This document shows, piece by piece, positions 1-64,000 of a stretch of DNA of 64,000 bases. Positions within the stretch are counted from its first letter, which is position 1. Each line of letters opens with the position of its first letter. Origin of the DNA: Brevinematales bacterium (GTDB lineage Bacteria > Spirochaetota > Brevinematia > Brevinematales > GWF1-51-8); the NCBI GenBank assembly GCA_013177895.1, contig JABLXV010000002.1, positions 1,285 to 65,284 of the forward strand, in the 5' to 3' direction. The translations under genes and the position numbers were made by a program. The notes beneath the pieces were generated by a model. The model searched no databases. It had not been told where the DNA came from and was given only the letters and a program-made list of their open reading frames with translations.

Positions 1-1184
1 GCTTCCTGCAGCGCTTTCAGCTCCAGCACAGCCTTCTTCAGGATCGTCTCGGCGATATTCATATGCGTCTCGAAATACAATCCCATCGCCTTCTCGACAA
101 TATCCCGGCATATCCGGCGCGCTTCGAGCGGCTCGGTAAGTTTGTCCTTCGTCTGTCCCTTGAACTCCGCGTTGGGAATACGCGTATTGATGACGCAGGT
201 CAGCCCGAACGCGAGGGTTTTTTTATTGATCTTGTCGCCCTTCTTATCGATATTGAGACGCTCGGCGAACTTCTGCATGACCTTCTCATACGCCATCCAG
301 AACCCGTCGACATGTATCCCGTGGTTTTTCGTGTGGATACTATTGACATAGCTGAATATCTCCGGGTCTTCGCCGGAATTGCGGTACTGTAAGACCACGT
401 CCGCGGTGATGCCGTCCAATTCCCCCGTGGTCTTCACCGGATCGGGGAATATCACATCATAGTCGCGGTTCAGCTCGTTCTTCATAAACTCGTAGATACC
501 CTCGTCATACTTGTATACCTGCGTGACAAAGCCCGAAGGGTTTTCAGGGTCCTGCTGCATCTTATCCTCGAACGTCACTTCCAGCCCGGGGTTGAGGAAC
601 GCCACTTCGCGGAGGCGTCCGGCAAGCGACGCCGAACTGAACTTGGTTATCTGGAATATGGTGTCGTCGGGCTTGAAACGGATGAGGGTGCCCGTTTTAT
701 CGGTCTTTCCCGCTTCCTTGAGAGACTGAACCTTCAGTCCGCGTTCGAAACGGATCGTATAGATTTTCCCGTCGCGGTAGACCTCGGCCTCGAGGAATTC
801 CGCCAACGCGTTAACGACCGACAGCCCCACCCCGTGCAGGCCGCCGGAGACCTGATAGGACTCGCGGTCGAACTTTCCGCCGGAATGGAGGCGGGTCATC
901 ACCACTTCTATCGCGGGGACGCCTTCCTGGGCATGCATACCTACCGGGATGCCGCGCCCGTTATCCTCAATTTCGAGAGTGTCGGGGGCGATGAGGCTGA
1001 CACGGATTTTATCCGCTACCCCCGCGAGATGCTCGTCCACCGAGTTATCGATGATTTCTATAGCGAGATGGTGGTATCCTTCGACGTCGCGGTCGCCGAT
1101 ATACATATCCGGGCGCTTCCGCACCCCGTCGGGATAATTCAGAGACGCGATTGAATCGGCATTGTACTCTTTACTTTTAGGCAT
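1..1184 (-). CDS. Type IIA DNA topoisomerase subunit B (GyrB/ParE family), N-terminal ATPase part; gene continues beyond window start
   Basis: Not in the ORF track because there is no stop inside the window. My translation of the minus strand from ATG at 1184..1182 gives MPKSKEYNADSIASL..VRKRPDMYIGD..HHLAIEIIDNSVDEHLAG..IEDNGRGIPV..RLHSGGKFD..YQVSGGLHGVGLSVVNALA. These are the GHKL N-box and G-boxes typical of GyrB/ParE. Plus-strand ORFs 63-1154 are antisense shadows. Confidence 0.85.
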   Translation of the reverse strand, partial: MPKSKEYNADSIASLNYPDGVRKRPDMYIGDRDVEGYHHLAIEIIDNSVDEHLAGVADKIRVSLIAPDTLEIEDNGRGIPVGMHAQEGVPAIEVVMTRLHSGGKFDRESYQVSGGLHGVGLSVVNALAEFLEAEVYRDGKIYTIRFERGLKVQSLKEAGKTDKTGTLIRFKPDDTIFQITKFSSASLAGRLREVAFLNPGLEVTFEDKMQQDPENPSGFVTQVYKYDEGIYEFMKNELNRDYDVIFPDPVKTTGELDGITADVVLQYRNSGEDPEIFSYVNSIHTKNHGIHVDGFWMAYEKVMQKFAERLNIDKKGDKINKKTLAFGLTCVINTRIPNAEFKGQTKDKLTEPLEARRICRDIVEKAMGLYFETHMNIAETILKKAVLELKALQE

Positions 1185-1400
1185 GTTTCCCCTCTTTACG
1201 ATTGGCGAATGGTAGATTATTATAGCATATTTCCGGGGAAAAATGAAGTTTTTAGCCTGTTTCTTATTCCCTGTCGTTTATATCCCTGTATGCAATTACA
1301 TGAATACATGTATTCTATAATTTTGATTGAACAACATGGGCGGATTACGGTAATTTCTGCCTGAAGCATTAACCGATAGGGTACGCAGTACAGTTATTCA

Positions 1401-1595
1401 CTTCTCATGCGTTTTTCTATACTTGTACATCGCAGGCTAGCAGTAGCTGTTCAGTGCCCCGGTTGATAATGGGATTGCCCCCGCTCAGCGGGATTTTAAC
1501 TTCTCATTCGTTCCTCTAAACCTATCCATCGCAGGCTAGCAGTAGCTGTTCAGTACCCCGGTTGATAATGGGATTGCCCCCGCTCAGCGGGATTA
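1401..1595. repeat. Two tandem ~99-bp direct repeats in a divergent intergenic region
   Basis: Unit 1 is 1401-1499 and unit 2 is 1500-1595. The 68-nt core catcgcaggctagcagtagctgttcagtRccccggttgataatgggattgcccccgctcagcgggatt (1428-1495 vs 1527-1594) differs at one base. It contains the small hairpin cccgc-tca-gcggg. Confidence 0.9.
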
Positions 1596-1648
1596 CTTGA
1601 CGCGCGGGCGTCGGCCGTGTAAGATATATCCCCGGTACGGAGGCACGA

Positions 1649-4423
1649 ATGAGAAAAATATCCACCATCATCATTTTTATCACATTGATAACAGCCGCCC
1701 TGCGCGCGCAGATGTTCGACCCCGGAAGCTCGCTCTCCGTGCTGAAAACCAAGTACTTCGATATTATCTATTCCGATAATTCCAAGGCCGCCGCTATCGA
1801 GCTCGCGGGGTTCGCGGATAAGACGTTCGAGAAGATTACGAACCTCCTGCCGACCCTCGACCGCCAGAGGATTACCGTCGTCATTACATCGGACTATTTC
1901 GACGCGAACGGGTTCAGCCGGACTGTGCCGTATAACCATATCCTGCTCTACGCCTATCCCCCGGAGTTCGAATCCTCCATCGGGAACTACCGTGTCTGGC
2001 TCGAGGACTTGTTTACCCACGAGCTCACGCACGCGGTATCGCTCAATATCCGTTCGCCGTTCATGCAGGGGCTCTCCTCAGTCTTCGGCCCGTGGGTACA
2101 GACGCAGGTCTATATGACCCCGTGGTTCATGGTCGAGGGCGTCACCGTCAGCTTCGAGAGCCTCGACGGGTTCGGGCGGGTGAACAATCCCTATGTTACC
2201 GCGACCATCGCGCAGGATATTATCGACGGGAAATTCCACGATACCGCGCAGGCGTCGGGGGCATACGATATCTACCCCGGCGGGCAGATCCCCTATTTCT
2301 ACGGCGGACTGTTCAGCAGTTTCATCCAGCATAAGTACGGAATGGAGAAATACGCCCAGCTCTGGCGGACTACGGGTAACGGGAATATCTTCGCGCTCCT
2401 GCCGGGGAGTTTTCAGGAGGTGTACGGGACGTCGGTTTACGACGAATGGAATCTCTTCAAATACACATTCGCGCCCAAGGAAAAAATTACCGTCAATACC
2501 AATAAGCTCCTGCCGGATTACGCGGGGATTTTCAGCGCCGCGCTCGCGGGAAATAAAATCTACTATGTTGACTATTTCCTCCAGCTTCTCCGGGAGTACG
2601 ATACGTCCGGCGGAAAAATCCGCGACCTGTTCGGTATCGCGAGCGACGTCGTTTCGATAAACGCATCCCCCGACGGGAAGATGCTCGCGCTGAACCGGAT
2701 GGCGTATGTGAACGGGATGCCGAAGCTGTTTACCGAGTTTTACGATATCGCGAAAAACTCCGTGCTCGAGCAGAAATATCCCGGAATCCGCGAGGCGTCG
2801 TTCTTCCGCGCGCCCGGCGGCTCCGATACCGATGTCGCCGCCATCCGCGTTATCGATCATTATACCGACCTCGTCCTGATCCGTAACGGCGTGACGACCG
2901 TACTTCTGACCGGAGACATGGACACCTACTACGGGCATCCCCTGCAATGGGACGAGAACCGCATCGTATTCATCCAAAGCGAGAAGGGCAAGAAGTCGCT
3001 CGCGGTGTTCGACCTCCGTGACGGGACTGTCTCGACAATCGCAGCGCCGGGTATCGACACGGGATATCTCCACGACGTCTCGGTGCATAACGGGAAACTC
3101 TACTTCTCCGCCGGGACGATGGGGTTGTTATACCGCGCGGGGTGGACCGACCTCAAGACGATGAGCATCCAGACCAACCAGTACTCCGGCGGGATGTACT
3201 ACCCGATGCCGATCGGGGATACTCTCTACTACGCGGCGAGCTTCGCGGACGGCGCGCAGCTGATGAAATGCCCCGTCCCGTTACCGGAACTCCCCGTGAT
3301 GACCGCCGGCGTTGAGTTGAGCAACTACACCCCCGAACCGCCCGCCCAGCCGGGGAATGAACAGACGAATTACACGACCGCGCCGTATTATCCGCTCGGA
3401 TACCTCGCCCCGCGCGTATGGGCGCCGTATATCAATATCAACGCGAAGGGGGAGCTCGACGCGGTCGGTGTGCTGACCTTCCTCGCCGACCCCGTGCGGA
3501 ATAACCAGGCCGTGTCGCCCATAGTCATGTACAACTTCGTGAAACCGTTCGCCGACTTCTCCATCGGATGGGACAATACCGCGTTCCCGGTCAACTTCAG
3601 TATTTTCCTCAGCGATTGGATAAATTACTCCAGGTATTATACCGATTATTACCGCCAGACCTCGGCGAGCCTGTCGTTCTGGTGGGTGCGCCGGTTCGTC
3701 CCGGCATGCAACTACCTCGCGCTCGGCGGGTATGTCTCCCATTCGAGTATCGCGTGGGATAACCATACCGACCTTTCGCCGTACTACTGGAAATATATCA
3801 CCGATGTGACGACCGCGACCGTGTACGCGCAGGCGTCGACCTTCGTGACGCTGTATAACTTTTTCCAGTACCGGGGATGGACGGCGACCGTGTACGCCGA
3901 CTATAATTTTCAGCACAATGCCTATAAAGCCGAGTTCAGCCTGAAAATCGCGCCGCATTTCCTCGCGGCGCTCGTCAATCTCTACGGGGCATACTCGGAC
4001 AGGCCGATCCTCAATACATCGTCGGCGAACACTTATTTCTGGGGCAACCATTACCCCGCGTTCTACGAATACCAGTCCTATTATATTAATAGAACCTACT
4101 ACTTCTGCGGCAACCTGTCGTTCCCGGTATTCGACTGGGAGATGCAATGGGGGCCGGGGTTGGTTCCGCTCTATTTCAACCGTTTTTACCTCGTGACCGG
4201 ATACCGCGCGGCATGGATAGAGCCCCTGTACCTGCAATCCGCATACGCGCGGGTTACCCTAGAAACCACCCTGTTCGCGAACCTGAATCTCAACGGGTAC
4301 TTCGAGGCGTACTACGCGATCAACGACAACCGGTTCGATTACCGATGGGGGGTCAATTTCGACCTGTGGTTTTTAGGTTTGGATCGTCCCGGTAAGGTAA
4401 AGGCCGACCCGGGGACGATGTAG
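1649..4423 (+). CDS. Secreted 924-aa protein with an HExxH metallopeptidase-like N-terminal region, a beta-propeller-like middle and a Tyr/Trp-rich beta-barrel-like C-terminus
   Basis: Signal-peptide-like N-terminus MRKISTIIIFITLITAALRAQ. HExxH motif LFTHELTHAV. TolB/WD40-like stretch SPDGKMLALNR. GGAGG lies ~6 nt upstream of the ATG. The long ORF dominates its antisense shadows. Confidence 0.7.
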   Translation: MRKISTIIIFITLITAALRAQMFDPGSSLSVLKTKYFDIIYSDNSKAAAIELAGFADKTFEKITNLLPTLDRQRITVVITSDYFDANGFSRTVPYNHILLYAYPPEFESSIGNYRVWLEDLFTHELTHAVSLNIRSPFMQGLSSVFGPWVQTQVYMTPWFMVEGVTVSFESLDGFGRVNNPYVTATIAQDIIDGKFHDTAQASGAYDIYPGGQIPYFYGGLFSSFIQHKYGMEKYAQLWRTTGNGNIFALLPGSFQEVYGTSVYDEWNLFKYTFAPKEKITVNTNKLLPDYAGIFSAALAGNKIYYVDYFLQLLREYDTSGGKIRDLFGIASDVVSINASPDGKMLALNRMAYVNGMPKLFTEFYDIAKNSVLEQKYPGIREASFFRAPGGSDTDVAAIRVIDHYTDLVLIRNGVTTVLLTGDMDTYYGHPLQWDENRIVFIQSEKGKKSLAVFDLRDGTVSTIAAPGIDTGYLHDVSVHNGKLYFSAGTMGLLYRAGWTDLKTMSIQTNQYSGGMYYPMPIGDTLYYAASFADGAQLMKCPVPLPELPVMTAGVELSNYTPEPPAQPGNEQTNYTTAPYYPLGYLAPRVWAPYININAKGELDAVGVLTFLADPVRNNQAVSPIVMYNFVKPFADFSIGWDNTAFPVNFSIFLSDWINYSRYYTDYYRQTSASLSFWWVRRFVPACNYLALGGYVSHSSIAWDNHTDLSPYYWKYITDVTTATVYAQASTFVTLYNFFQYRGWTATVYADYNFQHNAYKAEFSLKIAPHFLAALVNLYGAYSDRPILNTSSANTYFWGNHYPAFYEYQSYYINRTYYFCGNLSFPVFDWEMQWGPGLVPLYFNRFYLVTGYRAAWIEPLYLQSAYARVTLETTLFANLNLNGYFEAYYAINDNRFDYRWGVNFDLWFLGLDRPGKVKADPGTM

Positions 4424-4469
4424 GGGTTTGCCCGCGCGAGATTTTCACATCGCGGAAACGATAAATCTC

Positions 4470-4498
4470 TTGACATGGAAGCGTTTCCATACTATACT
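4470..4498 (+). promoter_or_regulatory. Sigma70-like promoter with an overlapping LacI-family-type palindromic operator
   Basis: TTGACA (4470-4475), 17-nt spacer, TATACT (4493-4498). The spacer carries the near-perfect palindrome ATGGAAGCGTTTCCAT (4475-4490), which fits the TGnAAnCGnTTnCA operator class of LacI/CcpA regulators. It lies 17 nt upstream of the lacI-family gene. Confidence 0.6.
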
Positions 4499-4514
4499 GT
4501 TCCCGGAGTGAACC

Positions 4515-5459
4515 ATGACGACTATTAAAGATATCGCGAAGGCCGCAGGGGTGGGGCTGGGGACTGTCTCGCGCGCGCTGAACGGCGAGCCGAATATCCG
4601 CCCGGACACCCGCGACCGCATCCTGCTTGCCGCCCGGAAGCTGGGTTATCGCCCCAACGAAGCCGCGCGCAGTCTCGCGCGAGGGGGATTTTCCTCGGCC
4701 ACCATCGGCATCGTTTTGCCAATGATTTCTCACCCCTTCTATTTTGAAATTCTCCGGGGCATCCATACCGCGTTCAACGAGATCGACAAGAACCTGATGG
4801 TATTCAACCTCGGGGCACACGAGGAACTGGTGGTCGGGCATATCGCGAAGGAGAATCTCGCGGGAATTATAGTCGTCGCCGCGGGGATTTCGCCCGACAG
4901 CCTGACTCTCCTCAACGCGCAGGATACGAACGTCCTGTTCCTCGACAGGCGCGAAGAACGCGCGGTATCGTACTGGATCGACAATACCCTCGGGGGAAGT
5001 CTCGCCGCGAAATACCTGCTTGACGCGGGTTGCGGGAATATCGCGTATATCGGCGACAGCGGCGAAAGCCAGCAGCAGGACGACCGTCTCGCGGGATTCC
5101 GCGCGGAACTCTCACGCGCCGGGAAAACCCTCGCCAGCGAAACATTCATCCATATCGACGAGCAGCTCGCATACGAAACCGCCGCGTCGGTCTTCCAATC
5201 CGGCGCTATCGACGGGGTATTCTGTTTCTGCGACAGTATCGCTTATGGGGTGATGCGCTATATGAAGGAACACGGCCAAAGCGCGCGGATTATCGGGTAT
5301 GACGACGCGCCCGCGTCGCAATACCTCGGACTGTCGTCCGTCCGCCAGCCCGCGTTCGAGATGGGCTACGAGGGCGCGCGGGCTGCCGCGAACCGTCCCG
5401 AGAAGGATAAACCGAAATCGCGGGTATTTCTGCCCGCGGTAGTCGATAGAAATTCATAA
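4515..5459 (+). CDS. LacI-family transcriptional regulator
   Basis: N-terminal HTH MTTIKDIAKAAGVGLGTVSRALNG followed by a periplasmic-binding-protein-like sugar-binding fold. Length is 314 aa. Confidence 0.9.
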   Translation: MTTIKDIAKAAGVGLGTVSRALNGEPNIRPDTRDRILLAARKLGYRPNEAARSLARGGFSSATIGIVLPMISHPFYFEILRGIHTAFNEIDKNLMVFNLGAHEELVVGHIAKENLAGIIVVAAGISPDSLTLLNAQDTNVLFLDRREERAVSYWIDNTLGGSLAAKYLLDAGCGNIAYIGDSGESQQQDDRLAGFRAELSRAGKTLASETFIHIDEQLAYETAASVFQSGAIDGVFCFCDSIAYGVMRYMKEHGQSARIIGYDDAPASQYLGLSSVRQPAFEMGYEGARAAANRPEKDKPKSRVFLPAVVDRNS

Positions 5460-5476
5460 TATTTGCGGAGGCGACT

Positions 5477-7855
5477 ATGAAAAAGTTTTTTGCCCTATTG
5501 GCGGTTTTATTTATCATGCTGAGTATCCCGTTATGCCGCGAGGCGACGGTCAAGCCCGGGACTTCCGGCGCGATGGGAAAGCTCCGTTCCTACGACTATA
5601 ACTATGGGAAACTTGTGCTGAATTACGACAGTTTTTCCGCTGTCGTGGAGATTCTCGACGGGCCTATCGTAAAGGTATCCGCGTCGTATCTCCCCGCTCT
5701 GCCCTACCACTATTCCTACGCGGTCGTCGGTGAAAAGCCGCTCGCGGGCGCGGAGAAAATACTGCATCTCTCCAATAATATGTACATCATCAGATGGGAC
5801 GATTATGAAGTCCGGGTGCCGATGGACGGTGCGTTCGGCGTAACCCTCCTCAAGGGCGGGAAACAGCTTTACAAGACGACGATGGTCGAGGACGACGAGG
5901 AATACAAGCTCTATCTGGTCAGCCCCGTGGAGAAAGAACGTTACTTCGGGCTGGGCGAAAAGACCGGCAAGCTCGAGCTTACCGGGCGCACATTTGTAAA
6001 TTACAACTCCGATACCTATAAGTACGGGGTGAACACCGACCCGATATACAGCGCTATCCCGTTCTATCTCGCGCTGGGTAACGGGTACTCCTACGGGATA
6101 TTCATCGATAACCCCGCGCGTTCCGAGTTCAGCTTCACCAAGGCCGAATACTCGCAGGCGGTGTATGACGACCGCATCGATTTCTATATCATCCCCGGCG
6201 AGCCGAAGGCTGTCCTGAAGAACTATGCCTCGCTCACCGGCAAGCCGAACCTCCCGCCGATGTGGGGGCTCGGGTATCACCAGTGCCGTTACAGCTACCT
6301 CAGCCAGAAGGAAGTGATGACGGTGGCGGAGAATTTCCAGAAGAACGGGCTCCCGCTCGATACGATTTACCTCGATATCGACTTTATGAGCAACAATATG
6401 GCGTTCACCTATAACCCGTCGGCATTCCCCGACCCCAAGGGGATGAACGAGGCTCTCGAGAAACAGGGCGTCCGGCTGGTGGCGATAGTCGACCCGGGTA
6501 TCAAGACCGATAAGAAGTACGGCGTCTATACCTCCGGCACCAACCTCGGGGTGTTCGTGCTGATCACGAATAAAAGCAAGACTGCGGCGTCGCCGTGGAA
6601 AATCTATACCGGGAGCGTATGGCCCGGACTCTGCGCGTTCCCGGACTTCACCAAGCCCGCGACTTTCCAGTGGTGGCAGGCTCAGCATCCCGTGCTCCTC
6701 AATCTCGGTATCGACGGGTTCTGGAACGATATGAACGAGCCGAGCGTATTCAACGTACAGGGCGGGACGATGGCGGGCGACGCGATACAGGACAACCACG
6801 GCACGCCGACCGAGCACCAGTACCTGCATAATATCTACGGGCTGTCGATGGTCTCCGCGACCTTCGCGGCGGTGCATGCGCTCCAGCCCGATAAGCGGGT
6901 ATTTATCCTCACGCGCTCGGCGTACTCGGGTATCCAGCGGTATGCGTTCGTCTGGACGGGCGACAATCAGGCCGACTGGCCGCACCTCGCGATGAATGTC
7001 AGCATGGTGCTGAACCTCGGCTTGTCCGGGGTGCCGTTCAGCGGCGCGGATATCGGAGGATATACCGGAAGCCCCACCGAGGAATTGTTCGTCCGGTGGA
7101 TCCAGCTCGGCGCGTTCGCCCCGTTCATGCGCGACCATACCGAGAAGGGCACCAAACCGCAGGAACCCTACGTATTCGAGAAAAGCCTCCCGATTATCAA
7201 GAAATATATGAAGCTCCGCTATACCCTGATGCCCTATATTTATACGATGGCGTACGAGGCCTCGCGTGACGGAATCCCCGTGGTGCGCCCGTTGTTCCTC
7301 GAGTTCGGCGGGGATTATATGGACGTCGATCAGGAGTTCCTGTTCGGCGACAGCATCCTCGTCGCGCCCGTGCTCGATCCCCTCAAGAAGAAGGACTCCC
7401 TTTCGGTCGTGCTGCCCACGGGTATCTGGTACGACTATTTCAGCGGGAAGGTCTCCCAGGCGGGGAGTTATTCCCTGACGGTCACGATGGACGATATTCC
7501 GGTGTACGTCAAGGGCGGGAGTATTATCCCCGTGTTCGGGTTCGACTATATGAGCACGATGGACCTCCAGAAGAAGCGCGACGTCACATTGACCATCTAC
7601 CCCGACGAGGCGGGTAACGCATCGGGGCGTCTGTTCGAGGACGACATGGTGAGCTACGCGTACCAGAAGGGCGCGTATATCTACACCAAGTTCGAGTATA
7701 AGTCGTCAGGGAACTCCGCGTCGATCACGTCGGTAAAGGAAGGGAGTTTCGCGCTCAAGCGGAAACTCACGGCCGTCCTGCCGGCGGGCATCACCGCGCT
7801 GACCTATAACGGGAAAGCGGTCGCGGTCGCGGACGGGAAGGCCGTACTGGAATAA
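5477..7855 (+). CDS. Secreted glycoside hydrolase family 31 alpha-glucosidase
   Basis: Signal peptide MKKFFALLAVLFIMLSIP. GH31 nucleophile region GFWNDMNEPS plus TRSAYSGIQRYAFVWTGDN and PFMRDH blocks. GGAGG RBS. Confidence 0.9.
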   Translation: MKKFFALLAVLFIMLSIPLCREATVKPGTSGAMGKLRSYDYNYGKLVLNYDSFSAVVEILDGPIVKVSASYLPALPYHYSYAVVGEKPLAGAEKILHLSNNMYIIRWDDYEVRVPMDGAFGVTLLKGGKQLYKTTMVEDDEEYKLYLVSPVEKERYFGLGEKTGKLELTGRTFVNYNSDTYKYGVNTDPIYSAIPFYLALGNGYSYGIFIDNPARSEFSFTKAEYSQAVYDDRIDFYIIPGEPKAVLKNYASLTGKPNLPPMWGLGYHQCRYSYLSQKEVMTVAENFQKNGLPLDTIYLDIDFMSNNMAFTYNPSAFPDPKGMNEALEKQGVRLVAIVDPGIKTDKKYGVYTSGTNLGVFVLITNKSKTAASPWKIYTGSVWPGLCAFPDFTKPATFQWWQAQHPVLLNLGIDGFWNDMNEPSVFNVQGGTMAGDAIQDNHGTPTEHQYLHNIYGLSMVSATFAAVHALQPDKRVFILTRSAYSGIQRYAFVWTGDNQADWPHLAMNVSMVLNLGLSGVPFSGADIGGYTGSPTEELFVRWIQLGAFAPFMRDHTEKGTKPQEPYVFEKSLPIIKKYMKLRYTLMPYIYTMAYEASRDGIPVVRPLFLEFGGDYMDVDQEFLFGDSILVAPVLDPLKKKDSLSVVLPTGIWYDYFSGKVSQAGSYSLTVTMDDIPVYVKGGSIIPVFGFDYMSTMDLQKKRDVTLTIYPDEAGNASGRLFEDDMVSYAYQKGAYIYTKFEYKSSGNSASITSVKEGSFALKRKLTAVLPAGITALTYNGKAVAVADGKAVLE

Positions 7856-7969
7856 ACCCCGGAAACTTTGCGTTTCCCAACGGCGGTAATTAAACTATAG
7901 GGCGGTTTTAAAAACTTCATGGAAATGAAATGAATACGCATAATTATCGAATAAAAAAGATATTACTAT

Positions 7970-8108
7970 GTCACTGCGAGCCTGCCTTCTACCGAAGGTA
8001 GACAGGGAACGCAGTGACGAAGCAGTCTATGTAATTTATTAAATGACAATAGAATAGATTGCTTCTACCGCGCTTCAATAAGTTTTGTAGCGCGGCATCG
8101 CAATGACA
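7970..8108. repeat. Modular hairpin-rich intergenic repeat element (copy A)
   Basis: Shares the ordered blocks gtcactgcgag / gaagcagtct / caatagaat / gattgctt / caatgaca with 27447-27565. Contains two GC hairpins: cctgccttctaccgaaggtagacaggg and accgcgc..gcgcgg. Confidence 0.8.
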
Positions 8109-8191
8109 GGGTTATTTTCCTATTTGGTAATTTCGTAATTATTACTGAGTTATTAGAAGTGACCTATACCTATTCAAAAAGGGAGGATAAA

Positions 8192-10579
8192 ATGAAAAAT
8201 CTCCGGGTATGCGGTTTAATTACCGCCTTACTATTTTTATTCACACCGTCGTTCGCCGCGGCGAAAGCTAAGAACGCCGCGAAGCCCGCGGGCGAGCTTC
8301 TGGGGTTCACGGTATCCAATAATACCGCCGTACTGAACTATCCCGCGATGACGTTTCAGGTACGGATTCTCTCCAACGGGATCGTGCATATCTACGGGCA
8401 GAACGGTAAAAAGCCCATCCCGCACTATTCCTACGCAGTCGTGCACACGAACGACCCTGCCAAGACGTTCGTCAAGGATACGGGAGATGCCCTCCTTCTC
8501 GACGCGGGCGGAATACTCGTCACAATTACCAAAAAGGATATGCAGTTTAAAGTTGCCGCGAAGGGGACGACCGTGTTTTCCGGGAAGGCGCTCGGCGCGA
8601 TTATCGACGATTTCCCCGGATACTGCATCGACTACGATTATAACGGGGAACGCTTCTACGGGCTGGGAGGGCAATCCTCCCAACTGGAAATAACCGGCCA
8701 GACAATCCGAAACTATAACGCGGATTGGTATCCTTACTACGCGTCTTTCCCGGTGTATCTCGCGATAGGCCCCGAGTATTCCTGCGGGGTGTTCTACGAT
8801 AGCGCGGCATTTTCGGTTTTCTCATTCGACGACCCGAACCCGCAGAATGGGTTCCAAGCCGCCTATAAAGAGGATACCTATGCTACCAGTTTCGGCGCTA
8901 TGGGCGAAACCTTCGACCTGTATATCTACACCGGTACGCCGAAGGAGATATTGGAAAAATTCACCTCGATGACCGGGCGGCCTTACCTTCCGCCGCTATG
9001 GGCGTTCGGCTTCCACCAGTGCAAGTACTCCTATATGGACGAGAACGCCGTCCGCGCGGTCGCGAAAAATTTCGAGACCTACGATATGCCGGTCGAGTCC
9101 ATCTGGCTCGATATCGACTATATGGACGAGTATAAGACATTTACCGTGAACGAGGACACGTTCCCCGACCTGAAAAAACTCACCTCGGACTTACTCGCTC
9201 AAGGCATCAAGACGGTAACGATCATCGACCCGGGTGTGAAAAAAGAGACGGGGTACTGGGTGTACGAAAGCGGTGTGAAAAAGAAGGTGTATATCCGCAA
9301 GTCCGGCGGTGATTATTTCCTCGGGAAGGTCTGGCCGGGTATGTGCGTCTATCCCGATTATTCCAATCCCGCGACCCGGAGTTGGTGGGCCGGACTCTAT
9401 CAGACCCTGCACGACTGGGGCATATCCGGGCAATGGATCGATATGAACGAGCCCAGCGTATTCGTCTCCGAAGTCAGCGCATTTCACATGGATTATTACG
9501 CCCTCCGGGATTGGGAGGGTATCGGCGCGGAGGATTGGGAAATCCATAACGTGTACGGCCTCACGATGGCGATGGCGACCTCGATGGGGGTTTACAGCGC
9601 CGACCCGTCGAACCGCGTCTTCCTGCTGACCCGTTCCGCGTACCCCGGCATCCAGCGTTACGCGTTCATGTGGACGGGCGACAATAAGGCGTCATGGAAC
9701 GATCTCGCGCAGGTCGTGCCGATGGTGCTGAACCTCGGACTGTCCGGGATGCCGTACTCCGGGTCGGATATCGGCGGATTCTCGGCAAGCCCGTCCGCGG
9801 AACTCTTTACCCGCTGGCTCCAGCTCGGCGCGTTCATCCCGTTCATGCGCGACCATACCGGGAAGGGCACGCTCTTCCAGGAACCCTACGCGAAGCATTT
9901 CGCTCAGTACCAGAGTATCATCCGGAACTACCTCTTCCTGCGGTACCGCCTCCTGCCGTACCTCTACACGCAGGTCTACCATGCGACATTGACCGGAGCG
10001 CCGATCGCGCGCCCGCTCTTTTTCGAATACGGGTATAAGTACTGCGACGTCGATAACGAGTTTATGATGGGGAATAATATGCTGGTCTGCCCGGTGATTA
10101 CCGAGGGACAGACGAAGTTCGACGCGGTATTGCCGCCGGGCGAATGGGTCGACTACTGGACGGGTAAAAAGTTCCCCGCCGGGAAAGTCACCCTCGCGGT
10201 CACAATCACGAACATTCCGGTATTTATACGGTGCGGATCGATCCTGCCGACGTACGAGTTCAAGATGAAGAACACCGCCGCGCTCGCGAAGATGCGCGAC
10301 GTGACGATGACCGTCTACCCCGATTCGACCGGATACGCGTTCGGCGCGCTCTACGAGGACGACGGCGTCAGCTGGAGTTTCATGCACGAGGGTTTCCTGG
10401 TGAGCGCGGTCACCTACCGCCAGTCCGGCGACAAGGCGGCGATCACGATTAAGACGGTGGGAGCATACGACCCGGGGCGGAAAATGATATTCATCGTGCC
10501 CGCGGGCGTGAAAAATGTATCTATCGACGGGGGAAATTATCCGGTAACGGACGGAAAGATAATCTACCAGAGCCTGTAA
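8192..10579 (+). CDS. Secreted glycoside hydrolase family 31 alpha-glucosidase (paralog)
   Basis: The track ORF starts at GTG 8159, but ATG 8192 has AGGGAGG 8 nt upstream and yields the signal peptide MKNLRVCGLITALLFLFTPSFAAA. Motifs are QWIDMNEPS, TRSAYPGIQRYAFMWTGDN and PFMRDH. Confidence 0.9.
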   Translation: MKNLRVCGLITALLFLFTPSFAAAKAKNAAKPAGELLGFTVSNNTAVLNYPAMTFQVRILSNGIVHIYGQNGKKPIPHYSYAVVHTNDPAKTFVKDTGDALLLDAGGILVTITKKDMQFKVAAKGTTVFSGKALGAIIDDFPGYCIDYDYNGERFYGLGGQSSQLEITGQTIRNYNADWYPYYASFPVYLAIGPEYSCGVFYDSAAFSVFSFDDPNPQNGFQAAYKEDTYATSFGAMGETFDLYIYTGTPKEILEKFTSMTGRPYLPPLWAFGFHQCKYSYMDENAVRAVAKNFETYDMPVESIWLDIDYMDEYKTFTVNEDTFPDLKKLTSDLLAQGIKTVTIIDPGVKKETGYWVYESGVKKKVYIRKSGGDYFLGKVWPGMCVYPDYSNPATRSWWAGLYQTLHDWGISGQWIDMNEPSVFVSEVSAFHMDYYALRDWEGIGAEDWEIHNVYGLTMAMATSMGVYSADPSNRVFLLTRSAYPGIQRYAFMWTGDNKASWNDLAQVVPMVLNLGLSGMPYSGSDIGGFSASPSAELFTRWLQLGAFIPFMRDHTGKGTLFQEPYAKHFAQYQSIIRNYLFLRYRLLPYLYTQVYHATLTGAPIARPLFFEYGYKYCDVDNEFMMGNNMLVCPVITEGQTKFDAVLPPGEWVDYWTGKKFPAGKVTLAVTITNIPVFIRCGSILPTYEFKMKNTAALAKMRDVTMTVYPDSTGYAFGALYEDDGVSWSFMHEGFLVSAVTYRQSGDKAAITIKTVGAYDPGRKMIFIVPAGVKNVSIDGGNYPVTDGKIIYQSL

Positions 10580-10586
10580 AATAGAC

Positions 10587-10611
10587 AAGGGGCGCCTTAT
10601 CGGCGCCCCTT
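10587..10611. terminator. Bidirectional hairpin between convergent genes
   Basis: A 10-bp perfect stem aaggggcgcc / ggcgcccctt with a 5-nt loop, located between the + gene ending at 10579 and the - gene ending at 10655. Confidence 0.6.
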
Positions 10612-10654
10612 ACCCGTGTATGATTTGGAGGCATTGTCTTTATAAATACGGAGA

Positions 10655-10855
10655 CTATCCGAGCGGACTCATATGCATCGGACGCGGACGAACCGCGTTC
10701 TGGCGCGCCTTGTAGAGGAATATCTTGCAGTCCTTATTCAGCAGGAATAATTCCGAATCGCAAAACACCTTCTTCATCAGACCGACTTCGTGGTCGGAAA
10801 GCTTGTTATTCGGTTTGTTGTTATAAAAACCGCAGGTTTCTTTTAATGGGCACAT
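10655..10855 (-). CDS. Small Cys-containing hypothetical protein (66 aa)
   Basis: Strong RBS AAGGAGGAAACC directly before the ATG. Four Cys residues (MCPLKETCGF..FCDSE..KDCK). No family recognised. Confidence 0.5.
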   Translation of the reverse strand: MCPLKETCGFYNNKPNNKLSDHEVGLMKKVFCDSELFLLNKDCKIFLYKARQNAVRPRPMHMSPLG

Positions 10856-11016
10856 GGTTTCCTCCTTCTCGTGTCCTCACTATATATAATGCATATAGTA
10901 TGCCAACCGTTAGTTAATTTCGGAGGAAAATTCTGTTAATACTGCATAATATCTTAGTAAACCGCCCTGTTTTACGGGTCAAAATGAACATTTTTTGCCT
11001 TTTTTGCTGAACCGGC

Positions 11017-11056
11017 GAAAAAAAGAAAAGGAGTGTACTTTTTTAAATACACTCCT
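11017..11056 (-). terminator. Rho-independent terminator downstream of the beta-barrel gene
   Basis: On the minus strand, stem aggagtgta / tacactcct is followed by a T-rich run (plus-strand gaaaaaaagaaa at 11017-11028). Confidence 0.65.
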
Positions 11057-11104
11057 GCGTGTTATTTCTACACAATAGTCAATTCTGCCAACAAATAAAT
11101 CATT

Positions 11105-12595
11105 TCAGAACGCGTACTCCATCGACGTATAGATCAGGTCGTAGTCCTTCATCTGCCCGATCGTGCACCCGTCCGCGCCGTCGAACAGCATACTGCCCAA
11201 TGTCAGTTCCAGCCCCGGAGTGGGCTTATAGGTAACCCCGAACTGCAATACCGCGCCGTAATGGTCGTTGAAATATCCGCCGAAGTCCGCGCTCCCGAAC
11301 GCGTCGCCCAACGTATTGACGTTCAGTATCCCCGTAACGAAGGCCTTGATTTTATCGTCGAGGAAAGTTTTCTCGAACCTCAGGATGAAATAGTCCTGAA
11401 GGCGTTCCGCGCCGGTCAGCCCGCGTTCGGTAAAAAACCCGTGCGCGAACTGGAAGTTGATATACCATCCCCCCTCGAACAGGCTATCCGCGCCGATAGT
11501 GTACTTCACATACGGCTGGTTGGAGAGATAAGCCGTTTCCTGTACAGTGAGCACATTATTGGTAACCATCACCGGCAGGACGATCACCACCGCATCGCTA
11601 TGACTGGCGGTCTTCGTATTCTCCGGGAACGTCACCCCCGCTTCGCCCCAGACGACGAATAAGCCGGTGTTCCATGAAAAGTCCAATCCCGCTTCGGCCT
11701 CGCGGTAGTACGCCAGTTCGTAACTTTTCCCGTTCAGCGTAATATTCGTCGTCCCGCCGCCCATATCGATCACCGTTTGCTGCTGAATAGAAACCGACTT
11801 GACATACGGCAGGTCGTTGATACGGCTGACCGCGTTCGCGGAGATATCGATAGGGCCGAGATTGATCTTATACCGCAGGCCGTAGGACGCATTATAGATC
11901 GACAGTTCGGGGGTCGCCGCCGACGGGGCGGTCCATCCCGAAGTATGATTGCTGAACGTGGTCACATAAGGCATGATCCCCGCGATAATATTAGCGGACA
12001 TCTGCGCCTCCATCATGCCGATCATCGTCAGGTTCAACTGCGCGATCGGGCTCATCGGCTGATACACGAATTGCAGTCCCGATTCGCTGTCCCCGATATT
12101 AAAATGCAATGTCGTATTCACGGCGATCGACGCGGACTTTTTGCCGAAGTTCAGCAGGTCGTAAAAATCGCCGGGGTTGACAATATCGGTCGGATTGAAC
12201 ACATCCGCCGTACCCCACACGATCCGCTGTTTTCCGACAGTAAATTCCAGCCCGTTGAAAATAAAATTGTCGTAGGTAAAATATGCCTCGTCGATCAGGA
12301 TGTCGAGCGGCATCACCGAACTGCTCCACGCGAGCTCCTGCGGTATCAGGATATTGTTGAGCGTGGTCTGCCCCTTAGGCTGCCCCGAATAACGGAAACC
12401 GAGCCTGATCATCCCGTAAAAATTATCGTTCACCTGCGTGTCAAATTTCAGGCTGCCGCTCAGTTCATAGAACAGGATATCCCCGTTGGTGGGCGATATG
12501 CGCATATCCGCCTTGACCTTGCCGAGGATTTCCGCGCTCCATCCGCCCGCGGCGGATATCCCGGTTATAACGAGCGCGAGAAGTAACTTTTTCAT
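11105..12595 (-). CDS. Outer-membrane beta-barrel protein (last gene of the MMPL operon)
   Basis: Signal peptide MKKLLLALVITGISAAGGWSA. Alternating aromatic/Gly-rich beta-strand pattern. C-terminal ...SMEYAF with a terminal Phe, typical of outer-membrane proteins. Confidence 0.7.
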   Translation of the reverse strand: MKKLLLALVITGISAAGGWSAEILGKVKADMRISPTNGDILFYELSGSLKFDTQVNDNFYGMIRLGFRYSGQPKGQTTLNNILIPQELAWSSSVMPLDILIDEAYFTYDNFIFNGLEFTVGKQRIVWGTADVFNPTDIVNPGDFYDLLNFGKKSASIAVNTTLHFNIGDSESGLQFVYQPMSPIAQLNLTMIGMMEAQMSANIIAGIMPYVTTFSNHTSGWTAPSAATPELSIYNASYGLRYKINLGPIDISANAVSRINDLPYVKSVSIQQQTVIDMGGGTTNITLNGKSYELAYYREAEAGLDFSWNTGLFVVWGEAGVTFPENTKTASHSDAVVIVLPVMVTNNVLTVQETAYLSNQPYVKYTIGADSLFEGGWYINFQFAHGFFTERGLTGAERLQDYFILRFEKTFLDDKIKAFVTGILNVNTLGDAFGSADFGGYFNDHYGAVLQFGVTYKPTPGLELTLGSMLFDGADGCTIGQMKDYDLIYTSMEYAF

Positions 12596-12605
12596 AAGTT
12601 CCCCC

Positions 12606-13352
12606 TTATTCTTTCTTCTTCAGATACTGCTGGGTGAATATCCCCTTGCCTTTCAATCCCTGATCGAACTTGACGTCCTTCATAATCATTTCGGTGTAAT
12701 GCTTTTTCGTCATATCTTCGACCTTGATCTTCACGGGGATGTCGTATTTCCCCATCTTCTGTACTTCGATAATATCCATCACCTTTTTCAGCGTGCTGCC
12801 GTCATAGAACTCCACCTTCGACGGGATAAACGTCGTTTTATCGACGGTCATCACGACTTTCCCGTAGGTCTTATCCGAGCCCGCTTTACGGGTCAGCACG
12901 AGGGTATAGGTTTTATCGTTCTCCGCTTGTATCGCGGAGGAGTAATCCTTTTTGTACTCATAGCTCCCGATTTCATTATAGGAAAAATCCGTGCCCTGGA
13001 AACTGTCGTTCTTGAACGACCCCTGTATCATCTTGATCTTTTTCATTTCGGGGAGATAGATCCATATCTGGTTATCCCCGGTCACAAGTAGCCCAATCCC
13101 GCTGACGCCGGCGGGCTTGGTGAATTTCACTACGCGCATATCATTCCCGGAGACATACATCTTCATTTCGCGGACTTCCTTGCCGCTCCCGTCGCTGTTC
13201 GCGAGCGTCAGTATATTGAGCGATTCCATGTCCTGCGGCCCGGTCAGCGAATCTTCCACCTTATTGAGCACCTCGTCCCCGGTCAGGGCGTAGCCCGCGG
13301 AGAACCCGGCGGCTAAAATCAGGATTATAAAAATCCCCGTCATTCTTCTCAT
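12606..13352 (-). CDS. LolA-like outer-membrane lipoprotein-sorting/carrier family protein
   Basis: Signal peptide MRRMTGIFIILILAAGFSAGYA. Length 248 aa. The sequence pattern (..MKMYVSGNDMRVVKFTKPAGVSGIGLL..) and the position directly downstream of an MMPL/RND gene are typical of LolA-like partners. GGAGG RBS. Confidence 0.6.
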   Translation of the reverse strand: MRRMTGIFIILILAAGFSAGYALTGDEVLNKVEDSLTGPQDMESLNILTLANSDGSGKEVREMKMYVSGNDMRVVKFTKPAGVSGIGLLVTGDNQIWIYLPEMKKIKMIQGSFKNDSFQGTDFSYNEIGSYEYKKDYSSAIQAENDKTYTLVLTRKAGSDKTYGKVVMTVDKTTFIPSKVEFYDGSTLKKVMDIIEVQKMGKYDIPVKIKVEDMTKKHYTEMIMKDVKFDQGLKGKGIFTQQYLKKKE

Positions 13353-13361
13353 TGTATCCTC

Positions 13362-16181
13362 CTATTTCGTTATCTTTTTTCTGAATACGCGCGACACATG
13401 GAACACCGCCGGCAGCAGGGTCAGCGACGCGAGACTGCTGACGATCATACTGACCGCGAGAAGCCCTCCGAGAGTGCGTAACGGGCTTAAACTCGAGAAC
13501 ATCAGCACTACAAACCCCAGACCCACCGCGAACGCATTAGCGAGAATCCCGACCCCGGTGGTCGATAATGTTCCCGCGACCGCCTGTTCCTCGTCGCCCC
13601 CGTTACGTTCCAATTCGAGAGTGAAACGGTTCGTGAAGTGGATGCTGTAATCGATACCCGTCCCGATAGCGATACTCGCGATCGTTACCGATACCAGGTC
13701 GAGCGGTATTCCTAAAAGCCCCATCACCCCGAAATTCACGAGCAGGGTAAATATAATCGCGGCGATGGAAACTATCCCTTTCGCGACAGAGCGGAATGTT
13801 AACGAGTTCAGGATGAGCACGGCGATCAGCGCGAAAATCAGGCTGCTCAGTTGATTGATATAGAGGCGCTGTTTCATCTGCGACGTGAGGTAGGCATACC
13901 CGCTGACTTCGAGCGTATCGAGTTTCTTTTCGCCTACGACAGCCCCGGTATAATCGCTCCCCATAGGCATCGTCTCCCAGAACAACGGCCCCAGCGCGTA
14001 TTTGAGACGCCCGCGGTCGATCGATATCCCTATTGTGTCGTACACCAAATCCGCCGCCAGATTATACCGCTGGAGTCGTACATTTTCCGCGTAACGCATC
14101 GACAGGCTCTCCGCGAGCATTTTCACATCGTCGGCGGTAACCCCGTTGCCCGCCGGAACCGATCCCGCGATTGCGGCATAAACGCTCTCCGGGGTATATT
14201 CCGTCATCCCCTTCAATTTCGTAATAATCCGTTCCGCCTGCGCCTTCGAGAGAGTCACTTCGCATTCCGCGCTCAGCAGATATTTTTGCAGGGTCTCCGC
14301 CGGATAGGCAGGTTTGAACTCCAAGGCCGCCAATCCCGCGGCGCGCGCGGTATCCTTTAACATCTGGATATCCATCGCGTTCGTCGAGTCCTTCACATAA
14401 GCGTTGGACAGCATCATCGCGACCGTATCCACCAGTATCCCGTTGGTATAGTTCACGGGCGCCATTTTTATCCCCGGCCGGTACTTGTCGAGCAATTCGT
14501 TCAGGGGAGTAAAAATCTTCTTTTCATAACCCTGAGCGACGGACGGCATCAGGAAGGTAATAGTCGCTTCCTTTTTATCCTTGGTCACCATACTTTTCAA
14601 TTGTTCCTGCCCGTCGATAAAAAACCAGAGGTTATCGATCTCGCCCTTCGTCTCGGGAACCGTCTTTACCCCCGTCCAGAGGAAATTCAATTCGGCCATC
14701 ATATCGTGAACCCCGCCGATAGCGGCGATCTTTTTAAACGATTTAGTCTTTTCCTCGAGCACGGTCATCAGTTTCTCGATACCGGCGTCGGAAATATCCC
14801 CCTTGAGGTAGATGGAAAACGCGTTGTACCCGCCGAAATGGTCGTTGATAACCTGGCTGACTTTGACAGGCTCGCTGTCGCGGGCGAAGAAGGAGAGATA
14901 ATCCATCTCGGGGTAGAGTTTCCCGAACTGGCTGAGAGAGGCGATCGCGATGGCGCCGAATACAACGAATACCCACACCCTTTTTTCGATCAGCGCCTTC
15001 GATAGAAATACGGCGAATTTCCCGATTTTATGGTGCTTGCCGTCTGTCGCGCCGATACGCTGCCTCTGCGGTTTTATTTTCGATAACAGCGCGGGGATGA
15101 ACAGGATAGCGATCACCAGCGCGAGAACTACTCCCACTGAAGAAATCACCCCGAAATCCTTAATCATCGCGAGGTCGGAGAATATCAGCGACAGGAAACC
15201 GAAAAATGTCGTCATACCGGCCATCAGTATCGGCAAACCCACGTCGCGTATCGTGTTATGCACAATGCGCGCCGGGTCGACAATCCCCATCGCGGTTTCC
15301 TCATAGTACTTGTTCAGCATATGAATCCCGTATGCGTTACCGACCGCAATCAGCACCACTGGAATCGCCGCGCCGATCATGCTGAAATTGAAACTGAATA
15401 CGCCCATGATGCCCATCGCCATAATTGTCGCCATCCCCACCGATATCAGGGGCAGCGATATCCCGCGCAGGGTGCCGAACGACAGGAAGAGGATAAGCGC
15501 GACTATGATAATCACGAACGGGACCAGCACCGTTATATCGCCGATCACCACGTCGTAGATCGAGTTGAGTATCGCGGGAGTTCCCCCGAAGTAGAGCTTC
15601 ACCTTGCTGTCCTTTGCGATTTCCTCCACCTGTTTACGGATTTTCCGCGCGATATCGTCGATACGGTAATCGCCTTTAACAGTGACCAGTATCATCGCGT
15701 ACTTCCCGTCGGCGGATATCAGTTTACCGATATACATATCCTTACCGAGTATGTACTCCTTCTTCGCCGCGAGTTCGCCCGCGTTCGAGGAGATCGTCTC
15801 GTTAAACAGATTATCCACCAGTATCCCATACTCGTTCGCGGACATATCCTTCGTCTCGGTGATACTCACCGCGTTCTCGATAGCCAGATTGGTTTCGATA
15901 GTGCGGGTAATCTCACGGATGAGACTCAGGTTTTCATAGGTAAAAAGATCGTCGGTCTCGAGGACGATGATGAGGGGAGATACGCCCCCGAACGTCTCGT
16001 TGATATAATGCGGGAGCTTTCCGATCTCGCTTTCGGGGGACACCTGATTGAGGAGGTCGTTATTCATCTCCAGCCGGAAGATGGACAGGCCGAGCCCGAC
16101 AGTCACCGCAATCGTCCCGATAATAATCCATAACGCGTTCTTAGTCGTAAATTCCGCAAAGCGGTCGAAAAATTTTCTCAT
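13362..16181 (-). CDS. RND-superfamily / MMPL-domain exporter (939 aa, two 6-TM bundles)
   Basis: Two hydrophobic bundles separated by large soluble loops. The repeated ...GIDYSIHF... type motif in the second bundle is characteristic of MMPL/HpnN-like RND transporters. Confidence 0.8.
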   Translation of the reverse strand: MRKFFDRFAEFTTKNALWIIIGTIAVTVGLGLSIFRLEMNNDLLNQVSPESEIGKLPHYINETFGGVSPLIIVLETDDLFTYENLSLIREITRTIETNLAIENAVSITETKDMSANEYGILVDNLFNETISSNAGELAAKKEYILGKDMYIGKLISADGKYAMILVTVKGDYRIDDIARKIRKQVEEIAKDSKVKLYFGGTPAILNSIYDVVIGDITVLVPFVIIIVALILFLSFGTLRGISLPLISVGMATIMAMGIMGVFSFNFSMIGAAIPVVLIAVGNAYGIHMLNKYYEETAMGIVDPARIVHNTIRDVGLPILMAGMTTFFGFLSLIFSDLAMIKDFGVISSVGVVLALVIAILFIPALLSKIKPQRQRIGATDGKHHKIGKFAVFLSKALIEKRVWVFVVFGAIAIASLSQFGKLYPEMDYLSFFARDSEPVKVSQVINDHFGGYNAFSIYLKGDISDAGIEKLMTVLEEKTKSFKKIAAIGGVHDMMAELNFLWTGVKTVPETKGEIDNLWFFIDGQEQLKSMVTKDKKEATITFLMPSVAQGYEKKIFTPLNELLDKYRPGIKMAPVNYTNGILVDTVAMMLSNAYVKDSTNAMDIQMLKDTARAAGLAALEFKPAYPAETLQKYLLSAECEVTLSKAQAERIITKLKGMTEYTPESVYAAIAGSVPAGNGVTADDVKMLAESLSMRYAENVRLQRYNLAADLVYDTIGISIDRGRLKYALGPLFWETMPMGSDYTGAVVGEKKLDTLEVSGYAYLTSQMKQRLYINQLSSLIFALIAVLILNSLTFRSVAKGIVSIAAIIFTLLVNFGVMGLLGIPLDLVSVTIASIAIGTGIDYSIHFTNRFTLELERNGGDEEQAVAGTLSTTGVGILANAFAVGLGFVVLMFSSLSPLRTLGGLLAVSMIVSSLASLTLLPAVFHVSRVFRKKITK

Positions 16182-16205
16182 AAACCGAGGCTCCCTTTTT
16201 ATAGA

Positions 16206-16904
16206 TTATTTGCACTTCTCTTTCAGCGTTTTTAGTTTCTTGTCAATTTTTACATCGTCGGGATCGTCGGGATCGGCCTTTATTGAAAGCCCCTTATCGA
16301 TCAGTTTCAGCGCGTCGGCCTTCTGACCCTTTTCCAGCAGAAACTCCCCGTAGTACCAGTAGAGTTCCTTGTTATTCTTCCCGTACTTCATCGCGGACTG
16401 GTAATCCGCGAGCGCCTTCTCCTGGTCGCCGATACTGATCGGCCATCCCGGCGCCTTCTGGTACAGCTGCGCGCGGATCACATACCCCGCCCCGTCCGCG
16501 AACGAAGGGTCAATCTCGATCAGTTTATTCGCGAGATCGAGCAGCTTCGGGACGCCGAACGGATCCATATTCATCTCGGTCAGCCGCCCGAATACCACGG
16601 AATACCAAAGATACCCCTCCGGCCCCTTCGGTTTGAGCTGCACGGCTTTTTCGCACGCCTTGACCGCCTTCTCGTAATAGGGTTTCCGGTCTTCTTTCTT
16701 CAGGTAGGTCTTCGCGTAGTAATTCAGCGCCTCGGCATACTTCCAGCAGGAATCGTAATCCCCCTTCGTCTGATAAAGATACTGGTAGTACTTAAAAATC
16801 GACTGCGCGCCCGACTGAGTGTTCCGGTTCGTCCATATCTCGTCCTTCGCGGACAACAGTACCGGAGAAACTGTCAATAAAAATAATACGATCCAACGAA
16901 GCAT
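16206..16904 (-). CDS. Secreted TPR-repeat protein
   Basis: Signal peptide MLRWIVLFLLTVSPVLLSA. Repeated A..Y/W..A TPR-like helices. AAGGAG RBS. Confidence 0.65.
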   Translation of the reverse strand: MLRWIVLFLLTVSPVLLSAKDEIWTNRNTQSGAQSIFKYYQYLYQTKGDYDSCWKYAEALNYYAKTYLKKEDRKPYYEKAVKACEKAVQLKPKGPEGYLWYSVVFGRLTEMNMDPFGVPKLLDLANKLIEIDPSFADGAGYVIRAQLYQKAPGWPISIGDQEKALADYQSAMKYGKNNKELYWYYGEFLLEKGQKADALKLIDKGLSIKADPDDPDDVKIDKKLKTLKEKCK

Positions 16905-16914
16905 CCCCCACTCC

Positions 16915-17550
16915 TTACTTTTTATCCTTGGGCAGGCCTACCAGTTCCGAAAGCTCCTTCATCGCGCGCATATACAAATCCTGATACTCCTTCCCGCTGA
17001 TATTATAGTACTTCCGCCATTCGTCGCCGATCATAATACCCAGCAGTAACGGGGAAGTGAATAGTAGAAACAGTTTAAGACGCATATAGTTTAAATTCGA
17101 GGTATCGATATTAAACCCTTTCAATTTCGTTATCACATTCTCGTACACAGGCGACATGAGCTCGAAAATATACGTGTTCTCCCGCCCGATCCGTGTAATC
17201 TCCGTCATCATAATAATGAGGATTTGTCTCTTACGCTGCAAAAAATCGAGGATGTCCGTGACAAACACCTCGAAAGTCTCCGTATCGATCAGGGTTATTT
17301 TATTGAAGCGGTCGTCCACCATCCGGTTCACTTCGGCGATCGCGTTCTCCATCAGCTGACGCAGGATCGCTTCTTTATTGGCGAAGTAGTAGTACAGCAG
17401 GGCGGAGTTTACCCCCGCGAGCTTACCGATCTCCCCGATAGTCGCGGCGTCATATCCCTTCGTAGCAAACAGGCTTTCCGCCGCGTTGAGGATTTTATCC
17501 TTCGCGCTGATCCCGTCGTTGCCGGAATCGTCCTTTTTCGGTCGGGCCAT
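16915..17550 (-). CDS. TetR/AcrR-family transcriptional regulator
   Basis: HTH region ILNAAESLFATKGYDAATIGEIGKLAGVNSALLYYYFANKEAIL. The second ATG (17550) is preferred because GGAGGGG lies just upstream. The track ORF extends to 17562. Confidence 0.85.
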   Translation of the reverse strand: MARPKKDDSGNDGISAKDKILNAAESLFATKGYDAATIGEIGKLAGVNSALLYYYFANKEAILRQLMENAIAEVNRMVDDRFNKITLIDTETFEVFVTDILDFLQRKRQILIIMMTEITRIGRENTYIFELMSPVYENVITKLKGFNIDTSNLNYMRLKLFLLFTSPLLLGIMIGDEWRKYYNISGKEYQDLYMRAMKELSELVGLPKDKK

Positions 17551-17565
17551 TTTCCCCTCCATATT

Positions 17566-17612
17566 TAATTAATTAGTTAATTAATTATATCACCGCGGAG
17601 CGCGCGAGTCAA
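17566..17612 (-). promoter_or_regulatory. Promoter of the TetR-MMPL operon with an AT-rich palindromic operator
   Basis: On the minus strand: TTGACT (17612-17607), 17-nt spacer, TATAAT (17589-17584). The inverted repeat TAATTAATTA-gt-TAATTAATTA (17566-17587) overlaps the -10 and +1 region. Confidence 0.6.
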
Positions 17613-17616
17613 GTAC

Positions 17617-17640
17617 CCTGTGAAAAATATTTTTCACAGG
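17617..17640. terminator. Perfect palindromic hairpin downstream of pfk
   Basis: cctgtgaaaaa-ta-tttttcacagg lies 26 nt after the pfk stop codon. There is no clear T-tract, so its function as a terminator is tentative. Confidence 0.4.
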
Positions 17641-17665
17641 CGCAGGTTGGAAGGGTTTTTTGGGG

Positions 17666-18979
17666 TTAACGCGTTAGGTCGGTATCCCACGAGACCGGCT
17701 GGCCGGTCGCTTCGATGACGTTGTTCCAGTAGAGGGAGTTGACATCGACAAACTTCCGCTTCGATATCGCGAGGTCGATAGGGACATGGGTAAACATGTT
17801 GTTCCATCGCCCGATAACCAGCCCGGTCTTCCCGGACATCCCCGCGTGCACGGCGTACTGGCCGAGCTGCGCGCAGAATATCGCGTCCATCGGGCAGGCG
17901 GGAGCGCTGCGGATCATATAGCTGGGGTCGATGTATTTCAGGTTGACTTCGATATTTCTGCTCTTGAAATACTCGTTGATCTTTTTCTTCAGGAACACCC
18001 CGATATCCTTGAACACGATATTATTCGACGCGTCACGCTGTACCTGATCCGATGTTTCGACCATCAGTTCCTGCCCCACCCCTTCGGCGACACAGATGAC
18101 CGCGTGCCCGCGCCGGACTATCCGTTCCTCAAGGTACTGGAGGAATACATCCAGCTTTAACGGGATTTCCGGTATCAGGCAGAAGTTGACGTCGTTGATC
18201 GCGAGTGTCGCGCTCGCGGAGATAAAGCCGGAGTAACGCCCCATCAGCTTGACCAGCCCGATCCCGTTGACAGCCCCCTCGGCCTCGGCGTGCGCCGCGT
18301 AGATCGGGGATACCGCCTCCGCGACCGCGGTCTGGAACCCGAACGAACGGTCGATATAGCTGATATCGTTGTCGATCGTCTTGGGGATGCCCACTACCGC
18401 GAGCTCCATCCCGCGCTTCTCCGCCTCATGCGCGATCTCGTTCGCCCCGCGTAATGTGCCGTCGCCGCCTATCGCATAGAGTATATTTATTTTCCACTTC
18501 TCGAGGGTATCGACCAGTATCCCGAAATCTTCCGTGCCCCCGCGCGACGAACCGAGCACCGTACCGCCCATCTCGTGGATACCGCGTACATTCTGCGGGG
18601 TCAGCTTCATCGGCTCGTACCCGTTCGCGGGGTTCAGCCCGTTGTAGCCGTAACGGATACCGAGGATGGAATTCACGCCGTAGCGGTAATGGGACTGCAT
18701 GACCACCGAACGGATGACATTGTTCAGCCCGGGGCATAGCCCGCCGCATGTCGCCACCGCGCAGTTCACCTTCGACGGGTCGAAGTAGATTTTTTCACGC
18801 GGTCCGGCAAGTTCGAAACTATGCTCGAAATCGCTCGCGGGATACCCCGACGCATCGAATTCCGCGTCGAATAGAACTTTCTGGTTATCGGAAATAAAGA
18901 CTGTTTTGGGGGAAAGATATTTCGTCACTAAGGGCGAATCGTATTTGGCCTCGCCGAGCGATTTGATCCCGAATTCCAT
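17666..18979 (-). CDS. pfk: 6-phosphofructokinase (PfkA family; ATP- or PPi-dependent type not resolvable by eye)
   Basis: Motifs IGGDGTLRGA, GIPKTIDNDI and MGRYSGF. ATG 18979 (MEFGIKSLGE) has GAGGAG upstream. The track ORF begins at 19003. Confidence 0.85.
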   Translation of the reverse strand: MEFGIKSLGEAKYDSPLVTKYLSPKTVFISDNQKVLFDAEFDASGYPASDFEHSFELAGPREKIYFDPSKVNCAVATCGGLCPGLNNVIRSVVMQSHYRYGVNSILGIRYGYNGLNPANGYEPMKLTPQNVRGIHEMGGTVLGSSRGGTEDFGILVDTLEKWKINILYAIGGDGTLRGANEIAHEAEKRGMELAVVGIPKTIDNDISYIDRSFGFQTAVAEAVSPIYAAHAEAEGAVNGIGLVKLMGRYSGFISASATLAINDVNFCLIPEIPLKLDVFLQYLEERIVRRGHAVICVAEGVGQELMVETSDQVQRDASNNIVFKDIGVFLKKKINEYFKSRNIEVNLKYIDPSYMIRSAPACPMDAIFCAQLGQYAVHAGMSGKTGLVIGRWNNMFTHVPIDLAISKRKFVDVNSLYWNNVIEATGQPVSWDTDLTR

Positions 18980-19089
18980 AACAAACTCCTCGAAAGGAAG
19001 CATTGTGATATTGTAGTCGATATACGGATTTATGTCAAAAAGCTAGGCGAGCCGTAATGCGCCGGGGCAAAGGAAGATATCCGCGAGGC

Positions 19090-19629
19090 CTAGTTGCTCG
19101 ACATCACGAAATTAAAATGATACCCGGTAAGTATCTGATTGCTCCCGCCTCCGAGATCGTTTGTTCCGAGCGGATAGAACGCTACATTGGTATTGCTCGA
19201 CACAATCCTGAAATCGGACAGACTGAGCGAACCGTCGCCGCTAAGCCCGTAAGTCACCTGAAGATTCGAGTTGGTAAGATAGAGCGTGATCTTTTTCGAG
19301 AACTGATTGACGATATAACTGCCGGAATCCGTCCCGATCGTAACATTATTCGAATAGGCGGACCATTCAAATACGCCGTAAGGCTTGAAATAGTAGACCT
19401 GCGTATTGGTAGCGCGGTTATAGAGATTGGTAACCGAGTAATTGGTAAGATCGTTGGTATTCGTCCCGATATAGGTAATCTTCATATCCAAAACCATCGA
19501 GGTCATTTCCCAGTTGGTAACCAGTTTCATCATATCCGTCTGCCCGAAAATCCCGTCGGAACACCCGGTATTCCAGAGCGTGACCACGGTAATCAGGACT
19601 GCAAACCACCCGAAAAGCATCCTTTTCAT
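19090..19629 (-). CDS. Hypothetical lipoprotein
   Basis: MKRMLFGWFAVLITVVTLWNTGCSDG has a signal peptide plus a lipobox Cys. GGAGG RBS. Confidence 0.6.
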   Translation of the reverse strand: MKRMLFGWFAVLITVVTLWNTGCSDGIFGQTDMMKLVTNWEMTSMVLDMKITYIGTNTNDLTNYSVTNLYNRATNTQVYYFKPYGVFEWSAYSNNVTIGTDSGSYIVNQFSKKITLYLTNSNLQVTYGLSGDGSLSLSDFRIVSSNTNVAFYPLGTNDLGGGSNQILTGYHFNFVMSSN

Positions 19630-19725
19630 ACAAACCTCCGGCCCCGAACTTATCCTATTTCGCGGTTGTACTAAAAGAACCGCTTAGTTAGTATATCACA
19701 ATTTCCGTTATCTTCAAAATAATCG

Positions 19726-21081
19726 TTAAGTTTCGAGGGCTTTTTTCAGTATCCGCAGGAACGATTCCCGTTCGGTGAGCGCGGATGTTTTCCGCCACGG
19801 GTGCACCGAGGTATCCGAATCGGTACCGTAGACCGCGTAAATCTCGCATCCCCCGAACGCCCCCCGCTGGAGGGTGATCACGCTCTCGATCGCGCTCATC
19901 TGGGCATAGTTGATCGGGTCGATATGCCGGAAGAATACCGTGTATCTCCCATCGCTGAGGTAAATATACTGGTCGACGCTTCTATGGATAATGCGGCAGT
20001 TATTCTCATCCAGCATCTTTTTGCAGATATCGTCGAATTTCCCCTCATCGCTGATAAAGTACTGCTTGAACGCGGTATGGGGCAGGAGTTTTTCATACTT
20101 CTGCGCGATAGTCCCCGCGTCGCGGAATAACGGGTCGATCTTCGCGATCAGGTCGTATATCATAATCGCCTCGAACTCCTCGCCGAGCTCCTTTTTCAGG
20201 TTGGCGAACAGGTAGAGCAGTTCCTTCTTCGCGTCCCCGGAGACCTCGCCTCTCAGGAACGACTCCGCCTTCTCCGCGCCGGGCTTATGCTCCTTCGCAC
20301 GCAGCATCGACTGCACCTGCGCGATCATCGCCCGCTCCTTCTGGTCGGGTACCAGCCCCTCGAACGATAGATAGGTCTCGTATGCGGCGGACGCGTCATG
20401 GTACTGCTTCAGGTTCTCGAGACAGCGCCCTTTATAGAAATAGACCTCGCCGTTCGCGGGGTCGTATTTTTCGAGCAGTTCGAACTGTTTGATCGCGGAC
20501 GCATAGTTGCCGGTCTCGAACAGGGTCTTGCCGTATATGAAACGCGCGTCGATCAGGCCGGGCTTGAGCCTCAGGAGCTGTTCGAGGAACTCGCGGGCTT
20601 TCTTCATATTCCGGTGGTCGTAATGGTAGAGCGCGATCTCGTACAATACCTCCGCGTTACTACCGTCGGCCTCGAGTATCATCAGGTAATACGACAGCGC
20701 GTCCTTATTCCGCCCGAGCTTCTCGCACATCCGCGCCATCCGCAGGACGATCGAGTGATAGACCGGTTTATTCCCATGCACCATCAGGCTCGCGTCGGTA
20801 AAATACTTCAGCGCGCTCTGGAGATTACCCTTTGTGTCGTGCGCCTCCCCCATCGCGACCAGTATCGCGAAGTCGGGTTTATGATTCTTCAGGTAATCCT
20901 CGCCCTTAGCGATAGCGTCGTCATAACGCTTATCCGCGACGAGGCGTTTGATCTCATGGTCGGTACGTTTGGTCGTGAGTAGGCGAAGGATAATGAATAC
21001 GATTATCCCGACGAGCAGGGCGGCGATGACCGCGAGCACGATGATGAGTATATCGTCGGACAGCTTAGGAAAACCCGGCAT
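19726..21081 (-). CDS. Membrane-anchored TPR-repeat protein (451 aa)
   Basis: N-terminal TM helix ILIIVLAVIAALLVGIIVFIILRLL followed by multiple TPR-like repeats (..AIKQFELLEKYDPANGEVYFYKGRCLENLKQYHDA..). GGGAGGG RBS. Confidence 0.65.
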   Translation of the reverse strand: MPGFPKLSDDILIIVLAVIAALLVGIIVFIILRLLTTKRTDHEIKRLVADKRYDDAIAKGEDYLKNHKPDFAILVAMGEAHDTKGNLQSALKYFTDASLMVHGNKPVYHSIVLRMARMCEKLGRNKDALSYYLMILEADGSNAEVLYEIALYHYDHRNMKKAREFLEQLLRLKPGLIDARFIYGKTLFETGNYASAIKQFELLEKYDPANGEVYFYKGRCLENLKQYHDASAAYETYLSFEGLVPDQKERAMIAQVQSMLRAKEHKPGAEKAESFLRGEVSGDAKKELLYLFANLKKELGEEFEAIMIYDLIAKIDPLFRDAGTIAQKYEKLLPHTAFKQYFISDEGKFDDICKKMLDENNCRIIHRSVDQYIYLSDGRYTVFFRHIDPINYAQMSAIESVITLQRGAFGGCEIYAVYGTDSDTSVHPWRKTSALTERESFLRILKKALET

Positions 21082-21220
21082 GATTCCCTCCCGGAATGCG
21101 GTACCTTAGTTTAACCAATATGGGAATAATGCGCAAGTTTATTCCATACCTGTCTTAAATTTGACGTATCGCCCGTCTTCTTTTATCCTATTGTACTCAA
21201 AAAGTCGGAGGTACGATACT

Positions 21221-22120
21221 ATGAGAGCGTTTTTATTTCCAGGACAGGGATCGCAGAAAGTAGGGATGGGGAAGGACTTGATCGAGGAATTCCCGGCCGC
21301 GCAGGAGATTTATTCCCGCGCCGACGAGGTGCTCGGGTTTTCGGTCTCCAACCTCAGTATGGAAGGCCCGGAAGAAACATTGACACTCACCCAGAACGCG
21401 CAGCCCGCGATTCTGACCTATAACTATATCGCGACGACACTCCTCAAGCAGAAGGGAATTATCCCCGATTACGCGGCGGGACACTCGCTCGGCGAATTTT
21501 CCGCGATTGTCGCGGCGGAGATGCTCGATTTCGAGACCGCCCTCAAGGTTGTCCGAAAGCGCGGCGAACTGATGGCCGCGGCCGACCCCGACGGGAAGGG
21601 CGGGATGGCGGCGGTGCTCGGGCTTGACGACGATATTGTCAAATCCGTGTGCGCGGAGGTCTCCAAGACCGACTATGTCGAACCGGTGAACTATAACTCG
21701 CCGGGGCAGGTCGTCATATCCGGGCTGAAAAGCGGTATCGACGCGGCTATCCCGAAGCTGGAGGAAGCCGGCGCGATGCGCGTGGTGGTGCTGAATACGT
21801 CTGGCGCGTTCCATTCCCGCCTGATGGAGAAGGCCGCCGAGGAGTTCGGTAAATTCCTCGAGGGTATCGAGTTTAAAAAGCCCGTGTGCAAGGTGGTCTC
21901 CAATGTCACCGCTGAGCTCGAGGACGAGACCAATATCCGCGAGATGCTCTACCGCCAGATGAAAAGCCCCGTGCTCTGGACGACGTCCGTCCTCAATATG
22001 CGGAAGGCCGGTGTCGCCGACGGTGTGGAGTGCGGTTTCGGGAACGTTATCCGCGGGCTGGTCAAGAAGATCGACCGCGAGTTCACGGTTACCGCATGGA
22101 ATCAGGCCTTAGGGGCGTAA
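21221..22120 (+). CDS. fabD: Malonyl-CoA:ACP transacylase
   Basis: MRAFLFPGQGSQKVGMG, active-site GHSLGEFSA and GAFHS. ATG 21221 is preceded by GGAGG. The track ORF starts upstream at 21161. Confidence 0.9.
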   Translation: MRAFLFPGQGSQKVGMGKDLIEEFPAAQEIYSRADEVLGFSVSNLSMEGPEETLTLTQNAQPAILTYNYIATTLLKQKGIIPDYAAGHSLGEFSAIVAAEMLDFETALKVVRKRGELMAAADPDGKGGMAAVLGLDDDIVKSVCAEVSKTDYVEPVNYNSPGQVVISGLKSGIDAAIPKLEEAGAMRVVVLNTSGAFHSRLMEKAAEEFGKFLEGIEFKKPVCKVVSNVTAELEDETNIREMLYRQMKSPVLWTTSVLNMRKAGVADGVECGFGNVIRGLVKKIDREFTVTAWNQALGA

Positions 22121-22190
22121 TAGGCGTTAATTTTACAAACTCGCACGGTTATTTTATAATATTCCCAGTCAATAAACGGAGGTAACCGCG

Positions 22191-22664
22191 ATGGCGGACA
22201 AGAAATTTTACGATGTCGTAGATATTATGAATGTACTCCCGCACCGTTTCCCCATATTGCTCGTCGACCGTGTCACCGAAGTACGCGAGGACGGCGGTAA
22301 GGGCTATAAAAATGTCACCATCAACGAGGACTTTTTTAACGGGCACTTTCCCGGCGCCCCGGTAATGCCGGGCGTGCTGCAGGTCGAGGGGATGGCGCAA
22401 TGCGCGGGATATATCGTGATGAAAACTCTCACCGATAAGGGCGAGTTCAACCCGGACGAGAACGTCATCTTCTTTATGAAGATCGACGGCGTGAAGTTCC
22501 GAAAGCCGGTACGCCCCGGCGACCGTCTGGATTACGATATCACGATCACCAAGATGCGCGGGAAGATCGGCGTATTCAAGGGATACTGCCGTGTCGACGG
22601 CGAGGTCTCATGCGAGGCCGAGATGACCGCGATGATTGTGAACAAGAACGAAGCGAACCAGTAA
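22191..22664 (+). CDS. fabZ: 3-hydroxyacyl-ACP dehydratase
   Basis: LPHRFPILLVDRV..., FFNGHFPGAPVMPGVLQVEGMAQ hot-dog motif. Length 157 aa. Confidence 0.9.
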   Translation: MADKKFYDVVDIMNVLPHRFPILLVDRVTEVREDGGKGYKNVTINEDFFNGHFPGAPVMPGVLQVEGMAQCAGYIVMKTLTDKGEFNPDENVIFFMKIDGVKFRKPVRPGDRLDYDITITKMRGKIGVFKGYCRVDGEVSCEAEMTAMIVNKNEANQ

Positions 22665-22669
22665 TAGAA

Positions 22670-22696
22670 AGCCGGGGAAACCCGGCTGTTTTTTTC
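22670..22696 (+). terminator. Rho-independent terminator after fabZ
   Basis: Stem agccggg, loop gaaa, stem cccggct, followed by gttttttt. Confidence 0.8.
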
Positions 22697-22736
22697 CTGT
22701 TTAGAGGATTGAAACCGTATAAAAGAGGGTAGCCGA

Positions 22737-23258
22737 ATGGTTAAAAAGAATCCCCTGCGGTTAAAATTATTTTTTCTGTTATTCCTCTTCCCCCTCGCAT
22801 TCACCGGAAAAGCAAACGCGGGTACCTTATATCTCGAGTATTACAGTCCGTTCATTTTTATGGATTCCCGGTTCGGGCTTTCTTATTTTTCAAATGATCG
22901 AATTAGTATCGATTTTCATGCTGGGGTAAGTCTTTTAGGATTAATAAAAGGAATTTATTATTACTTTTCGGATGCCCTGATTACATTCTACCTCTTTCCC
23001 GACATCGATCCGTGGTTCATCGGTTTTTCGGCCGGTATCCAGCATTTCATCATCATTCAACGCGATTCCTATGCATTCGTGCCGGGAGTTTCGATAAAAA
23101 TCGGGCGCTGGTTCGAGCATTGGAGGTACGGAGTATATCTCACTATCGGGGGTGGGTATCCGTTCATCTGGGGCGAACCGACCTCAATTTTTGATATAAA
23201 AGATGAATTCGGCGGTGTTTTCCCCACTCTCGGATTGGGAGCCTCAATTATATTATAA
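22737..23258 (+). CDS. Hypothetical secreted/membrane protein (173 aa)
   Basis: Signal peptide LFFLLFLFPLAFTGKANA, with Gly/aromatic-rich content. No family recognised. Confidence 0.5.
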   Translation: MVKKNPLRLKLFFLLFLFPLAFTGKANAGTLYLEYYSPFIFMDSRFGLSYFSNDRISIDFHAGVSLLGLIKGIYYYFSDALITFYLFPDIDPWFIGFSAGIQHFIIIQRDSYAFVPGVSIKIGRWFEHWRYGVYLTIGGGYPFIWGEPTSIFDIKDEFGGVFPTLGLGASIIL

Positions 23259-23354
23259 CCTTTCCGCTTGACGCTCGTATAGAAAACTGGTATTTTTACC
23301 GTCCGTATCTTAAAATATTATCCGGTTATTCATATCATTATCGGGGCATATAGA

Positions 23355-24218
23355 TTGAAAAATTTCAGCATCCACACCCTCGGTTTCCGCAACCCCGTGC
23401 TCACCGCGTCGGGGACGTTCGGGATGGGCGGCGAGTTCGCCGGGCTGGTTGATTACTCCAAACTCGGCGGCATCACCCTCAAGACGGTGACCCCCAACCC
23501 GCGCCCGGGCAATCTTCCCCCGCGTATCCTCGAGACCCCGTGCGGGCTCCTCAACTCCATCGGCCTCGAGAACCCCGGTATGGACGGCCTGCTCCGCGAG
23601 ATCGAATCCTCGCATCCGTTCCGCGCCTACGACACGAATATCGTGCTGAGTATCGCGGGCGAGAGCGCGGACGATTTTACCCGGATGGCGGAGGCGTTTA
23701 TCGCGGCGGGGGATATTGATATGCTCGAGCTCAACCTGAGCTGCCCGAATATCCACGCGGGAGGGGCGACCTTCGACTCCGACTGCGCCAATGTCCGCGC
23801 GATTGTGTCCGCAACCGCGCGGCTGGATTTCCCGTTCACAGTAAAACTCAGCCCCAATCAGGATATAGTCGGCAACTCGCTCGCCGCCGAAGACGCGGGC
23901 GCGCACGCCCTCACTATCTCGAATACGTTCCTCGGTATGGCGTTCGACCGCGCGACCGGCGAGCCGTACTTCCGCAATAAGGTCGCGGGATTTTCCGGCC
24001 CGGCGGTCAAGCCGATGGCTCTCTATAATGTCTACCGGGTCGCGCAGAAGGTAAAAATTCCCGTCATCGCGTCGGGGGGTATCGCCTCCGCGGACGACGC
24101 GATCGACTTCCTCCACGCGGGGGCGTCGTTCGTATCCGTCGGTACCATGAGCTTTGTCGAACCCGATCTCGCGGAGATTATCGCGGACGGGCTTACCCAA
24201 TTTCTGAAGGAGAAATAA
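23355..24218 (+). CDS. pyrD: Dihydroorotate dehydrogenase, class 1 catalytic subunit
   Basis: FRNPVLTASGTFGMGGEF, NSIGLENPG, LNLSCPN (catalytic Cys) and ASGGI. TTG start as in the track. Confidence 0.85.
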   Translation: MKNFSIHTLGFRNPVLTASGTFGMGGEFAGLVDYSKLGGITLKTVTPNPRPGNLPPRILETPCGLLNSIGLENPGMDGLLREIESSHPFRAYDTNIVLSIAGESADDFTRMAEAFIAAGDIDMLELNLSCPNIHAGGATFDSDCANVRAIVSATARLDFPFTVKLSPNQDIVGNSLAAEDAGAHALTISNTFLGMAFDRATGEPYFRNKVAGFSGPAVKPMALYNVYRVAQKVKIPVIASGGIASADDAIDFLHAGASFVSVGTMSFVEPDLAEIIADGLTQFLKEK

Positions 24219-24220
24219 TC

Positions 24221-25357
24221 ATGAGCGCGAAGGTATCGATAGTCAGGTGCGCCGAATATAACGATAAATTATTATATGATAAGGTGGGCGAGGCGATTGC
24301 GCTCGCGGGGGGTCTCGGGGAGTTCAAGGGGAAGAAGGTTCTCCTCAAGCCGAATATCCTGTTCGCGGTCGGCCCGGAACGCCCGGTCACCACCCACCCC
24401 GCGTTCGCCGGGGCGGTCGCCCGTCATTTTGTCGAGGCCGGCGCTACGGTATTTGCCGGCGACTCTCCCGGTATGCACACCTCGCACCGGGGCGGGCAGG
24501 TCAGCGGTATCGCCAAGGCGGTTAACGACGCGGGCGCGCAATGGGTGGATTTCCACCACGGTATCGATACCCCCAACCCCGACGGCCGGATGGTCAAACG
24601 CTTCCATATCGTTCAGATGTTCTCAAAGGTCGACACGGTGGTTTCTCTGCCGAAGCTGAAGACGCACGGGATGATGTACTACACCGGAGGGATGAAGAAC
24701 CTTTACGGGATGATACCGGGGCTGATCAAGGCGCAGCTTCATGTACGTTTCCCGGAGCGCGCGAACTTCGCGGCGATGATTGTCGATCTGAATCTGCTCC
24801 TCAAGCCCGCGATGTGCATTATGGACGGGGTGATCGCGATGGAAGGGCCCGGCCCCGGGAGCGGATACCCTAAAAACACGGGTATCGTGCTCGCGTCGAA
24901 AAATATCCTCGCGCTCGATATGACCGCCTGCCGGATCATCGGGTACGACCCGCACGATATCCCCATCCTGTCGGACGCGCTTTCGCGCGGATTCTGGCTG
25001 AAGTCCGAAAACGAGATAGAGACCGCCGGCGAGACCGTCGCGGACGTCCGTTCCAAAGACTTCAAGCTCGTCAAAGTCCTGCGGGATACCGGGTTTATCA
25101 AAAAACTCTTCCCCGCCCTGTTTAAATTCGTCCGCGGTATCACAGTCCCGAAGCCGCGCTTCCTGCACGATAAATGCATCCGATGCGGGGAATGCGTGAA
25201 AATCTGCAAATCGGACGCGCTCCGTTTCGTCGACGACGTCAAGTCCACCTACGGGAAGAAAATTTCGGTGGATTATAAGAAGTGCATCCGCTGTTACTGC
25301 TGTCACGAGGTCTGCCCGGCGGACGCTATCCGCCTCCGGTCGCTGCGTGACGGCTAA
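24221..25357 (+). CDS. DUF362-domain protein with a C-terminal 2x[4Fe-4S] ferredoxin domain
   Basis: DUF362-like core (KPNIL...TH). C-terminal CIRCGECVKIC...CIRCYCCHEVCP. Starts 3 nt after the pyrD stop and has a GAAGGAG RBS. Confidence 0.7.
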   Translation: MSAKVSIVRCAEYNDKLLYDKVGEAIALAGGLGEFKGKKVLLKPNILFAVGPERPVTTHPAFAGAVARHFVEAGATVFAGDSPGMHTSHRGGQVSGIAKAVNDAGAQWVDFHHGIDTPNPDGRMVKRFHIVQMFSKVDTVVSLPKLKTHGMMYYTGGMKNLYGMIPGLIKAQLHVRFPERANFAAMIVDLNLLLKPAMCIMDGVIAMEGPGPGSGYPKNTGIVLASKNILALDMTACRIIGYDPHDIPILSDALSRGFWLKSENEIETAGETVADVRSKDFKLVKVLRDTGFIKKLFPALFKFVRGITVPKPRFLHDKCIRCGECVKICKSDALRFVDDVKSTYGKKISVDYKKCIRCYCCHEVCPADAIRLRSLRDG

Positions 25358-25431
25358 TCCCATTACGTAAAATCGCGGACCTTCCTACCTTACGCCTGCG
25401 ATAATACAAGTATATCAATACGAGGGAGAAA

Positions 25432-25910
25432 ATGACCTAATCGATTAAAATCCGCGCGGCAGTCGAACGCGATATAGACGGGATCATCCCGGTGTGGAAG
25501 CAGTTTATCGAACTGCATGCGGACCTCGATCCGCGTGAAGCAAAAATCCCCCATGCCGAAGATGTATTCAGAGAGATGCTGCGGGAAAGGTTTAGCGGCA
25601 GGGATTCCCGCGTACTCGTCGCCGTTGTGGAAAACGAAATCACGGGATTTATGATGATAAAAATTGAAAGGGATGATCCCGTTTTTCCCGATCCCGTCTT
25701 CGGGTTTGTGGAGATTATCGCAGTATCGGAGAAGGGTAAGCGTCACGGAATAGGAGAAATCCTTTACCGGAACGCGGTGTCATGGTTCAGGGAGAGGGGG
25801 GCTTCAAACAAAAACTTTTCATCGTCCCGAAAAATATACAGGCCTCATCCTTCTGGAAAAAAATGGGCTTCTCTCCCTATCTGGAGCTTCTCCATAAAAA
25901 GATCGAATAA
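25432..25910 (+). pseudogene. GNAT-family N-acetyltransferase, apparently disrupted (early TAA plus a frameshift)
   Basis: RBS GAGGGAG, then ATG ACC TAA (stop at 25438-25440), then in frame SIKIRAAVERDIDGIIPVWKQF...VAVVENEITGFMMI..RHGIGEILYRNAVSWFRERGA. The typical GNAT C-terminus ..NIQASSFWKKMGFSPYLELLHKKIE* is in another frame from ~25812 onwards. The shift falls in the A-run aaacaaaaac. Confidence 0.6.
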
Positions 25911-26055
25911 GGACTCTCTCCGCCTCCGGTAAATATTTCTTTATTTCCGGCATACTTATGTTATAATATATTGTCCGATACATTCACGCTAATCGACTAC
26001 GCGAAACGTATATCGAGATGTTGCAGATATATATCCTTCTTTCACGGAGCGTCCA

Positions 26056-27428
26056 TGAAAATATTTATCCGCGCGCTATTGTTCGCGGCGGCCATCTCCG
26101 CATCCCCGTTATACGCGGACTATGTCTCCGATAACGTCAATAAGGCGTTCGACCTGTACGTCAAGGACAAGTCCGCCGCGTTGACGATTATGACGAACCT
26201 CTATAAAGGCGCATCGGGACAGATTATCACTATCCGCGCGATGTTCGCCCAACGCGGCTACTACGCGTTCTATATGGAGTTCCTGCGGCTCCTGCCGAAA
26301 AAGAAACCCGTAGTCGGGGAGATTATCTCAGAGGACTTCCTCACCTCGTACTACGATTTCCTCGCGGACGATATCCGGGAATACCTCAAATACTACGATA
26401 AGGACGTGCTGATCACCTCGTACTACCGGAGTATCGCCGACAATAAGGCTACGGCCGCGCTCGCCGGGGAGATCGGCGACCCCGTGTTCTTCGAGATACT
26501 GAAACGCAGCCTGACTCTCTCGTACGCCCCGGAGAAGTTCGACGCTATTCTGCTCGCCCACCAGAGCGCGAAGATACTGCCGGCGGAGGTGAAAAAATTT
26601 ATCCTCGAAAGCTGGAAATTCCGGCCGCGCGATGTGGGTAAGCTCATCACCGCGTACGGCCTCCAGGACGACAAGGACTTGCAGGGATTCCTCGTCTATT
26701 CCCTCTTCAGGAACGGCGACTATGCCGGGATTATCGAACATTATACCGCCCAGCCCGGGGCGTTCCCGAAGGATCAGATGATGAATTACCAGATCGACGT
26801 GCCCTACTTCGCCGCGTATTCGTACTTCCGCACCGCGCAGTATGCTAAGGCTATCGAGCTGATCGTAAAGGTTTACCAGCCGTGGAACTACGATCTTTAC
26901 CGTTTTATCACGCTGTGCTATCTGGGGATGGGCGATTATAAGCAGGTCAAGATGAGTATGCCGAAGATGAAGAACGGCGATACATTCCAGTTCATCAAGG
27001 GATTCGTCGGATTCCTCGAGGGCAAGACCAACCAGGCGATACAGGATATCGAGATGTACCTTGTCGACACGAAGGCGGCGCATGCTCATACGCTCGAGGC
27101 GATGCTGCTCGCGTTCACCTACTATAATAATCCCGCCGAGCTCGCGGCGGTCGCGGGGATAATCCGCGACACCCTGCTGGAGAAGCCAGTTACCGGATCG
27201 CCGGGGGTCGCGCTGTCGCAGGCGTATACCGCCGGGCAGGATATCCCCGAAAAAATCCCGCAGTCCAAATTAATCGGCGATTTCATCCTATATAAGAAGA
27301 GCGTCCTCCTGATGAAGGACGGCAAGAACGCCGAGGCGTCGGATATCCTGATGAAACTGATCAAGTCGCCCGACACCTCCGCGCTCATCCGCACATTGGC
27401 CGTATTCCAGCTTCGCAAGGTTTCATAG
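26056..27428 (+). CDS. Secreted helical-repeat (TPR-like) hypothetical protein
   Basis: The internal ATG gives the signal peptide MKIFIRALLFAAAISASPLYA. The track ORF starts at 25971 (TTG). Confidence 0.55.
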
Positions 27429-27446
27429 GCAGTAACACTTGCTTTT

Positions 27447-27565
27447 GTCACTGCGAGACCGCGCAGGAATTTGCCTTTAGACGCGCGGTTGAAGCAGTCT
27501 GTTAAACAATAGAATTCTATATGACTGATTGCTTGCCTTCTAACGAAGGTAAACAGGCAATGACA
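27447..27565. repeat. Modular hairpin-rich intergenic repeat element (copy B)
   Basis: Has the same ordered blocks as 7970-8108, but the two internal hairpin modules occupy swapped positions. Confidence 0.8.
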
Positions 27566-27597
27566 TTTCAGTTTGTCGTTAATCATGAGGAAAAGAT

Positions 27598-28860
27598 ATG
27601 AGCAACCTATTCTACCACAAACGCAACTCGTTCCTGCATATCGCCGACGCGGGCGGGTTCTTTATCGGCGTCAGCCTCTGCTCGTTCGGGGTGATTATCC
27701 CGGCGTATGTCAAATCCTATACGGATAACGTCCTGCTCCTCGCGCTCATCCCGATTATCTGGGAATGCGGGAGCTACGTGCCCCAGCTATTCTCGCTTTA
27801 TTTTTCGCATAAGCGGCAATCGCATAACCCGGTGTGGAGCTATTTCATATTCGAGGGAATCCACCGCCTGAGCTTTATCCTGATCGGGGTATCGATTCTC
27901 CTGTTCGGGCATAACGTCGTCCTGTCGCTCGTGAGCTTCTATATCTTTTTTATCCTGTCCAACCTGTCATGGGGGCTGTCCATCCCCCACTGGATCGACA
28001 CATTGTCGATGACGATACCGGATAATATCTTCGCGTCGTTTATCGGCAAACGCGATATGGTCGCGCGCTTTATCGGGATACTCTCCTCGCTCGCCCTGCC
28101 GTTCATCCTGTCGCTCGCGGTGTTCCCGTGGAACTACGGCTACCTCTTCCTGATCGCTGGGGTGTTCTTTACCGGCGGCTCGGCGGCAATCCCGTTCCTG
28201 ACCGTATTGCATCCCATAACGCGCGAGCCTCTCCACAAGGGACTGAGTTTCTATCAGTATGTCGCCCAAAGCATAAAAACCATCCTGTCGAACGCCGACC
28301 TGCGGTTCTTTCTCGGGATATTCTGGATCACGGGGGTATCGCGGATCACCAATGCGTACATGTCGCCGTATGTGATCGATAATATTATCGCGCTGTACCC
28401 GGCTGAATCGCAGGGTATGCTGCTTAGCTGGTATAACACGTCGTTCCTGATCGCGATGGGGCTATCGTCATGGTATATGGGCGAGATGGCGCACCGGTTG
28501 AAGCAGCGTTTCACGTCGATAGTCGGGATAGCCGCCCTCAGTCTGTGCAATTTCAGCCTGATCCTATTCCCGAGCTATGTGACCGCGATCGTCGCCAACA
28601 TCTTTCTCGCGACCTTCTTCAACGCGGCATACCTCGTCACTATGACCGCCATAGTGGACAAGGTGAAACCCGACGGGCGTTCGGTAATCTACGCGGTCAA
28701 CAACACGATCATCGCGGTATCGATTCTGGTGTTCTCGCTGATCGGCAGCGCGGTCGCGTCGGTCTTTAAGTACAGCGGGGCGCTCCTGATCCCCGCGATA
28801 CTGCCGCTCTTCCTGATTTTTCCGCTCCTTTTCCGCAAGTCCGCGAAGTTACAGGGCTAA
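27598..28860 (+). CDS. MFS-like multi-pass membrane transporter (420 aa)
   Basis: About 12 hydrophobic segments in two halves. No specific subfamily recognised. Confidence 0.6.
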   Translation: MSNLFYHKRNSFLHIADAGGFFIGVSLCSFGVIIPAYVKSYTDNVLLLALIPIIWECGSYVPQLFSLYFSHKRQSHNPVWSYFIFEGIHRLSFILIGVSILLFGHNVVLSLVSFYIFFILSNLSWGLSIPHWIDTLSMTIPDNIFASFIGKRDMVARFIGILSSLALPFILSLAVFPWNYGYLFLIAGVFFTGGSAAIPFLTVLHPITREPLHKGLSFYQYVAQSIKTILSNADLRFFLGIFWITGVSRITNAYMSPYVIDNIIALYPAESQGMLLSWYNTSFLIAMGLSSWYMGEMAHRLKQRFTSIVGIAALSLCNFSLILFPSYVTAIVANIFLATFFNAAYLVTMTAIVDKVKPDGRSVIYAVNNTIIAVSILVFSLIGSAVASVFKYSGALLIPAILPLFLIFPLLFRKSAKLQG

Positions 28861-28892
28861 GATTCCGATACTATCTTATCGAGGGGGCCTTT

Positions 28893-29537
28893 ATGTCCCA
28901 GAACGAACATTATAAAGACCTTGCCGACGAGGAACTGCTCGGTATCATCAAGTCTGATAAGAACGCCGAGAACGAATTTTACGAGCGTTACAAGAATAAA
29001 GTCAAGTACTTCATCCGCAAACACCGTCTCAATTCTCTCGAACGGGAGGATCTGATACAGGAAGGGATGATCGGGCTTTTTAACGCGATCGAAACGTTCG
29101 ACACATCGAAAGGGGTAAAATTCGCGACCTACGCGTCGGTATGTATTAAAAACCGTATCTATAACACGGTGAACTCCATGTGGACGCGGAAGAAGAACGA
29201 GGGATTTCTCGGCGAGGACGAGGATGTTGCAATGGAGTTTTCACCCGAGGAGGATGTGATCATCCGCGAGATTTCCGAGGATTTAAAGAACGCCATATTG
29301 GAATTGAGTAAACGGGAAAAAAAGGTGCTCGAACTCTACCTGGATAAAAAATCCTATCAGGAAATCGCTTCAAGTCTTGATATTTCAACTAAAAAAGTGG
29401 ATAATATTCTGATGAAGATTAAGAGTATTCTCGCGGAAAAAGTAGGCAAAGAGGAACTGGACCTGAAAGGAGAATACTGGGACGATCAGTTGAAGAATTC
29501 GATTCATAAGGGGTTAGAAGATGAAAATGGACATTAA
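28893..29537 (+). CDS. Sigma-70-family RNA polymerase sigma factor (SigH-like)
   Basis: Region 2 EDLIQEGMIGLFNAIETFDTSKGVKFATYASVCIKNRI. Region 4 HTH LSKREKKVLELYLDKKSYQEIASSLDISTKKVDNIL. Confidence 0.8.
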   Translation: MSQNEHYKDLADEELLGIIKSDKNAENEFYERYKNKVKYFIRKHRLNSLEREDLIQEGMIGLFNAIETFDTSKGVKFATYASVCIKNRIYNTVNSMWTRKKNEGFLGEDEDVAMEFSPEEDVIIREISEDLKNAILELSKREKKVLELYLDKKSYQEIASSLDISTKKVDNILMKIKSILAEKVGKEELDLKGEYWDDQLKNSIHKGLEDENGH

Positions 29538-29829
29538 ATCGTTTGCGCTATCCGCAGGAATAATGGCGGCCGCGGTCACGTTATTAATCAGCCTGTGGTA
29601 TTCCCTCACAGGTTACGGCGCGGAAATAATCGCGATGGCGGAGGCTTTCTACGGGAAGATGACCATCGTCGATCTGGAGTTTTCAAAATCGGTACCGTTT
29701 ATCCAGAACCTCTGGAAGGTAATCGTCCTCTCGATATTCTCGTTCGTGGACGGCGCGATAGTGGGATCGTTATTTGCGATTCTCTACAATTTGTTTATCC
29801 CGAAAAAAAACGATAAAGAGACGAAGTAG
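29521..29829 (+). CDS. Small membrane protein (102 aa)
   Basis: Two to three TM helices. Overlaps the sigma gene stop by 17 nt. Could be an anti-sigma-like partner, but that is inference only. Confidence 0.45.
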   Translation: MKMDIKSFALSAGIMAAAVTLLISLWYSLTGYGAEIIAMAEAFYGKMTIVDLEFSKSVPFIQNLWKVIVLSIFSFVDGAIVGSLFAILYNLFIPKKNDKETK

Positions 29830-29835
29830 CACGCT

Positions 29836-30621
29836 ATGAGGAATCCGGTCAGCGCCTTATTCGGTTGGGTAAAAGCGAAATTCAAATTCTACGGTGGCAT
29901 CACCGCACTGTTAGTCTATTCTATTTCCGACTACATAACCAACCCTAAGGGACGTAAAATCGCCAACCGAGTCTGGCTATTACAGATATTTTTTACCGCG
30001 AATATGGCGATAAAAATTATCGGGCTGGTCGCGCTGGCGCTTGGCGCTGTCACCGTACTCCAGTTGTTTACCCAGTTGTCACGCTTCGGCGCGCTCGGAC
30101 TGGTAGGCCAGATACTGAACCTCGTGATCGTCCGCGAACTCGGCCCGATCATCACCGCGATGATCGTCATCAGCCGTTCCGGGACAGCTATCGCCGCCGA
30201 AATCGCCACCATGAATATCAATAACGAAATGGACGCGATAGAAATGCTGGGGGTGGACTCGCTCAAGATGATCGTATTCCCGCGCGTAGCGGGTATGGTG
30301 GTGAGCCTCGTCCTGCTCAACCTATTTTTCAGCGGCGTGGGTATTATCGGCGGGTTCGTGGTCGGGAATCTCCTCGGCGGGATCACGTTCGATGTATTTA
30401 TGTCGTATGTCATAAAAGCGATTACCATGACAGATATATTCGCGGGAACCTTCAAGGCGATGGTCTTCGGGTTCTTTATTTCGACGATATCGATCTTCCA
30501 CGGGTTCCAGGCGTTCTCGTCCACTCAGGTTCCAGTGGTGACTACGAAAGCGGTGGTCAGTTCGATTTTCGCGATGTTTTTATTGGATATCATCATAACG
30601 ATTATGTTTTATATGGGGTAA
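29836..30621 (+). CDS. MlaE-family ABC transporter permease
   Basis: VRELGPIITAMIVISRSGTAIAAEIATM is the hallmark MlaE/YrbE block. Confidence 0.8.
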   Translation: MRNPVSALFGWVKAKFKFYGGITALLVYSISDYITNPKGRKIANRVWLLQIFFTANMAIKIIGLVALALGAVTVLQLFTQLSRFGALGLVGQILNLVIVRELGPIITAMIVISRSGTAIAAEIATMNINNEMDAIEMLGVDSLKMIVFPRVAGMVVSLVLLNLFFSGVGIIGGFVVGNLLGGITFDVFMSYVIKAITMTDIFAGTFKAMVFGFFISTISIFHGFQAFSSTQVPVVTTKAVVSSIFAMFLLDIIITIMFYMG

Positions 30622-30623
30622 CG

Positions 30624-31343
30624 ATGCCGTCGATCATATTGAAAAATCTCTGCCTGAAATTTCAGGAGCACGTGGTCTTCGATTATCTCAGCGAACGGAT
30701 TGAGGACGGGGAAACCTACGTTCTCCTCGGCTACTCCGGCAGCGGGAAAAGCACCCTGCTGAAGGTCATCTCCGGGCTATTGTTTCCCACAAAGGGGGAA
30801 GTGGTCGTCGGGGGAGAGAACATATTCAGTTTTTCGAAGCATAAAATGCTCGACTTCCATAAAAAGTCCGGCTTCGTATTCCAGAACGCCGCTCTGATCA
30901 GTAATCTGAACATATTCGAGAACCTCGCGCTATTTTACCAGTACCATATGAATATGCCGGATGAGGAGATTATGAAACGGGTGCAGCCGTATCTCGACGA
31001 GGTACGTTGGGACGACGACCTGAAACTCCGTCCGAGTATGCTCAGCACCGGCGAACGGATCCTGGTATCGATCATACGCGCGATTTCTCACGACCCCGAT
31101 TTTATATTCTGGGACGAGCCCTCGGCGAACCTCGACAACCTGACCTCTAAAAAGGTCGACGAGATATTCTGGAAGCTCAAGAAACAGCGCAAAACCATGA
31201 TACTGGTCACGAATAATATACAGTTCGGGCTTCCCCTCGCGGATAGAGTGGGAATTCTATATAACGGGAAAATTATCGAGAGCGGGACACCGGCCGAGAT
31301 GAAAAAATCGGATAACGAGATCACCCGCAGCCTATTGTCGTAG
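30624..31343 (+). CDS. MlaF-like ABC transporter ATP-binding protein (atypical signature and H-loop)
   Basis: Walker A GYSGSGKST, Q-loop FVFQN and Walker B FIFWDEPS. The signature is LSTGE instead of LSGGQ. The H-loop position reads LVTNN, with no His. Confidence 0.75.
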   Translation: MPSIILKNLCLKFQEHVVFDYLSERIEDGETYVLLGYSGSGKSTLLKVISGLLFPTKGEVVVGGENIFSFSKHKMLDFHKKSGFVFQNAALISNLNIFENLALFYQYHMNMPDEEIMKRVQPYLDEVRWDDDLKLRPSMLSTGERILVSIIRAISHDPDFIFWDEPSANLDNLTSKKVDEIFWKLKKQRKTMILVTNNIQFGLPLADRVGILYNGKIIESGTPAEMKKSDNEITRSLLS

Positions 31344-31359
31344 AGTTTAGGAGGAGGCC

Positions 31360-32334
31360 ATGCCGTTTACCTTTAAAGCCGCGCAGAAAGCGGTCGCGAG
31401 TTTCATAGTTATCGCGATTTTTATCCTGATTACGTTCCTGATACTGATCGGGAAAAGCAGCGATTTATTCGAGCGGAAGAGCAGCTATTATACATTCCTG
31501 AATAAGGGATACGGCCTCCAACCCGGAACGGCGGTAAAATATAAGGATTTTACTATCGGTAAGATCACCGCTATCGACCTTCTGGACGACGATATGATCC
31601 GGCTCGACCTGATAGTATACGAAAAATACCAGCGCCTGATGGAAAAGGATTGCGTGATCAAGGTCGCGAGCGGCCTTTTAGGCGGCGCCAGCCTCGAACT
31701 GATGACGCTTTCCGACAGCAATCCCACCAATAACCTGCTTTCCGGTTCGCTCCTGCTTTCCTCCGATATGCCGGAAGGCCAGACGATGATGACCCAGTAT
31801 ATGACCGTACCGTCGGGAGGCCCGGAGGAACTGATGGTCAAGGTCGGCGACGTGCTCGATATGGTGAACAATATGGGGCCTGTGCTCTATACTACTCTCC
31901 TCAACGTCCGCGATATGTCCTTAAGTTTTAAGGAGATTATGGGCGGATTGGCAGGCACCGATAAGGCGCTTGTCTCCGATAAGCTGATCGGGATACTGGA
32001 CGACGTCAAATCGATGACCTACGGGTTGAAGGGCATCATGCAGGAAATCGACCAGAAGAAAAACTCTATCGGCGCTCTCATCTACGATAACAAGAAGCTC
32101 TTCAACTACATAGATAGTATGGCGTACAACGCCGACCAGACGATGAAGAAAATCGACGGGATGATGTCCGACTTCAAAGGGATGCCGTCCGACCTGAAGA
32201 AGGTCATTCTCCTCCTGAAGGAAGACATGATTGAGCTGAAGAAGGTGATGGAGAACCTGCCGTTCGGGATGGGTTCGAAGAGCGGGAAGAAAGAAGAGCC
32301 CGATACATCCATTATCGGAGGTGACCGCGAATGA
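31360..32334 (+). CDS. MlaD/MCE-domain protein
   Basis: N-terminal TM helix, then an MCE-like segment GTAVKYKDFTIGKITAIDL. Confidence 0.7.
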   Translation: MPFTFKAAQKAVASFIVIAIFILITFLILIGKSSDLFERKSSYYTFLNKGYGLQPGTAVKYKDFTIGKITAIDLLDDDMIRLDLIVYEKYQRLMEKDCVIKVASGLLGGASLELMTLSDSNPTNNLLSGSLLLSSDMPEGQTMMTQYMTVPSGGPEELMVKVGDVLDMVNNMGPVLYTTLLNVRDMSLSFKEIMGGLAGTDKALVSDKLIGILDDVKSMTYGLKGIMQEIDQKKNSIGALIYDNKKLFNYIDSMAYNADQTMKKIDGMMSDFKGMPSDLKKVILLLKEDMIELKKVMENLPFGMGSKSGKKEEPDTSIIGGDRE

Positions 32335-33308
32335 GAGCAATAATCGCATGCGTGATTATGATAGGGGTGGCGGCTGGATGTTCCGGTAATGTCAAGCCGA
32401 TGGTCAAGACTAATGTACTGAAACGAATCACCGATAACCTCGCCATCGGGGTGGAGGAGTACGGCAAGGGCAACTATGAAAACGCACGGGGATTCCTCGA
32501 GGAAGCGCTGCAGCTCGCCTATTCGGTGGATAATATCGACGAGCAGATCAGCGCGATGGTCAATCTTGCCGAACTGCATATGGCGTTCAAGAACCTGACC
32601 GAAGCGTCGAATTACCTGTTCACCGCGGAAAACCTCTCGATCATCACGGAAAGTAAAAAATATCTCTTCCAGCTTCATATTTCCATAGGGAAATTCTGGA
32701 ACACGGTAGGACAGGTCGATAAAGCGATCGATTTCTACCAGCGCGCGCTGAACGATACGAAATCCGAGCTCCAGCAGGCGATAGTCTATAATAACCTCGG
32801 CATCATCTACCGTAAGAACGGCGATGACGAGAACGCGCTCAATACGCTCGAAATCGCGCAGAAGATCAATAAAATGTACGGTATCAGCGATAATCTCGCG
32901 GACAACTACTATAACATCGGGGAAATCTACCGCAAGCAGCAGAAATGGGACAGCGCGTTCCGGTACTACCAACTCGCGCTTGAGAACGATAAGCTGGTCG
33001 AGAACTCGGTCGGTATTATCGAAGACCTGATTAAGCTCGCGATGGTATCCTACGAGATGGACGAAACCGAGAGCACCGCTCTCTATCTCGACCGTGCGCT
33101 CAAAGTGGCACAGGGTATCAAGCACGAGAAGTACGCCGAGGCAATCGTAAAGCTGATGAAGAAGTACGCGCTGATTGAGGCGACTAAGTCGCTGATTTCC
33201 GATAAGCCCCTTGATAAGCCATTCAAGCCGGTGGATACCCAGCTTGATATTGTAACGGAAATCGACACGATTGAAAGCGAGACGAATCAGGCGGTCGGGA
33301 CAAATTAG
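32331..33308 (+). CDS. TPR-repeat lipoprotein
   Basis: MRAIIACVIMIGVAAGCSG (lipobox). Repeated TPR units (YNNLGIIYRKNGDDENAL, YYNIGEIYRKQQKWDSAF). 4-nt overlap with the mlaD-like stop. Confidence 0.7.
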   Translation: MRAIIACVIMIGVAAGCSGNVKPMVKTNVLKRITDNLAIGVEEYGKGNYENARGFLEEALQLAYSVDNIDEQISAMVNLAELHMAFKNLTEASNYLFTAENLSIITESKKYLFQLHISIGKFWNTVGQVDKAIDFYQRALNDTKSELQQAIVYNNLGIIYRKNGDDENALNTLEIAQKINKMYGISDNLADNYYNIGEIYRKQQKWDSAFRYYQLALENDKLVENSVGIIEDLIKLAMVSYEMDETESTALYLDRALKVAQGIKHEKYAEAIVKLMKKYALIEATKSLISDKPLDKPFKPVDTQLDIVTEIDTIESETNQAVGTN

Positions 33309-33382
33309 GGCGGATTTGTTCGATCAGCAACAAGAGTTAATTGCTCATGCTTCGACTGGCTCAGCATGACGAACATACCCGC

Positions 33383-33626
33383 TTTCATCACGGGCTATTT
33401 CTCAATACTTCTGCCCTCTCGACATCGGGGTTAGCCCTACGCAGTAGGCAGGGCTGCCTCTCCGCAACATTTCATCACGGGCTATCTCTCAAAACTTCTG
33501 CCCTCTCGACATCGGGGTTAGCCCTACGCTGTAGGCGGGGTTGCCTCTCCGCAACATTTCATCACGGGCTATCTCTCAAAACTTCTGCCCTCTCGACATC
33601 GGGGTTAGCCCTACGCAGTAGGCGGG
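33383..33626. repeat. 87-bp tandem repeat array (2.8 units), truncated by the transposon left end
   Basis: tttcatcacgggct begins at 33383, 33470 and 33557, a period of 87 bp. The third unit stops after 70 nt at 33626 and its sequence resumes at 52184 (gttgcc...). Confidence 0.9.
33622..33626. repeat. Target-site duplication, left copy (GCGGG)
   Basis: Identical to 52179-52183 and lies immediately outside both transposon termini. Confidence 0.85.
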
Positions 33627-33785
33627 TGACGAATCATAATAATGTTGTGCATTGACATGAATAGATATCAGTATATAAATGATATATTGTCATAGTTATA
33701 TGAAATAAAGTAGTGCATTGAGATATTTGGGGTACTAGGTTTGTTCGCTCTTTCGGAAAATCGTAATAAAAAAGTTGTGCACTGA
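33627..33785 (+). repeat. Transposon left (cargo-side) end with three dispersed TnsB-type binding repeats
   Basis: aataatgttgtgcattga (33637), aaataaagtagtgcattga (33704) and aaaaaagttgtgcactga (33768), spaced ~65 bp apart. Confidence 0.8.
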
Positions 33786-33929
33786 ATTATCTTCATCATT
33801 TCTATAAAAACGCTAATCGTATAATTGTATTCAGAATTAATCATACCGAATACCCGAAATTTTTCATTTTTCATCGACTTGTGGACAAATCTCAAAGGAG
33901 GTGTTAAAATATAGAAGTAATAAAAATGA

Positions 33930-34145
33930 TGTAATTCAGCGAGACATATTCTGCAATTCCTGCGAGGCCCTTATGTCATCAACATGGACGGGCTCCTTTT
34001 CGTCAAACAGCTTCAGTTCCGTCCGAACAATCCGATCATGATCATCAGCATCAACCCGAACTATCCTCCGATCGAGATCAAGAGCGAGGACGAAGACGGG
34101 TTCTTTATCGTTAGGCGGGTGATAGGGAAGTATAGGAGATACTGA
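33930..34145 (+). pseudogene. Remnant of an S24 (LexA/CI-like) peptidase, C-terminal fragment
   Basis: GC-richer patch that translates to ..VINMDGLLFVKQLQFRPNNPIMIISINPNYPPIEIKSEDEDGFFIVRRVIGKYRRY*. This matches the C-terminal beta-strands of S24 repressors (G..VKRL....L.S.NP.Y.P..I......I.G.V). There is no N-terminal half or start codon. Confidence 0.5.
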
Positions 34146-34167
34146 AAGTTTATGTATAGGAAAATCT

Positions 34168-34881
34168 ATGATATGTATCTTCCTTGATGAAACAAGCGAT
34201 TCAAAATATCGCGATTATTTCGGGATATCTCTTGTAATGATTAATTCATTCTTTTATCCATTTATAAAAGAGGAATTTCAAAAAATACTTTCCTCATCAG
34301 GTTGGGACTGTAGCATTGAATTCAAAGGATCATATCTTTTTTCGAGAACAAAAGGCGATCCCTCTATTGATATCGAAAAAAGAATTAGGATTTGTTCGGA
34401 TATTATTGCATTGAATATCTCAAAGAAAAATTCAAGATTCAACTGTTACTATTCTTCAAAAAGGGGTGTAACCGATCAGAAAAATGAATACTTAAAGATA
34501 GTAGCGCATCTTTTAAAAAAAGTATTACCAAAAGCGTCTTCTGCTGCGGGAAAAAATATTTTATCAGTTGTATTTGATGAAAGAAGTGATATAAAACCAA
34601 TAGATTTATATCATTCAATTATCTCAATAATTCATGAAAAAGGATACTCTCTTTTTGAAATGATGACAATGCAAAAATCAGGATTCGAGACCGTTGGGCT
34701 TCTTTATGCAGATATAATTGGATATCTTAATGCTCGCATTGAGGTTATTACAAATGATTTAGAATTATTTGAAGGCATACGAGAAGAGGATTTGGAAAAC
34801 AATGGTAAAATTCTTAAACTCCGCAGTTCTACTGATCTTATTGAACAAATTAAGAATTTGAAATGGATAAACACCAACTAA
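34168..34881 (+). CDS. DUF3800-family protein (237 aa)
   Basis: N-terminal ICIFLDETSD (family iyiDESG motif), internal VVFDERSD and C-proximal GLLYADIIGYLNAR (family lQlADl motif). AT-rich codon usage unlike the host. Confidence 0.6.
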   Translation: MICIFLDETSDSKYRDYFGISLVMINSFFYPFIKEEFQKILSSSGWDCSIEFKGSYLFSRTKGDPSIDIEKRIRICSDIIALNISKKNSRFNCYYSSKRGVTDQKNEYLKIVAHLLKKVLPKASSAAGKNILSVVFDERSDIKPIDLYHSIISIIHEKGYSLFEMMTMQKSGFETVGLLYADIIGYLNARIEVITNDLELFEGIREEDLENNGKILKLRSSTDLIEQIKNLKWINTN

Positions 34882-34903
34882 TTAGTGATGCAAGGAAAAT
34901 ACA

Positions 34904-35766
34904 GTGAAGAAAAAAATTAAAAAATATGAGTTTTCGCTTATATCTTACTTTGACGTTCTCGGATTTAAGACAATCATAGATACACATACTGCATCAGAGA
35001 TTGATGAAATTTTAGAAGGTTTTGAAAAAGTTAGCTTGGACGATTTTGAATTCTATAAGGAATTGAAAGGGAAAGGAGGTAAAGATCTTGCACAAGAATT
35101 CGGGCAGAAGTATTTGTTTTTTTCTGATACAATAATTAGACTTGTTAACATTTTATCGAATTCAAACAAGCAATATCCTATGGGATTATTTTTTTAGAAA
35201 TATTACATCTAATTCATGTTCAGGTTCAGATGTTGTATTACCATGGTATATTCTTACGAGGATCGTTGGTTTTAGGTGAAGCTTTTACCGATAGGACAAA
35301 GTTTTTTGGTCCCGGGATAGTTGAGGCATATAATAATGAGAAACTATCCCTTTATCCAAGAATAATAATTGAAGAAGATTTAATGAACATTGTATTGAAT
35401 GGATCTTCAAAAATATTCGATAATGAAAAATGTGGTATTCTTCAAAAACTTTTATTTAAACAAGGTCATGTAACAACAGAAGAACAAAAATATATAAAAG
35501 GTTTATTGATTAAAGATAAGGACGGGAGATATTTCGCTAATTATTTGTATGTTTATTTAGATGAACTTGAGCAAAGTCCTGATTATTTAGATCTTTTAAC
35601 GGTACATAAACAACTTATTGTTAAAAATCTTAAAATATTTAAAAATGAACGAGAAATACGAAAGAAGTATTTTTGGTTGAAAAGATATCATAATTCTGTA
35701 ATAAAAAGGATTCATGCAAAATACTTTCATCACTATTTAGTAAAGAAGAAAGATTATTACATCTAA
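34904..35766 (+). CDS. Nucleotidyl-cyclase-like (class III cyclase / palm-fold-like) protein, split by a -1 frameshift in a T7 tract
   Basis: ORF 34904-35197 has SYFDVLGFK and FFSDTIIRLV (two putative metal-binding Asp segments). The -1 frame, open from 35149, continues LEILHLIHVQVQMLYYHGIFLRGSLVLGEAF..FFGPGIVEAYNNEK, matching the R.G..G and G..vn.A..lE segments. The join is at ttattttttta (35186-35196). The fused product is ~287 aa. 22-nt gap after the DUF3800 gene. Confidence 0.5.
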
Positions 35767-35770
35767 CTAT

Positions 35771-35993
35771 TTGATGGTCGAGGACAGGATGGGCGTGAAA
35801 TCCACGGTTATTACCTCGCAACTCCCGGTTAAAAACTGGTTTGACGTAATCGGAGACCCTACAATCAACCGTTGCGATTTATGACAGGAGTGTCCACAAT
35901 GCTGTCAAGATCAAGCTGACAGGCGAGTCAATTCGGAAATTATTATCAAACAATTCTAACGATTCTGGAGGAAACCTACGGCCTGTTGTATAA
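35771..35993 (+). pseudogene. IS21-family IstB (AAA+ helper) C-terminal remnant
   Basis: Translates to ..VEDRMGVKSTVITSQLPVKNWFDVIGDPTI then, after a frame break, DRSVHNAVKIKLTGESIRKLL. This matches the IstB C-terminus (TSQ.PV..W...IGDPT.ADAILDRL.HNA..I.L.GES.RK). Confidence 0.65.
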
Positions 35994-36029
35994 TGTCATG
36001 GGAGTTATTTCTATTTGTTTTTGACGTAA

Positions 36030-36239
36030 ACTTTCACCCGGATTGGCCGACAGTTTTCACTGGGTTATGCAAACAGATCTTTTAAAAATAACCACCTAAG
36101 CAAAATAGCCGGGGTAAGCGGTACGTCGCTGGCAAAGATGGCAAATACTGACGCGCTTGTAAGGACTTGTACCGCGCTGGATTACACGCTTGACGATATT
36201 TCGGAAATTGTACCAAACAACGCTAAAAACAAAGATTAA
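36030..36239 (+). pseudogene. XRE/Cro-type HTH gene remnant lacking a start codon
   Basis: Frame open from 36030: ..HLSKIAGVSGTSLAKMANTDALVRTCTALDYTLDDISEIVPNNAKNKD*. This resembles small HTH regulators (..LsklaGvS..tlskl....l..l.kiC.aLdc...DI.E). There is no ATG, GTG or TTG upstream of the HTH. Confidence 0.4.
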
Positions 36240-36263
36240 CACTTCATTTTTGGGGTAAACAAA

Positions 36264-37241
36264 ATGGATTCAAACAAAGACAGTTCTAAGTACTCTGTGG
36301 TGTCATACTTCTGTGGATGCGGGGGGATGGACTTAGGTTTTCGCGGAAATTTCAAGTATCACGACGAGGAATACGGCGAGCTTCCTTTTTACATAACCGC
36401 AGCTTACGACAATAGCGCCGCTTGCGTGGAAACCTATAATCGCTATTTCGGAGCCGACCACGCTAAAAACGCTGATTTGTCTGCTAAAGAAGCAAAGGAC
36501 ATGATAGCGGCGGATTTGTTGATTGGGGGATTTCCATGTCAAGAGTTTTCCTCCTGCGGTCCCTTGGGCGGACTTGATTCAGAGCGTGGACAGCTTTACA
36601 AGTCGCTAATCAGATATATGGAAGTTCGTAAACCTAAAGTGGTCGTTGGTGAAAACGTTATAAATCTGGAGCGTATGGAAAAAGGAAAAGTCATGGAGAC
36701 CATCGTCAACGACCTCAGAGATACGGGGTACAAGGTTGAAGTATGGAGGCTGTACGCTCCCGATTATGGCATTCCCCAAAGGCGCACCAGGCTGTTTTTT
36801 ATTTGTGTGCGAAACGATATAAAAGGGTTCCCATCCAAGCCGGAGGCGAACTTCATTCACGCCCATCGTAGCATAGAGTGGGCTATTGGCGATTTGATGA
36901 ATGTGACAGACGATAGCGTCCCCAACCAAAGCCAGTATTTTGGGGCTTCCCGCGCCAAGAAAGGCAACGGGCAGGGTGACGAGAATAACCACAAGGACAA
37001 GCCGGCATATACAATCAGGGCAAACCCAAAGTCGAGAGTCCAGTTCCACTACGCGCTCGACCGACGCCTGACGGTCAGGGAATGCGCGAGGATCCAGACT
37101 TTCCCGGACAATTTCGTTTTTACCCACGCAGCCACGTCGAGTATATCGCAGATTGGCAACGCCGTACCACCGGTTCTAGCATACCGAGTGGCGTCTTGCA
37201 TAGCGGATTATTTGAATTCAATGAAAGATAAAGAGGTGTGA
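36264..37241 (+). CDS. dcm: DNA (cytosine-5)-methyltransferase
   Basis: Motif I YFCGCGGMDLGF, IV GGFPCQEFS, VI VVGENV, VIII QRRTRLFF, IX RLTVRECARIQTFPDNFVF and X GNAVPPVLA. Confidence 0.92.
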   Translation: MDSNKDSSKYSVVSYFCGCGGMDLGFRGNFKYHDEEYGELPFYITAAYDNSAACVETYNRYFGADHAKNADLSAKEAKDMIAADLLIGGFPCQEFSSCGPLGGLDSERGQLYKSLIRYMEVRKPKVVVGENVINLERMEKGKVMETIVNDLRDTGYKVEVWRLYAPDYGIPQRRTRLFFICVRNDIKGFPSKPEANFIHAHRSIEWAIGDLMNVTDDSVPNQSQYFGASRAKKGNGQGDENNHKDKPAYTIRANPKSRVQFHYALDRRLTVRECARIQTFPDNFVFTHAATSSISQIGNAVPPVLAYRVASCIADYLNSMKDKEV

Positions 37242-37245
37242 GAAA

Positions 37246-39612
37246 ATGGATACAACTATCACTTCTGTTGATATTACCCCGAAGCCTCGAATCCTACGGA
37301 CATTGGGTGATATCCCGTTCCAACCCTGGCAATGCCTCGCGGAGTTGATTGACAACTCAATAGATGCCTTTCTCGCGGTCGAGGCGGACGCCGAGGAAGG
37401 GAAAGAACAGAAAATATTGGTCAACTGGTCAAACGACTCAGTCGGTACTCCCGACCGCACGATTGAGGTGTCCGACAACGCGAATGGAATGAGTTTAGAG
37501 CAATTGCAAAACGCTGTAACCGCTGGATACAGCGGTAACGACCCCATAAACAACTTAGGGCTTTTCGGAATGGGCTTTAATATAGCGACCGCCCGCCTTG
37601 GGGAGGTTACGACGGTTCGCTCCACACGCGCGGGTGATAAGGAATGGATCGAGCTTACAATTGATTTTGCCGAGCTTATAAGGGCGAAGCGTTTCCTCGC
37701 ACCTGTGAAAACTCTCCCCAAGGAAAATCCTGCTGAGTCTGGTTCAAAAATCATCATCTCGCGATTAAAAACCGGAATCGCCGACACTATGAACCAGAAA
37801 GAGGCGGATATCAGGAAGCAGTTAGAATCTATATACACCCCTCTTCTGACCACAAAGGATATTGTCCTTTTGGTTAAAGGGAGGCAGTTATCACCACGCA
37901 ACCACTGCGTTTGGTCGGACGCCAGATATGTGGTACACAGGCAAACGAATGTACCCGCCAGAATCCCGATTGATCGGGAACTCGGACACCCTTTGTTCGA
38001 CACCGAGCGAAACCGTTACCTTACAGACGATGAGGCAGAACCGTATTACGCCGCTCAGTCGAGAGGCGAGGCGCTACCCGAAAACATCGTGGAACGAAGC
38101 AAACGCCTTACTGGGTGGCTTGGTATCCAACGATATGCCGATCCGAATGATTATGGCATTGATTTTATACGTAATGGCCGCAAAATCCTAATATCGGATA
38201 AAACCCTCTTCTATTATGAAAGCCCAATCACCGGTCAAAAGGACATTCAGTATCCACTTGATCTTGGTACTACCATCGGCGGCCGAATCGTCGGCGAACT
38301 GCACGTGGATTATCTCCTGCCGACATATCAAAAAAACGACTTCGACAGAAACGATGCATCGTGGTATCAGACAGTTGAGGCAATTTGCGGTGTCGGCCCA
38401 TTTCGAGCGCAGGCGCGAAAAGCGTTAGGCTTACCAGAAGCCCCCACTTCTCCGCTGGGCATTCTGGCAACTGCTTATACACGAACCGATCCCGGAACCA
38501 GGTGTCTATTTGCACCCAATGAGATCGCCAAACAATTTGCCGCACAGTTTAGAAGTGGCAAGCGCGAGTATATCGACGACGGCCTGTGGTGGAAAGCTGC
38601 CCAGGAAGAGGATCAGAAGAGAAACACAGGCGGATCGAGGTCTACTACCGCTGTCAACCAAGGGGAGGTACCTTCCGACGACCCCGGAGAATATCTCGGA
38701 CAAAGCGCTAGTACACCGCTTCCCGGGGGTGTGGCAGTAGTGCCTCCTCCTACGGCCCCAACCATAACGCCGTCAGATGTAGTGACATCCACGCTAGATG
38801 AATTGATTCTCCTCTCAAATCAGGTGGTTCAACTCTCAGGCAAATATAATTTCGGCGTATCCCCGCTAAACGTCCGTGCCTATGAGCTTAAAGAGGGGAC
38901 TATCCTTGAGAGAGGCGAGCGGAAGCCTTGTTTCTTCCACTCAGATGGACCCGATTGCAGTTTCGTGTATGACCCCTTACACCCTCTGTTAGCGCAGTAT
39001 CCGATTACGTCCAAAGAACTGTTGCTCCAATATCTCGCCGAAAAGCTTAAAGTGCGAGATCGTAAAACTGATTTGGTGGAGGTGTTCTCCACCCTTGTTC
39101 AGAACACCATGCCTGAGGCGAAAATTGATCGTCAGTCTTTACAGGACAGGGCGACAAAAGCGTTTGCCCTCCTACGGGAAAAGATGGTTGAAGCCCTCCG
39201 TCCTTGCGCCGTGGACGTACTTAGGTGTATACATGAGTCCACAGGCGACGTGGAAGACACGGTAAACAGGATGCTGTCCAATCCCACTCTGATTAGGAGC
39301 TTGCAGGGTTGTGAGGAGGCGGGGTACGAGGCGATAGAGTATGTGCCCGAGAAGACTTTACTGCGACTGGTAGACAGATTCCCAGAGCTTGTTTTCGACG
39401 GTAAAGTGGTGACCGCGCCATACACAAGTATCAGCCTTTCAGACGAGAAAGCAACTGAGCGCAGCCGCAACGAGTCTAAGGAACGGGTTATTTCCTTCCT
39501 TAAAGACACACTTAGAGTTATGACAAACACAAGTTTCGGGCAAAATGACCTAAAAAATGAGTTGTCCCGTGCCTCGCTGAGTATAGATTTTTTATTAGGG
39601 GAGTTGGTGTGA
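37246..39612 (+). CDS. GHKL-superfamily (MORC/MutL-like, HATPase_c_3-type) ATPase, 788 aa
   Basis: Bergerat-fold boxes: CLAELIDNSIDAF (N-box), VSDNANGMS (G1) and NLGLFGMGFNIATARLG (G2). Starts 4 nt after the dcm stop. Confidence 0.8.
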   Translation: MDTTITSVDITPKPRILRTLGDIPFQPWQCLAELIDNSIDAFLAVEADAEEGKEQKILVNWSNDSVGTPDRTIEVSDNANGMSLEQLQNAVTAGYSGNDPINNLGLFGMGFNIATARLGEVTTVRSTRAGDKEWIELTIDFAELIRAKRFLAPVKTLPKENPAESGSKIIISRLKTGIADTMNQKEADIRKQLESIYTPLLTTKDIVLLVKGRQLSPRNHCVWSDARYVVHRQTNVPARIPIDRELGHPLFDTERNRYLTDDEAEPYYAAQSRGEALPENIVERSKRLTGWLGIQRYADPNDYGIDFIRNGRKILISDKTLFYYESPITGQKDIQYPLDLGTTIGGRIVGELHVDYLLPTYQKNDFDRNDASWYQTVEAICGVGPFRAQARKALGLPEAPTSPLGILATAYTRTDPGTRCLFAPNEIAKQFAAQFRSGKREYIDDGLWWKAAQEEDQKRNTGGSRSTTAVNQGEVPSDDPGEYLGQSASTPLPGGVAVVPPPTAPTITPSDVVTSTLDELILLSNQVVQLSGKYNFGVSPLNVRAYELKEGTILERGERKPCFFHSDGPDCSFVYDPLHPLLAQYPITSKELLLQYLAEKLKVRDRKTDLVEVFSTLVQNTMPEAKIDRQSLQDRATKAFALLREKMVEALRPCAVDVLRCIHESTGDVEDTVNRMLSNPTLIRSLQGCEEAGYEAIEYVPEKTLLRLVDRFPELVFDGKVVTAPYTSISLSDEKATERSRNESKERVISFLKDTLRVMTNTSFGQNDLKNELSRASLSIDFLLGELV

Positions 39613-41270
39613 TGACTTTTTATACGCACGACATTTCCCAGGGGAACAACTGGAAGGGTCTTGTGCGTGCCGTGGCGAGGGTGATGTCACATATAGGGTG
39701 GAAGGACACCGCCGTGATTGATGGCTCCGGCGATATGGGTGCGGACGTTCTGGCGACACAAGCTGATGGTGATAGAATACGTTCTTGGGTCGTTCAGTCC
39801 AAAGCCGTGTCCGGCGACCGCTACATAGGGCCGAACGCAATGCAGGAGGCGATAAACGCCCTGTCATTTTACGGTACAGAAATAGCTGCCGTAGCCACAA
39901 ACGGTGAGTTTACGCAGACCGCCAAGACAAGGCAGAAGCAACTTGAGGCAAACGGATATACACTAAAGCTTTGGAACGGGGCTTTCATAAAAAAGCTCAT
40001 CGAACAGATGCCCGCGGATAGTGTGGCTCTTCGGGAGCTTCGTCCGTATCAGGAAAGCATTATCAAGAAAGTCGTAGAGGTATATGACTCAGGCGGTAAA
40101 AAGGCTTTTTACATTGTCGCCACTGGTCTTGGAAAGACGGTGATCGCTGCCACCATTACGCGGCAATTATGGGAACGCGGATGTCGAAGGATTCTCGTCC
40201 TCTGCCACCAGACCGATTTGGCACAGCAGCTTGAGCAAGGCTTTTGGTCGCAGCTTACAAAGGAAGTCCCCACATCAGTCTTCTTCGACGGTATACCGCC
40301 AAAGGATACAGAGGGCGTGTCATTCGGCCTATATCAAAGCCTGTACGGTTATCTACCTGGTATTGAGGAAGACCGATTTGATGTCGTTATCGTCGACGAG
40401 GCGCATCACGCCTTGGCATATGGATTCAGGGCTTGCCTTGAGCATTTGAGGCCAAGGTTTTTAATTGGGATGACCGCCACCCCATGGCGAGGCGACGGGC
40501 AGAACCTAAACACCGTATTTGGGGAACCGCTAGCGAAAGTTTCTCTCGTGGACGGCATGGCGATGGGTTTTCTGTCTAAGGTGGATTACCGTATCCTCTG
40601 CGACAACGTTGACTGGGACGGTATGCAATCCATCAGCAAGAAGAAACTTTCCATCAAGGATTTGAACAAACGCCTATTCTTACCTCAACGCGACGAGGCG
40701 GTTATCACGGAAATACAAAATGTTGTAAAGACTGTTCCAAACCCGAGAATCGCCATATTTTCACCGTCAATTGAGCACAGCAACCGTTTCGCGGCTATGC
40801 TCTCCGCCGCAGGGATACCAACCGCCTCACTATCCACCTCGGACAAGGCGGAGCGCCGAAAGCGGCTATTAAGCTTCTCCGCCGGGAACTACAGCACGGT
40901 AACTGCGGTGGACGTAATGAACGAGGGAATTGATATCCCCGATGTTAACATCCTTGTGTTCCTGCGAGCCACGCACTCCAGGCGCATTTTCGTACAACAG
41001 CTTGGGCGCGGACTCCGACTCGCGGATGGCAAAGATAAAGTCATCGTTTTGGACTTTGTATCCGACATTCGGCGGATGGCCGAGATGGTCGAGATGAATA
41101 ATGAGGGCAAAGCCAAAGGTCGTGAAAAGGAAGTGCTGTTTTTGAAACAAGGTTTTGTTTCCTTCTCCGACGCGAAGGTGGAGCGTTTTGTAAATGTTTG
41201 GATTGAGGACGTGGCTGACCTCAGCGGTTCTGACGACGAGGTCAAGCTGACGTTTCCGGAGGGGTTCTAA
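39612..41270 (+). CDS. Mrr-like restriction endonuclease domain fused to an SF2 (DEAH) helicase
   Basis: N-terminus GSGDMGADVLAT...WVVQSKAV...AAVATNGEFT (Mrr_cat PD-(D/E)xK pattern). Helicase motifs ATGLGKT (I), VIVDEAHH (II), MTATPWR (III) and QQLGRGLR (VI). The ATG overlaps the upstream TGA (TGATG). Confidence 0.85.
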   Translation: MTFYTHDISQGNNWKGLVRAVARVMSHIGWKDTAVIDGSGDMGADVLATQADGDRIRSWVVQSKAVSGDRYIGPNAMQEAINALSFYGTEIAAVATNGEFTQTAKTRQKQLEANGYTLKLWNGAFIKKLIEQMPADSVALRELRPYQESIIKKVVEVYDSGGKKAFYIVATGLGKTVIAATITRQLWERGCRRILVLCHQTDLAQQLEQGFWSQLTKEVPTSVFFDGIPPKDTEGVSFGLYQSLYGYLPGIEEDRFDVVIVDEAHHALAYGFRACLEHLRPRFLIGMTATPWRGDGQNLNTVFGEPLAKVSLVDGMAMGFLSKVDYRILCDNVDWDGMQSISKKKLSIKDLNKRLFLPQRDEAVITEIQNVVKTVPNPRIAIFSPSIEHSNRFAAMLSAAGIPTASLSTSDKAERRKRLLSFSAGNYSTVTAVDVMNEGIDIPDVNILVFLRATHSRRIFVQQLGRGLRLADGKDKVIVLDFVSDIRRMAEMVEMNNEGKAKGREKEVLFLKQGFVSFSDAKVERFVNVWIEDVADLSGSDDEVKLTFPEGF

Positions 41271-41840
41271 ATGGCTAATTCTTTACCAAAGGATGTCGCG
41301 GCACAAGTGAAGAAGGCTGTTTTCAAGAAAGCCGACGAGTATTGTTATGCCAAGCGTGGGCGTGTGGAAAACGGCCGCTTTATAGATGAGTTGATGGACG
41401 ACCCGGAAATCGGCGGTGTCATCAAGGAGTATCGTAAAGCTGGCAGAGTCAGAACTTACATTAAGGATGGGGTACTAAACACCTACACCAAGCAAATGAC
41501 AAGGCTTATTCTACGCGCCGCCAACCCGATACAGATTATCTGCCGTACCTACAACGAAGAACAAGTGTTTGTTCTTTCACGAGATGATATTGTTGTATGC
41601 CTTTCGTCAAATGAGCGTATCTACGTTATTGGCAGAGGTACGGTGCTAAAATGGGAAACCGCGCTTAGGAAAGCACTTGAGTACATCGCTCGCACACCGG
41701 GAGTACGAACGGACGGCCGCTACCCCGCCATCTGCCTGCAACTTGCGGTTATAAACGATGATATTACAGAGGGCGATAAAAGACAAATCACAAACGCGCT
41801 CGCAGCCGTGGGTGTGAAAGTTTTTTTCTGTTCGGCTTAA
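41271..41840 (+). CDS. Hypothetical protein (189 aa), fourth gene of the operon
   Basis: The ATG immediately follows the helicase TAA. No motif recognised. Confidence 0.6.
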   Translation: MANSLPKDVAAQVKKAVFKKADEYCYAKRGRVENGRFIDELMDDPEIGGVIKEYRKAGRVRTYIKDGVLNTYTKQMTRLILRAANPIQIICRTYNEEQVFVLSRDDIVVCLSSNERIYVIGRGTVLKWETALRKALEYIARTPGVRTDGRYPAICLQLAVINDDITEGDKRQITNALAAVGVKVFFCSA

Positions 41841-41858
41841 CTTTTAGGGGATGAATCT

Positions 41859-42290
41859 GTGGTGAGGACACCTGAAGTTACACATAAAATCATGTCGGCG
41901 ATCAAGCAGAAGAACACAAAACCTGAAATACTCCTGCGAAAGGCGCTATGGCGCAAAGGGCTTCGTTATCGTGTTAACGTCACAAAACTACCCGGTAGAC
42001 CAGACGTAGTCTTCACGAAAGCCAGAATCACTGTATTCTGTGACGGTGATTTTTGGCATGGACACAACTGGGCTATTCGAGGCATTCCCTCCCTTGAGGA
42101 TGAGCTTGCGGGTTACTCCGAGTTTTGGAGGAATAAAATTCTCGGCAACATCAAGCGAGACAAGGAAACCACGGAAAAACTCATACGGGATGGCTGGCTC
42201 GTGCTGAGATTTTGGGAAAGCGATATCATCGCTGACGCCGATAAATGTGCCGATTCAGTGGTGGAAAAGTGGCGTGAGCGGCGCAACTGA
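41859..42290 (+). CDS. vsr: Very-short-patch repair endonuclease
   Basis: IMSAIKQKNTKPEILLRKALWRKGLRYR, GRPDVVF and FCDGDFWHGH are Vsr hallmark blocks. GTG start. Confidence 0.9.
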   Translation: MVRTPEVTHKIMSAIKQKNTKPEILLRKALWRKGLRYRVNVTKLPGRPDVVFTKARITVFCDGDFWHGHNWAIRGIPSLEDELAGYSEFWRNKILGNIKRDKETTEKLIRDGWLVLRFWESDIIADADKCADSVVEKWRERRN

Positions 42291-42450
42291 AAGGTAGAAT
42301 TTAGTCTATTGAGTTATTAGAACCGAAACACAAGGACGCTATTATTGACGCTTTCGAAAAAGCTAAGCGACATCTGCCCATTCTTTCAAGTGCATTTTTC
42401 TCCATTAACCTGCCAGTATTTTACTATGATATCTGACATCCATACTATTC

Positions 42451-42732
42451 TTAAAGCCTTCTACCTAGCGGACCAGGCCCCGGCAGTTTACCTGTAGCGA
42501 TACCATCATCCTCTACTAATCTTATAGTATCAGCCTTAAAAAAATCTTGTTTTATTTCTTTACCTTCAAACCATTTACAAAAACAATCTCCTTCCTTCAT
42601 ACCTCTCATTTTAGCCTGATTTCCAATTGCAATGCTAGCGGGATTATTATCCGAAGCCCCAATTACCATTTCAACTGTCATTTTAGGCCCACCACTATTC
42701 AACTGAACTACATCACCCACTTTGAAACTCAT
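42451..42732 (-). CDS. DUF2158 (YodC-like) small protein
   Basis: MSFKVGDVVQLNSGGPKMTV...CKWF matches the conserved DUF2158 N-terminus. Confidence 0.65.
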   Translation of the reverse strand: MSFKVGDVVQLNSGGPKMTVEMVIGASDNNPASIAIGNQAKMRGMKEGDCFCKWFEGKEIKQDFFKADTIRLVEDDGIATGKLPGPGPLGRRL

Positions 42733-42761
42733 AATATCCTCCTATAAAACAGCATTCGTAT

Positions 42762-43187
42762 TTACTCGATTACATGTTCCATTAATGCAATCAAACCATC
42801 ATCACTTGAAACATCTATTTGCATTTCAAGGTATCGATTCTTTGGAATTGTAAACTTTGGAAATTGTCTTAGAATTGCATCTGCAACTTTGTTATTAATT
42901 TTAATCCCATGACTCCCATCGTGAGGTGTTCCATCCAAATTCATGGAAAAAATTAAATTATTTCCATCATAAGTATGAAGGTGATATTGTCCCTTTGAAG
43001 TATGAGGAGGGTGTTTTATTACTGAATAGCTTCCTCCAAGCGGAATTCCTGGATGTTTAGCTTCCATCAAAGATCGTAATTCTTTTGGGAATGAGATACT
43101 AATATTAAAACCACCAATCTTCATTTCAATAATTTCCAAATCTTCATGTCCATAAAACCTTGTTTCTTTATAATAGTATTTAATCAT
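42762..43187 (-). CDS. Hypothetical protein (141 aa), His-rich core
   Basis: HPPHTSKGQYHLHTYDGNN..DGTPHDGSHGIKINNKVADAILRQ. No confident family. There is only a weak resemblance to HicA-type KGSH...H..k.i....IL.Q. 30-nt gap to the DUF2158 gene. Confidence 0.5.
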   Translation of the reverse strand: MIKYYYKETRFYGHEDLEIIEMKIGGFNISISFPKELRSLMEAKHPGIPLGGSYSVIKHPPHTSKGQYHLHTYDGNNLIFSMNLDGTPHDGSHGIKINNKVADAILRQFPKFTIPKNRYLEMQIDVSSDDGLIALMEHVIE

Positions 43188-43286
43188 GCAATATAACTCC
43201 TTTTTTTATATACCTAAATATAAAAAAAAGTTTATCACTCTAAGAACCGCTTCCCGCTTCTAAGGTATATTAAAACAGAAAATCTT

Positions 43287-43982
43287 TTAAAAATCATCCC
43301 AATATACCTCACAAGCCAAGTAGTCTCTAATAATCATTCTAACTCTTAATCCGTTATTACAACTGAACAAGTAACTATAATTCCCGGACTGAACGTTTAT
43401 CCATGAATAATTCAAATTATTAGCCGCCCATCTAAACAAAGACCTGCTTCCCACTTCCGGTAATAAACTTTGAAATGAAAAACTATCCGGTTGTTCGAAC
43501 TCTTTCAATGCTTCTTCCGACATCTCGATAATCGGTATCATTAATACCCGAGTCGGATCGGTTAAAGGACACTCGCTATTCTCATGCATTATATGGCCTT
43601 TCGCCAATTTAATAATAATATTTTTAAATCTTTCTATTTCTATTGAAAAATATGTATCGCTACCTTTCTTAATTATTTGTTCATCAATTCTCTTTCTTAA
43701 TAATGGGGTTTCCGATAGAATGCGCTTTACTTTATCTCTTTTAAGTATATTTGGATCTGTGGTTCCTGCAAGAGCGCATTCAATCACACAAGCCATATAT
43801 GCTTCATCATCTGAAAATCCCTCATTACATCGTTTACAAGCGGGAACGACCGGTAAATTTTCGGGATATGGTTCGTCCAGAAAAACCCGTGGGGGAACGT
43901 GTTCGCGCGTATCGGCGGCATCCCCACAATAAACGCAAAAGTATTTTAATCTCCCGTTGGATTGAGGTACTATCTGTTCCAT
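43287..43982 (-). CDS. HNH endonuclease-domain protein with an uncharacterised C-terminal domain
   Basis: CVYCGDAADTREHVPPRVF....VVPACKRCNEGFS (HNH_5-like C..C...EH..P...C..CN). ATG 43982 has AAGGA upstream. The track starts at TTG 43997. Confidence 0.75.
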   Translation of the reverse strand: MEQIVPQSNGRLKYFCVYCGDAADTREHVPPRVFLDEPYPENLPVVPACKRCNEGFSDDEAYMACVIECALAGTTDPNILKRDKVKRILSETPLLRKRIDEQIIKKGSDTYFSIEIERFKNIIIKLAKGHIMHENSECPLTDPTRVLMIPIIEMSEEALKEFEQPDSFSFQSLLPEVGSRSLFRWAANNLNYSWINVQSGNYSYLFSCNNGLRVRMIIRDYLACEVYWDDF

Positions 43983-44285
43983 AGAATTATCCTTCAATTC
44001 ATTTTAACTTCATGCAAACCGACAACCGAAAAAGATGTAACAATACTATTATAGAGACGTCTCGAAAAAAGCAACTTTACACCGAAGATGTTGAAAAAAT
44101 CGTTCCAGAAAGTGTGAGATTCGCTTTTTTCGTCTTTCCATTAGCGTGAAAAAACGATAGCTTTTTTATTTCGTTCTTGGATATTAGTAAAACAACTCTA
44201 ATGTATAGAATTAAATTATTCGTATATTTTATCATAAAGTATATTTTAACAATTTTACAAAGAAAGTCAATAATATTCATTATAG

Positions 44286-45893
44286 TTAATAAATTAGCTT
44301 CTTTATTAGCCTCTCCGCCCACGCCTCGACGGTTTGTCCGGTAACATGCCGAAGCAACAGGTATTCGAACTCGCGGTTTTGTCTCAATCGGTAGATGTTC
44401 CAATGAAACGAGTTCTTTACGACTATCGATAAATGCTTATCTACGCTCTCATACCGGTCTGCATAACCCCATGAAGGTATCACAATCAAAGTCGATGACG
44501 AAGAGTATTCGAGGCGATTGAACTCGAAAATGAAACGTGAACCGATGCTTCCGCTGGAGATATGGACTATAGCGCACACTCTATCCCGTTCGATTATACT
44601 TGATGTTTCGCAATTCCTGAATGTGACTTGAACATTCCAATCCCAATTCTTATCCTGAAGAATATCTAATGCTTTCTTGAAATCGGAAAAACCTTCGGGA
44701 AAAGTAGCGGTATCGATCAATGGTACAAACTCTGCCGAGCGTATAGATCCACCCGGGAAACGGGTGCGTGTAGAGACTGTGTCGTCATTCCGGTTTGTTT
44801 TTTCTGACGGTTGTCGGAAGTTATCTCCGGTGTCGCAGGATTCCCCTTTATGACGGATTTGAGTTTTACTTCGAACTTTGACAACTTTCGGTTTATTAAC
44901 AAAACGAAATAGTGTATTGGGATTTGATATTCTTCTAGGTTCGGCTCCTTTATCGGCGGCTTTGACCGTTTCATCCAGGACAAATGCAGGAATATCGCCA
45001 GTGTCTTCGGTTTCGCCCCTAGGAGTTACAGGCTTTCTATCGGTTTCCACACTAATGAATTTGGGCGAATGGCAGACGATTCGAGAGTATGGTGCTATTA
45101 TCCCCCTTCGTTCAAGGATTTCCAGAACAAGGATGCGGTTGTAGAGTTTCAACCCTCTGCATCTCCAATGTTCTCGCGTCGATAAAGGGGGATACGCTTC
45201 GAGCGGGATACCTTCTTTGAATCCGCGTTCAAATTGTCCGGGAAAGTCGATCATAGCCCGATCAAACATTCGAAGGTAAACCGAATCCCATTCGGTAGAG
45301 GCTTTTTTATCGAAGTTTAGCCATACGAAATACGAGATGATGTCCTCTTTCAGCAGGGCTTCCGGATATTCACCGGTTAATTCTATTTCGATACCGAAAT
45401 CGTGTTCGATGTACGATCCGAGCAGATTATCCATACCCCGTGGTTCGAATAGACGGTTCAATAAAGCAGAATACGGTGCTATAATCGATCTGAGAATCTC
45501 AGTGCACGGGAGGTAAATGATCGTACCGGAGATCATAAACCTGCACAGGAGTTGGTACCCATACCTGATTGTCTCCCAAAACGGGTACAACGGGCGCGGA
45601 ATGTCGAAGCCCTTGCACAAAGAAAAACGGGTGGATGGAGAAATCTGGATGGAATACTCTCTTCCGGTCGCGTCCTCGTTCCGGATGGTACCGTTAACAT
45701 ATTTCCTGCCGGGTATCAATGAGGGCAAAGTTCCCCAAGGAAATACTTCTTCCTTGTAACTCCCATTCGGGCGTCGAAATATCGCCGGGATCATCCATTG
45801 CCCCGGGGATTCTTTGTACGGAGCACCCAGCCAATACAGTTCGACGTTTTCGTTTTCGGAAAATCTCCACGGGCGAAGCGTAAGTTCAGTCAT
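44286..45893 (-). CDS. Uncharacterised 535-aa protein in the TnsE position of the tns operon
   Basis: Starts 5 nt after the tniQ stop and is co-oriented with it. Its size is close to Tn7 TnsE (538 aa). No motif recognised by eye. Confidence 0.6.
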   Translation of the reverse strand: MTELTLRPWRFSENENVELYWLGAPYKESPGQWMIPAIFRRPNGSYKEEVFPWGTLPSLIPGRKYVNGTIRNEDATGREYSIQISPSTRFSLCKGFDIPRPLYPFWETIRYGYQLLCRFMISGTIIYLPCTEILRSIIAPYSALLNRLFEPRGMDNLLGSYIEHDFGIEIELTGEYPEALLKEDIISYFVWLNFDKKASTEWDSVYLRMFDRAMIDFPGQFERGFKEGIPLEAYPPLSTREHWRCRGLKLYNRILVLEILERRGIIAPYSRIVCHSPKFISVETDRKPVTPRGETEDTGDIPAFVLDETVKAADKGAEPRRISNPNTLFRFVNKPKVVKVRSKTQIRHKGESCDTGDNFRQPSEKTNRNDDTVSTRTRFPGGSIRSAEFVPLIDTATFPEGFSDFKKALDILQDKNWDWNVQVTFRNCETSSIIERDRVCAIVHISSGSIGSRFIFEFNRLEYSSSSTLIVIPSWGYADRYESVDKHLSIVVKNSFHWNIYRLRQNREFEYLLLRHVTGQTVEAWAERLIKKLIY

Positions 45894-45898
45894 ATATC

Positions 45899-47473
45899 CT
45901 ACCCGGCTTTTATTTTTCGATCATTTATATATCGATTTGTTTCTTTACGGATAGCGTTTTTCACTTTTAACGCATACGATTGTGTTAATCCCGCAAGCCG
46001 CTCGATTCTCCACCGGTCGATGGGTTTGCCTTGACGTACCAATTCACGTGAGCTCCATTCTACTCGCCTTACTTGGAAATCCTCAACGCTTTCCGAAACT
46101 CCTTTCAAATACCCGACCGATATCGGGAGCTTGTCGGGATGTTTTTCCAGACATGTAAGCCAACCGATTCTCTTCCCGACGGAAGTGAGGGAAATCCTGA
46201 TAGGTTTTCCCCCTTTTCCGCGCATTTCCTTGACGACGGCCTTTACCTTTTCTAAAATAATTCTATCTCTTTTCTTCCAATCGACAGTCCCGGAAAAGTT
46301 ATGGGTGGAATATCTCGGCGAATTCGTCTTCAGCCATGCATAATCGTAACGGAAAAGTTTCGTATGCAAGGGGAAGTCGAATTTCTTTAATTGTGTTCTC
46401 GACATCCCCGGATGTGTCTCGATGAGATTTCGCCATTCGCTCCTGCAACGTTCGATATCGACCGTATCGGGTTTTTCCCAAGATCGGCGGCTTTTTACGA
46501 ATAACTTCTCAGGGGGCATTCGTTTCGCATCGTCAATGAAGTTGGCAGGGATTCCACAAAAAAACCGCATCAACAATAGATGCCTGAGAGGGTGTAGCGT
46601 TTTCGTTAGATTCTTAATGATGTACATCGGCCACAGATAAGCCTCGTCGCAAAGATAATTCGATTGAAGTTTTTCAAGCGTTTCCGATCCGTAGAAATCA
46701 TGCAACTCCCGGATAAATTCACCCCAACGGTGTCCGTCGATATTGACCGGCGAGAATTTAATCTTTAGAAAACGACGGTAGGTTTTCTTCAAGCCCCCAT
46801 CAGCATAGGAAATCTCCCGAACTTTTTCGTAATTATCGTACAACCATTCGATATCGTCGGCGACTTCGCACAGTTTGTCCGTAACTCCGTCGATTTTCGG
46901 CGGAACGCGATTCGGCGAGATCGGGCAGGTATCGGCGTCTGCCGCAATGAAATCCTGTTTGTGCATTTCGTGAATTTCAATCGGGCTTTCTTCCAGAAAG
47001 ACTTTATGCCTACTGCACACGAGCACACCTGGTGTGTTGTGGAGCCGGTGCCAATAGAATTCGCCGTATCGTTCGAAGTCATCCCGGCAGCATTCCGGGC
47101 AATATTTTAGCATCGGAAAGACATGAATCGTACTTGCTGTAATGCCCAATTTGATGTGGATATTTCCACCGAAAGGTTTTCTCATAGTTTTGTAGGCGTC
47201 TCTCGCTTCGTTTTGGGGCAAAAAGGCCGTGTAGTATGGGTAAAGGGTATGATCGCGGATTATGTCTCTAACGGATAAAGAAACAAACGATGGTAATACG
47301 CTCGCGAGCGCGTCTATATGGCAAGGCATGTCGAAAACTGAGGAAAAAGTCTTTTTCCCGAGAAGCTCCTTCATCGTAGCACTAAAACTCGTGTTCCCGC
47401 TCCTCACATGGTATCTTGAAAGAACACCGTACAACAGCTCGTCTGGATAAGGAAGAGGAAAGAACACTGGCAT
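45899..47473 (-). CDS. tniQ: TniQ/TnsD-family target-selection protein
   Basis: N-terminus MPVFFPLPYPDELLYGVLSRYHVRSGNTS (TniQ signature). CPECC zinc-finger motif. 524 aa, so a long TnsD-like form. Confidence 0.85.
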   Translation of the reverse strand: MPVFFPLPYPDELLYGVLSRYHVRSGNTSFSATMKELLGKKTFSSVFDMPCHIDALASVLPSFVSLSVRDIIRDHTLYPYYTAFLPQNEARDAYKTMRKPFGGNIHIKLGITASTIHVFPMLKYCPECCRDDFERYGEFYWHRLHNTPGVLVCSRHKVFLEESPIEIHEMHKQDFIAADADTCPISPNRVPPKIDGVTDKLCEVADDIEWLYDNYEKVREISYADGGLKKTYRRFLKIKFSPVNIDGHRWGEFIRELHDFYGSETLEKLQSNYLCDEAYLWPMYIIKNLTKTLHPLRHLLLMRFFCGIPANFIDDAKRMPPEKLFVKSRRSWEKPDTVDIERCRSEWRNLIETHPGMSRTQLKKFDFPLHTKLFRYDYAWLKTNSPRYSTHNFSGTVDWKKRDRIILEKVKAVVKEMRGKGGKPIRISLTSVGKRIGWLTCLEKHPDKLPISVGYLKGVSESVEDFQVRRVEWSSRELVRQGKPIDRWRIERLAGLTQSYALKVKNAIRKETNRYINDRKIKAG

Positions 47474-47476
47474 AAT

Positions 47477-49003
47477 CTATCCCGCCTCGATGAATTCCCT
47501 ATGGATGTCTTTTATGAATCCTGCTTTTTCAAGAGACGAAAAAACTGAAGAACCCGTCCTCTTTCCTTCCGCCGCTACTTGTTTCAACGTATCCGTTACC
47601 GAATAACAGTTGCCCATGATTATCCCCTGCCCGGATGAAGGATCGAATTGTTGCGGTAATATTGTATCTATCGATGAAGATGCGCTTGATTTTCGCTTGT
47701 GCATATTTGTTACCGGATTCAGCATAGAAGCAATTTGTCGATCGCGGAATTGGTCGTAATGGAGGGGGAGGAGGTCTTCGAACATCCCGATCTTTTTCTC
47801 ATCTTTAGATTTTAGAGCATCCAACATCGGTTTCAGGAGCAGTAAGCCTTCCGTAGCTGCTTGGTTGACGATATCGACCGTTATTGTTTCTTTTCCGGTT
47901 GCTATTGCTTTGAATTGCGTCATGGCAAACAGCTTCACCGCAACATCAACGATGCCCTGGCTGTGTTCGAAGAACAAGCGGCTTATTTCGGGTGTCAGCG
48001 GCACCTTTTTTTTAGTCCACTGATGTTTCCATAAACCGTTCATAAGAACCTGCCACCAAATCTCGTTTTCCTTAAGATTTTCCCAGAAAACCGGCCCCTG
48101 TTGGCCGCCGCTACGTCTCGCTTCCCTGAATTCTCCCCGAAGAATCGGAAGTGCTTTATTTGTCCCAATTAAAAGAATTGGAACGCCAATTCTATTTGCC
48201 AACGATACGAAGAAATCCAGCATCTTACCCGAACCTCCGCTTTTTGCTGAGCTTATGTTTTGGATTTCATCGATTACCAATAAGCCGAGGTGATTCCGGC
48301 GAGCCAAGATGGTCATTTGGGGTATCATTACTTCGGTGGTCGTCTGACTGTGGGATGCGAAATCCTTGTGGGTACGTGCTCCCAAGAGCCTGTCATATTC
48401 TATAAAGAAGGAAGTACAGAGGCTTTTAATACTTCCGTTGTGAGGACAATCGAGCTTCATCCAAACGATCTGGAAATCGTTAAAAACCGAGTTCACCTTC
48501 ATTTCGTGTAGGATCACTTGGGGATACCATGACAGGATTTTCTCGACCGTCGTCGTTTTTCCAACGCCGGAATACCCGATTATCGCGAAACCCGAGGCGG
48601 GTACTGTAACCGGACGTACTTTGGATAATGATGAGTCTTTGTCGTCGATCGCTTTACGGATTTCATGGAGAGCTGTGACATTGGCAGGGCTTGCGGGATT
48701 TCTGGAAAGATAACCCCGACGGATAGCTCTCGATATTTTACTTTCAATTTCGAAATGTTTATCCATCGGTTGAAAGAAATCGTACAGGCGGTCAATGATA
48801 TGGAATCTTAAATGCGCATCGAGAAACCTTTCAGAATCCTTATATATAGGGAAGTGTTGGAGTTTAGCCTCGACTTCTACCGGCGACATAATAGGCGGAA
48901 GCGCCTTGATGAGCAGGTTATCGTTATACTCCGGCAACCCTTGGTCGATATATTCCGCTTTCTTTGCGAAAACAGAATCCTTTGAAAAATACTCGTTACT
49001 CAT
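47477..49003 (-). CDS. tnsC: TnsC-like AAA+ transposition regulator
   Basis: Walker A GYSGVGKTTTV and Walker B LGLLVIDEIQN. Positioned between tnsB and tniQ. Confidence 0.85.
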   Translation of the reverse strand: MSNEYFSKDSVFAKKAEYIDQGLPEYNDNLLIKALPPIMSPVEVEAKLQHFPIYKDSERFLDAHLRFHIIDRLYDFFQPMDKHFEIESKISRAIRRGYLSRNPASPANVTALHEIRKAIDDKDSSLSKVRPVTVPASGFAIIGYSGVGKTTTVEKILSWYPQVILHEMKVNSVFNDFQIVWMKLDCPHNGSIKSLCTSFFIEYDRLLGARTHKDFASHSQTTTEVMIPQMTILARRNHLGLLVIDEIQNISSAKSGGSGKMLDFFVSLANRIGVPILLIGTNKALPILRGEFREARRSGGQQGPVFWENLKENEIWWQVLMNGLWKHQWTKKKVPLTPEISRLFFEHSQGIVDVAVKLFAMTQFKAIATGKETITVDIVNQAATEGLLLLKPMLDALKSKDEKKIGMFEDLLPLHYDQFRDRQIASMLNPVTNMHKRKSSASSSIDTILPQQFDPSSGQGIIMGNCYSVTDTLKQVAAEGKRTGSSVFSSLEKAGFIKDIHREFIEAG

Positions 49004-51167
49004 CTTTACGGTTCAACCTCTCCTGCTGTTTTTTTATAATATAATCGATGTCAATAATCCCCTTCGACCGCTCGTTTTCTTCGGTAGGTGCATCCTCGAA
49101 GTCAACCAATTGCGGTCCGTTAATCTTATCTCCAAGTTCGAATGCTTCGCTTTTACGGTTGACCAACTTTTCATTAGCGCGGTTATTCCTGATATTTTTT
49201 ACTCTTGCGCTTTTACTCTCTTTATCACCTACTCCCGAATTCTTTTCTTTTTTAGCTTTTTTAACAATGTCGTCTATTTCAGCAAATAAATCGATTTCGG
49301 CTTGAAGGGAGGCTCCCTCATTTATTTTTTTCTTTAGTTTAAGATAGGCTTCAATGAATTCGATATCCTCGATAGACTTACCCATTCTTCCACGGCTTTC
49401 GATAAGGTGACATTTATCAAAACTTCTCCCATCGGCAGATCGTATGTATATGAAATCCATATTTCTCGGTTCGTACGAAATATCGATTCTCCAACTCCCT
49501 TTGTTTCTCGCCCGCTCAAACCAGTTTTCCGACACCGTTTTTTCACTTTTATAGTACATCGAAGCAAAACGGATCCCTCTTTCGGTAACCGATGCAGTTC
49601 CCGTCGGCATGAGATTGAGTTTTACGATATCCTCGGGTATCCAGCGGAGTTTCCCCACTCGATTTTTTATTCCCCAATTCCAGAGTTTTAACGGTACGGG
49701 ATCGACGTCGTCGCCGATCGCCATTTCGTCAAGCCAGATATGACCGAGCCATTTATTGTTATTGTATTTAACGACCATTTTTATAATTAAAGCGGTGAAC
49801 TCCCGGATATCCATATGTGCGTCCATACGATAATCCCTTGCTCCCCTCTCTTTGAAATCGACATCGACAAAACCCGGAACGAATGGTTTTACCTTATCCT
49901 TGATTGTTAGGAAATGCCGTTCGATAATTCCTTTCATGTCTCCGCGGTAGGGGGATGCGTTTTGAATTTTCACATGCAGGCTTTCGATCATGGTTTCCGG
50001 TTTGCCGCCCTCCATTTCCCCTCTATCGGCTAGAATAGCCTCGGGAATATGCTTGCAGGGCCAATCGTTTTCACCAATGATAATACCGTATTCGGCACAA
50101 AAGTTTACCTTATCCGATGCCGCGTTCGATAAGGCCATCATTGCGCCCACCCATGACGGACCTTCGAGCCCGACATACATCCCCGCGACTACCCTGGTGA
50201 AAACGTCGATAACCATGTAGATTACCGGGCGGCCGATAATCAAATCACGGTTGAAAGCGGATGCAAGATAAACATCGCCGATCGTGGCATCGATTTGATA
50301 GAGAGAACCTGGGCCGAGTAAGCCGGCATCCGATCTCCCTAATATAGGCCTATAGATGAGTTCGTATTTTTTAGCACCGTATCTCGAAGAAACCGATTTT
50401 TTCAAATTACTTTCTTTTGCGAACAAATATGAAAATTGGGTAAAGGTTGGTCTATCTTTTTCCGGAATCAGAAGGGGCTTTTTTATTCCGTCTTCGATGC
50501 GATATCCCTGCGTAAAGTATTCCTTTAACATTAGTTTAAAGGCGACCGTTAGGGGGTTTTTCTTCGAGGTATCGTAGAACCTATCGATCGCTATCCTGAA
50601 TACTTTCTTTATCGATTCGTCGATATTGATTCCTTCTCCGGTAATTGCCGACAATTTCCTGGGTCTGCCGATTTTCTTAATTCCGGCTCTTTTTTCTTTA
50701 CCCCGTCCGCCGCAGTAGTAATAGTCGGGAATCAGGGCGTTTTTATTCATTCCGCGTTGCCAATACCTGCGCAGGTATCGGTAAACGGTGTGGGTGTTTA
50801 CTCCGAAATTCGCAACAGTCTTTTTCACCAGTTGCCCGCGTAACTCTTTCTCGAATACTCCCGGTGTTTCTAAAATGAGCGGTTCTACGATTTCCCATGC
50901 TTTATCGCGAATGTGTTTACTTTTTTCATCGATAGATTTTTCGGATATATAACCCCCGTAGGGATCAGTGTCGGCGATAACTAACGCGCCTTGCTCGATT
51001 ATTTCGAGGATAATAGAGACGCTCCTCTTTTCCGGCAATGCGGTCGGGGAATCTACATCGATGGTTATCGCGGTATCCGATGCGTTCATCCAAAGGATAC
51101 GTTCCCGTATTTGTTTTCCGTTTTGACCGTTACCGATTAAGATAGAGTTAACCGAAATGTTTATCAT
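48996..51167 (-). CDS. tnsB: TnsB-like DDE (rve) transposase
   Basis: YQIDATIGDVYL...GRPVIYMVIDVFTRVVAG (first D), ILADRGEMEG (second D) and RGDMKGIIERHF (E). Length 723 aa. Confidence 0.88.
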   Translation of the reverse strand: MINISVNSILIGNGQNGKQIRERILWMNASDTAITIDVDSPTALPEKRSVSIILEIIEQGALVIADTDPYGGYISEKSIDEKSKHIRDKAWEIVEPLILETPGVFEKELRGQLVKKTVANFGVNTHTVYRYLRRYWQRGMNKNALIPDYYYCGGRGKEKRAGIKKIGRPRKLSAITGEGINIDESIKKVFRIAIDRFYDTSKKNPLTVAFKLMLKEYFTQGYRIEDGIKKPLLIPEKDRPTFTQFSYLFAKESNLKKSVSSRYGAKKYELIYRPILGRSDAGLLGPGSLYQIDATIGDVYLASAFNRDLIIGRPVIYMVIDVFTRVVAGMYVGLEGPSWVGAMMALSNAASDKVNFCAEYGIIIGENDWPCKHIPEAILADRGEMEGGKPETMIESLHVKIQNASPYRGDMKGIIERHFLTIKDKVKPFVPGFVDVDFKERGARDYRMDAHMDIREFTALIIKMVVKYNNNKWLGHIWLDEMAIGDDVDPVPLKLWNWGIKNRVGKLRWIPEDIVKLNLMPTGTASVTERGIRFASMYYKSEKTVSENWFERARNKGSWRIDISYEPRNMDFIYIRSADGRSFDKCHLIESRGRMGKSIEDIEFIEAYLKLKKKINEGASLQAEIDLFAEIDDIVKKAKKEKNSGVGDKESKSARVKNIRNNRANEKLVNRKSEAFELGDKINGPQLVDFEDAPTEENERSKGIIDIDYIIKKQQERLNRKDE

Positions 51168-52018
51168 GCGAGATTCTCTCCCTTAAACTTCGTCTCCGAA
51201 ACGAATACTGAATCCGTATCCATGCGGTTAAAATCCATTTTTCCATACATATCGATTGCAATTTCTTTCCGGGCGATTAAGTGCCTGGTTAGTGCAAGGA
51301 AAGTACCGTCTTCCTCGCCATGAGCCGCGTCCAGTTCTGAAAGCATGGGAAGCACCTGACCCCGACCGCTTCTCAATCTCATTTTTAGGCTTTCCAGCAT
51401 ATCCCGCAACGATGCGCGGTTCTTGACTGTCAAACCGTCAGACCAATAATACTCGTGGATCCATTCGATGTTCTTGGCTAAAGCCTTTGATTTATCGGTT
51501 TCTTTTATGATTCCCCAGTCGATGCCCCGTTCTTCCCAGTATATCCTTTCAATTTCGAATTTCCCCAGCATTCTTTCGTATTTTGCATCATTTGTGAATT
51601 CTTCAGGGTATTTAAAGGTGCGGGCTAAGTATTTTTTCTGTCCATCGGAAAGGACGGTGATCATGAAGTCTGTCGTAAGAACGTAAGGGATTGTTGTCCC
51701 AGGATAATGGGGATGTTTAATGTGGATATCTTCGGCTATCCGTTGCGAATGTTCCCGGTCGAGAAGCGGGAATTGTTCCCTAATGTCTATTACAGGATTT
51801 GCCCATTCGAGAAGATAAAAAATACGGCTTTCTCCATCGGATACAAGGTGATGAATTCTATCGGTTTTCCACCCGTGAATTCGGGACACTCTCCCCAATG
51901 AAGGTACGTCTTGAATCGTCAACCACGGGTGATAATCCTTCCCTTCACCGCTACCCCTGCCTTCTTCGATCCGTTGAGCAATCTTTTCTTCAGAAAATAC
52001 TGTCCTTTGCTTTGCCAT
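51164..52018 (-). CDS. tnsA: TnsA-like endonuclease
   Basis: ..SLGRVSRIHGWKTDRIHHLVSDGESRIFYLLEWANPVIDIREQFPL matches the TnsA N-terminal restriction-fold region. 4-nt overlap with the tnsB start. Confidence 0.8.
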   Translation of the reverse strand: MAKQRTVFSEEKIAQRIEEGRGSGEGKDYHPWLTIQDVPSLGRVSRIHGWKTDRIHHLVSDGESRIFYLLEWANPVIDIREQFPLLDREHSQRIAEDIHIKHPHYPGTTIPYVLTTDFMITVLSDGQKKYLARTFKYPEEFTNDAKYERMLGKFEIERIYWEERGIDWGIIKETDKSKALAKNIEWIHEYYWSDGLTVKNRASLRDMLESLKMRLRSGRGQVLPMLSELDAAHGEEDGTFLALTRHLIARKEIAIDMYGKMDFNRMDTDSVFVSETKFKGENLA

Positions 52019-52110
52019 TTCCTAAACCTTCCTTTTTTTGTTAAAGAAAGATCACATGTTGGGCAAACCGTTAAAAAAGAACCGTCAATACCAATATCGG
52101 AATATATTTT

Positions 52111-52178
52111 CAGGGCATAACATTTTTATTCAGGGCACAACTTTTTTATCTAGGGCACAACTTTTTTATGATTCCACA
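52111..52178 (-). repeat. Transposon right (tnsA-proximal) end with three contiguous TnsB-type binding repeats
   Basis: Plus strand: cagggcataacattttt (52111), cagggcacaactttttt (52132), tagggcacaactttttt (52151), then atgattccaca ending at 52178. Confidence 0.85.
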
Positions 52179-52183
52179 GCGGG
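52179..52183. repeat. Target-site duplication, right copy (GCGGG)
   Basis: Identical to 33622-33626. Confidence 0.85.
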
Positions 52184-52203
52184 GTTGCCCCTTCCTTGGG
52201 GCG

Positions 52204-53067
52204 TCAGTCGAAAATGACGGTTTTATTACCGAATACGACGATTTTATGCTCGAGGTGGAGTTGGACGGCGCGCGACAGGACGTTCTTCTCGAGGTTCTTA
52301 CCCTTTCGGATTAAATCCTCCACACTATCGCGGTGGCTCACCTGCGTGACATCCTGCGCGATGATCGGCCCCTGATCGAGGTCGGCGGTTACATAATGGC
52401 TGGTCGCGCCGATAATTTTCACCCCGCGCGAGTACGCCTGATGATAGGGCTTCGCCCCCACGAACGCCGGAAGGAACGAGTGATGGATATTGATGATACG
52501 GTTTTTATATCTCTCCACAAACCCGCCGCTGAGGATCTGCATATAGCGCGCGAGAACAATCAGGTCGATACCGAGCGAGTCGAAAAGCCCGATTTCCCGG
52601 CGTTCGACCGAATCCTTGTCCGATAAGTCTACCGGGAAGCACTCGAAACGCGTCCCGAAGTACTCCGCGACCGGTTTGAGGTCGTCATGGTTGCCGATCA
52701 CCGCGGGAACCTCTGCGTATAATTCGCCCGATTTGACGCGCAGGAGAAGGTCGTACAGGCAATGGTCGGTCTTCGAGACCAGCACCGCCATCTTCGGGCG
52801 GTAGTCCGAAAAATGGAGCGACCAGTCCATATCGAATTTGCGCGCGATCGGCGTAAATATTTCTTTTATCACTCCCGCCGGTACGGAAAATCCGTCGAGC
52901 TCCCATTCTATCCGCATGAAATAGGTCGCGGTCTGCAAATCGGTATGCTGGTCGGAATGGATGATGTTCCCGTTATTCTCGAATACGAATTTCGACACCT
53001 CGGCGACAATTCCCCTTGTGTCAGGACATGATAATAGTAAAATCGCGGTCGGTTTTTTCAACGGCAT
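52204..53067 (-). CDS. purU: Formyltetrahydrofolate deformylase
   Basis: N-terminal ACT-like domain (ILLLSCPDTRGIVAEVSKFV) plus a formyltransferase domain (IINIHHSFLPAF.GA.PY.QA). Length 287 aa. Confidence 0.88.
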   Translation of the reverse strand: MPLKKPTAILLLSCPDTRGIVAEVSKFVFENNGNIIHSDQHTDLQTATYFMRIEWELDGFSVPAGVIKEIFTPIARKFDMDWSLHFSDYRPKMAVLVSKTDHCLYDLLLRVKSGELYAEVPAVIGNHDDLKPVAEYFGTRFECFPVDLSDKDSVERREIGLFDSLGIDLIVLARYMQILSGGFVERYKNRIINIHHSFLPAFVGAKPYHQAYSRGVKIIGATSHYVTADLDQGPIIAQDVTQVSHRDSVEDLIRKGKNLEKNVLSRAVQLHLEHKIVVFGNKTVIFD

Positions 53068-53078
53068 GTTTCTCGGCC

Positions 53079-53495
53079 TTATTTTTTCAGTTTATACGAT
53101 TTGATCCTGATGGTTCCGCTATACGCGCCGGTTTTGCTGACCTTTCCCTCGGCGATAACGATTTTCCCGTTCAGCTTCTTCAGTTCCGCTATCGGGCCTT
53201 CGATCACCTCGAAACTGACGGCGGATTTGGTTTCCCAGAGTTTCGTCAGGTAGATTTTCCCGTCATCGTACACGTCGATCTTTCCCTCGACGGTCTGGGA
53301 TACCTCGCTGAGTTTGACCTCGTTCGTAGTGCCTTCCTTCACCAGCACCAGTTCGTCACCGTAATCCATCTTCTTCTCCGGGGCGATAGTTTTCCCGCCG
53401 GATAGAGCGTTGGTACTGCCGTCGGGCTTCTGCGTCTGGTTGCCGCCGCAGGATAACATGAAAAACGCGATAAATAACAACATTGCCTTCCGCAT
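53079..53495 (-). CDS. Hypothetical lipoprotein (138 aa)
   Basis: MRKAMLLFIAFFMLSCGG has a signal peptide with a lipobox. Confidence 0.6.
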   Translation of the reverse strand: MRKAMLLFIAFFMLSCGGNQTQKPDGSTNALSGGKTIAPEKKMDYGDELVLVKEGTTNEVKLSEVSQTVEGKIDVYDDGKIYLTKLWETKSAVSFEVIEGPIAELKKLNGKIVIAEGKVSKTGAYSGTIRIKSYKLKK

Positions 53496-53571
53496 AGCAT
53501 CCTCCTTTATTCAATCAATATTCTAATACGCCGGGAGGATTTGTCAATCCCCTCGGCGTATATCCGCAGGG

Positions 53572-54114
53572 CTATTTTTCCGTAATCGGCTTGATAGTCT
53601 TGACGATCTCGAGCGCCCTCGCAATCGTCTCATCATAGTTGTTTTCGTTCAGTTCGAACTTGATCTGGTACACGCCCGTGGAGGTCTTCAGGATAATAAG
53701 CGTCCCCTTCATCTTGTCGTCTCCGCTCATATAGGTATATTCCTTCATAACGGAGGGCAGCCCGTTTAACGGTTCGGAGGAGCTTTTCAGCACAGTCACC
53801 TTATTATAATTTTTAGGCGGATGCCCCCCGTAAACCGCGTCGCGGAATTCATCGCTGTAATACGCCTGAGCCTTCGCCCAATCCTGCGTCTTGTAAAATT
53901 TTGTAATAGCCAGAGTCCCGTTCATAAACACGATAGTGAGGGAATCCTCGAACTGGTCAAGGTAGGAATATTTTTTATCGATAAATACGGAAAATCCCGC
54001 CGAGACCATTTTGTAAACCCCGTTACCTGGGATAGTAACCACATCCTGGCATCGATACTGCGCGGCAAACCCGGTATTCAGCATCATAAGCAGGGATAAA
54101 ATCAGCGTTTTCAT
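53572..54114 (-). CDS. Hypothetical secreted protein
   Basis: The internal ATG 54114 has GAAGGAGG upstream and gives the signal peptide MKTLILSLLMMLNTGFAA. The track ORF extends to 54222. Confidence 0.55.
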   Translation of the reverse strand: MKTLILSLLMMLNTGFAAQYRCQDVVTIPGNGVYKMVSAGFSVFIDKKYSYLDQFEDSLTIVFMNGTLAITKFYKTQDWAKAQAYYSDEFRDAVYGGHPPKNYNKVTVLKSSSEPLNGLPSVMKEYTYMSGDDKMKGTLIILKTSTGVYQIKFELNENNYDETIARALEIVKTIKPITEK

Positions 54115-54369
54115 ACCGCCTCCTTCGTCTGATACGATAATATTAACACTATCCGGGCGTTTCCGCAAGGGGAGAGGAAAATATCCGCGTACCCGGATAA
54201 TTTGACAACCAGCCTCCCGCATATTAATCTATACCCCGTGAATAATCGGCGACTCCTCCGAATCGAAGCAGTATTTTATTAAAGCGGACGACCTGGGATT
54301 TGCGCCGGCGGCCGAGCGGCTGAAGAATTTCTCGGATACTTATTAATTTTTACACCCGAGGGGAAAACC

Positions 54370-54939
54370 ATGAACAGGACAATCTGCGTATTCGCGTCAT
54401 CCAGCGACCATGTATCGGAAATCTACTATAAAAAAGCCGCCGAACTCGGCGGGATGATCGCGCACGAGGGGGACTGCCTCATCTTCGGCGCGGGCGAGAT
54501 CGGCCTGATGGGCGAATTGGGGCGCGCGGTAAAAACGCGGGGCGGCAGGGTCATCGGGGTCATCCCAGAAGTCCTCAACCGCAAGGGCATCGTATTCGAG
54601 AATCCCGATGAACTGATCGTCACCCCCACGATGGGCGAGCGCAAGCAGATTATGGAAGACCGCGCCGACGCGTATATCGGATTGCCCGGCGGGTTCGGCA
54701 CTCTCGAGGAGATTATCGAGGTCATCACCCTCAAGCAGCTCGGGTATCATAACAAGCCTATCGTCCTGTTGAATACCAACGGGTTCTACGACAGCCTGCA
54801 CGACCTGTTCGACGAACTATTCCGGGAACGGTTTATCGACGAGGTATTCCGCGACCTGTATTCTATTGCCGGCGAACCCCGCGAGGCGATGGATTACCTG
54901 AACGGCTACCGCCCGAGGGAGTACGCAAGCAAGGTTTAA
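54370..54939 (+). CDS. LOG-family (TIGR00730) nucleotide phosphoribohydrolase-like protein
   Basis: FGAGEIGLMG and GLPGGFGTLEEI are the LOG-family motifs. Length 189 aa. Confidence 0.8.
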   Translation: MNRTICVFASSSDHVSEIYYKKAAELGGMIAHEGDCLIFGAGEIGLMGELGRAVKTRGGRVIGVIPEVLNRKGIVFENPDELIVTPTMGERKQIMEDRADAYIGLPGGFGTLEEIIEVITLKQLGYHNKPIVLLNTNGFYDSLHDLFDELFRERFIDEVFRDLYSIAGEPREAMDYLNGYRPREYASKV

Positions 54940-54956
54940 CACATCACCTTAATATT

Positions 54957-54985
54957 TTGATAAATCGGCGGGGATATGCTATAAT
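54957..54985 (+). promoter_or_regulatory. Near-consensus sigma70 promoter for tRNA-Gly
   Basis: TTGATA (54957-54962), 17-nt spacer, TATAAT (54980-54985). Lies 15 nt upstream of the tRNA 5' end. Confidence 0.7.
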
Positions 54986-55000
54986 ATTCCAATGAATAAT

Positions 55001-55072
55001 GCGGGAATAACTCAGTGGTAGAGTACTAGCTTCCCAAGCTGGGAGTCGCGGGTTCAAATCCCGTTTCCCGCT
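55001..55072 (+). tRNA. tRNA-Gly (anticodon CCC)
   Basis: Cloverleaf folded by hand. Acceptor GCGGGAA/TTCCCGC, anticodon stem CTAGC/GCTGG with loop TTCCCAA, and T-arm GCGGG-TTCAAAT-CCCGT. CCA is not encoded. Confidence 0.9.
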
Positions 55073-55148
55073 CATACGCCTCCGTAAGGGGGCGTTTTTA
55101 TTTGGTGGACACCTGATAAAAGGATTCAAATAATCCGAGGAGCCGTTT

Positions 55149-55553
55149 ATGCCGTTAGTAAAAATCTCCCTGCGCGATACGAACCCCGCCGCCGCGAGCC
55201 GCGATGCCAAAAAGAAACTCCTCGATATCATTCATGCCACACTCGTCGAGGTGTTTAAAATCCCCGATTTCGACCGTTTCCAGCGCCTCGAGATATACTC
55301 CCCCGACGATTTCGAACTCCCGTCGAACAGGACTCCCGACGCGATCCTGATCGAGATCACCGCGTTCCCGGGTCGGACTACCGATACCAAGAAGAAACTC
55401 TACCGGAGCGTTGTCGACAGGATCCACGCAGGGTTCGGTATCCCCGTGAACGATATAACAATCGTCATCTACGAACCGGGGCTCGAATGCTGGGGAATCC
55501 GCGGAGGGCAGACCGCCGCCGAGGTGGACATGGGGTTCGACCTCAAGGTATAA
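55149..55553 (+). CDS. Tautomerase-superfamily protein (Pro-1 type)
   Basis: Starts MPLVKISL, with Pro after the initiator Met as in 4-OT/tautomerase families. Length 134 aa. Confidence 0.6.
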   Translation: MPLVKISLRDTNPAAASRDAKKKLLDIIHATLVEVFKIPDFDRFQRLEIYSPDDFELPSNRTPDAILIEITAFPGRTTDTKKKLYRSVVDRIHAGFGIPVNDITIVIYEPGLECWGIRGGQTAAEVDMGFDLKV

Positions 55554-55648
55554 CAATTCCTAACTCATTTCCCGATAACTAATTCCTTTCCAATGTAAAA
55601 CCTTTCGCGAATCTTCCGATATTTATAGTGTGAAAAAAGGGAGGGATT

Positions 55649-56050
55649 ATGACCGAATCCCTGAAACTGACGACGACATTCCGCGCGACGGAAAAAGAAG
55701 TATACGAGGCATGGATGGATAGTAAGCTGCATTCGGAGATGACCGGGGGCGCGGCGGAAATCGATCCGAAAGTCGGCGGGAAGTTCACCGCATGGGACGG
55801 CTATATCCGGGGCGAGACTGTCGAGCTCGAACCTTACAGCCGGATCGTCCAGCTCTGGCGTACCGAGGATTTTGATGAGAAAGACCCTTTTTCAAGGATA
55901 GAGATACTTTTGACCGGTACGGACGAAGGAACCGAATTCGTCCTGATACACGATAATATTCCCGCCGGACAGATGGAAGACTATCTCGAAGGGTGGAACG
56001 ACTATTACCTCGACCCGATGCACGACTATTTTTCGAACAGGAGTAAATAA
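55649..56050 (+). CDS. SRPBCC / AHSA1-domain protein
   Basis: ATEKEVYEAWMDSKLHSEMTGG...GGKFTAWDGYIRGETVELEPYSRIVQLWR matches the Aha1-like (PF08327-type) pattern. Confidence 0.7.
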   Translation: MTESLKLTTTFRATEKEVYEAWMDSKLHSEMTGGAAEIDPKVGGKFTAWDGYIRGETVELEPYSRIVQLWRTEDFDEKDPFSRIEILLTGTDEGTEFVLIHDNIPAGQMEDYLEGWNDYYLDPMHDYFSNRSK

Positions 56051-56832
56051 TGCGGAAAGTTTTTATCATATTTTCATTCATGCTCATCAGCGGTGCGTCC
56101 CTGTTCCCGAAATTCCTCAAACCGGGGTATTATGTCCCGAAGATGCTGGCTATCCCCGCCTACTCGGCATACCTCGCGCCGAACGACCAGTACAACCCGC
56201 ATAAAATCTTCCCGATAGGGTGGTCGCGCGACGGCAAGTTCGCCTACGCGGTACTCCGCGATTGGGACGACGCTATCGGAAACGTCATCCACTTTCAGTT
56301 TATCATACAGGACATGATCGACAATCAAGCGCTGTGGAAATTCCAGTTGACCTACGATCTCGAGATTCCTAAAGAGTACCAGCTTTACCAGACACTGAGC
56401 GACGGGACGAAAAAGTATATCGGGGTGGAAACCCTTTTCAGGATGATATGGAATAAGAATCAGAAGGTATTTATCGCGAAACTGACAAAGTACCAGATCA
56501 ACCAGGATAAGCAGGTGATGAAGCAGTTCCCGATCGCGTATAATAAGGATGTAATCGACTGCGGGATGAATCTCGGAAACCAGGCCGGAGTGTCCCAAGG
56601 TCAGCCGATCGATCTCGCGGTTACTATGGTATCGTTGAAAAACGGGTTGAAGAACGTATGGGGCTTAAAGGGCGTCAAGGCATACGGCGGTAAGGTGGAA
56701 GGCTACTTCGCCGGGCCGCTGAACGAATATATCGCGGTAGTCATATCGAAATATGTCCCGAGCTACGCGGGGTATCCTGTCGAGGTCGTTCCGGTTATCC
56801 AGGGCGCCAGCATCGAGCAGGGCTTTAAGTAG
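56050..56832 (+). CDS. Hypothetical secreted protein (260 aa)
   Basis: Signal-like MRKVFIIFSFMLISGASLF. The start overlaps the upstream stop (TAATG). Confidence 0.5.
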   Translation: MRKVFIIFSFMLISGASLFPKFLKPGYYVPKMLAIPAYSAYLAPNDQYNPHKIFPIGWSRDGKFAYAVLRDWDDAIGNVIHFQFIIQDMIDNQALWKFQLTYDLEIPKEYQLYQTLSDGTKKYIGVETLFRMIWNKNQKVFIAKLTKYQINQDKQVMKQFPIAYNKDVIDCGMNLGNQAGVSQGQPIDLAVTMVSLKNGLKNVWGLKGVKAYGGKVEGYFAGPLNEYIAVVISKYVPSYAGYPVEVVPVIQGASIEQGFK

Positions 56833-56886
56833 TATATAAACTATCTGCAATGACCACAGGAAATCATTTCTAATAGAATTCCTTTT

Positions 56887-58377
56887 TTATAATGCAACAT
56901 CCTCTTTTTTATGGATCGATTTATCCTTAAAAAACTGTATATCTATATTTCGTGCAAAAATAGATATCCCGAATGTCAGAACCCCTATTCTTCCGATGAA
57001 CATAATCAAAGTAATAATTATTTTCGATGCATCCGAAAGGCTCGAGGTAATACCCAGGCTCAAACCGACAGTCCCCAAACCCGACGCGGTTTCAAAAATC
57101 AGGCTGAGAAAGTCTTTTTTCGGTTCGGAAAAAGTGAGGAGGAATACCCCGATGAACAGGATACCAAAATAGGAAATAAACGTTGTCACCGCAGTCCAAA
57201 TCCGGTAATCGGGAATAACATTTTTGAAAAATGAAATTTTTTGCGCCCCGCGCAGTTTGCTCTTCAGAATCGCGAATATCGCGGAGAAAGTAGTGGTTTT
57301 TAACCCTCCCCCTGTACCCGACGGAGACGCCCCTACAATCATCAGAAACCAAAGTACAATAATCGACGACATTGAAAGATTCCCCATCGAGAACGAATCG
57401 AAACCCGCGGTTGACATAGCGTTCACACTTTGAAAAAGAGAGATAAACAAACGGTCGATCACCGGAAATCCGGCGATTTTCGGCTCCGTAAAAAATATGA
57501 TCAAAGTTCCGACGATAGTGCCTGTAAAAGTAATAAAGAGAATAATTTTACTGGTCAGGGTGATCTTTTTTACCTTTCCGCGAATCCTGTAAAATAAATC
57601 GGTTATCACAATGAAACCGATTGCCCCGATATAAGTAAGAATCAGGATAACGATATTCATTGCATAGTTATTATAGAATCCTTCCATACTATTGTTGTAT
57701 AGACCGAATCCCGCGGTACAAAAGGCGGAAATGCTATGAAAAATCGCGCTCCAGACGCTATCGTTAATCCCCTGAGAAAGTAGAATGAGGTAGATTGCAA
57801 TCGCCCCGATAAATTCGATGATAAAAGTAAAAACTATGATATTTTTTATAAGAATCCCGACCGAAAACCCTTCCGGTAACGGGTACTCGTTTTCAAGGAT
57901 TCTCTGCCGTATTTCAGAAATAGATTTTCCACTGAATATGACAATAAACGAACCGAAAGCCATATAGCCAATTCCGCCCAGCTGTATGAGTATCAGGATA
58001 ATTAACTGACCGAAGAAAGTATAACTATCCGAAACACTGACCGTTGTCAATCCGGTTGTCGATACGGCTGAGGTGGCTATGAATGAATTATCGATGAATC
58101 CTACAGGTACCTTTTGCGCGAATGGAAGGCTGAGTAAACCTACTCCAATCAAAATGTAACTTAAAAAGCCTAGAAGAATGATTCTTTCCGTTCGGAATTT
58201 TGAAATTCTCTTTTTACCGCTGTTAAAAATCGCTTTTATCGTACCGGCCAATTTCCTGAAGAATTTTTTCACAATCGTCTCCATGATAAAGGATGGGTGC
58301 ATCAACACCCATATTTTTTGGAGTATTATACAGCCGAAAAATAATTTCGTAAAGAAATATTTATATTCCGGGAACAT
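56887..58377 (-). CDS. TrkH/KtrB-family potassium transporter membrane subunit
   Basis: Four pore-loop motifs: SAVSTTGLTT, SAFCTAGFGL, NAMSTAGFDS and SGLGTVGLSLG. The start is uncertain, with alternatives at 58302 or 58284. Confidence 0.8.
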   Translation of the reverse strand: MFPEYKYFFTKLFFGCIILQKIWVLMHPSFIMETIVKKFFRKLAGTIKAIFNSGKKRISKFRTERIILLGFLSYILIGVGLLSLPFAQKVPVGFIDNSFIATSAVSTTGLTTVSVSDSYTFFGQLIILILIQLGGIGYMAFGSFIVIFSGKSISEIRQRILENEYPLPEGFSVGILIKNIIVFTFIIEFIGAIAIYLILLSQGINDSVWSAIFHSISAFCTAGFGLYNNSMEGFYNNYAMNIVILILTYIGAIGFIVITDLFYRIRGKVKKITLTSKIILFITFTGTIVGTLIIFFTEPKIAGFPVIDRLFISLFQSVNAMSTAGFDSFSMGNLSMSSIIVLWFLMIVGASPSGTGGGLKTTTFSAIFAILKSKLRGAQKISFFKNVIPDYRIWTAVTTFISYFGILFIGVFLLTFSEPKKDFLSLIFETASGLGTVGLSLGITSSLSDASKIIITLIMFIGRIGVLTFGISIFARNIDIQFFKDKSIHKKEDVAL

Positions 58378-58456
58378 TAGTTTTTTATTCGCTTGAGATG
58401 TATTATGCCTTTTTCAATGGGGAATATTTACAGATTGTCGATTGATTAGCCGGCAA

Positions 58457-59038
58457 TCATTTTTTCAAATTCATCCGGCTATATCTTTTTTGAAATACGC
58501 TTTCTTCAGGATTCATTTCTTTCATACCTTCGATAATAGTATTAACATTTTCCTCATTCGTATTCGAATGGGTATTCACTTCGATATCATATCCGCTCCA
58601 TGTGTGTATCCCATCCTCGATATGCGATTTCCCCTCGCCTATTCGCCGATTACCGCGTTTATGTTCTCTCCGTTCGATTTCTTCAACAGGGCATATCACA
58701 CCTATATAAAATACGTGGTATGGATTCAATAATGTCACCAGTTCATCGAACCATGACGCATATTCGACAATATGCTCGACCAACAGGTATATTCCCGAGG
58801 CGGCAAACCCGGCGATTGATCTATGAAAGCCGTCAAAGAATTTCGGGCGCAGTATATTCCATGACCACCAGGTATCATTGTTCACTCTATCCACATTCGG
58901 CAGCATCCCGGAATCCGCCAGCAGATCGGAGCTAAAGTAAAAGTATGGCATTTCTAATTTCTTTCTCAGCTCTATCGCGAGGGTACTTTTCCCTGAACTG
59001 GAAGCGCCGTTTAACAGGATTATCTGGGGAAATTGCAT
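58457..59038 (-). CDS. P-loop kinase, chloramphenicol-phosphotransferase-like family
   Basis: MQFPQIILLNGASSSGKSTLA (Walker A). ATG 59038 has GGAGG upstream. The track ORF extends to 59071. Confidence 0.6.
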   Translation of the reverse strand: MQFPQIILLNGASSSGKSTLAIELRKKLEMPYFYFSSDLLADSGMLPNVDRVNNDTWWSWNILRPKFFDGFHRSIAGFAASGIYLLVEHIVEYASWFDELVTLLNPYHVFYIGVICPVEEIERREHKRGNRRIGEGKSHIEDGIHTWSGYDIEVNTHSNTNEENVNTIIEGMKEMNPEESVFQKRYSRMNLKK

Positions 59039-59232
59039 AAAGCCTCCAATAATATAAATTACGCGAAACAAAAACCCCTCCGGTGTACCCGAAGGGGTAA
59101 TGTATTATAAAGACGGACCTCGCGACATCTCGACAGGCTCGATACAGGCACCTACCCCCTCCGCTTCGCTTCGGGGACTTCGTTTCTCTTCGAGAAACTC
59201 AGCTTTCCCGCATTGACTAATATCACCCCCGC

Positions 59233-59266
59233 GAAACAAAAACCCCCTGCGTAAACAGGGGGTTTT
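59233..59266 (-). terminator. Rho-independent terminator of the rrn operon
   Basis: On the minus strand: aaaaccccctg-tttacg-cagggggtttt followed by tgtttcg, 13 nt after the 5S 3' end. Confidence 0.75.
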
Positions 59267-59278
59267 AAATAATAAAGA

Positions 59279-59391
59279 CGGACCTCGCGACACCTACTTT
59301 CCCGCAAAAGCAGTATCATCGGCGACAGCGGGCTTAACTTCCGGGTTCGGAATGGGACCGGGTGTGACCCCGCCGCTATGGTCGCGAGGAA
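59279..59391 (-). rRNA. rrf: 5S ribosomal RNA
   Basis: Minus strand reads CCTCGCGACCATAGCGGCGGGGTCACACCCGGTCCCATTCCGAACCCGGAAGTTAAGCCC...GTAGGTGTCGCGAGG. Helix I pairing and the loop A/C consensus are present. Confidence 0.9.
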
Positions 59392-59483
59392 AAAAGACGG
59401 AGAACAAGGAGTTCTCGAAAATGGGAGATATTAATTAATGTTGCATCGCCATATAAAAAAAGCGAAGGGAGGGAAGAAAAGAG

Positions 59484-62366
<2,883 letters not shown>

Positions 62367-62501
62367 CTTCTCTCCCTCACCTTCGTACTATTACCTAAAT
62401 TAATACAAATATAACATTTTTGTCTTATAAAAAAATAGTGAGTGGGAAGGAGAAGGTTTGAAAATGGTTGATTGAGTTTTTTCTCCCTATGTAAAAAAAA
62501 T

Positions 62502-64000
<1,499 letters not shown>

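Follow-up and report, generated by a model that had tools for sequence, protein, structure and literature searches.

Class III nucleotidyl cyclases carry transition-state Asn and Arg residues on helix alpha4 and a pair of residues that specifies the base, Lys/Asp for ATP and Glu/Cys for GTP. In mCpol/Panoptes a minimal Cas10-palm cyclase is combined with a membrane (2TM) or CARF effector, and in Pycsar the cyclase PycC is accompanied by a TIR or TM effector. The DUF3800 family has been published as RNase H2-like, is defined in the literature by an N-terminal D-E and a C-terminal QxxD motif, and has published links to retron type VII and to Cas12a2/a3 and Cas13 accessory genes; literature searches found neither a tested biochemical function for DUF3800 nor a described standalone cyclase-like defence protein. 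An earlier note on the DNA analysed here had proposed that two adjacent genes, a DUF3800 gene (gene 1) and a cyclase-like gene (gene 2), form a sensor-effector pair. They look instead like two independent mobile-element genes and not a new signalling pair, since they were never found together in about 120 other loci.

The window, by which we mean the whole analysed stretch of 64,000 nucleotides, holds an intact Tn7-like transposon that spans 33627-52178 and is bordered by a GCGGG target-site duplication, and the two genes form a cassette about 540 bp inside its left end. The features are as follows, with a dot where no strand applies.

33622-33626, strand., left GCGGG copy of the 5-bp target-site duplication, read from the sequence
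33627-33790, strand., left (cargo-distal) transposon end with three TnsB-site-like repeats
33984-34145, strand +, S24 (LexA/CI-type) peptidase, C-terminal remnant (E=1.3e-4 to Pfam Peptidase_S24, covering 74-106 of its 116 positions)
34168-34881, strand +, gene 1, intact ORF of 237 aa
34904-35197, strand +, N-terminal part of gene 2, ORF of 97 aa with FDVLGF (D17) and FSD (S74, D75)
35189-35195, strand +, frameshift site of gene 2, a seven-T run entering a TAG stop
35196-35766, strand +, C-terminal part of gene 2 in the -1 frame (ORF 35230-35766, 178 aa)
about 35771-35993, strand +, IS21-type IstB, C-terminal remnant (E=7.8e-10 to Pfam IstB_IS21, covering 179-232 of its 238 positions)
36264-37241, strand +, C5 DNA methylase (PF00145), neighbouring cargo, by Pfam
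37246-39612, strand +, HATPase_c_3 protein, neighbouring cargo, by Pfam
39609-41270, strand +, Mrr_cat-ResIII-Helicase_C protein, neighbouring cargo, by Pfam
44286-45893, strand -, ORF of 535 aa without assignment, grouped with the Tn7-like core genes
45899-47473, strand -, TnsD/TniQ (Pfam TnsD and TniQ)
47477-49003, strand -, TnsC (Pfam AAA_22/TniB)
48996-51167, strand -, TnsB (Pfam Mu-transpos_C)
51164-52018, strand -, TnsA (Pfam Tn7_TnsA-like_N and C)
52100-52178, strand., right (TnsA-proximal) transposon end with three tandem TnsB-site-like repeats (D12, I3, I10)
52179-52183, strand., right GCGGG copy, read from the sequence

The element is Tn7-like in that it combines TnsA/B/C and TnsD/TniQ with repeated TnsB-type sites and a 5-bp duplication, and the placement of the cassette within Tn7-like cargo, as the earlier note had it, is thus borne out by the Tns genes, the ends and the GCGGG copies alike. 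Each end contains three 22-nt repeats, which are inverted between the ends (33640-33790 against 52100-52170); those of the left end lie at about 33640-33660, 33705-33725 and 33766-33787, the last of which pairs with 52128-52169 at 94-95% in the inverted repeats I3 and I10. The left terminus TGACGAATCAT is furthermore matched by TGTGGAATCAT at the right terminus, and the stop codon of purU (52204), a gene called by its domains, is 25 nt from the right transposon end.

The ORF coordinates and the base composition agree with the description of two AT-rich, co-oriented genes separated by a 22-nt gap (34882-34903). The GC content is 0.27-0.31 over 34200-35800 as opposed to about 0.50 in the flanks (0.30 in gene 1 and 0.29 in gene 2), and the outer borders of the two genes are the exact limits of the AT-rich block; the neighbouring cargo at 36264-41270, which is outside the cassette, is unlike it at 0.45-0.53. 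The claim that the cassette is flanked by S24 and IstB remnants is likewise upheld by the Pfam matches to both fragments, the IstB remnant carrying a frameshift of its own, and the motifs that had been named (ICIFLDETSD, GLLYADIIGY, FDVLGF, FSD, RGSLVLG and GPGIVEAYNNE) are each present in the sequence. Judging from their homologs, at least 50 for gene 1 and thousands for gene 2, both are real genes.

The product of gene 1 is the MAG protein HPY53_00760 (100%), and at least 50 homologs were found at about 50% identity, one of them named DUF3800 by NCBI. PF12686 (DUF3800) is matched by 17 of 50 close homologs (best E=4.8e-6), the window protein itself having no match to it at E<=10 in the Pfam scan. 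The AF2 model of gene 1 (pLDDT 90) finds its best Foldseek matches in RNase HII and HIII, as exemplified by RNase HII 1eke (E=3.6e-4, TM 0.51). D7 and E8 are invariant among the homologs and D182, in LLYADIIGY, is almost so; the N-terminal D-E is accordingly kept, as is the C-terminal QxxD motif save for a Y in place of the Q, and D7, E8, D137 and D182 are candidate catalytic residues that make up a conserved D-E-D-D carboxylate set. The DUF3800-like character first ascribed to gene 1 is in good agreement with these homologs and this model, by which it is a divergent DUF3800 protein with a predicted RNase HII-like fold. When the sequences of PDB chains were searched with a profile of the family, no solved relative was found, and neither phages nor plasmids gave a tblastn match to gene 1. 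Rfam detected no RNA family, DUF3800-associated or other, over 33000-36500 at E<=5, and none at gathering score in 13 gene 1 loci, and all-against-all BLASTN revealed no common non-coding element upstream of the gene 1 homologs. Gene 1 is most likely a metal-dependent nuclease that would act on nucleic acid of invading elements, and it would do so without a fixed partner.

The neighbours of gene 1 homologs vary. About one in eight has a type III-like methylase and helicase directly downstream, and in nine loci (L021, L022, L023, L026, L046, L051, L064, L076 and L085) an N6/N4 DNA methylase begins 0-31 nt downstream of the homolog and is followed by a ResIII helicase where the downstream sequence suffices. 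Such recurrent DUF3800-methylase-helicase cassettes offer a concrete setting for asking what DUF3800 nucleases do. They also speak for the notion that gene 1 belongs with the C5 methylase-HATPase-Mrr-helicase module downstream of it, gene 2 and the IstB remnant having been inserted later, as do the next intact window genes downstream, which encode a DNA methylase and a ResIII helicase-nuclease. However, the window methylase is of another class (C5, PF00145), the GC content of gene 1 resembles that of gene 2 and not that of the module, most of the gene 1 loci lack a nearby methylase, and even the most frequent neighbour family in BLAST clustering, the N6/N4 methylase, occurs in only 7 of 98 loci, and we hold this arrangement to be quite improbable.

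Gene 2 is interrupted in the window, and the addition of one T (or a -1 slip) at 35189-35195 restores a protein of 287 aa. Full-length homologs of 256-289 aa span the junction without a gap (GLFFLEILHLIH versus GILFCELLHLIH), and the gene 2 family profile (A2) matches both pieces, the N-terminal one with E=1.1e-20 and the C-terminal one with E=1e-53. The latter holds RG (R119, G120), GPGIVEAYNNE (E146) and YPRII (P152, R153) together with a helical C-terminal domain (K255, W258, N264). The frameshift may have arisen by mutation or through an error in the assembly; when metagenome contigs were scanned for the exact pattern of the site with either T7 or T8, a second copy was not found. Programmed -1 frameshifting on the T TTT TTT that precedes TAG was considered as well and set aside as unsupported, since ten aligned homologs are single ORFs through the site.

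The AF2 model of the repaired protein has a pLDDT of 82 and a pTM of 0.81, and each of its best 50 PDB matches in Foldseek is to an adenylyl or guanylyl cyclase domain of class III, with E values of 1e-4 to 1e-3 over about 165 residues and target TM values of mostly 0.4-0.64 against isolated cyclase domains. The family profile furthermore matches mycobacterial adenylate cyclases with E=0.006, in an alignment that places D17 on the metal-binding Asp in FADIVGF and E146 on the Glu in RMES. Eight residues are invariant in 112 family members, namely D17, S74, D75, R119, G120, E146, P152 and R153. D75 is found at the turn between model strands 68-73 and 76-82, a position that suggests that it corresponds to the second metal-binding Asp of the cyclases. 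As judged by model and profile, the fold of gene 2 is thus that of a class III cyclase, the two metal-binding aspartates are present, and the four motifs occur in the order that had been predicted for them. PF00211 does not match the window protein at E<=10 in Pfam, and of the 112 members only one matches it (E=4e-4). In the profile alignment with Rv1625c-type cyclases the Asn and Arg positions of the N-x-x-x-R motif are variable columns in the gene 2 family, the conserved residues of this region being A142, Y143 and E146, and the base-specifying pair is not kept either, seeing that the position four before D75, occupied by L71 in the window protein, varies across the family. Synthesis of a cyclic nucleotide by gene 2 is not established, since the catalytic Asn/Arg pair is not conserved. 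The palm domain would probably form a head-to-tail dimer, in which D17 and D75 would hold two metal ions for attack on an NTP alpha-phosphate in a nucleotidyl transfer, and the Asn/Arg and base-specifying residues of true cyclases are replaced by the invariant R119, E146, P152 and R153. Tandem-duplicated family members exist, and in P0062 the first copy is without FSD and RG and the second retains both, as in pseudo-heterodimeric cyclases; by this analogy, a duplication in which one copy has degenerated points to a dimer.

The idea that gene 2 senses infection and makes a nucleotide signal which activates the DUF3800 nuclease as an effector, the two thereby constituting a two-gene defence system, draws on the close spacing, co-orientation and equal AT-richness of the genes, on the combination of a cyclase fold that has both metal aspartates with a nuclease-like neighbour, and on the location in Tn7 cargo beside a restriction-like module. 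However, a gene 2 relative was found in none of the 98 loci with gene 1 homologs (18 from genomes and 80 from metagenomes, 41 of the latter with at least 900 nt downstream), and none of 23 gene 2 family loci contains a gene 1 relative even at E<=10, as searched with a gene 1 profile (A3) that would miss very distant DUF3800 proteins. Conservation of the neighbourhood had been named beforehand as the check by which the pair could fall, and the genes do not co-occur in any of these other loci. Each family is moreover solitary or has changing neighbours, the gene 1 model is without an obvious additional ligand-binding domain, and gene 2 is both devoid of the cyclase Asn/Arg pair and frameshifted here. 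PycC, CBASS and other PADLOC models likewise match neither window protein; in Pfam, NCBIfam and PADLOC (PADLOC-DB of 2023) the only match to them was a chance one to Act-Frag_cataly. Judged by gene neighbourhoods, the sensor-effector model is largely refuted by the co-occurrence test, and we consider it highly improbable.

We find it likely that the cassette represents two functionally independent, horizontally acquired single-gene modules which lie side by side in Tn7-like cargo and which would have come together amid the debris of earlier insertions, represented by the S24 and IstB remnants. It should be mentioned against such independence that the like GC content, the common strand and the short spacer would be compatible with their joint arrival, as an operon, from one donor, and that a rare gene 2 subclade that pairs with DUF3800 is possible, the closest homolog of gene 2 being only 35% identical (it is encoded on a 1.2-kb contig). 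With the failure of the proposed pair, cloning gene 1 and gene 2 together would nonetheless mean cloning the wrong unit.

What remains of interest is the gene 2 family, which is large, unnamed, mobile and found across phyla and which joins a cyclase fold to invariant residues of its own. It comprises 2,987 clusters at E<=1e-30 and 9,971 at E<=1e-10 and is without a Pfam, NCBIfam or PADLOC model, and the window gene is a copy, frameshifted by 1 nt, of this family. Its members are about 270 aa long, with an N-terminal palm domain and a conserved helical C-terminal domain, and Pfam found no informative fused domain in members extended at either terminus; the extension of P0005 has a weak nitroreductase match in Pfam. 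All 112 of the members examined match phrog_23933, whose function is not assigned, and the family matches two PHROG phage families in total; it is found in 15 IMG/VR contigs and on 84 plasmids, where each copy is annotated as a hypothetical protein. Intact plasmid-borne members include those of Bacillus cereus plasmid NZ_CP053657.2 (37424-38176), Agrobacterium rubi pW2_73_1 and Rhizobium tropici pRtrCIAT899a. Whether carried by plasmids, within the lysogeny modules of prophages or inside defence islands, the members are solitary, and a Pfam scan of neighbours in 23 loci (best 25 of 61 families) found no recurrent partner, the neighbours being HTH repressors, phage integrases, CI repressor, tail genes, KAP NTPase, Schlafen/AlbA_2 ATPase, VapBC, AbiEii and IS elements.

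The occurrence in PHROG families, viral contigs and plasmids would also suit a mobile-element gene outside defence, which might possibly manipulate host nucleotide signalling, supply decoy or competing nucleotides against host defence or serve plasmid or prophage maintenance. Alternatively the protein could be a non-catalytic, structural cyclase-like fold, for which the AdvA protein of Acinetobacter is a precedent and with which the missing Asn/Arg pair is in agreement. The eight invariant residues, both metal aspartates included, in 112 diverse members however argue for an enzyme. Furthermore, prophage copies sit near integrase and repressor genes, which is where lysogen-expressed exclusion genes are usually found, chromosomal copies adjoin KAP NTPase, Schlafen-like ATPase and restriction genes, and none of 50,697 records of sequenced phages was matched by gene 2 in tblastn. 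We therefore think a non-defence or structural role unlikely. An anti-phage or exclusion role would be in keeping with these neighbourhoods, and we tentatively suggest, as a possible if doubtful reading, that the family is an undescribed conflict system in which a single protein, carried by plasmids, prophages and transposons, acts alone. Its cyclase-like palm, whose active site (D, SD, RG, E, PR) departs from the canonical one, might then, together with the fused helical domain, generate a nucleotide product of an unusual kind, or else use up or transfer nucleotides, and so block phage or competing elements. If it is true that intact members resist phage or make a new nucleotide, they would be a single-gene addition to nucleotide-based immunity.

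Compared with the described systems, gene 1 has in common with the DUF3800 proteins of type VII retrons, of the TPR-DUF3800 type by Cas12a2/a3 and of the Csx32 type in Cas13-associated CASK loci the RNase H2-like fold, the N-terminal D-E, a C-terminal x-A-D and the association with defence loci. Its subfamily differs in being short and standalone, without RT, TPR or CRISPR neighbours, in the Y for Q of QxxD and in having no DUF3800-associated RNA motif nearby. Gene 2 resembles mCpol/Panoptes, a comparison first drawn in the earlier note, in being a small putative enzyme whose palm domain would use nucleotides in a setting of conflict, but no Cas10 or mCpol structure is among its best 50 PDB matches, GGDEF proteins match it only at E>=0.036 in a viral structure library, the hairpin reads FSD where that of mCpol reads GGDD, and an effector gene is not adjacent. 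Pycsar is likewise class III cyclase-like and found on mobile elements and in defence islands, and two of the 112 gene 2 family members weakly match PycC models (E=4e-4 and 0.0098); the window protein however has no PycC match even at E<=10 in PADLOC, and the family has other active-site residues and no conserved effector neighbour in the 23 loci.

The class III cyclases themselves (PF00211; Rv1625c, CyaC, soluble guanylate cyclase) share with the first approximately 165 residues of gene 2 the fold and the motif order F-x-D-I-x-G-F with metal Asp 1, a beta-hairpin Asp, R-x-G...G and G...A-x-x-x-E. Their transition-state Asn/Arg and their base-specifying Lys/Asp or Glu/Cys are not conserved in the gene 2 family, which is instead invariant at S74, R119, P152 and R153, adds a conserved C-terminal domain, helical and about 120 aa long, does not reach the PF00211 threshold and consists of standalone genes on mobile elements. 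AdvA of Acinetobacter baumannii, finally, is like gene 2 in having a cyclase homology fold at very low identity to true cyclases, but it has no catalytic sites and controls cell division, whereas the gene 2 family is mobile and keeps its metal aspartates invariant.

The DUF3800-like gene 1 and the frameshifted, cyclase-like gene 2 are best read as two independent single-gene modules that probably accreted in Tn7 cargo amid remnants of earlier insertions. An earlier note had proposed them as a cyclase-like sensor and its DUF3800 effector, and although the sequence features on which it drew are all present in the window, including the 22-nt spacer between the genes and the bracketing S24 peptidase and IstB fragments, the evidence does not support a two-gene system. 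The features are as follows:

33627 and 52178: termini of the Tn7-like element, read from sequence, with GCGGG outside each
33984-34145, + strand: Peptidase_S24 remnant, C-terminal third (Pfam match), upstream of the cassette
34168-34881, + strand: gene 1, intact ORF, 237 aa
34904-35197, + strand: first part of gene 2, GTG start at 34904 with AAGGA ahead, stop at 35197
35189-35195, + strand: break site of gene 2, a seven-T run leading into TAG
up to 35766, + strand: second part of gene 2, in the -1 frame relative to the first
about 35771-35993, + strand: IstB_IS21 remnant, C-terminal end (Pfam match), with its own frameshift, downstream of the cassette
36264-41840: remaining cargo, a restriction-like module of a C5 DNA methylase, a 788-aa HATPase_c_3 protein, a Mrr_cat-ResIII-Helicase_C protein and a 189-aa ORF
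43287-43997, - strand: 236-aa ORF, beyond the 535-aa ORF
44286-45893, - strand: 535-aa ORF, directly after TnsD/TniQ
45899-52018, - strand: TnsA, TnsB, TnsC and TnsD/TniQ genes (Pfam)

Three copies of a 22-nt repeat (ATTCAGGGCACAACTTTTTTAT and variants) lie near 52100-52170 and three more, in inverted orientation, near 33640-33790; the GCGGG at both ends constitutes a 5-bp target-site duplication. The termini and flanking GCGGG thus place the cassette, as had been claimed, at the cargo end of a Tn7-like transposon: the element is intact, spans 18.6 kb and has its cargo-distal terminus about 540 bp outside the cassette. The TnsA-proximal end lies 25 nt beyond the stop codon of a purU-type gene, which suggests an attachment site directed to purU, by analogy with glmS for Tn7. 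A second target selector of the transposon could be encoded by the 535-aa ORF; the Pfam scan gave no match for it or for the 236-aa and 189-aa ORFs. Three 87-nt tandem repeats (33383-33643), matching no Rfam family, lie between a TPR-protein gene and purU; the third copy is the insertion point of the element, and the repeat resumes at 52179-52210, past the right end (GCGGGGTTGCC...). The sole tRNA gene of the window, tRNA-Gly(CCC) at 55001-55073, is found about 2.8 kb past that end.

The proposed pairing failed the co-occurrence test, which the note had itself named as a way to refute it. No gene 2-family ORF was found at 18 genome loci of gene 1 homologs (6 kb of flank per side where the contig allowed) or at 80 metagenome loci, 41 of which extend for 900 nt or more downstream, that is 0 of 98. 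Conversely, 23 gene 2-family loci drawn from metagenome, plasmid and viral sequence gave no gene 1-family ORF at a cutoff as loose as E<=10. What mainly speaks for co-acquisition is the tight spacing and the low GC common to both genes (0.27-0.31, the flanks being at about 0.50 on each side). The common GC is nevertheless weak evidence for it, since gene 1 homologs exceed their hosts in AT content at 18 of the 20 loci compared. A signalling pair seems highly improbable. In the favored reading of independent modules, earlier insertions would have left their remnants and the two genes would then have accumulated separately in the cargo.

The gene 1 protein itself reached no model in Pfam, NCBIfam or PADLOC, but its assignment as DUF3800-like is borne out by its homologs, 17 of 50 of which match DUF3800 (best E=4.8e-6), and by an AlphaFold model built on the homolog alignment (pLDDT 90), whose closest structural match is RNase HII. 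At least 50 homologs at about 50% identity come from many phyla, and since D7, E8 and D137 never vary in their alignment and D182 hardly does, they carry an RNase H-type carboxylate set. The likeliest activity of gene 1 is that of a metal-dependent nuclease, and the gene adds a new member to a domain family that is known but uncharacterised. DUF3800 has been described in the literature as RNase H2-like and linked to retron type VII, to Cas12a2/a3 in the form TPR-DUF3800 and to a Cas13-associated kinase operon (Csx32), and eleven RNA motifs have been associated with it; a literature search for a tested biochemical function found none, and the gene 1 subfamily is accompanied by no Rfam family or conserved upstream sequence. 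The neighbors of gene 1 relatives vary between loci, and a single arrangement recurs, a tight DUF3800-N6/N4 methylase cassette at nine loci (L021, L022, L023, L026, L046, L051, L064, L076 and L085), in which the N6/N4 DNA methylase follows after 0-31 nt and a ResIII helicase comes next wherever the downstream sequence is long enough. The arrangement has the look of a type III-like restriction cassette of three genes, recurring with a DUF3800 gene at its head. A link of gene 1 to the downstream restriction module in the window appears quite unlikely.

For gene 2, the bridged reading put forward earlier was reproduced: one T added at the seven-T run gives a 287-aa protein, and because homologs of 256-289 aa align ungapped across the junction, this reading is the ancestral one. 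The site reads TTA TTT TTT TAG (35186-35197), and slippage by -1 within the T run would yield an identical protein; such slippage is possible but unsupported. The window copy is either inactivated by the frameshift or broken in the assembly only.

Relatives of gene 2 stand alone, among integrases, CI/HTH repressors, tail genes and IS elements as well as VapBC, AbiEii, KAP NTPase, Schlafen-like ATPase and restriction genes. The nearest homolog has another gene, not of the gene 1 type, 3 nt upstream, and among 64 flanking proteins scanned with Pfam (best 25 of 61 families) no partner recurs. At locus L001 (7361-9392) the 463-aa relative P0005 has a weak nitroreductase-like N-terminal extension and sits after a thymidylate-kinase-like gene, in an island also carrying Eco57I-type restriction, ImmA/IrrE peptidase, MazG_C and HMUDK_hel genes. 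At L007 (839-3228) the last base of the relative P0003 is the first base of a 506-aa SLFN_AlbA_2/HATPase_c_4 (Schlafen-like) gene, and the two may form an operon in that lineage. From context only, we infer a role in defence or exclusion for gene 1 and gene 2; that the gene 2 family serves something other than defence is conceivable though unlikely. This last alternative and the restriction link of gene 1 concern each gene's activity and are both compatible with independent modules, the four likelihoods expressed here being separate judgements on overlapping questions and not fractions of one sum.

The gene 2 family is the part worth following, the window carrying a broken copy only. A word-indexed search gave only 11 relatives, and a full profile search 15,015 clusters at E<=1e-3, of which 9,971 remain at E<=1e-10 and 2,987 at E<=1e-30, mostly of 250-300 aa and covering the whole profile. 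Neither Pfam nor PADLOC has a model of the family, the window protein matched none in NCBIfam, every database name examined was 'hypothetical protein', and all 112 members tested match phrog_23933 (function unknown). In the predicted structure (pLDDT 82, pTM 0.81) a helical domain follows a beta-alpha-beta-beta-alpha-beta core. The class III cyclase fold suspected earlier is supported by the best 50 PDB matches of this model, all class III adenylyl/guanylyl cyclase catalytic domains, and, independently of the structure search, by a match of the family profile to mycobacterial adenylate cyclases (E=0.006); a viral structure library furthermore returned cyclase and GGDEF proteins. In the profile alignment D17 (numbering of the repaired protein) falls on the metal Asp of FADIVGF in the mycobacterial enzymes, R119-G120 on the LRxG strand and E146 on the Glu of RMES, and D17, S74, D75, R119, G120, E146, P152 and R153 are invariant in 112 family sequences, whereas the transition-state Asn/Arg and base-specifying positions of cyclases are unconserved. 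It follows that the fold, and probably the two-metal chemistry as well, has been kept, although cyclic-nucleotide synthesis is not established. We conclude that gene 2 represents a widespread, unnamed form of the class III cyclase fold that has an active-site signature of its own.

Three members, P0062 (475 aa), P0185 (531 aa) and P0192 (509 aa), are tandem duplications of the whole module, and in P0062 FSD and RG are gone from the first copy and present in the second, a one-copy degeneration resembling the C1/C2 pseudo-heterodimers of class III cyclases. This pattern argues for a dimeric enzyme, most likely of nucleotidyl-transfer or cyclase type. The class III cyclase fold can lose catalysis, as in AdvA, which has the same fold without the catalytic residues; the gene 2 family, in contrast, retains them.

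Follow-up and report, generated by a model that had tools for sequence, protein, structure and literature searches.

A predicted MORC-type methylation and restriction cassette on a Tn7-like transposon from a Brevinematales MAG

Among described systems, the locus reported here is closest to the restriction-modification operons that Iyer, Abhiman and Aravind (2008; PMC2292703) predicted, in which a MORC ATPase, a Rad25-like helicase/nuclease, Dcm and Vsr are combined. According to the available text of that paper, in type 1 operons of this class Dcm and Vsr accompany a MORC ATPase of the GHKL+S5 kind and a Rad25/XPB-like helicase that carries a restriction-fold (Mrr) nuclease at its N-terminus; these operons are sporadically distributed and laterally mobile, and are an in silico prediction only. 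A further, uncharacterised restriction-fold protein is described there only for the third operon type, alongside a different helicase. A literature search returned no experimental paper on the class. VcSduA of Vibrio cholerae (paraMORC3/Shedu type I-D; PMC12137116), which belongs to the MORC/paraMORC radiation described in 2008, is validated by experiment as a phage-defence protein whose PD-(D/E)xK nuclease is under the control of a GHKL ATPase. VcSduA differs from the present cassette in consisting of one polypeptide that contains a DUF4263 nuclease and in lacking methyltransferase, helicase and Vsr, and its GHKL family is paraMORC3 and not MORC proper. The MutH-MutL-UvrD and Vsr-MutL repair of Escherichia coli likewise has a GHKL+S5 ATPase that links a helicase to a site-specific, methylation-sensitive restriction-fold protein, with Vsr as part of the same functional circle.

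The window analysed is a 64,000-nucleotide stretch of contig JABLXV010000002.1 from a Brevinematales MAG. Judged from the encoded proteins, positions 36264-42290 of its plus strand hold an intact cassette of five genes for DNA methylation and, as predicted, restriction. The cassette, which centres on a bacterial relative of the MORC ATPases of eukaryotes, rides as cargo on a Tn7-like transposon. Its five co-oriented open reading frames are separated by a 4-nt gap between dcm and the GHKL ATPase gene, a TGATG overlap between the ATPase and helicase genes (stop TGA at 39610-12, ATG at 39612), a 0-nt junction between the helicase gene and the fourth gene, and 18 nt between the fourth gene and vsr. 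A GGAG/GGGG-type ribosome-binding site lies upstream of all five starts. The recomputed coordinates and junctions agree with those given in a preliminary description of this DNA, as does the base composition, which had been put at about 50% GC and unlike both neighbours (0.50 for the operon versus 0.33 at 34000-36200 and 0.40 at 42300-45900). Full-length homologues in the same order, at 44-87% identity, are found in about 30 independent loci, and the five genes are therefore real and not chance reading frames. Pfam and NCBIfam profile matches together with visible motifs uphold all domain assignments made earlier.

The first gene, dcm (36264..37241, + strand), encodes a 325-aa C5-cytosine DNA methyltransferase, the proposed self-marking enzyme. 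It matches PF00145 (4.7e-61) over profile positions 2-321 of 324 and TIGR00675 (6e-57), displays the motifs FCGCGG, GFPCQ, ENV, QRRTR, RECARIQTFPD and GNAVPP, and has M.HaeIII (1e-33) and M.HhaI as its nearest solved relatives. Conservation among 31 homologues peaks in the target-recognition region (aa 201-280), at a column identity of 0.78-0.92, so the Dcm proteins of this subfamily probably share one target motif.

The second gene (37246..39612, + strand) encodes the 788-aa MORC-type GHKL+S5 ATPase, which matches HATPase_c_3 (5.8e-11) and no NCBIfam model. An N-box (AELIDNSIDA), G1 (DNANGM) and G2 (GLFGMGFN) are present, and the S5 motif GGRIVGELHVDYLLPTYQKNDFD aligns with a segment of MORC3, which with MORC4 forms the top PDB sequence matches. 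The MORC signature GhXhhpXXRhl is matched at 10 of 11 positions by the stretch G304-IDFIRNGRKI, nine of whose 11 columns are invariant within the ATPase family. Foldseek, applied to a structural model that is poor (pLDDT 63), retrieves MORC2/3/4, Hsp90/TRAP1, TopoVI-B and MutL at E ~1e-9 to 1e-7. The eukaryotic MORC2, MORC3 and MORC4 give the best sequence and fold matches to the N-terminal ~460 aa and have the GHKL motifs and the S5 'PTxxKxDFD' lysine motif in common with it. However, the bacterial protein lacks the CW zinc finger and the eukaryotic coiled-coil/chromatin modules, has its own, family-specific C-terminal half (aa ~470-788) and is encoded in an operon with a nuclease-helicase.

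The third gene (39612..41270, + strand; 552 aa, or 553 aa from an alternative GTG start at 39609) fuses an Mrr-type PD-(D/E)xK nuclease to an XPB/Rad25-like SF2 translocase (Mrr_cat 2.2e-13, ResIII 1.2e-28, Helicase_C 5.8e-13). Among 35 homologues, conservation reaches at least 95% for the motifs GDxGxD...QxK, ATGLGKT, DEAHH, TATPWR and QQLGRGLR. The nearest solved relatives are 7clg, a 'putative helicase' (1e-30; 953 aa) that we take to be the modification-dependent enzyme SauUSI, RadD, the type I R subunit 3h1t and XPB. The best PADLOC model, mREase_IV (2e-41), covers the helicase core only (profile positions 236-598 of 945), and the HsdR and type III Res profiles also match in part. Type I (HsdR) and type III (Res) systems likewise fuse a PD-(D/E)xK nuclease to an SF2 double-stranded DNA motor and use a separate methyltransferase. 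The cassette nevertheless scores far under their family cut-offs (132 bits versus 550 for the EcoAI HsdR model), has no HsdM, HsdS or Mod, relies on a small type II-like m5C methyltransferase, and adds a GHKL ATPase and a small reader-like protein.

This reader-like protein, the proposed site reader or adaptor, is the 189-aa product of the fourth gene (41271..41840, + strand; hereafter slot 4), to which the preliminary description gave no role, and matches no Pfam or NCBIfam model. Its family comprises 448 homologues, all of ~189-193 aa, none of which carries a Pfam annotation or a name beyond 'hypothetical protein'. In the AF2 model (pLDDT 91) the N-terminal half is an all-helical bundle. Foldseek against the PDB gives EndoMS/NucS as the best-probability match (prob 0.96, E 0.024), a weak one with TM ~0.3, followed by Can2, MUS81-EME1, FAAP24 and Spo16. 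The predicted architecture is thus an N-terminal helical domain followed by a restriction-endonuclease-like C-terminal fold that lacks a canonical active site. The motifs RTYIKDGxLNxYTK and GTxLKWETALRKALE are invariant, and the family has no conserved D...(D/E)xK on strands 2/3. In the window subfamily the slot-4 gene invariably comes after the helicase gene. A distant homologue occupies the same position on a Pseudosulfitobacter plasmid (hhalign 97%). On a Rhodococcus plasmid, where the Dcm is a different one, the protein in this position is homologous in its N-terminal domain only (hhalign 81%) and has a different C-terminal part.

Vsr (41859..42290, + strand; 143 aa), the accessory very-short-patch T:G mismatch endonuclease, scores 122 bits against TIGR00632 (cut-off 97.85) and 6.6e-27 against PF03852. 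Of about 28 informative loci in the window subfamily, about 20 have vsr behind slot 4 and 8 lack it, with nothing conserved taking its place. An HhH-GPD glycosylase, unrelated to Vsr and from a T:G-type family, stands in for it in several loci of a sister subfamily, where the glycosylase gene adjoins dcm. By this comparison Vsr is an optional add-on to the core unit, and its exchange for a Dcm-adjacent glycosylase fits the previously proposed role of offsetting 5mC deamination.

The order dcm-MORC-Mrr-helicase-slot 4 is identical in all complete loci of the window subfamily, whose hosts include Bacillota, Bacteroidales, Verrucomicrobiota (Akkermansia muciniphila), Victivallales, Betaproteobacteria, Actinomycetota and sphingomonads. 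The cassette type is common in gut bacteria. Relatives move horizontally, on transposons, on plasmids and in defence islands, and their neighbourhoods contain genes of defence systems and mobile elements (AbiEii, BrxR, GmrSD_N, KAP NTPase, HipA, integrases and IS elements). Sequence and comparison show that four components, Dcm, MORC, the Mrr-helicase fusion and the 189-aa protein, are tightly coupled and inherited as one unit across phyla, and that catalytic motifs are preserved in Dcm, in the GHKL ATPase, in the SF2 motor and in the Mrr nuclease. In the sister subfamily the MORC and Mrr-helicase genes are linked to a different, larger Dcm. Six of its loci fill slot 4 with an MvaI/BcnI-family protein (PF15515, 1.2e-49), and in the five of these proteins that were aligned, the D/E/K positions of MvaI and BcnI are occupied by N/Q/T, V/L/I and N/T/K. 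Because these catalytic residues are replaced, the protein appears to have kept a sequence-reading scaffold and lost canonical catalysis; it or the 189-aa protein may have a non-canonical active site. Three further sister loci (L040, L043 and L044) have Dcm, MORC and Mrr-helicase and no conserved slot-4 gene, so a separate reader is not universally required.

In its components and their linkage, the cassette fits the predicted MORC restriction-modification class, the connection drawn in the preliminary description, as far as the available text of the 2008 paper defines that class. That text makes no mention of the 189-aa family, of degenerate MvaI/BcnI-like proteins or of a substitution by HhH-GPD (PMC2292703). 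The other lead offered earlier, the PADLOC Hma class, was rejected. Only its abstract label, 'helicase, methylase, ATPase', is shared with the cassette; HmaA is described as a Snf2/DUF3883 helicase-nuclease, HmaB as a DUF1156 methyltransferase and HmaC as a DUF499 ATPase, all from unrelated families. A PADLOC search gave no Hma model among the best 25 matches listed for the Mrr-helicase and for Dcm, and no match at all for the GHKL protein even at E<=10.

On balance, the locus is probably a mobile restriction system of the MORC-associated class that tells self from non-self by methylation and is carried as transposon cargo. Host DNA would have one fixed short motif methylated by Dcm, and the slot-4 protein would bind this motif when it is unmethylated, with the conserved helical domain docking the protein to the machine and the C-terminal domain reading the DNA. 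ATP binding would close the MORC dimer on DNA, as with eukaryotic MORCs and MutL, and closure would couple the reader to the helicase. The XPB-like motor would move along double-stranded DNA like type I HsdR, and the fused Mrr domain would cut. T:G mismatches from 5mC deamination at the methylated motif would be nicked by Vsr, which would lower the mutational cost. The inseparability of Dcm, MORC and Mrr-helicase across phyla indirectly favours the division of labour suggested at the outset, in which Dcm marks self and the ATPase, helicase and nuclease restrict. Such a mechanism would parallel methyl-directed mismatch repair by MutH-MutL-UvrD, aimed instead at unmethylated DNA, and the MvaI/BcnI-family protein of the sister subfamily is MutH-related according to the MvaI structure paper. 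Unlike that pathway, the cassette has no MutS, an SF2 XPB-like helicase with its own nuclease and not SF1 UvrD, m5C and not Dam m6A as its marker, a putative reader that appears catalytically dead, and destruction of unmethylated DNA, not repair, as the expected outcome.

The same parallel could be read as a methylation-plus-repair module with no part in defence, in which MORC (as MutL analogue), a MutH-like or restriction-fold reader, the helicase-nuclease and Vsr perform excision repair of 5mC deamination damage. Vsr or the glycosylase is indeed linked in most loci, and the sister slot-4 proteins belong to a family of MutH relatives. In addition, E. coli MutL interacts functionally with Vsr and loads UvrD, and recruitment of some MORC operons to repair is allowed for, both according to the available text of the 2008 paper (PMC2292703). 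This reading is nonetheless improbable: about a quarter of the loci have neither Vsr nor a conserved substitute while the other four genes never separate, an Mrr nuclease on an XPB-like double-stranded DNA translocase is a restriction-enzyme architecture (HsdR, type III Res and mREase_IV profile matches), the cassette spreads horizontally, and carriage of the methyltransferase would be left without a reason. A point against restriction of unmethylated DNA is that Mrr-family domains and a best PADLOC match to mREase_IV are typical of modification-dependent enzymes. MORC and the Mrr-helicase might accordingly be a type IV-like nuclease directed at foreign modified DNA, with Dcm-Vsr as an orphan module or a shield from competing restriction systems; type IV Mrr has Mrr_cat as its catalytic domain, and 7clg is the best solved relative. 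This is very hard to credit, given that the mREase_IV match is limited to the helicase core, that Dcm is co-inherited in every complete locus of both subfamilies and translationally coupled here, and that a cutter of m5C-DNA encoded beside an m5C methyltransferase would be self-toxic unless their specificities differed.

Within the restriction reading, the 189-aa protein could instead be a transcriptional controller (a C-protein-like restriction timer) or a structural subunit, with recognition left to Dcm, as to Mod in type III systems, or to the MORC C-terminal half (aa 470-788), which is family-specific. The all-helical N-terminal half could be HTH-like, no canonical nuclease motif is present, and three sister loci lack any slot-4 gene. 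Several observations make this rather unlikely. The 0-nt junction with the helicase gene, only a few nucleotides in most close relatives, suggests stoichiometric co-production, and regulator genes more often lie upstream. Moreover, in the sister subfamily this slot is occupied by a sequence-specific restriction enzyme that has degenerated, the C-terminal fold is predicted to be restriction-endonuclease-like, and the C-terminal part differs where Dcm differs.

What is new here is the predicted slot-4 architecture, the catalytically degenerate MvaI/BcnI protein in the same position of the sister subfamily, and an HhH-GPD glycosylase in place of Vsr in some sister loci. The slot-4 protein is a conserved fourth core component of these cassettes that probably holds the key to target recognition.

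The dcm gene (36264-37241, 325 aa) opens a series of five genes that all lie on the forward strand, and its product matches PF00145 over its full length (4.7e-61) and TIGR00675 at 194 bits against a cut-off of 100.65. It is followed by the gene for a MORC-type GHKL ATPase (37246-39612, 788 aa; HATPase_c_3, 5.8e-11), the gene for an Mrr-helicase fusion (39609 or 39612 to 41270, 553 or 552 aa; Mrr_cat, ResIII and Helicase_C), the gene for a 189-aa protein (41271-41840) in the position directly after the helicase, here termed slot 4, and vsr (41859-42290, 143 aa), whose product reaches 122 bits against TIGR00632 (cut-off 97.85). The successive junctions are a 4-nt gap, a TGATG overlap in which the start of the 552-aa helicase form overlaps the MORC stop codon, 0 nt and 18 nt, and a GGAG/GGGG-type ribosome-binding site precedes each of the five starts. 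The reading frames, junctions and common orientation recorded in the preliminary description are thus confirmed, as are its domain assignments, each of which is recovered by profile searches, with the 189-aa protein the one product lacking a match. Its observation of a distinct base composition also holds, since the operon has a GC fraction of 0.50 compared with 0.33 on one flank (34000-36200) and 0.40 on the other (42300-45900). The Dcm translation contains FxGxG, PCQ, ENV, QxRxR, RE and GNAVPP, which are kept among its homologues, and these C5-methyltransferase motifs together with a Vsr above the curated cut-off identify a Dcm-Vsr pair. Scans for promoter and terminator consensus sequences gave no excess of sites over shuffled sequence, and an Rfam search of 33000-44400 gave no match. 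An enterobacterial or known-phage identity of the cassette was ruled out by empty searches of E. coli genomes and plasmids with the operon (megablast) and of phages with the MORC protein (tblastn).

The operon is enclosed by a Tn7-like transposon of about 18.5 kb, so the cassette is transposon cargo, adjoining AT-rich cargo in a mobile, defence-island context. The transposition genes occupy 44286-52018 on the reverse strand and comprise tnsA, tnsB, tnsC, a tnsD/tniQ gene with TnsD and TniQ domains, and a 535-aa gene with no Pfam match that stands in the place expected for tnsE. One transposon end carries three direct TnsB-site-like repeats (AATGTTGTGCATTGA; 33641-33785, forward strand), and the other carries two inverted copies (52110-52144, reverse strand). 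At its right end the element directly adjoins the 3' end of a purU-like gene (52204-53067, reverse strand; ACT and Formyl_trans_N), which suggests that purU is the attachment site. Directly outside the left-end repeats, 33383-33643 holds three tandem 87-nt units with no Rfam match, the copies being 94% and 78% identical to the first, and a probably spurious 104-aa ORF (33341-33655) overlaps them. The AT-rich cargo at 34168-35766 (GC 0.33) contains three co-oriented ORFs of 237, 97 and 178 aa with no meaningful Pfam match, and the latter two may be a single gene split by a frameshift or stop. Immediately upstream of dcm (about 36030-36239) are the C-terminal part of an XRE-type helix-turn-helix protein (ending ...LSKIAGVSGTSLAKMANTDALVRTCTALDYTLDDISEIVPNNAKNKD at its stop) and a 33-aa ORF. 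A controller protein was considered here and rejected, as the full helix-turn-helix domain has no start codon and is not conserved ahead of dcm in any related locus; the fragment is therefore probably an unrelated remnant. Between vsr and the transposition genes lie three small reverse-strand genes (42451-43997), encoding a 93-aa DUF2158 protein, a 141-aa protein with no match and, at 236 aa, a protein that weakly matches HNH_5 and whose N-terminus is rich in Cys. An 18-nt sequence (GACTTTCCCGGACAATTT) in the motif IX region of dcm (37097-37114) recurs without mismatch, in inverted orientation, at 45231-45248 in the 535-aa gene next to tnsD; the two genes read it in different frames, and a rough estimate puts the number of such matches expected by chance in 13 kb at about 0.001.

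In animals and plants, MORC ATPases silence transposons and viruses. The 788-aa ATPase is assigned by its sequence to the true MORC proteins, as it shows the defining features of both the GHKL and S5 domains. All four GHKL motifs are present (AELIDNSIDA, DNANGM, GLFGMGFN and TARLGEVTT), and N37, D40, D77, G81, G105, G108, G110 and T122 are invariant across 15 homologues. The segment G304-IDFIRNGRKI fits the MORC signature GhXhhpXXRhl of Iyer et al. (2008) at 10 of 11 positions, with K at an expected 'h', and nine of its 11 columns are invariant in the family. The lysine motif of the S5 domain (LLPTYQKNDFD) aligns with its MORC3 counterpart, and MORC3 and MORC4 are the sole PDB sequence matches. 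A Foldseek search with a model of mediocre quality (pLDDT 63) returned MORC2/3/4, Hsp90/TRAP1, TopoVI-B, SMCHD1 and MutL. The C-terminal half (residues ~470-788) has no annotation and is made up of a linker of low complexity, a small beta unit and a helical domain modelled with confidence. The protein is identical to hypothetical protein HPY53_00785 of a Brevinematales metagenome-assembled genome. Clustering at 50% places 248 clusters in the family at E<=1e-30 and 1084 at E<=1e-3, many of which share the N-terminal ~460 residues only.

The next protein is predicted to be an XPB/Rad25-like helicase with an N-terminal Mrr nuclease. Its translation shows Walker A, DEAH, TATP and QxxGRxxR in the motor and D...QxK in the Mrr domain, and the Mrr catalytic motif and every motor motif are at least 95% conserved among 35 homologues drawn from both the window's subfamily and a sister subfamily described below. 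The closest solved relatives are a 953-aa 'putative helicase' (7clg), RadD, a type I R subunit and XPB. Mrr domains usually go with modification-dependent enzymes, and a type IV identity would also accord with the match of the PADLOC model mREase_IV at 2e-41, which covers the helicase core only (profile positions 236-598 of 945). The presence of an obligatorily co-encoded Dcm speaks against modification-dependent cleavage, and the scores of the helicase against curated type I, III and IV models are partial or far under their cut-offs. As for type I, the EcoAI-family HsdR model reaches 132 bits with this helicase against a cut-off of 550, and the operon contains no N6A methylase or specificity subunit in the roles of HsdM and HsdS. 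For DISARM class 2, DrmMII models are matched by the generic Dcm only, and DrmA, DrmB and DrmC do not appear among the PADLOC matches listed for the other operon proteins. Membership tests rule out a type I, type III or DISARM identity.

The arrangement corresponds instead to a class predicted computationally by Iyer, Abhiman and Aravind in 2008 (PMC2292703). As described there, type 1 MORC operons combine a Rad25-like SF2 helicase with a restriction-fold nuclease, which the fusion fits, and carry a linked cytosine methylase and often Vsr, here represented by PF00145 and TIGR00632 (PMC2292703). Judged by sequence-level features, all of which are present, the locus is a further member of this MORC, Rad25-like helicase/nuclease, Dcm and Vsr class, and the linkage of Dcm/Vsr to the MORC operon is conserved in about 30 loci. 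The connection that the preliminary description drew to comparative genomics of MORC/MutL homologues is accordingly well founded, and its restriction-type outline is largely right at the level of sequence. Its suggestion of the PADLOC Hma class does not survive the PADLOC search, because the protein families differ. HmaC is a DUF499 AAA+-like ATPase whereas the ATPase here is a GHKL MORC; HmaA is a Snf2/DUF3883 helicase with a C-terminal nuclease whereas the present enzyme is XPB/ResIII-like with an N-terminal Mrr domain; and HmaB is a DUF1156 methyltransferase whereas this operon encodes a PF00145 Dcm. Searched against PADLOC-DB 2.0.0, the MORC protein gave no match at E<=10, and no Hma model is among the best 25 of 27 PADLOC matches for the helicase or the best 25 of 61 for Dcm. 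The validated paraMORC3/Shedu protein VcSduA is a cousin whose architecture differs. Full-text literature searches found no experimental study of the MORC-associated restriction operon class.

Homologous cassettes were found at 31 loci in a scan of one genome per species, at three more on viral contigs and in a further Akkermansia set; the assembly collection lists the Akkermansia homologue in 985 blocks. The order dcm, MORC, Mrr-helicase, 189-aa gene and its tight spacing recur in every complete locus of the window's subfamily, with identities to the window of about 61-82% for Dcm, 46-88% for MORC, 54-87% for the helicase and 34-72% for the 189-aa protein. Hosts include Bacillota, Bacteroidales, Verrucomicrobiota, Victivallales, Betaproteobacteria, Actinomycetota and sphingomonads, a span that is a signature of horizontal transfer. 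Of about 28 informative loci, about 20 have Vsr after the 189-aa gene, and the eight that lack it have no conserved gene in its place; the core therefore comprises four genes, with Vsr as an accessory. The most conserved segment of Dcm is its target-recognition region (residues 201-280), with column identities of 0.78-0.92 over 31 sequences, and the systems of this subfamily probably share a single DNA motif. The PDB relatives of Dcm align mostly in the catalytic core, and the Akkermansia and microbiome methylome literature offered nothing usable on the motif.

The 189-aa protein belongs to a family of at least 448 proteins of about 189-193 aa, none of which has a Pfam annotation and whose sole name is 'hypothetical protein'. 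A Pfam scan of 31 members at E<=10 gave no consistent match. An AlphaFold model built from 31 homologues (pLDDT 91) has a helical N-terminal domain (residues 1-94) followed by a C-terminal beta-beta-beta-alpha-beta-alpha-beta domain, and the family's invariant motifs are RTYIKDGxLNxYTK, in a long helix, and GTxLKWETALRKALE. In a Foldseek search against the PDB, EndoMS/NucS ranked top (probability 0.96 and 0.91, E about 0.02-0.03), followed by Can2/Card1, MUS81-EME1, FANCM-FAAP24 and Zip2-Spo16. These model-based matches to restriction-endonuclease-fold proteins form a weak but coherent set. No conserved D...(D/E)xK is present on strands 2 and 3.

A sister subfamily, entered through an Anaerolineaceae MORC of 31% identity, provides a comparison for slot 4. 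Its MORC proteins number at least 1940, and in the nine loci sampled (designated L031 and L038-L045) adjacent MORC and Mrr-helicase genes are coupled to a larger Dcm of 440-552 aa. A gene of the MvaI/BcnI family (PF15515, 1.2e-49) follows the helicase in six of the nine (L031:10948-11724, L038:9993-10748, L039:9999-10748, L041:9993-10748, L042:9994-10743 and L045:10017-10754). A profile of five of these proteins, with that of L045 left out, matches solved MvaI at E 2.6e-9 and BcnI at E 7.7e-6. In all five, the catalytic Asp, Glu and Lys of MvaI and BcnI are replaced by N/Q/T, V/L/I and N/T/K, and the upstream Glu of MvaI by L. The scaffold of a monomeric sequence-specific enzyme is thus kept and its canonical active site lost, making these five proteins apparent pseudo-nucleases. 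A relationship of the 189-aa family to this group was rejected by hhalign, which gave a probability of 0.2% against the Anaerolineaceae MvaI/BcnI-like protein; the window's 189-aa protein likewise matches neither PF15515 nor any other Pfam family. The remaining three sister loci have no conserved slot-4 gene, which rules out a universal slot-4 reader.

The repair gene, too, appears to be exchanged. An HhH-GPD glycosylase gene stands beside the Dcm gene, with no Vsr detected, in four or five of the nine sister loci (L031:6256-6975, L039:5258-5962, L040:~3823-4452, L043:3646-4359 and L044:3551-4246), and the pattern suggests that a non-homologous enzyme has taken over T:G repair. The earlier proposal that Vsr offsets 5mC deamination finds its best available support in this occupation of one position by unrelated Vsr and HhH-GPD families in different loci. 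At a further homologous locus, L025, an HhH-GPD gene (~2823-3467) lies by Dcm on the opposite strand; the contig ends inside MORC, so Vsr cannot be scored there.

Two plasmid variants bear on the domain structure of the slot-4 family. A Rhodococcus plasmid encodes MORC, Mrr-helicase, a 202-aa protein, a 391-aa Dcm and Vsr, and a Pseudosulfitobacter plasmid (L046; NZ_CP085160.1, locus 5986-12827) encodes MORC, then the helicase and a 175-aa protein, with an IS3 insertion separating the MORC gene from the helicase gene. Over its whole length, the 175-aa protein is distantly homologous to the 189-aa family (hhalign 97%, E 5.6e-11). The 202-aa protein matches the N-terminal 70 residues of the family only (81%, E 1.2e-5), a stretch that takes in the R-x-(Y/W)-(I/L)-K-D motif. 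These very few cases indicate that the N-terminal domain is the constant part of the family, and suggest that the C-terminal part may vary where the methyltransferase varies. The Pseudosulfitobacter locus also has a PIN-like-domain gene after the slot-4 homologue and an Eco29kI-family endonuclease gene upstream, with no Dcm annotated nearby.

The four-gene unit keeps the catalytic motifs of its methyltransferase, GHKL, SF2 and Mrr domains intact and is accompanied by an optional T:G-repair gene; the cassette is likely to be a methylation-based restriction system. A specific scheme for its action can be put forward tentatively. Dcm would mark a fixed motif on host DNA, and the slot-4 protein would recognise the unmethylated motif, with its N-terminal domain docking it to the machine; this reader role would fall to the 189-aa family in the window and, in the sister subfamily, to the degenerate MvaI/BcnI homologue. 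A MORC dimer would clamp DNA on ATP binding, couple recognition to the helicase and license an HsdR-like motor that translocates in the manner of XPB and cuts with its Mrr domain, which is the only clearly intact nuclease. Vsr would limit C-to-T mutation at methylated sites. The main weaknesses of the scheme are the weak fold match of the slot-4 protein, the variants that have no slot 4 and the fact that Mrr domains mostly occur in modification-dependent enzymes. The cassette may, though this is less likely than not, belong to an uncharacterised class of ATP-dependent restriction systems with interchangeable parts, built from a catalytically dead reader of the restriction-endonuclease fold, a MORC clamp and an Mrr-XPB motor nuclease. 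The arrangement mirrors MutH-MutL-UvrD, an analogy drawn in general terms in the 2008 paper (PMC2292703), and the likeness is sharpened by the MutH-related MvaI/BcnI proteins in slot 4 of the sister subfamily.

The class itself is known from the 2008 prediction; new here are the four-gene core, the proposed role for the 189-aa protein and the evidence from relatives for slot substitution. The cassette is another instance of defence cargo on a Tn7-like element. Its compact core is widespread among gut bacteria, Akkermansia muciniphila included, and is therefore clonable and testable, and it bears on the genetic tractability and phage susceptibility of gut commensals. If the proposed scheme of reader, clamp and motor is true, the cassette would be a restriction version of MutH-MutL-UvrD, add an ATP-dependent architecture beyond types I-IV and account for the part that a GHKL clamp plays in licensing the nuclease. 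Bacterial restriction systems were proposed as the ancestry of MORC ATPases in the 2008 paper (PMC2292703), and the cassette would then give biochemical access to MORC function and serve as a living model of the role from which the eukaryotic MORC ATPases started.
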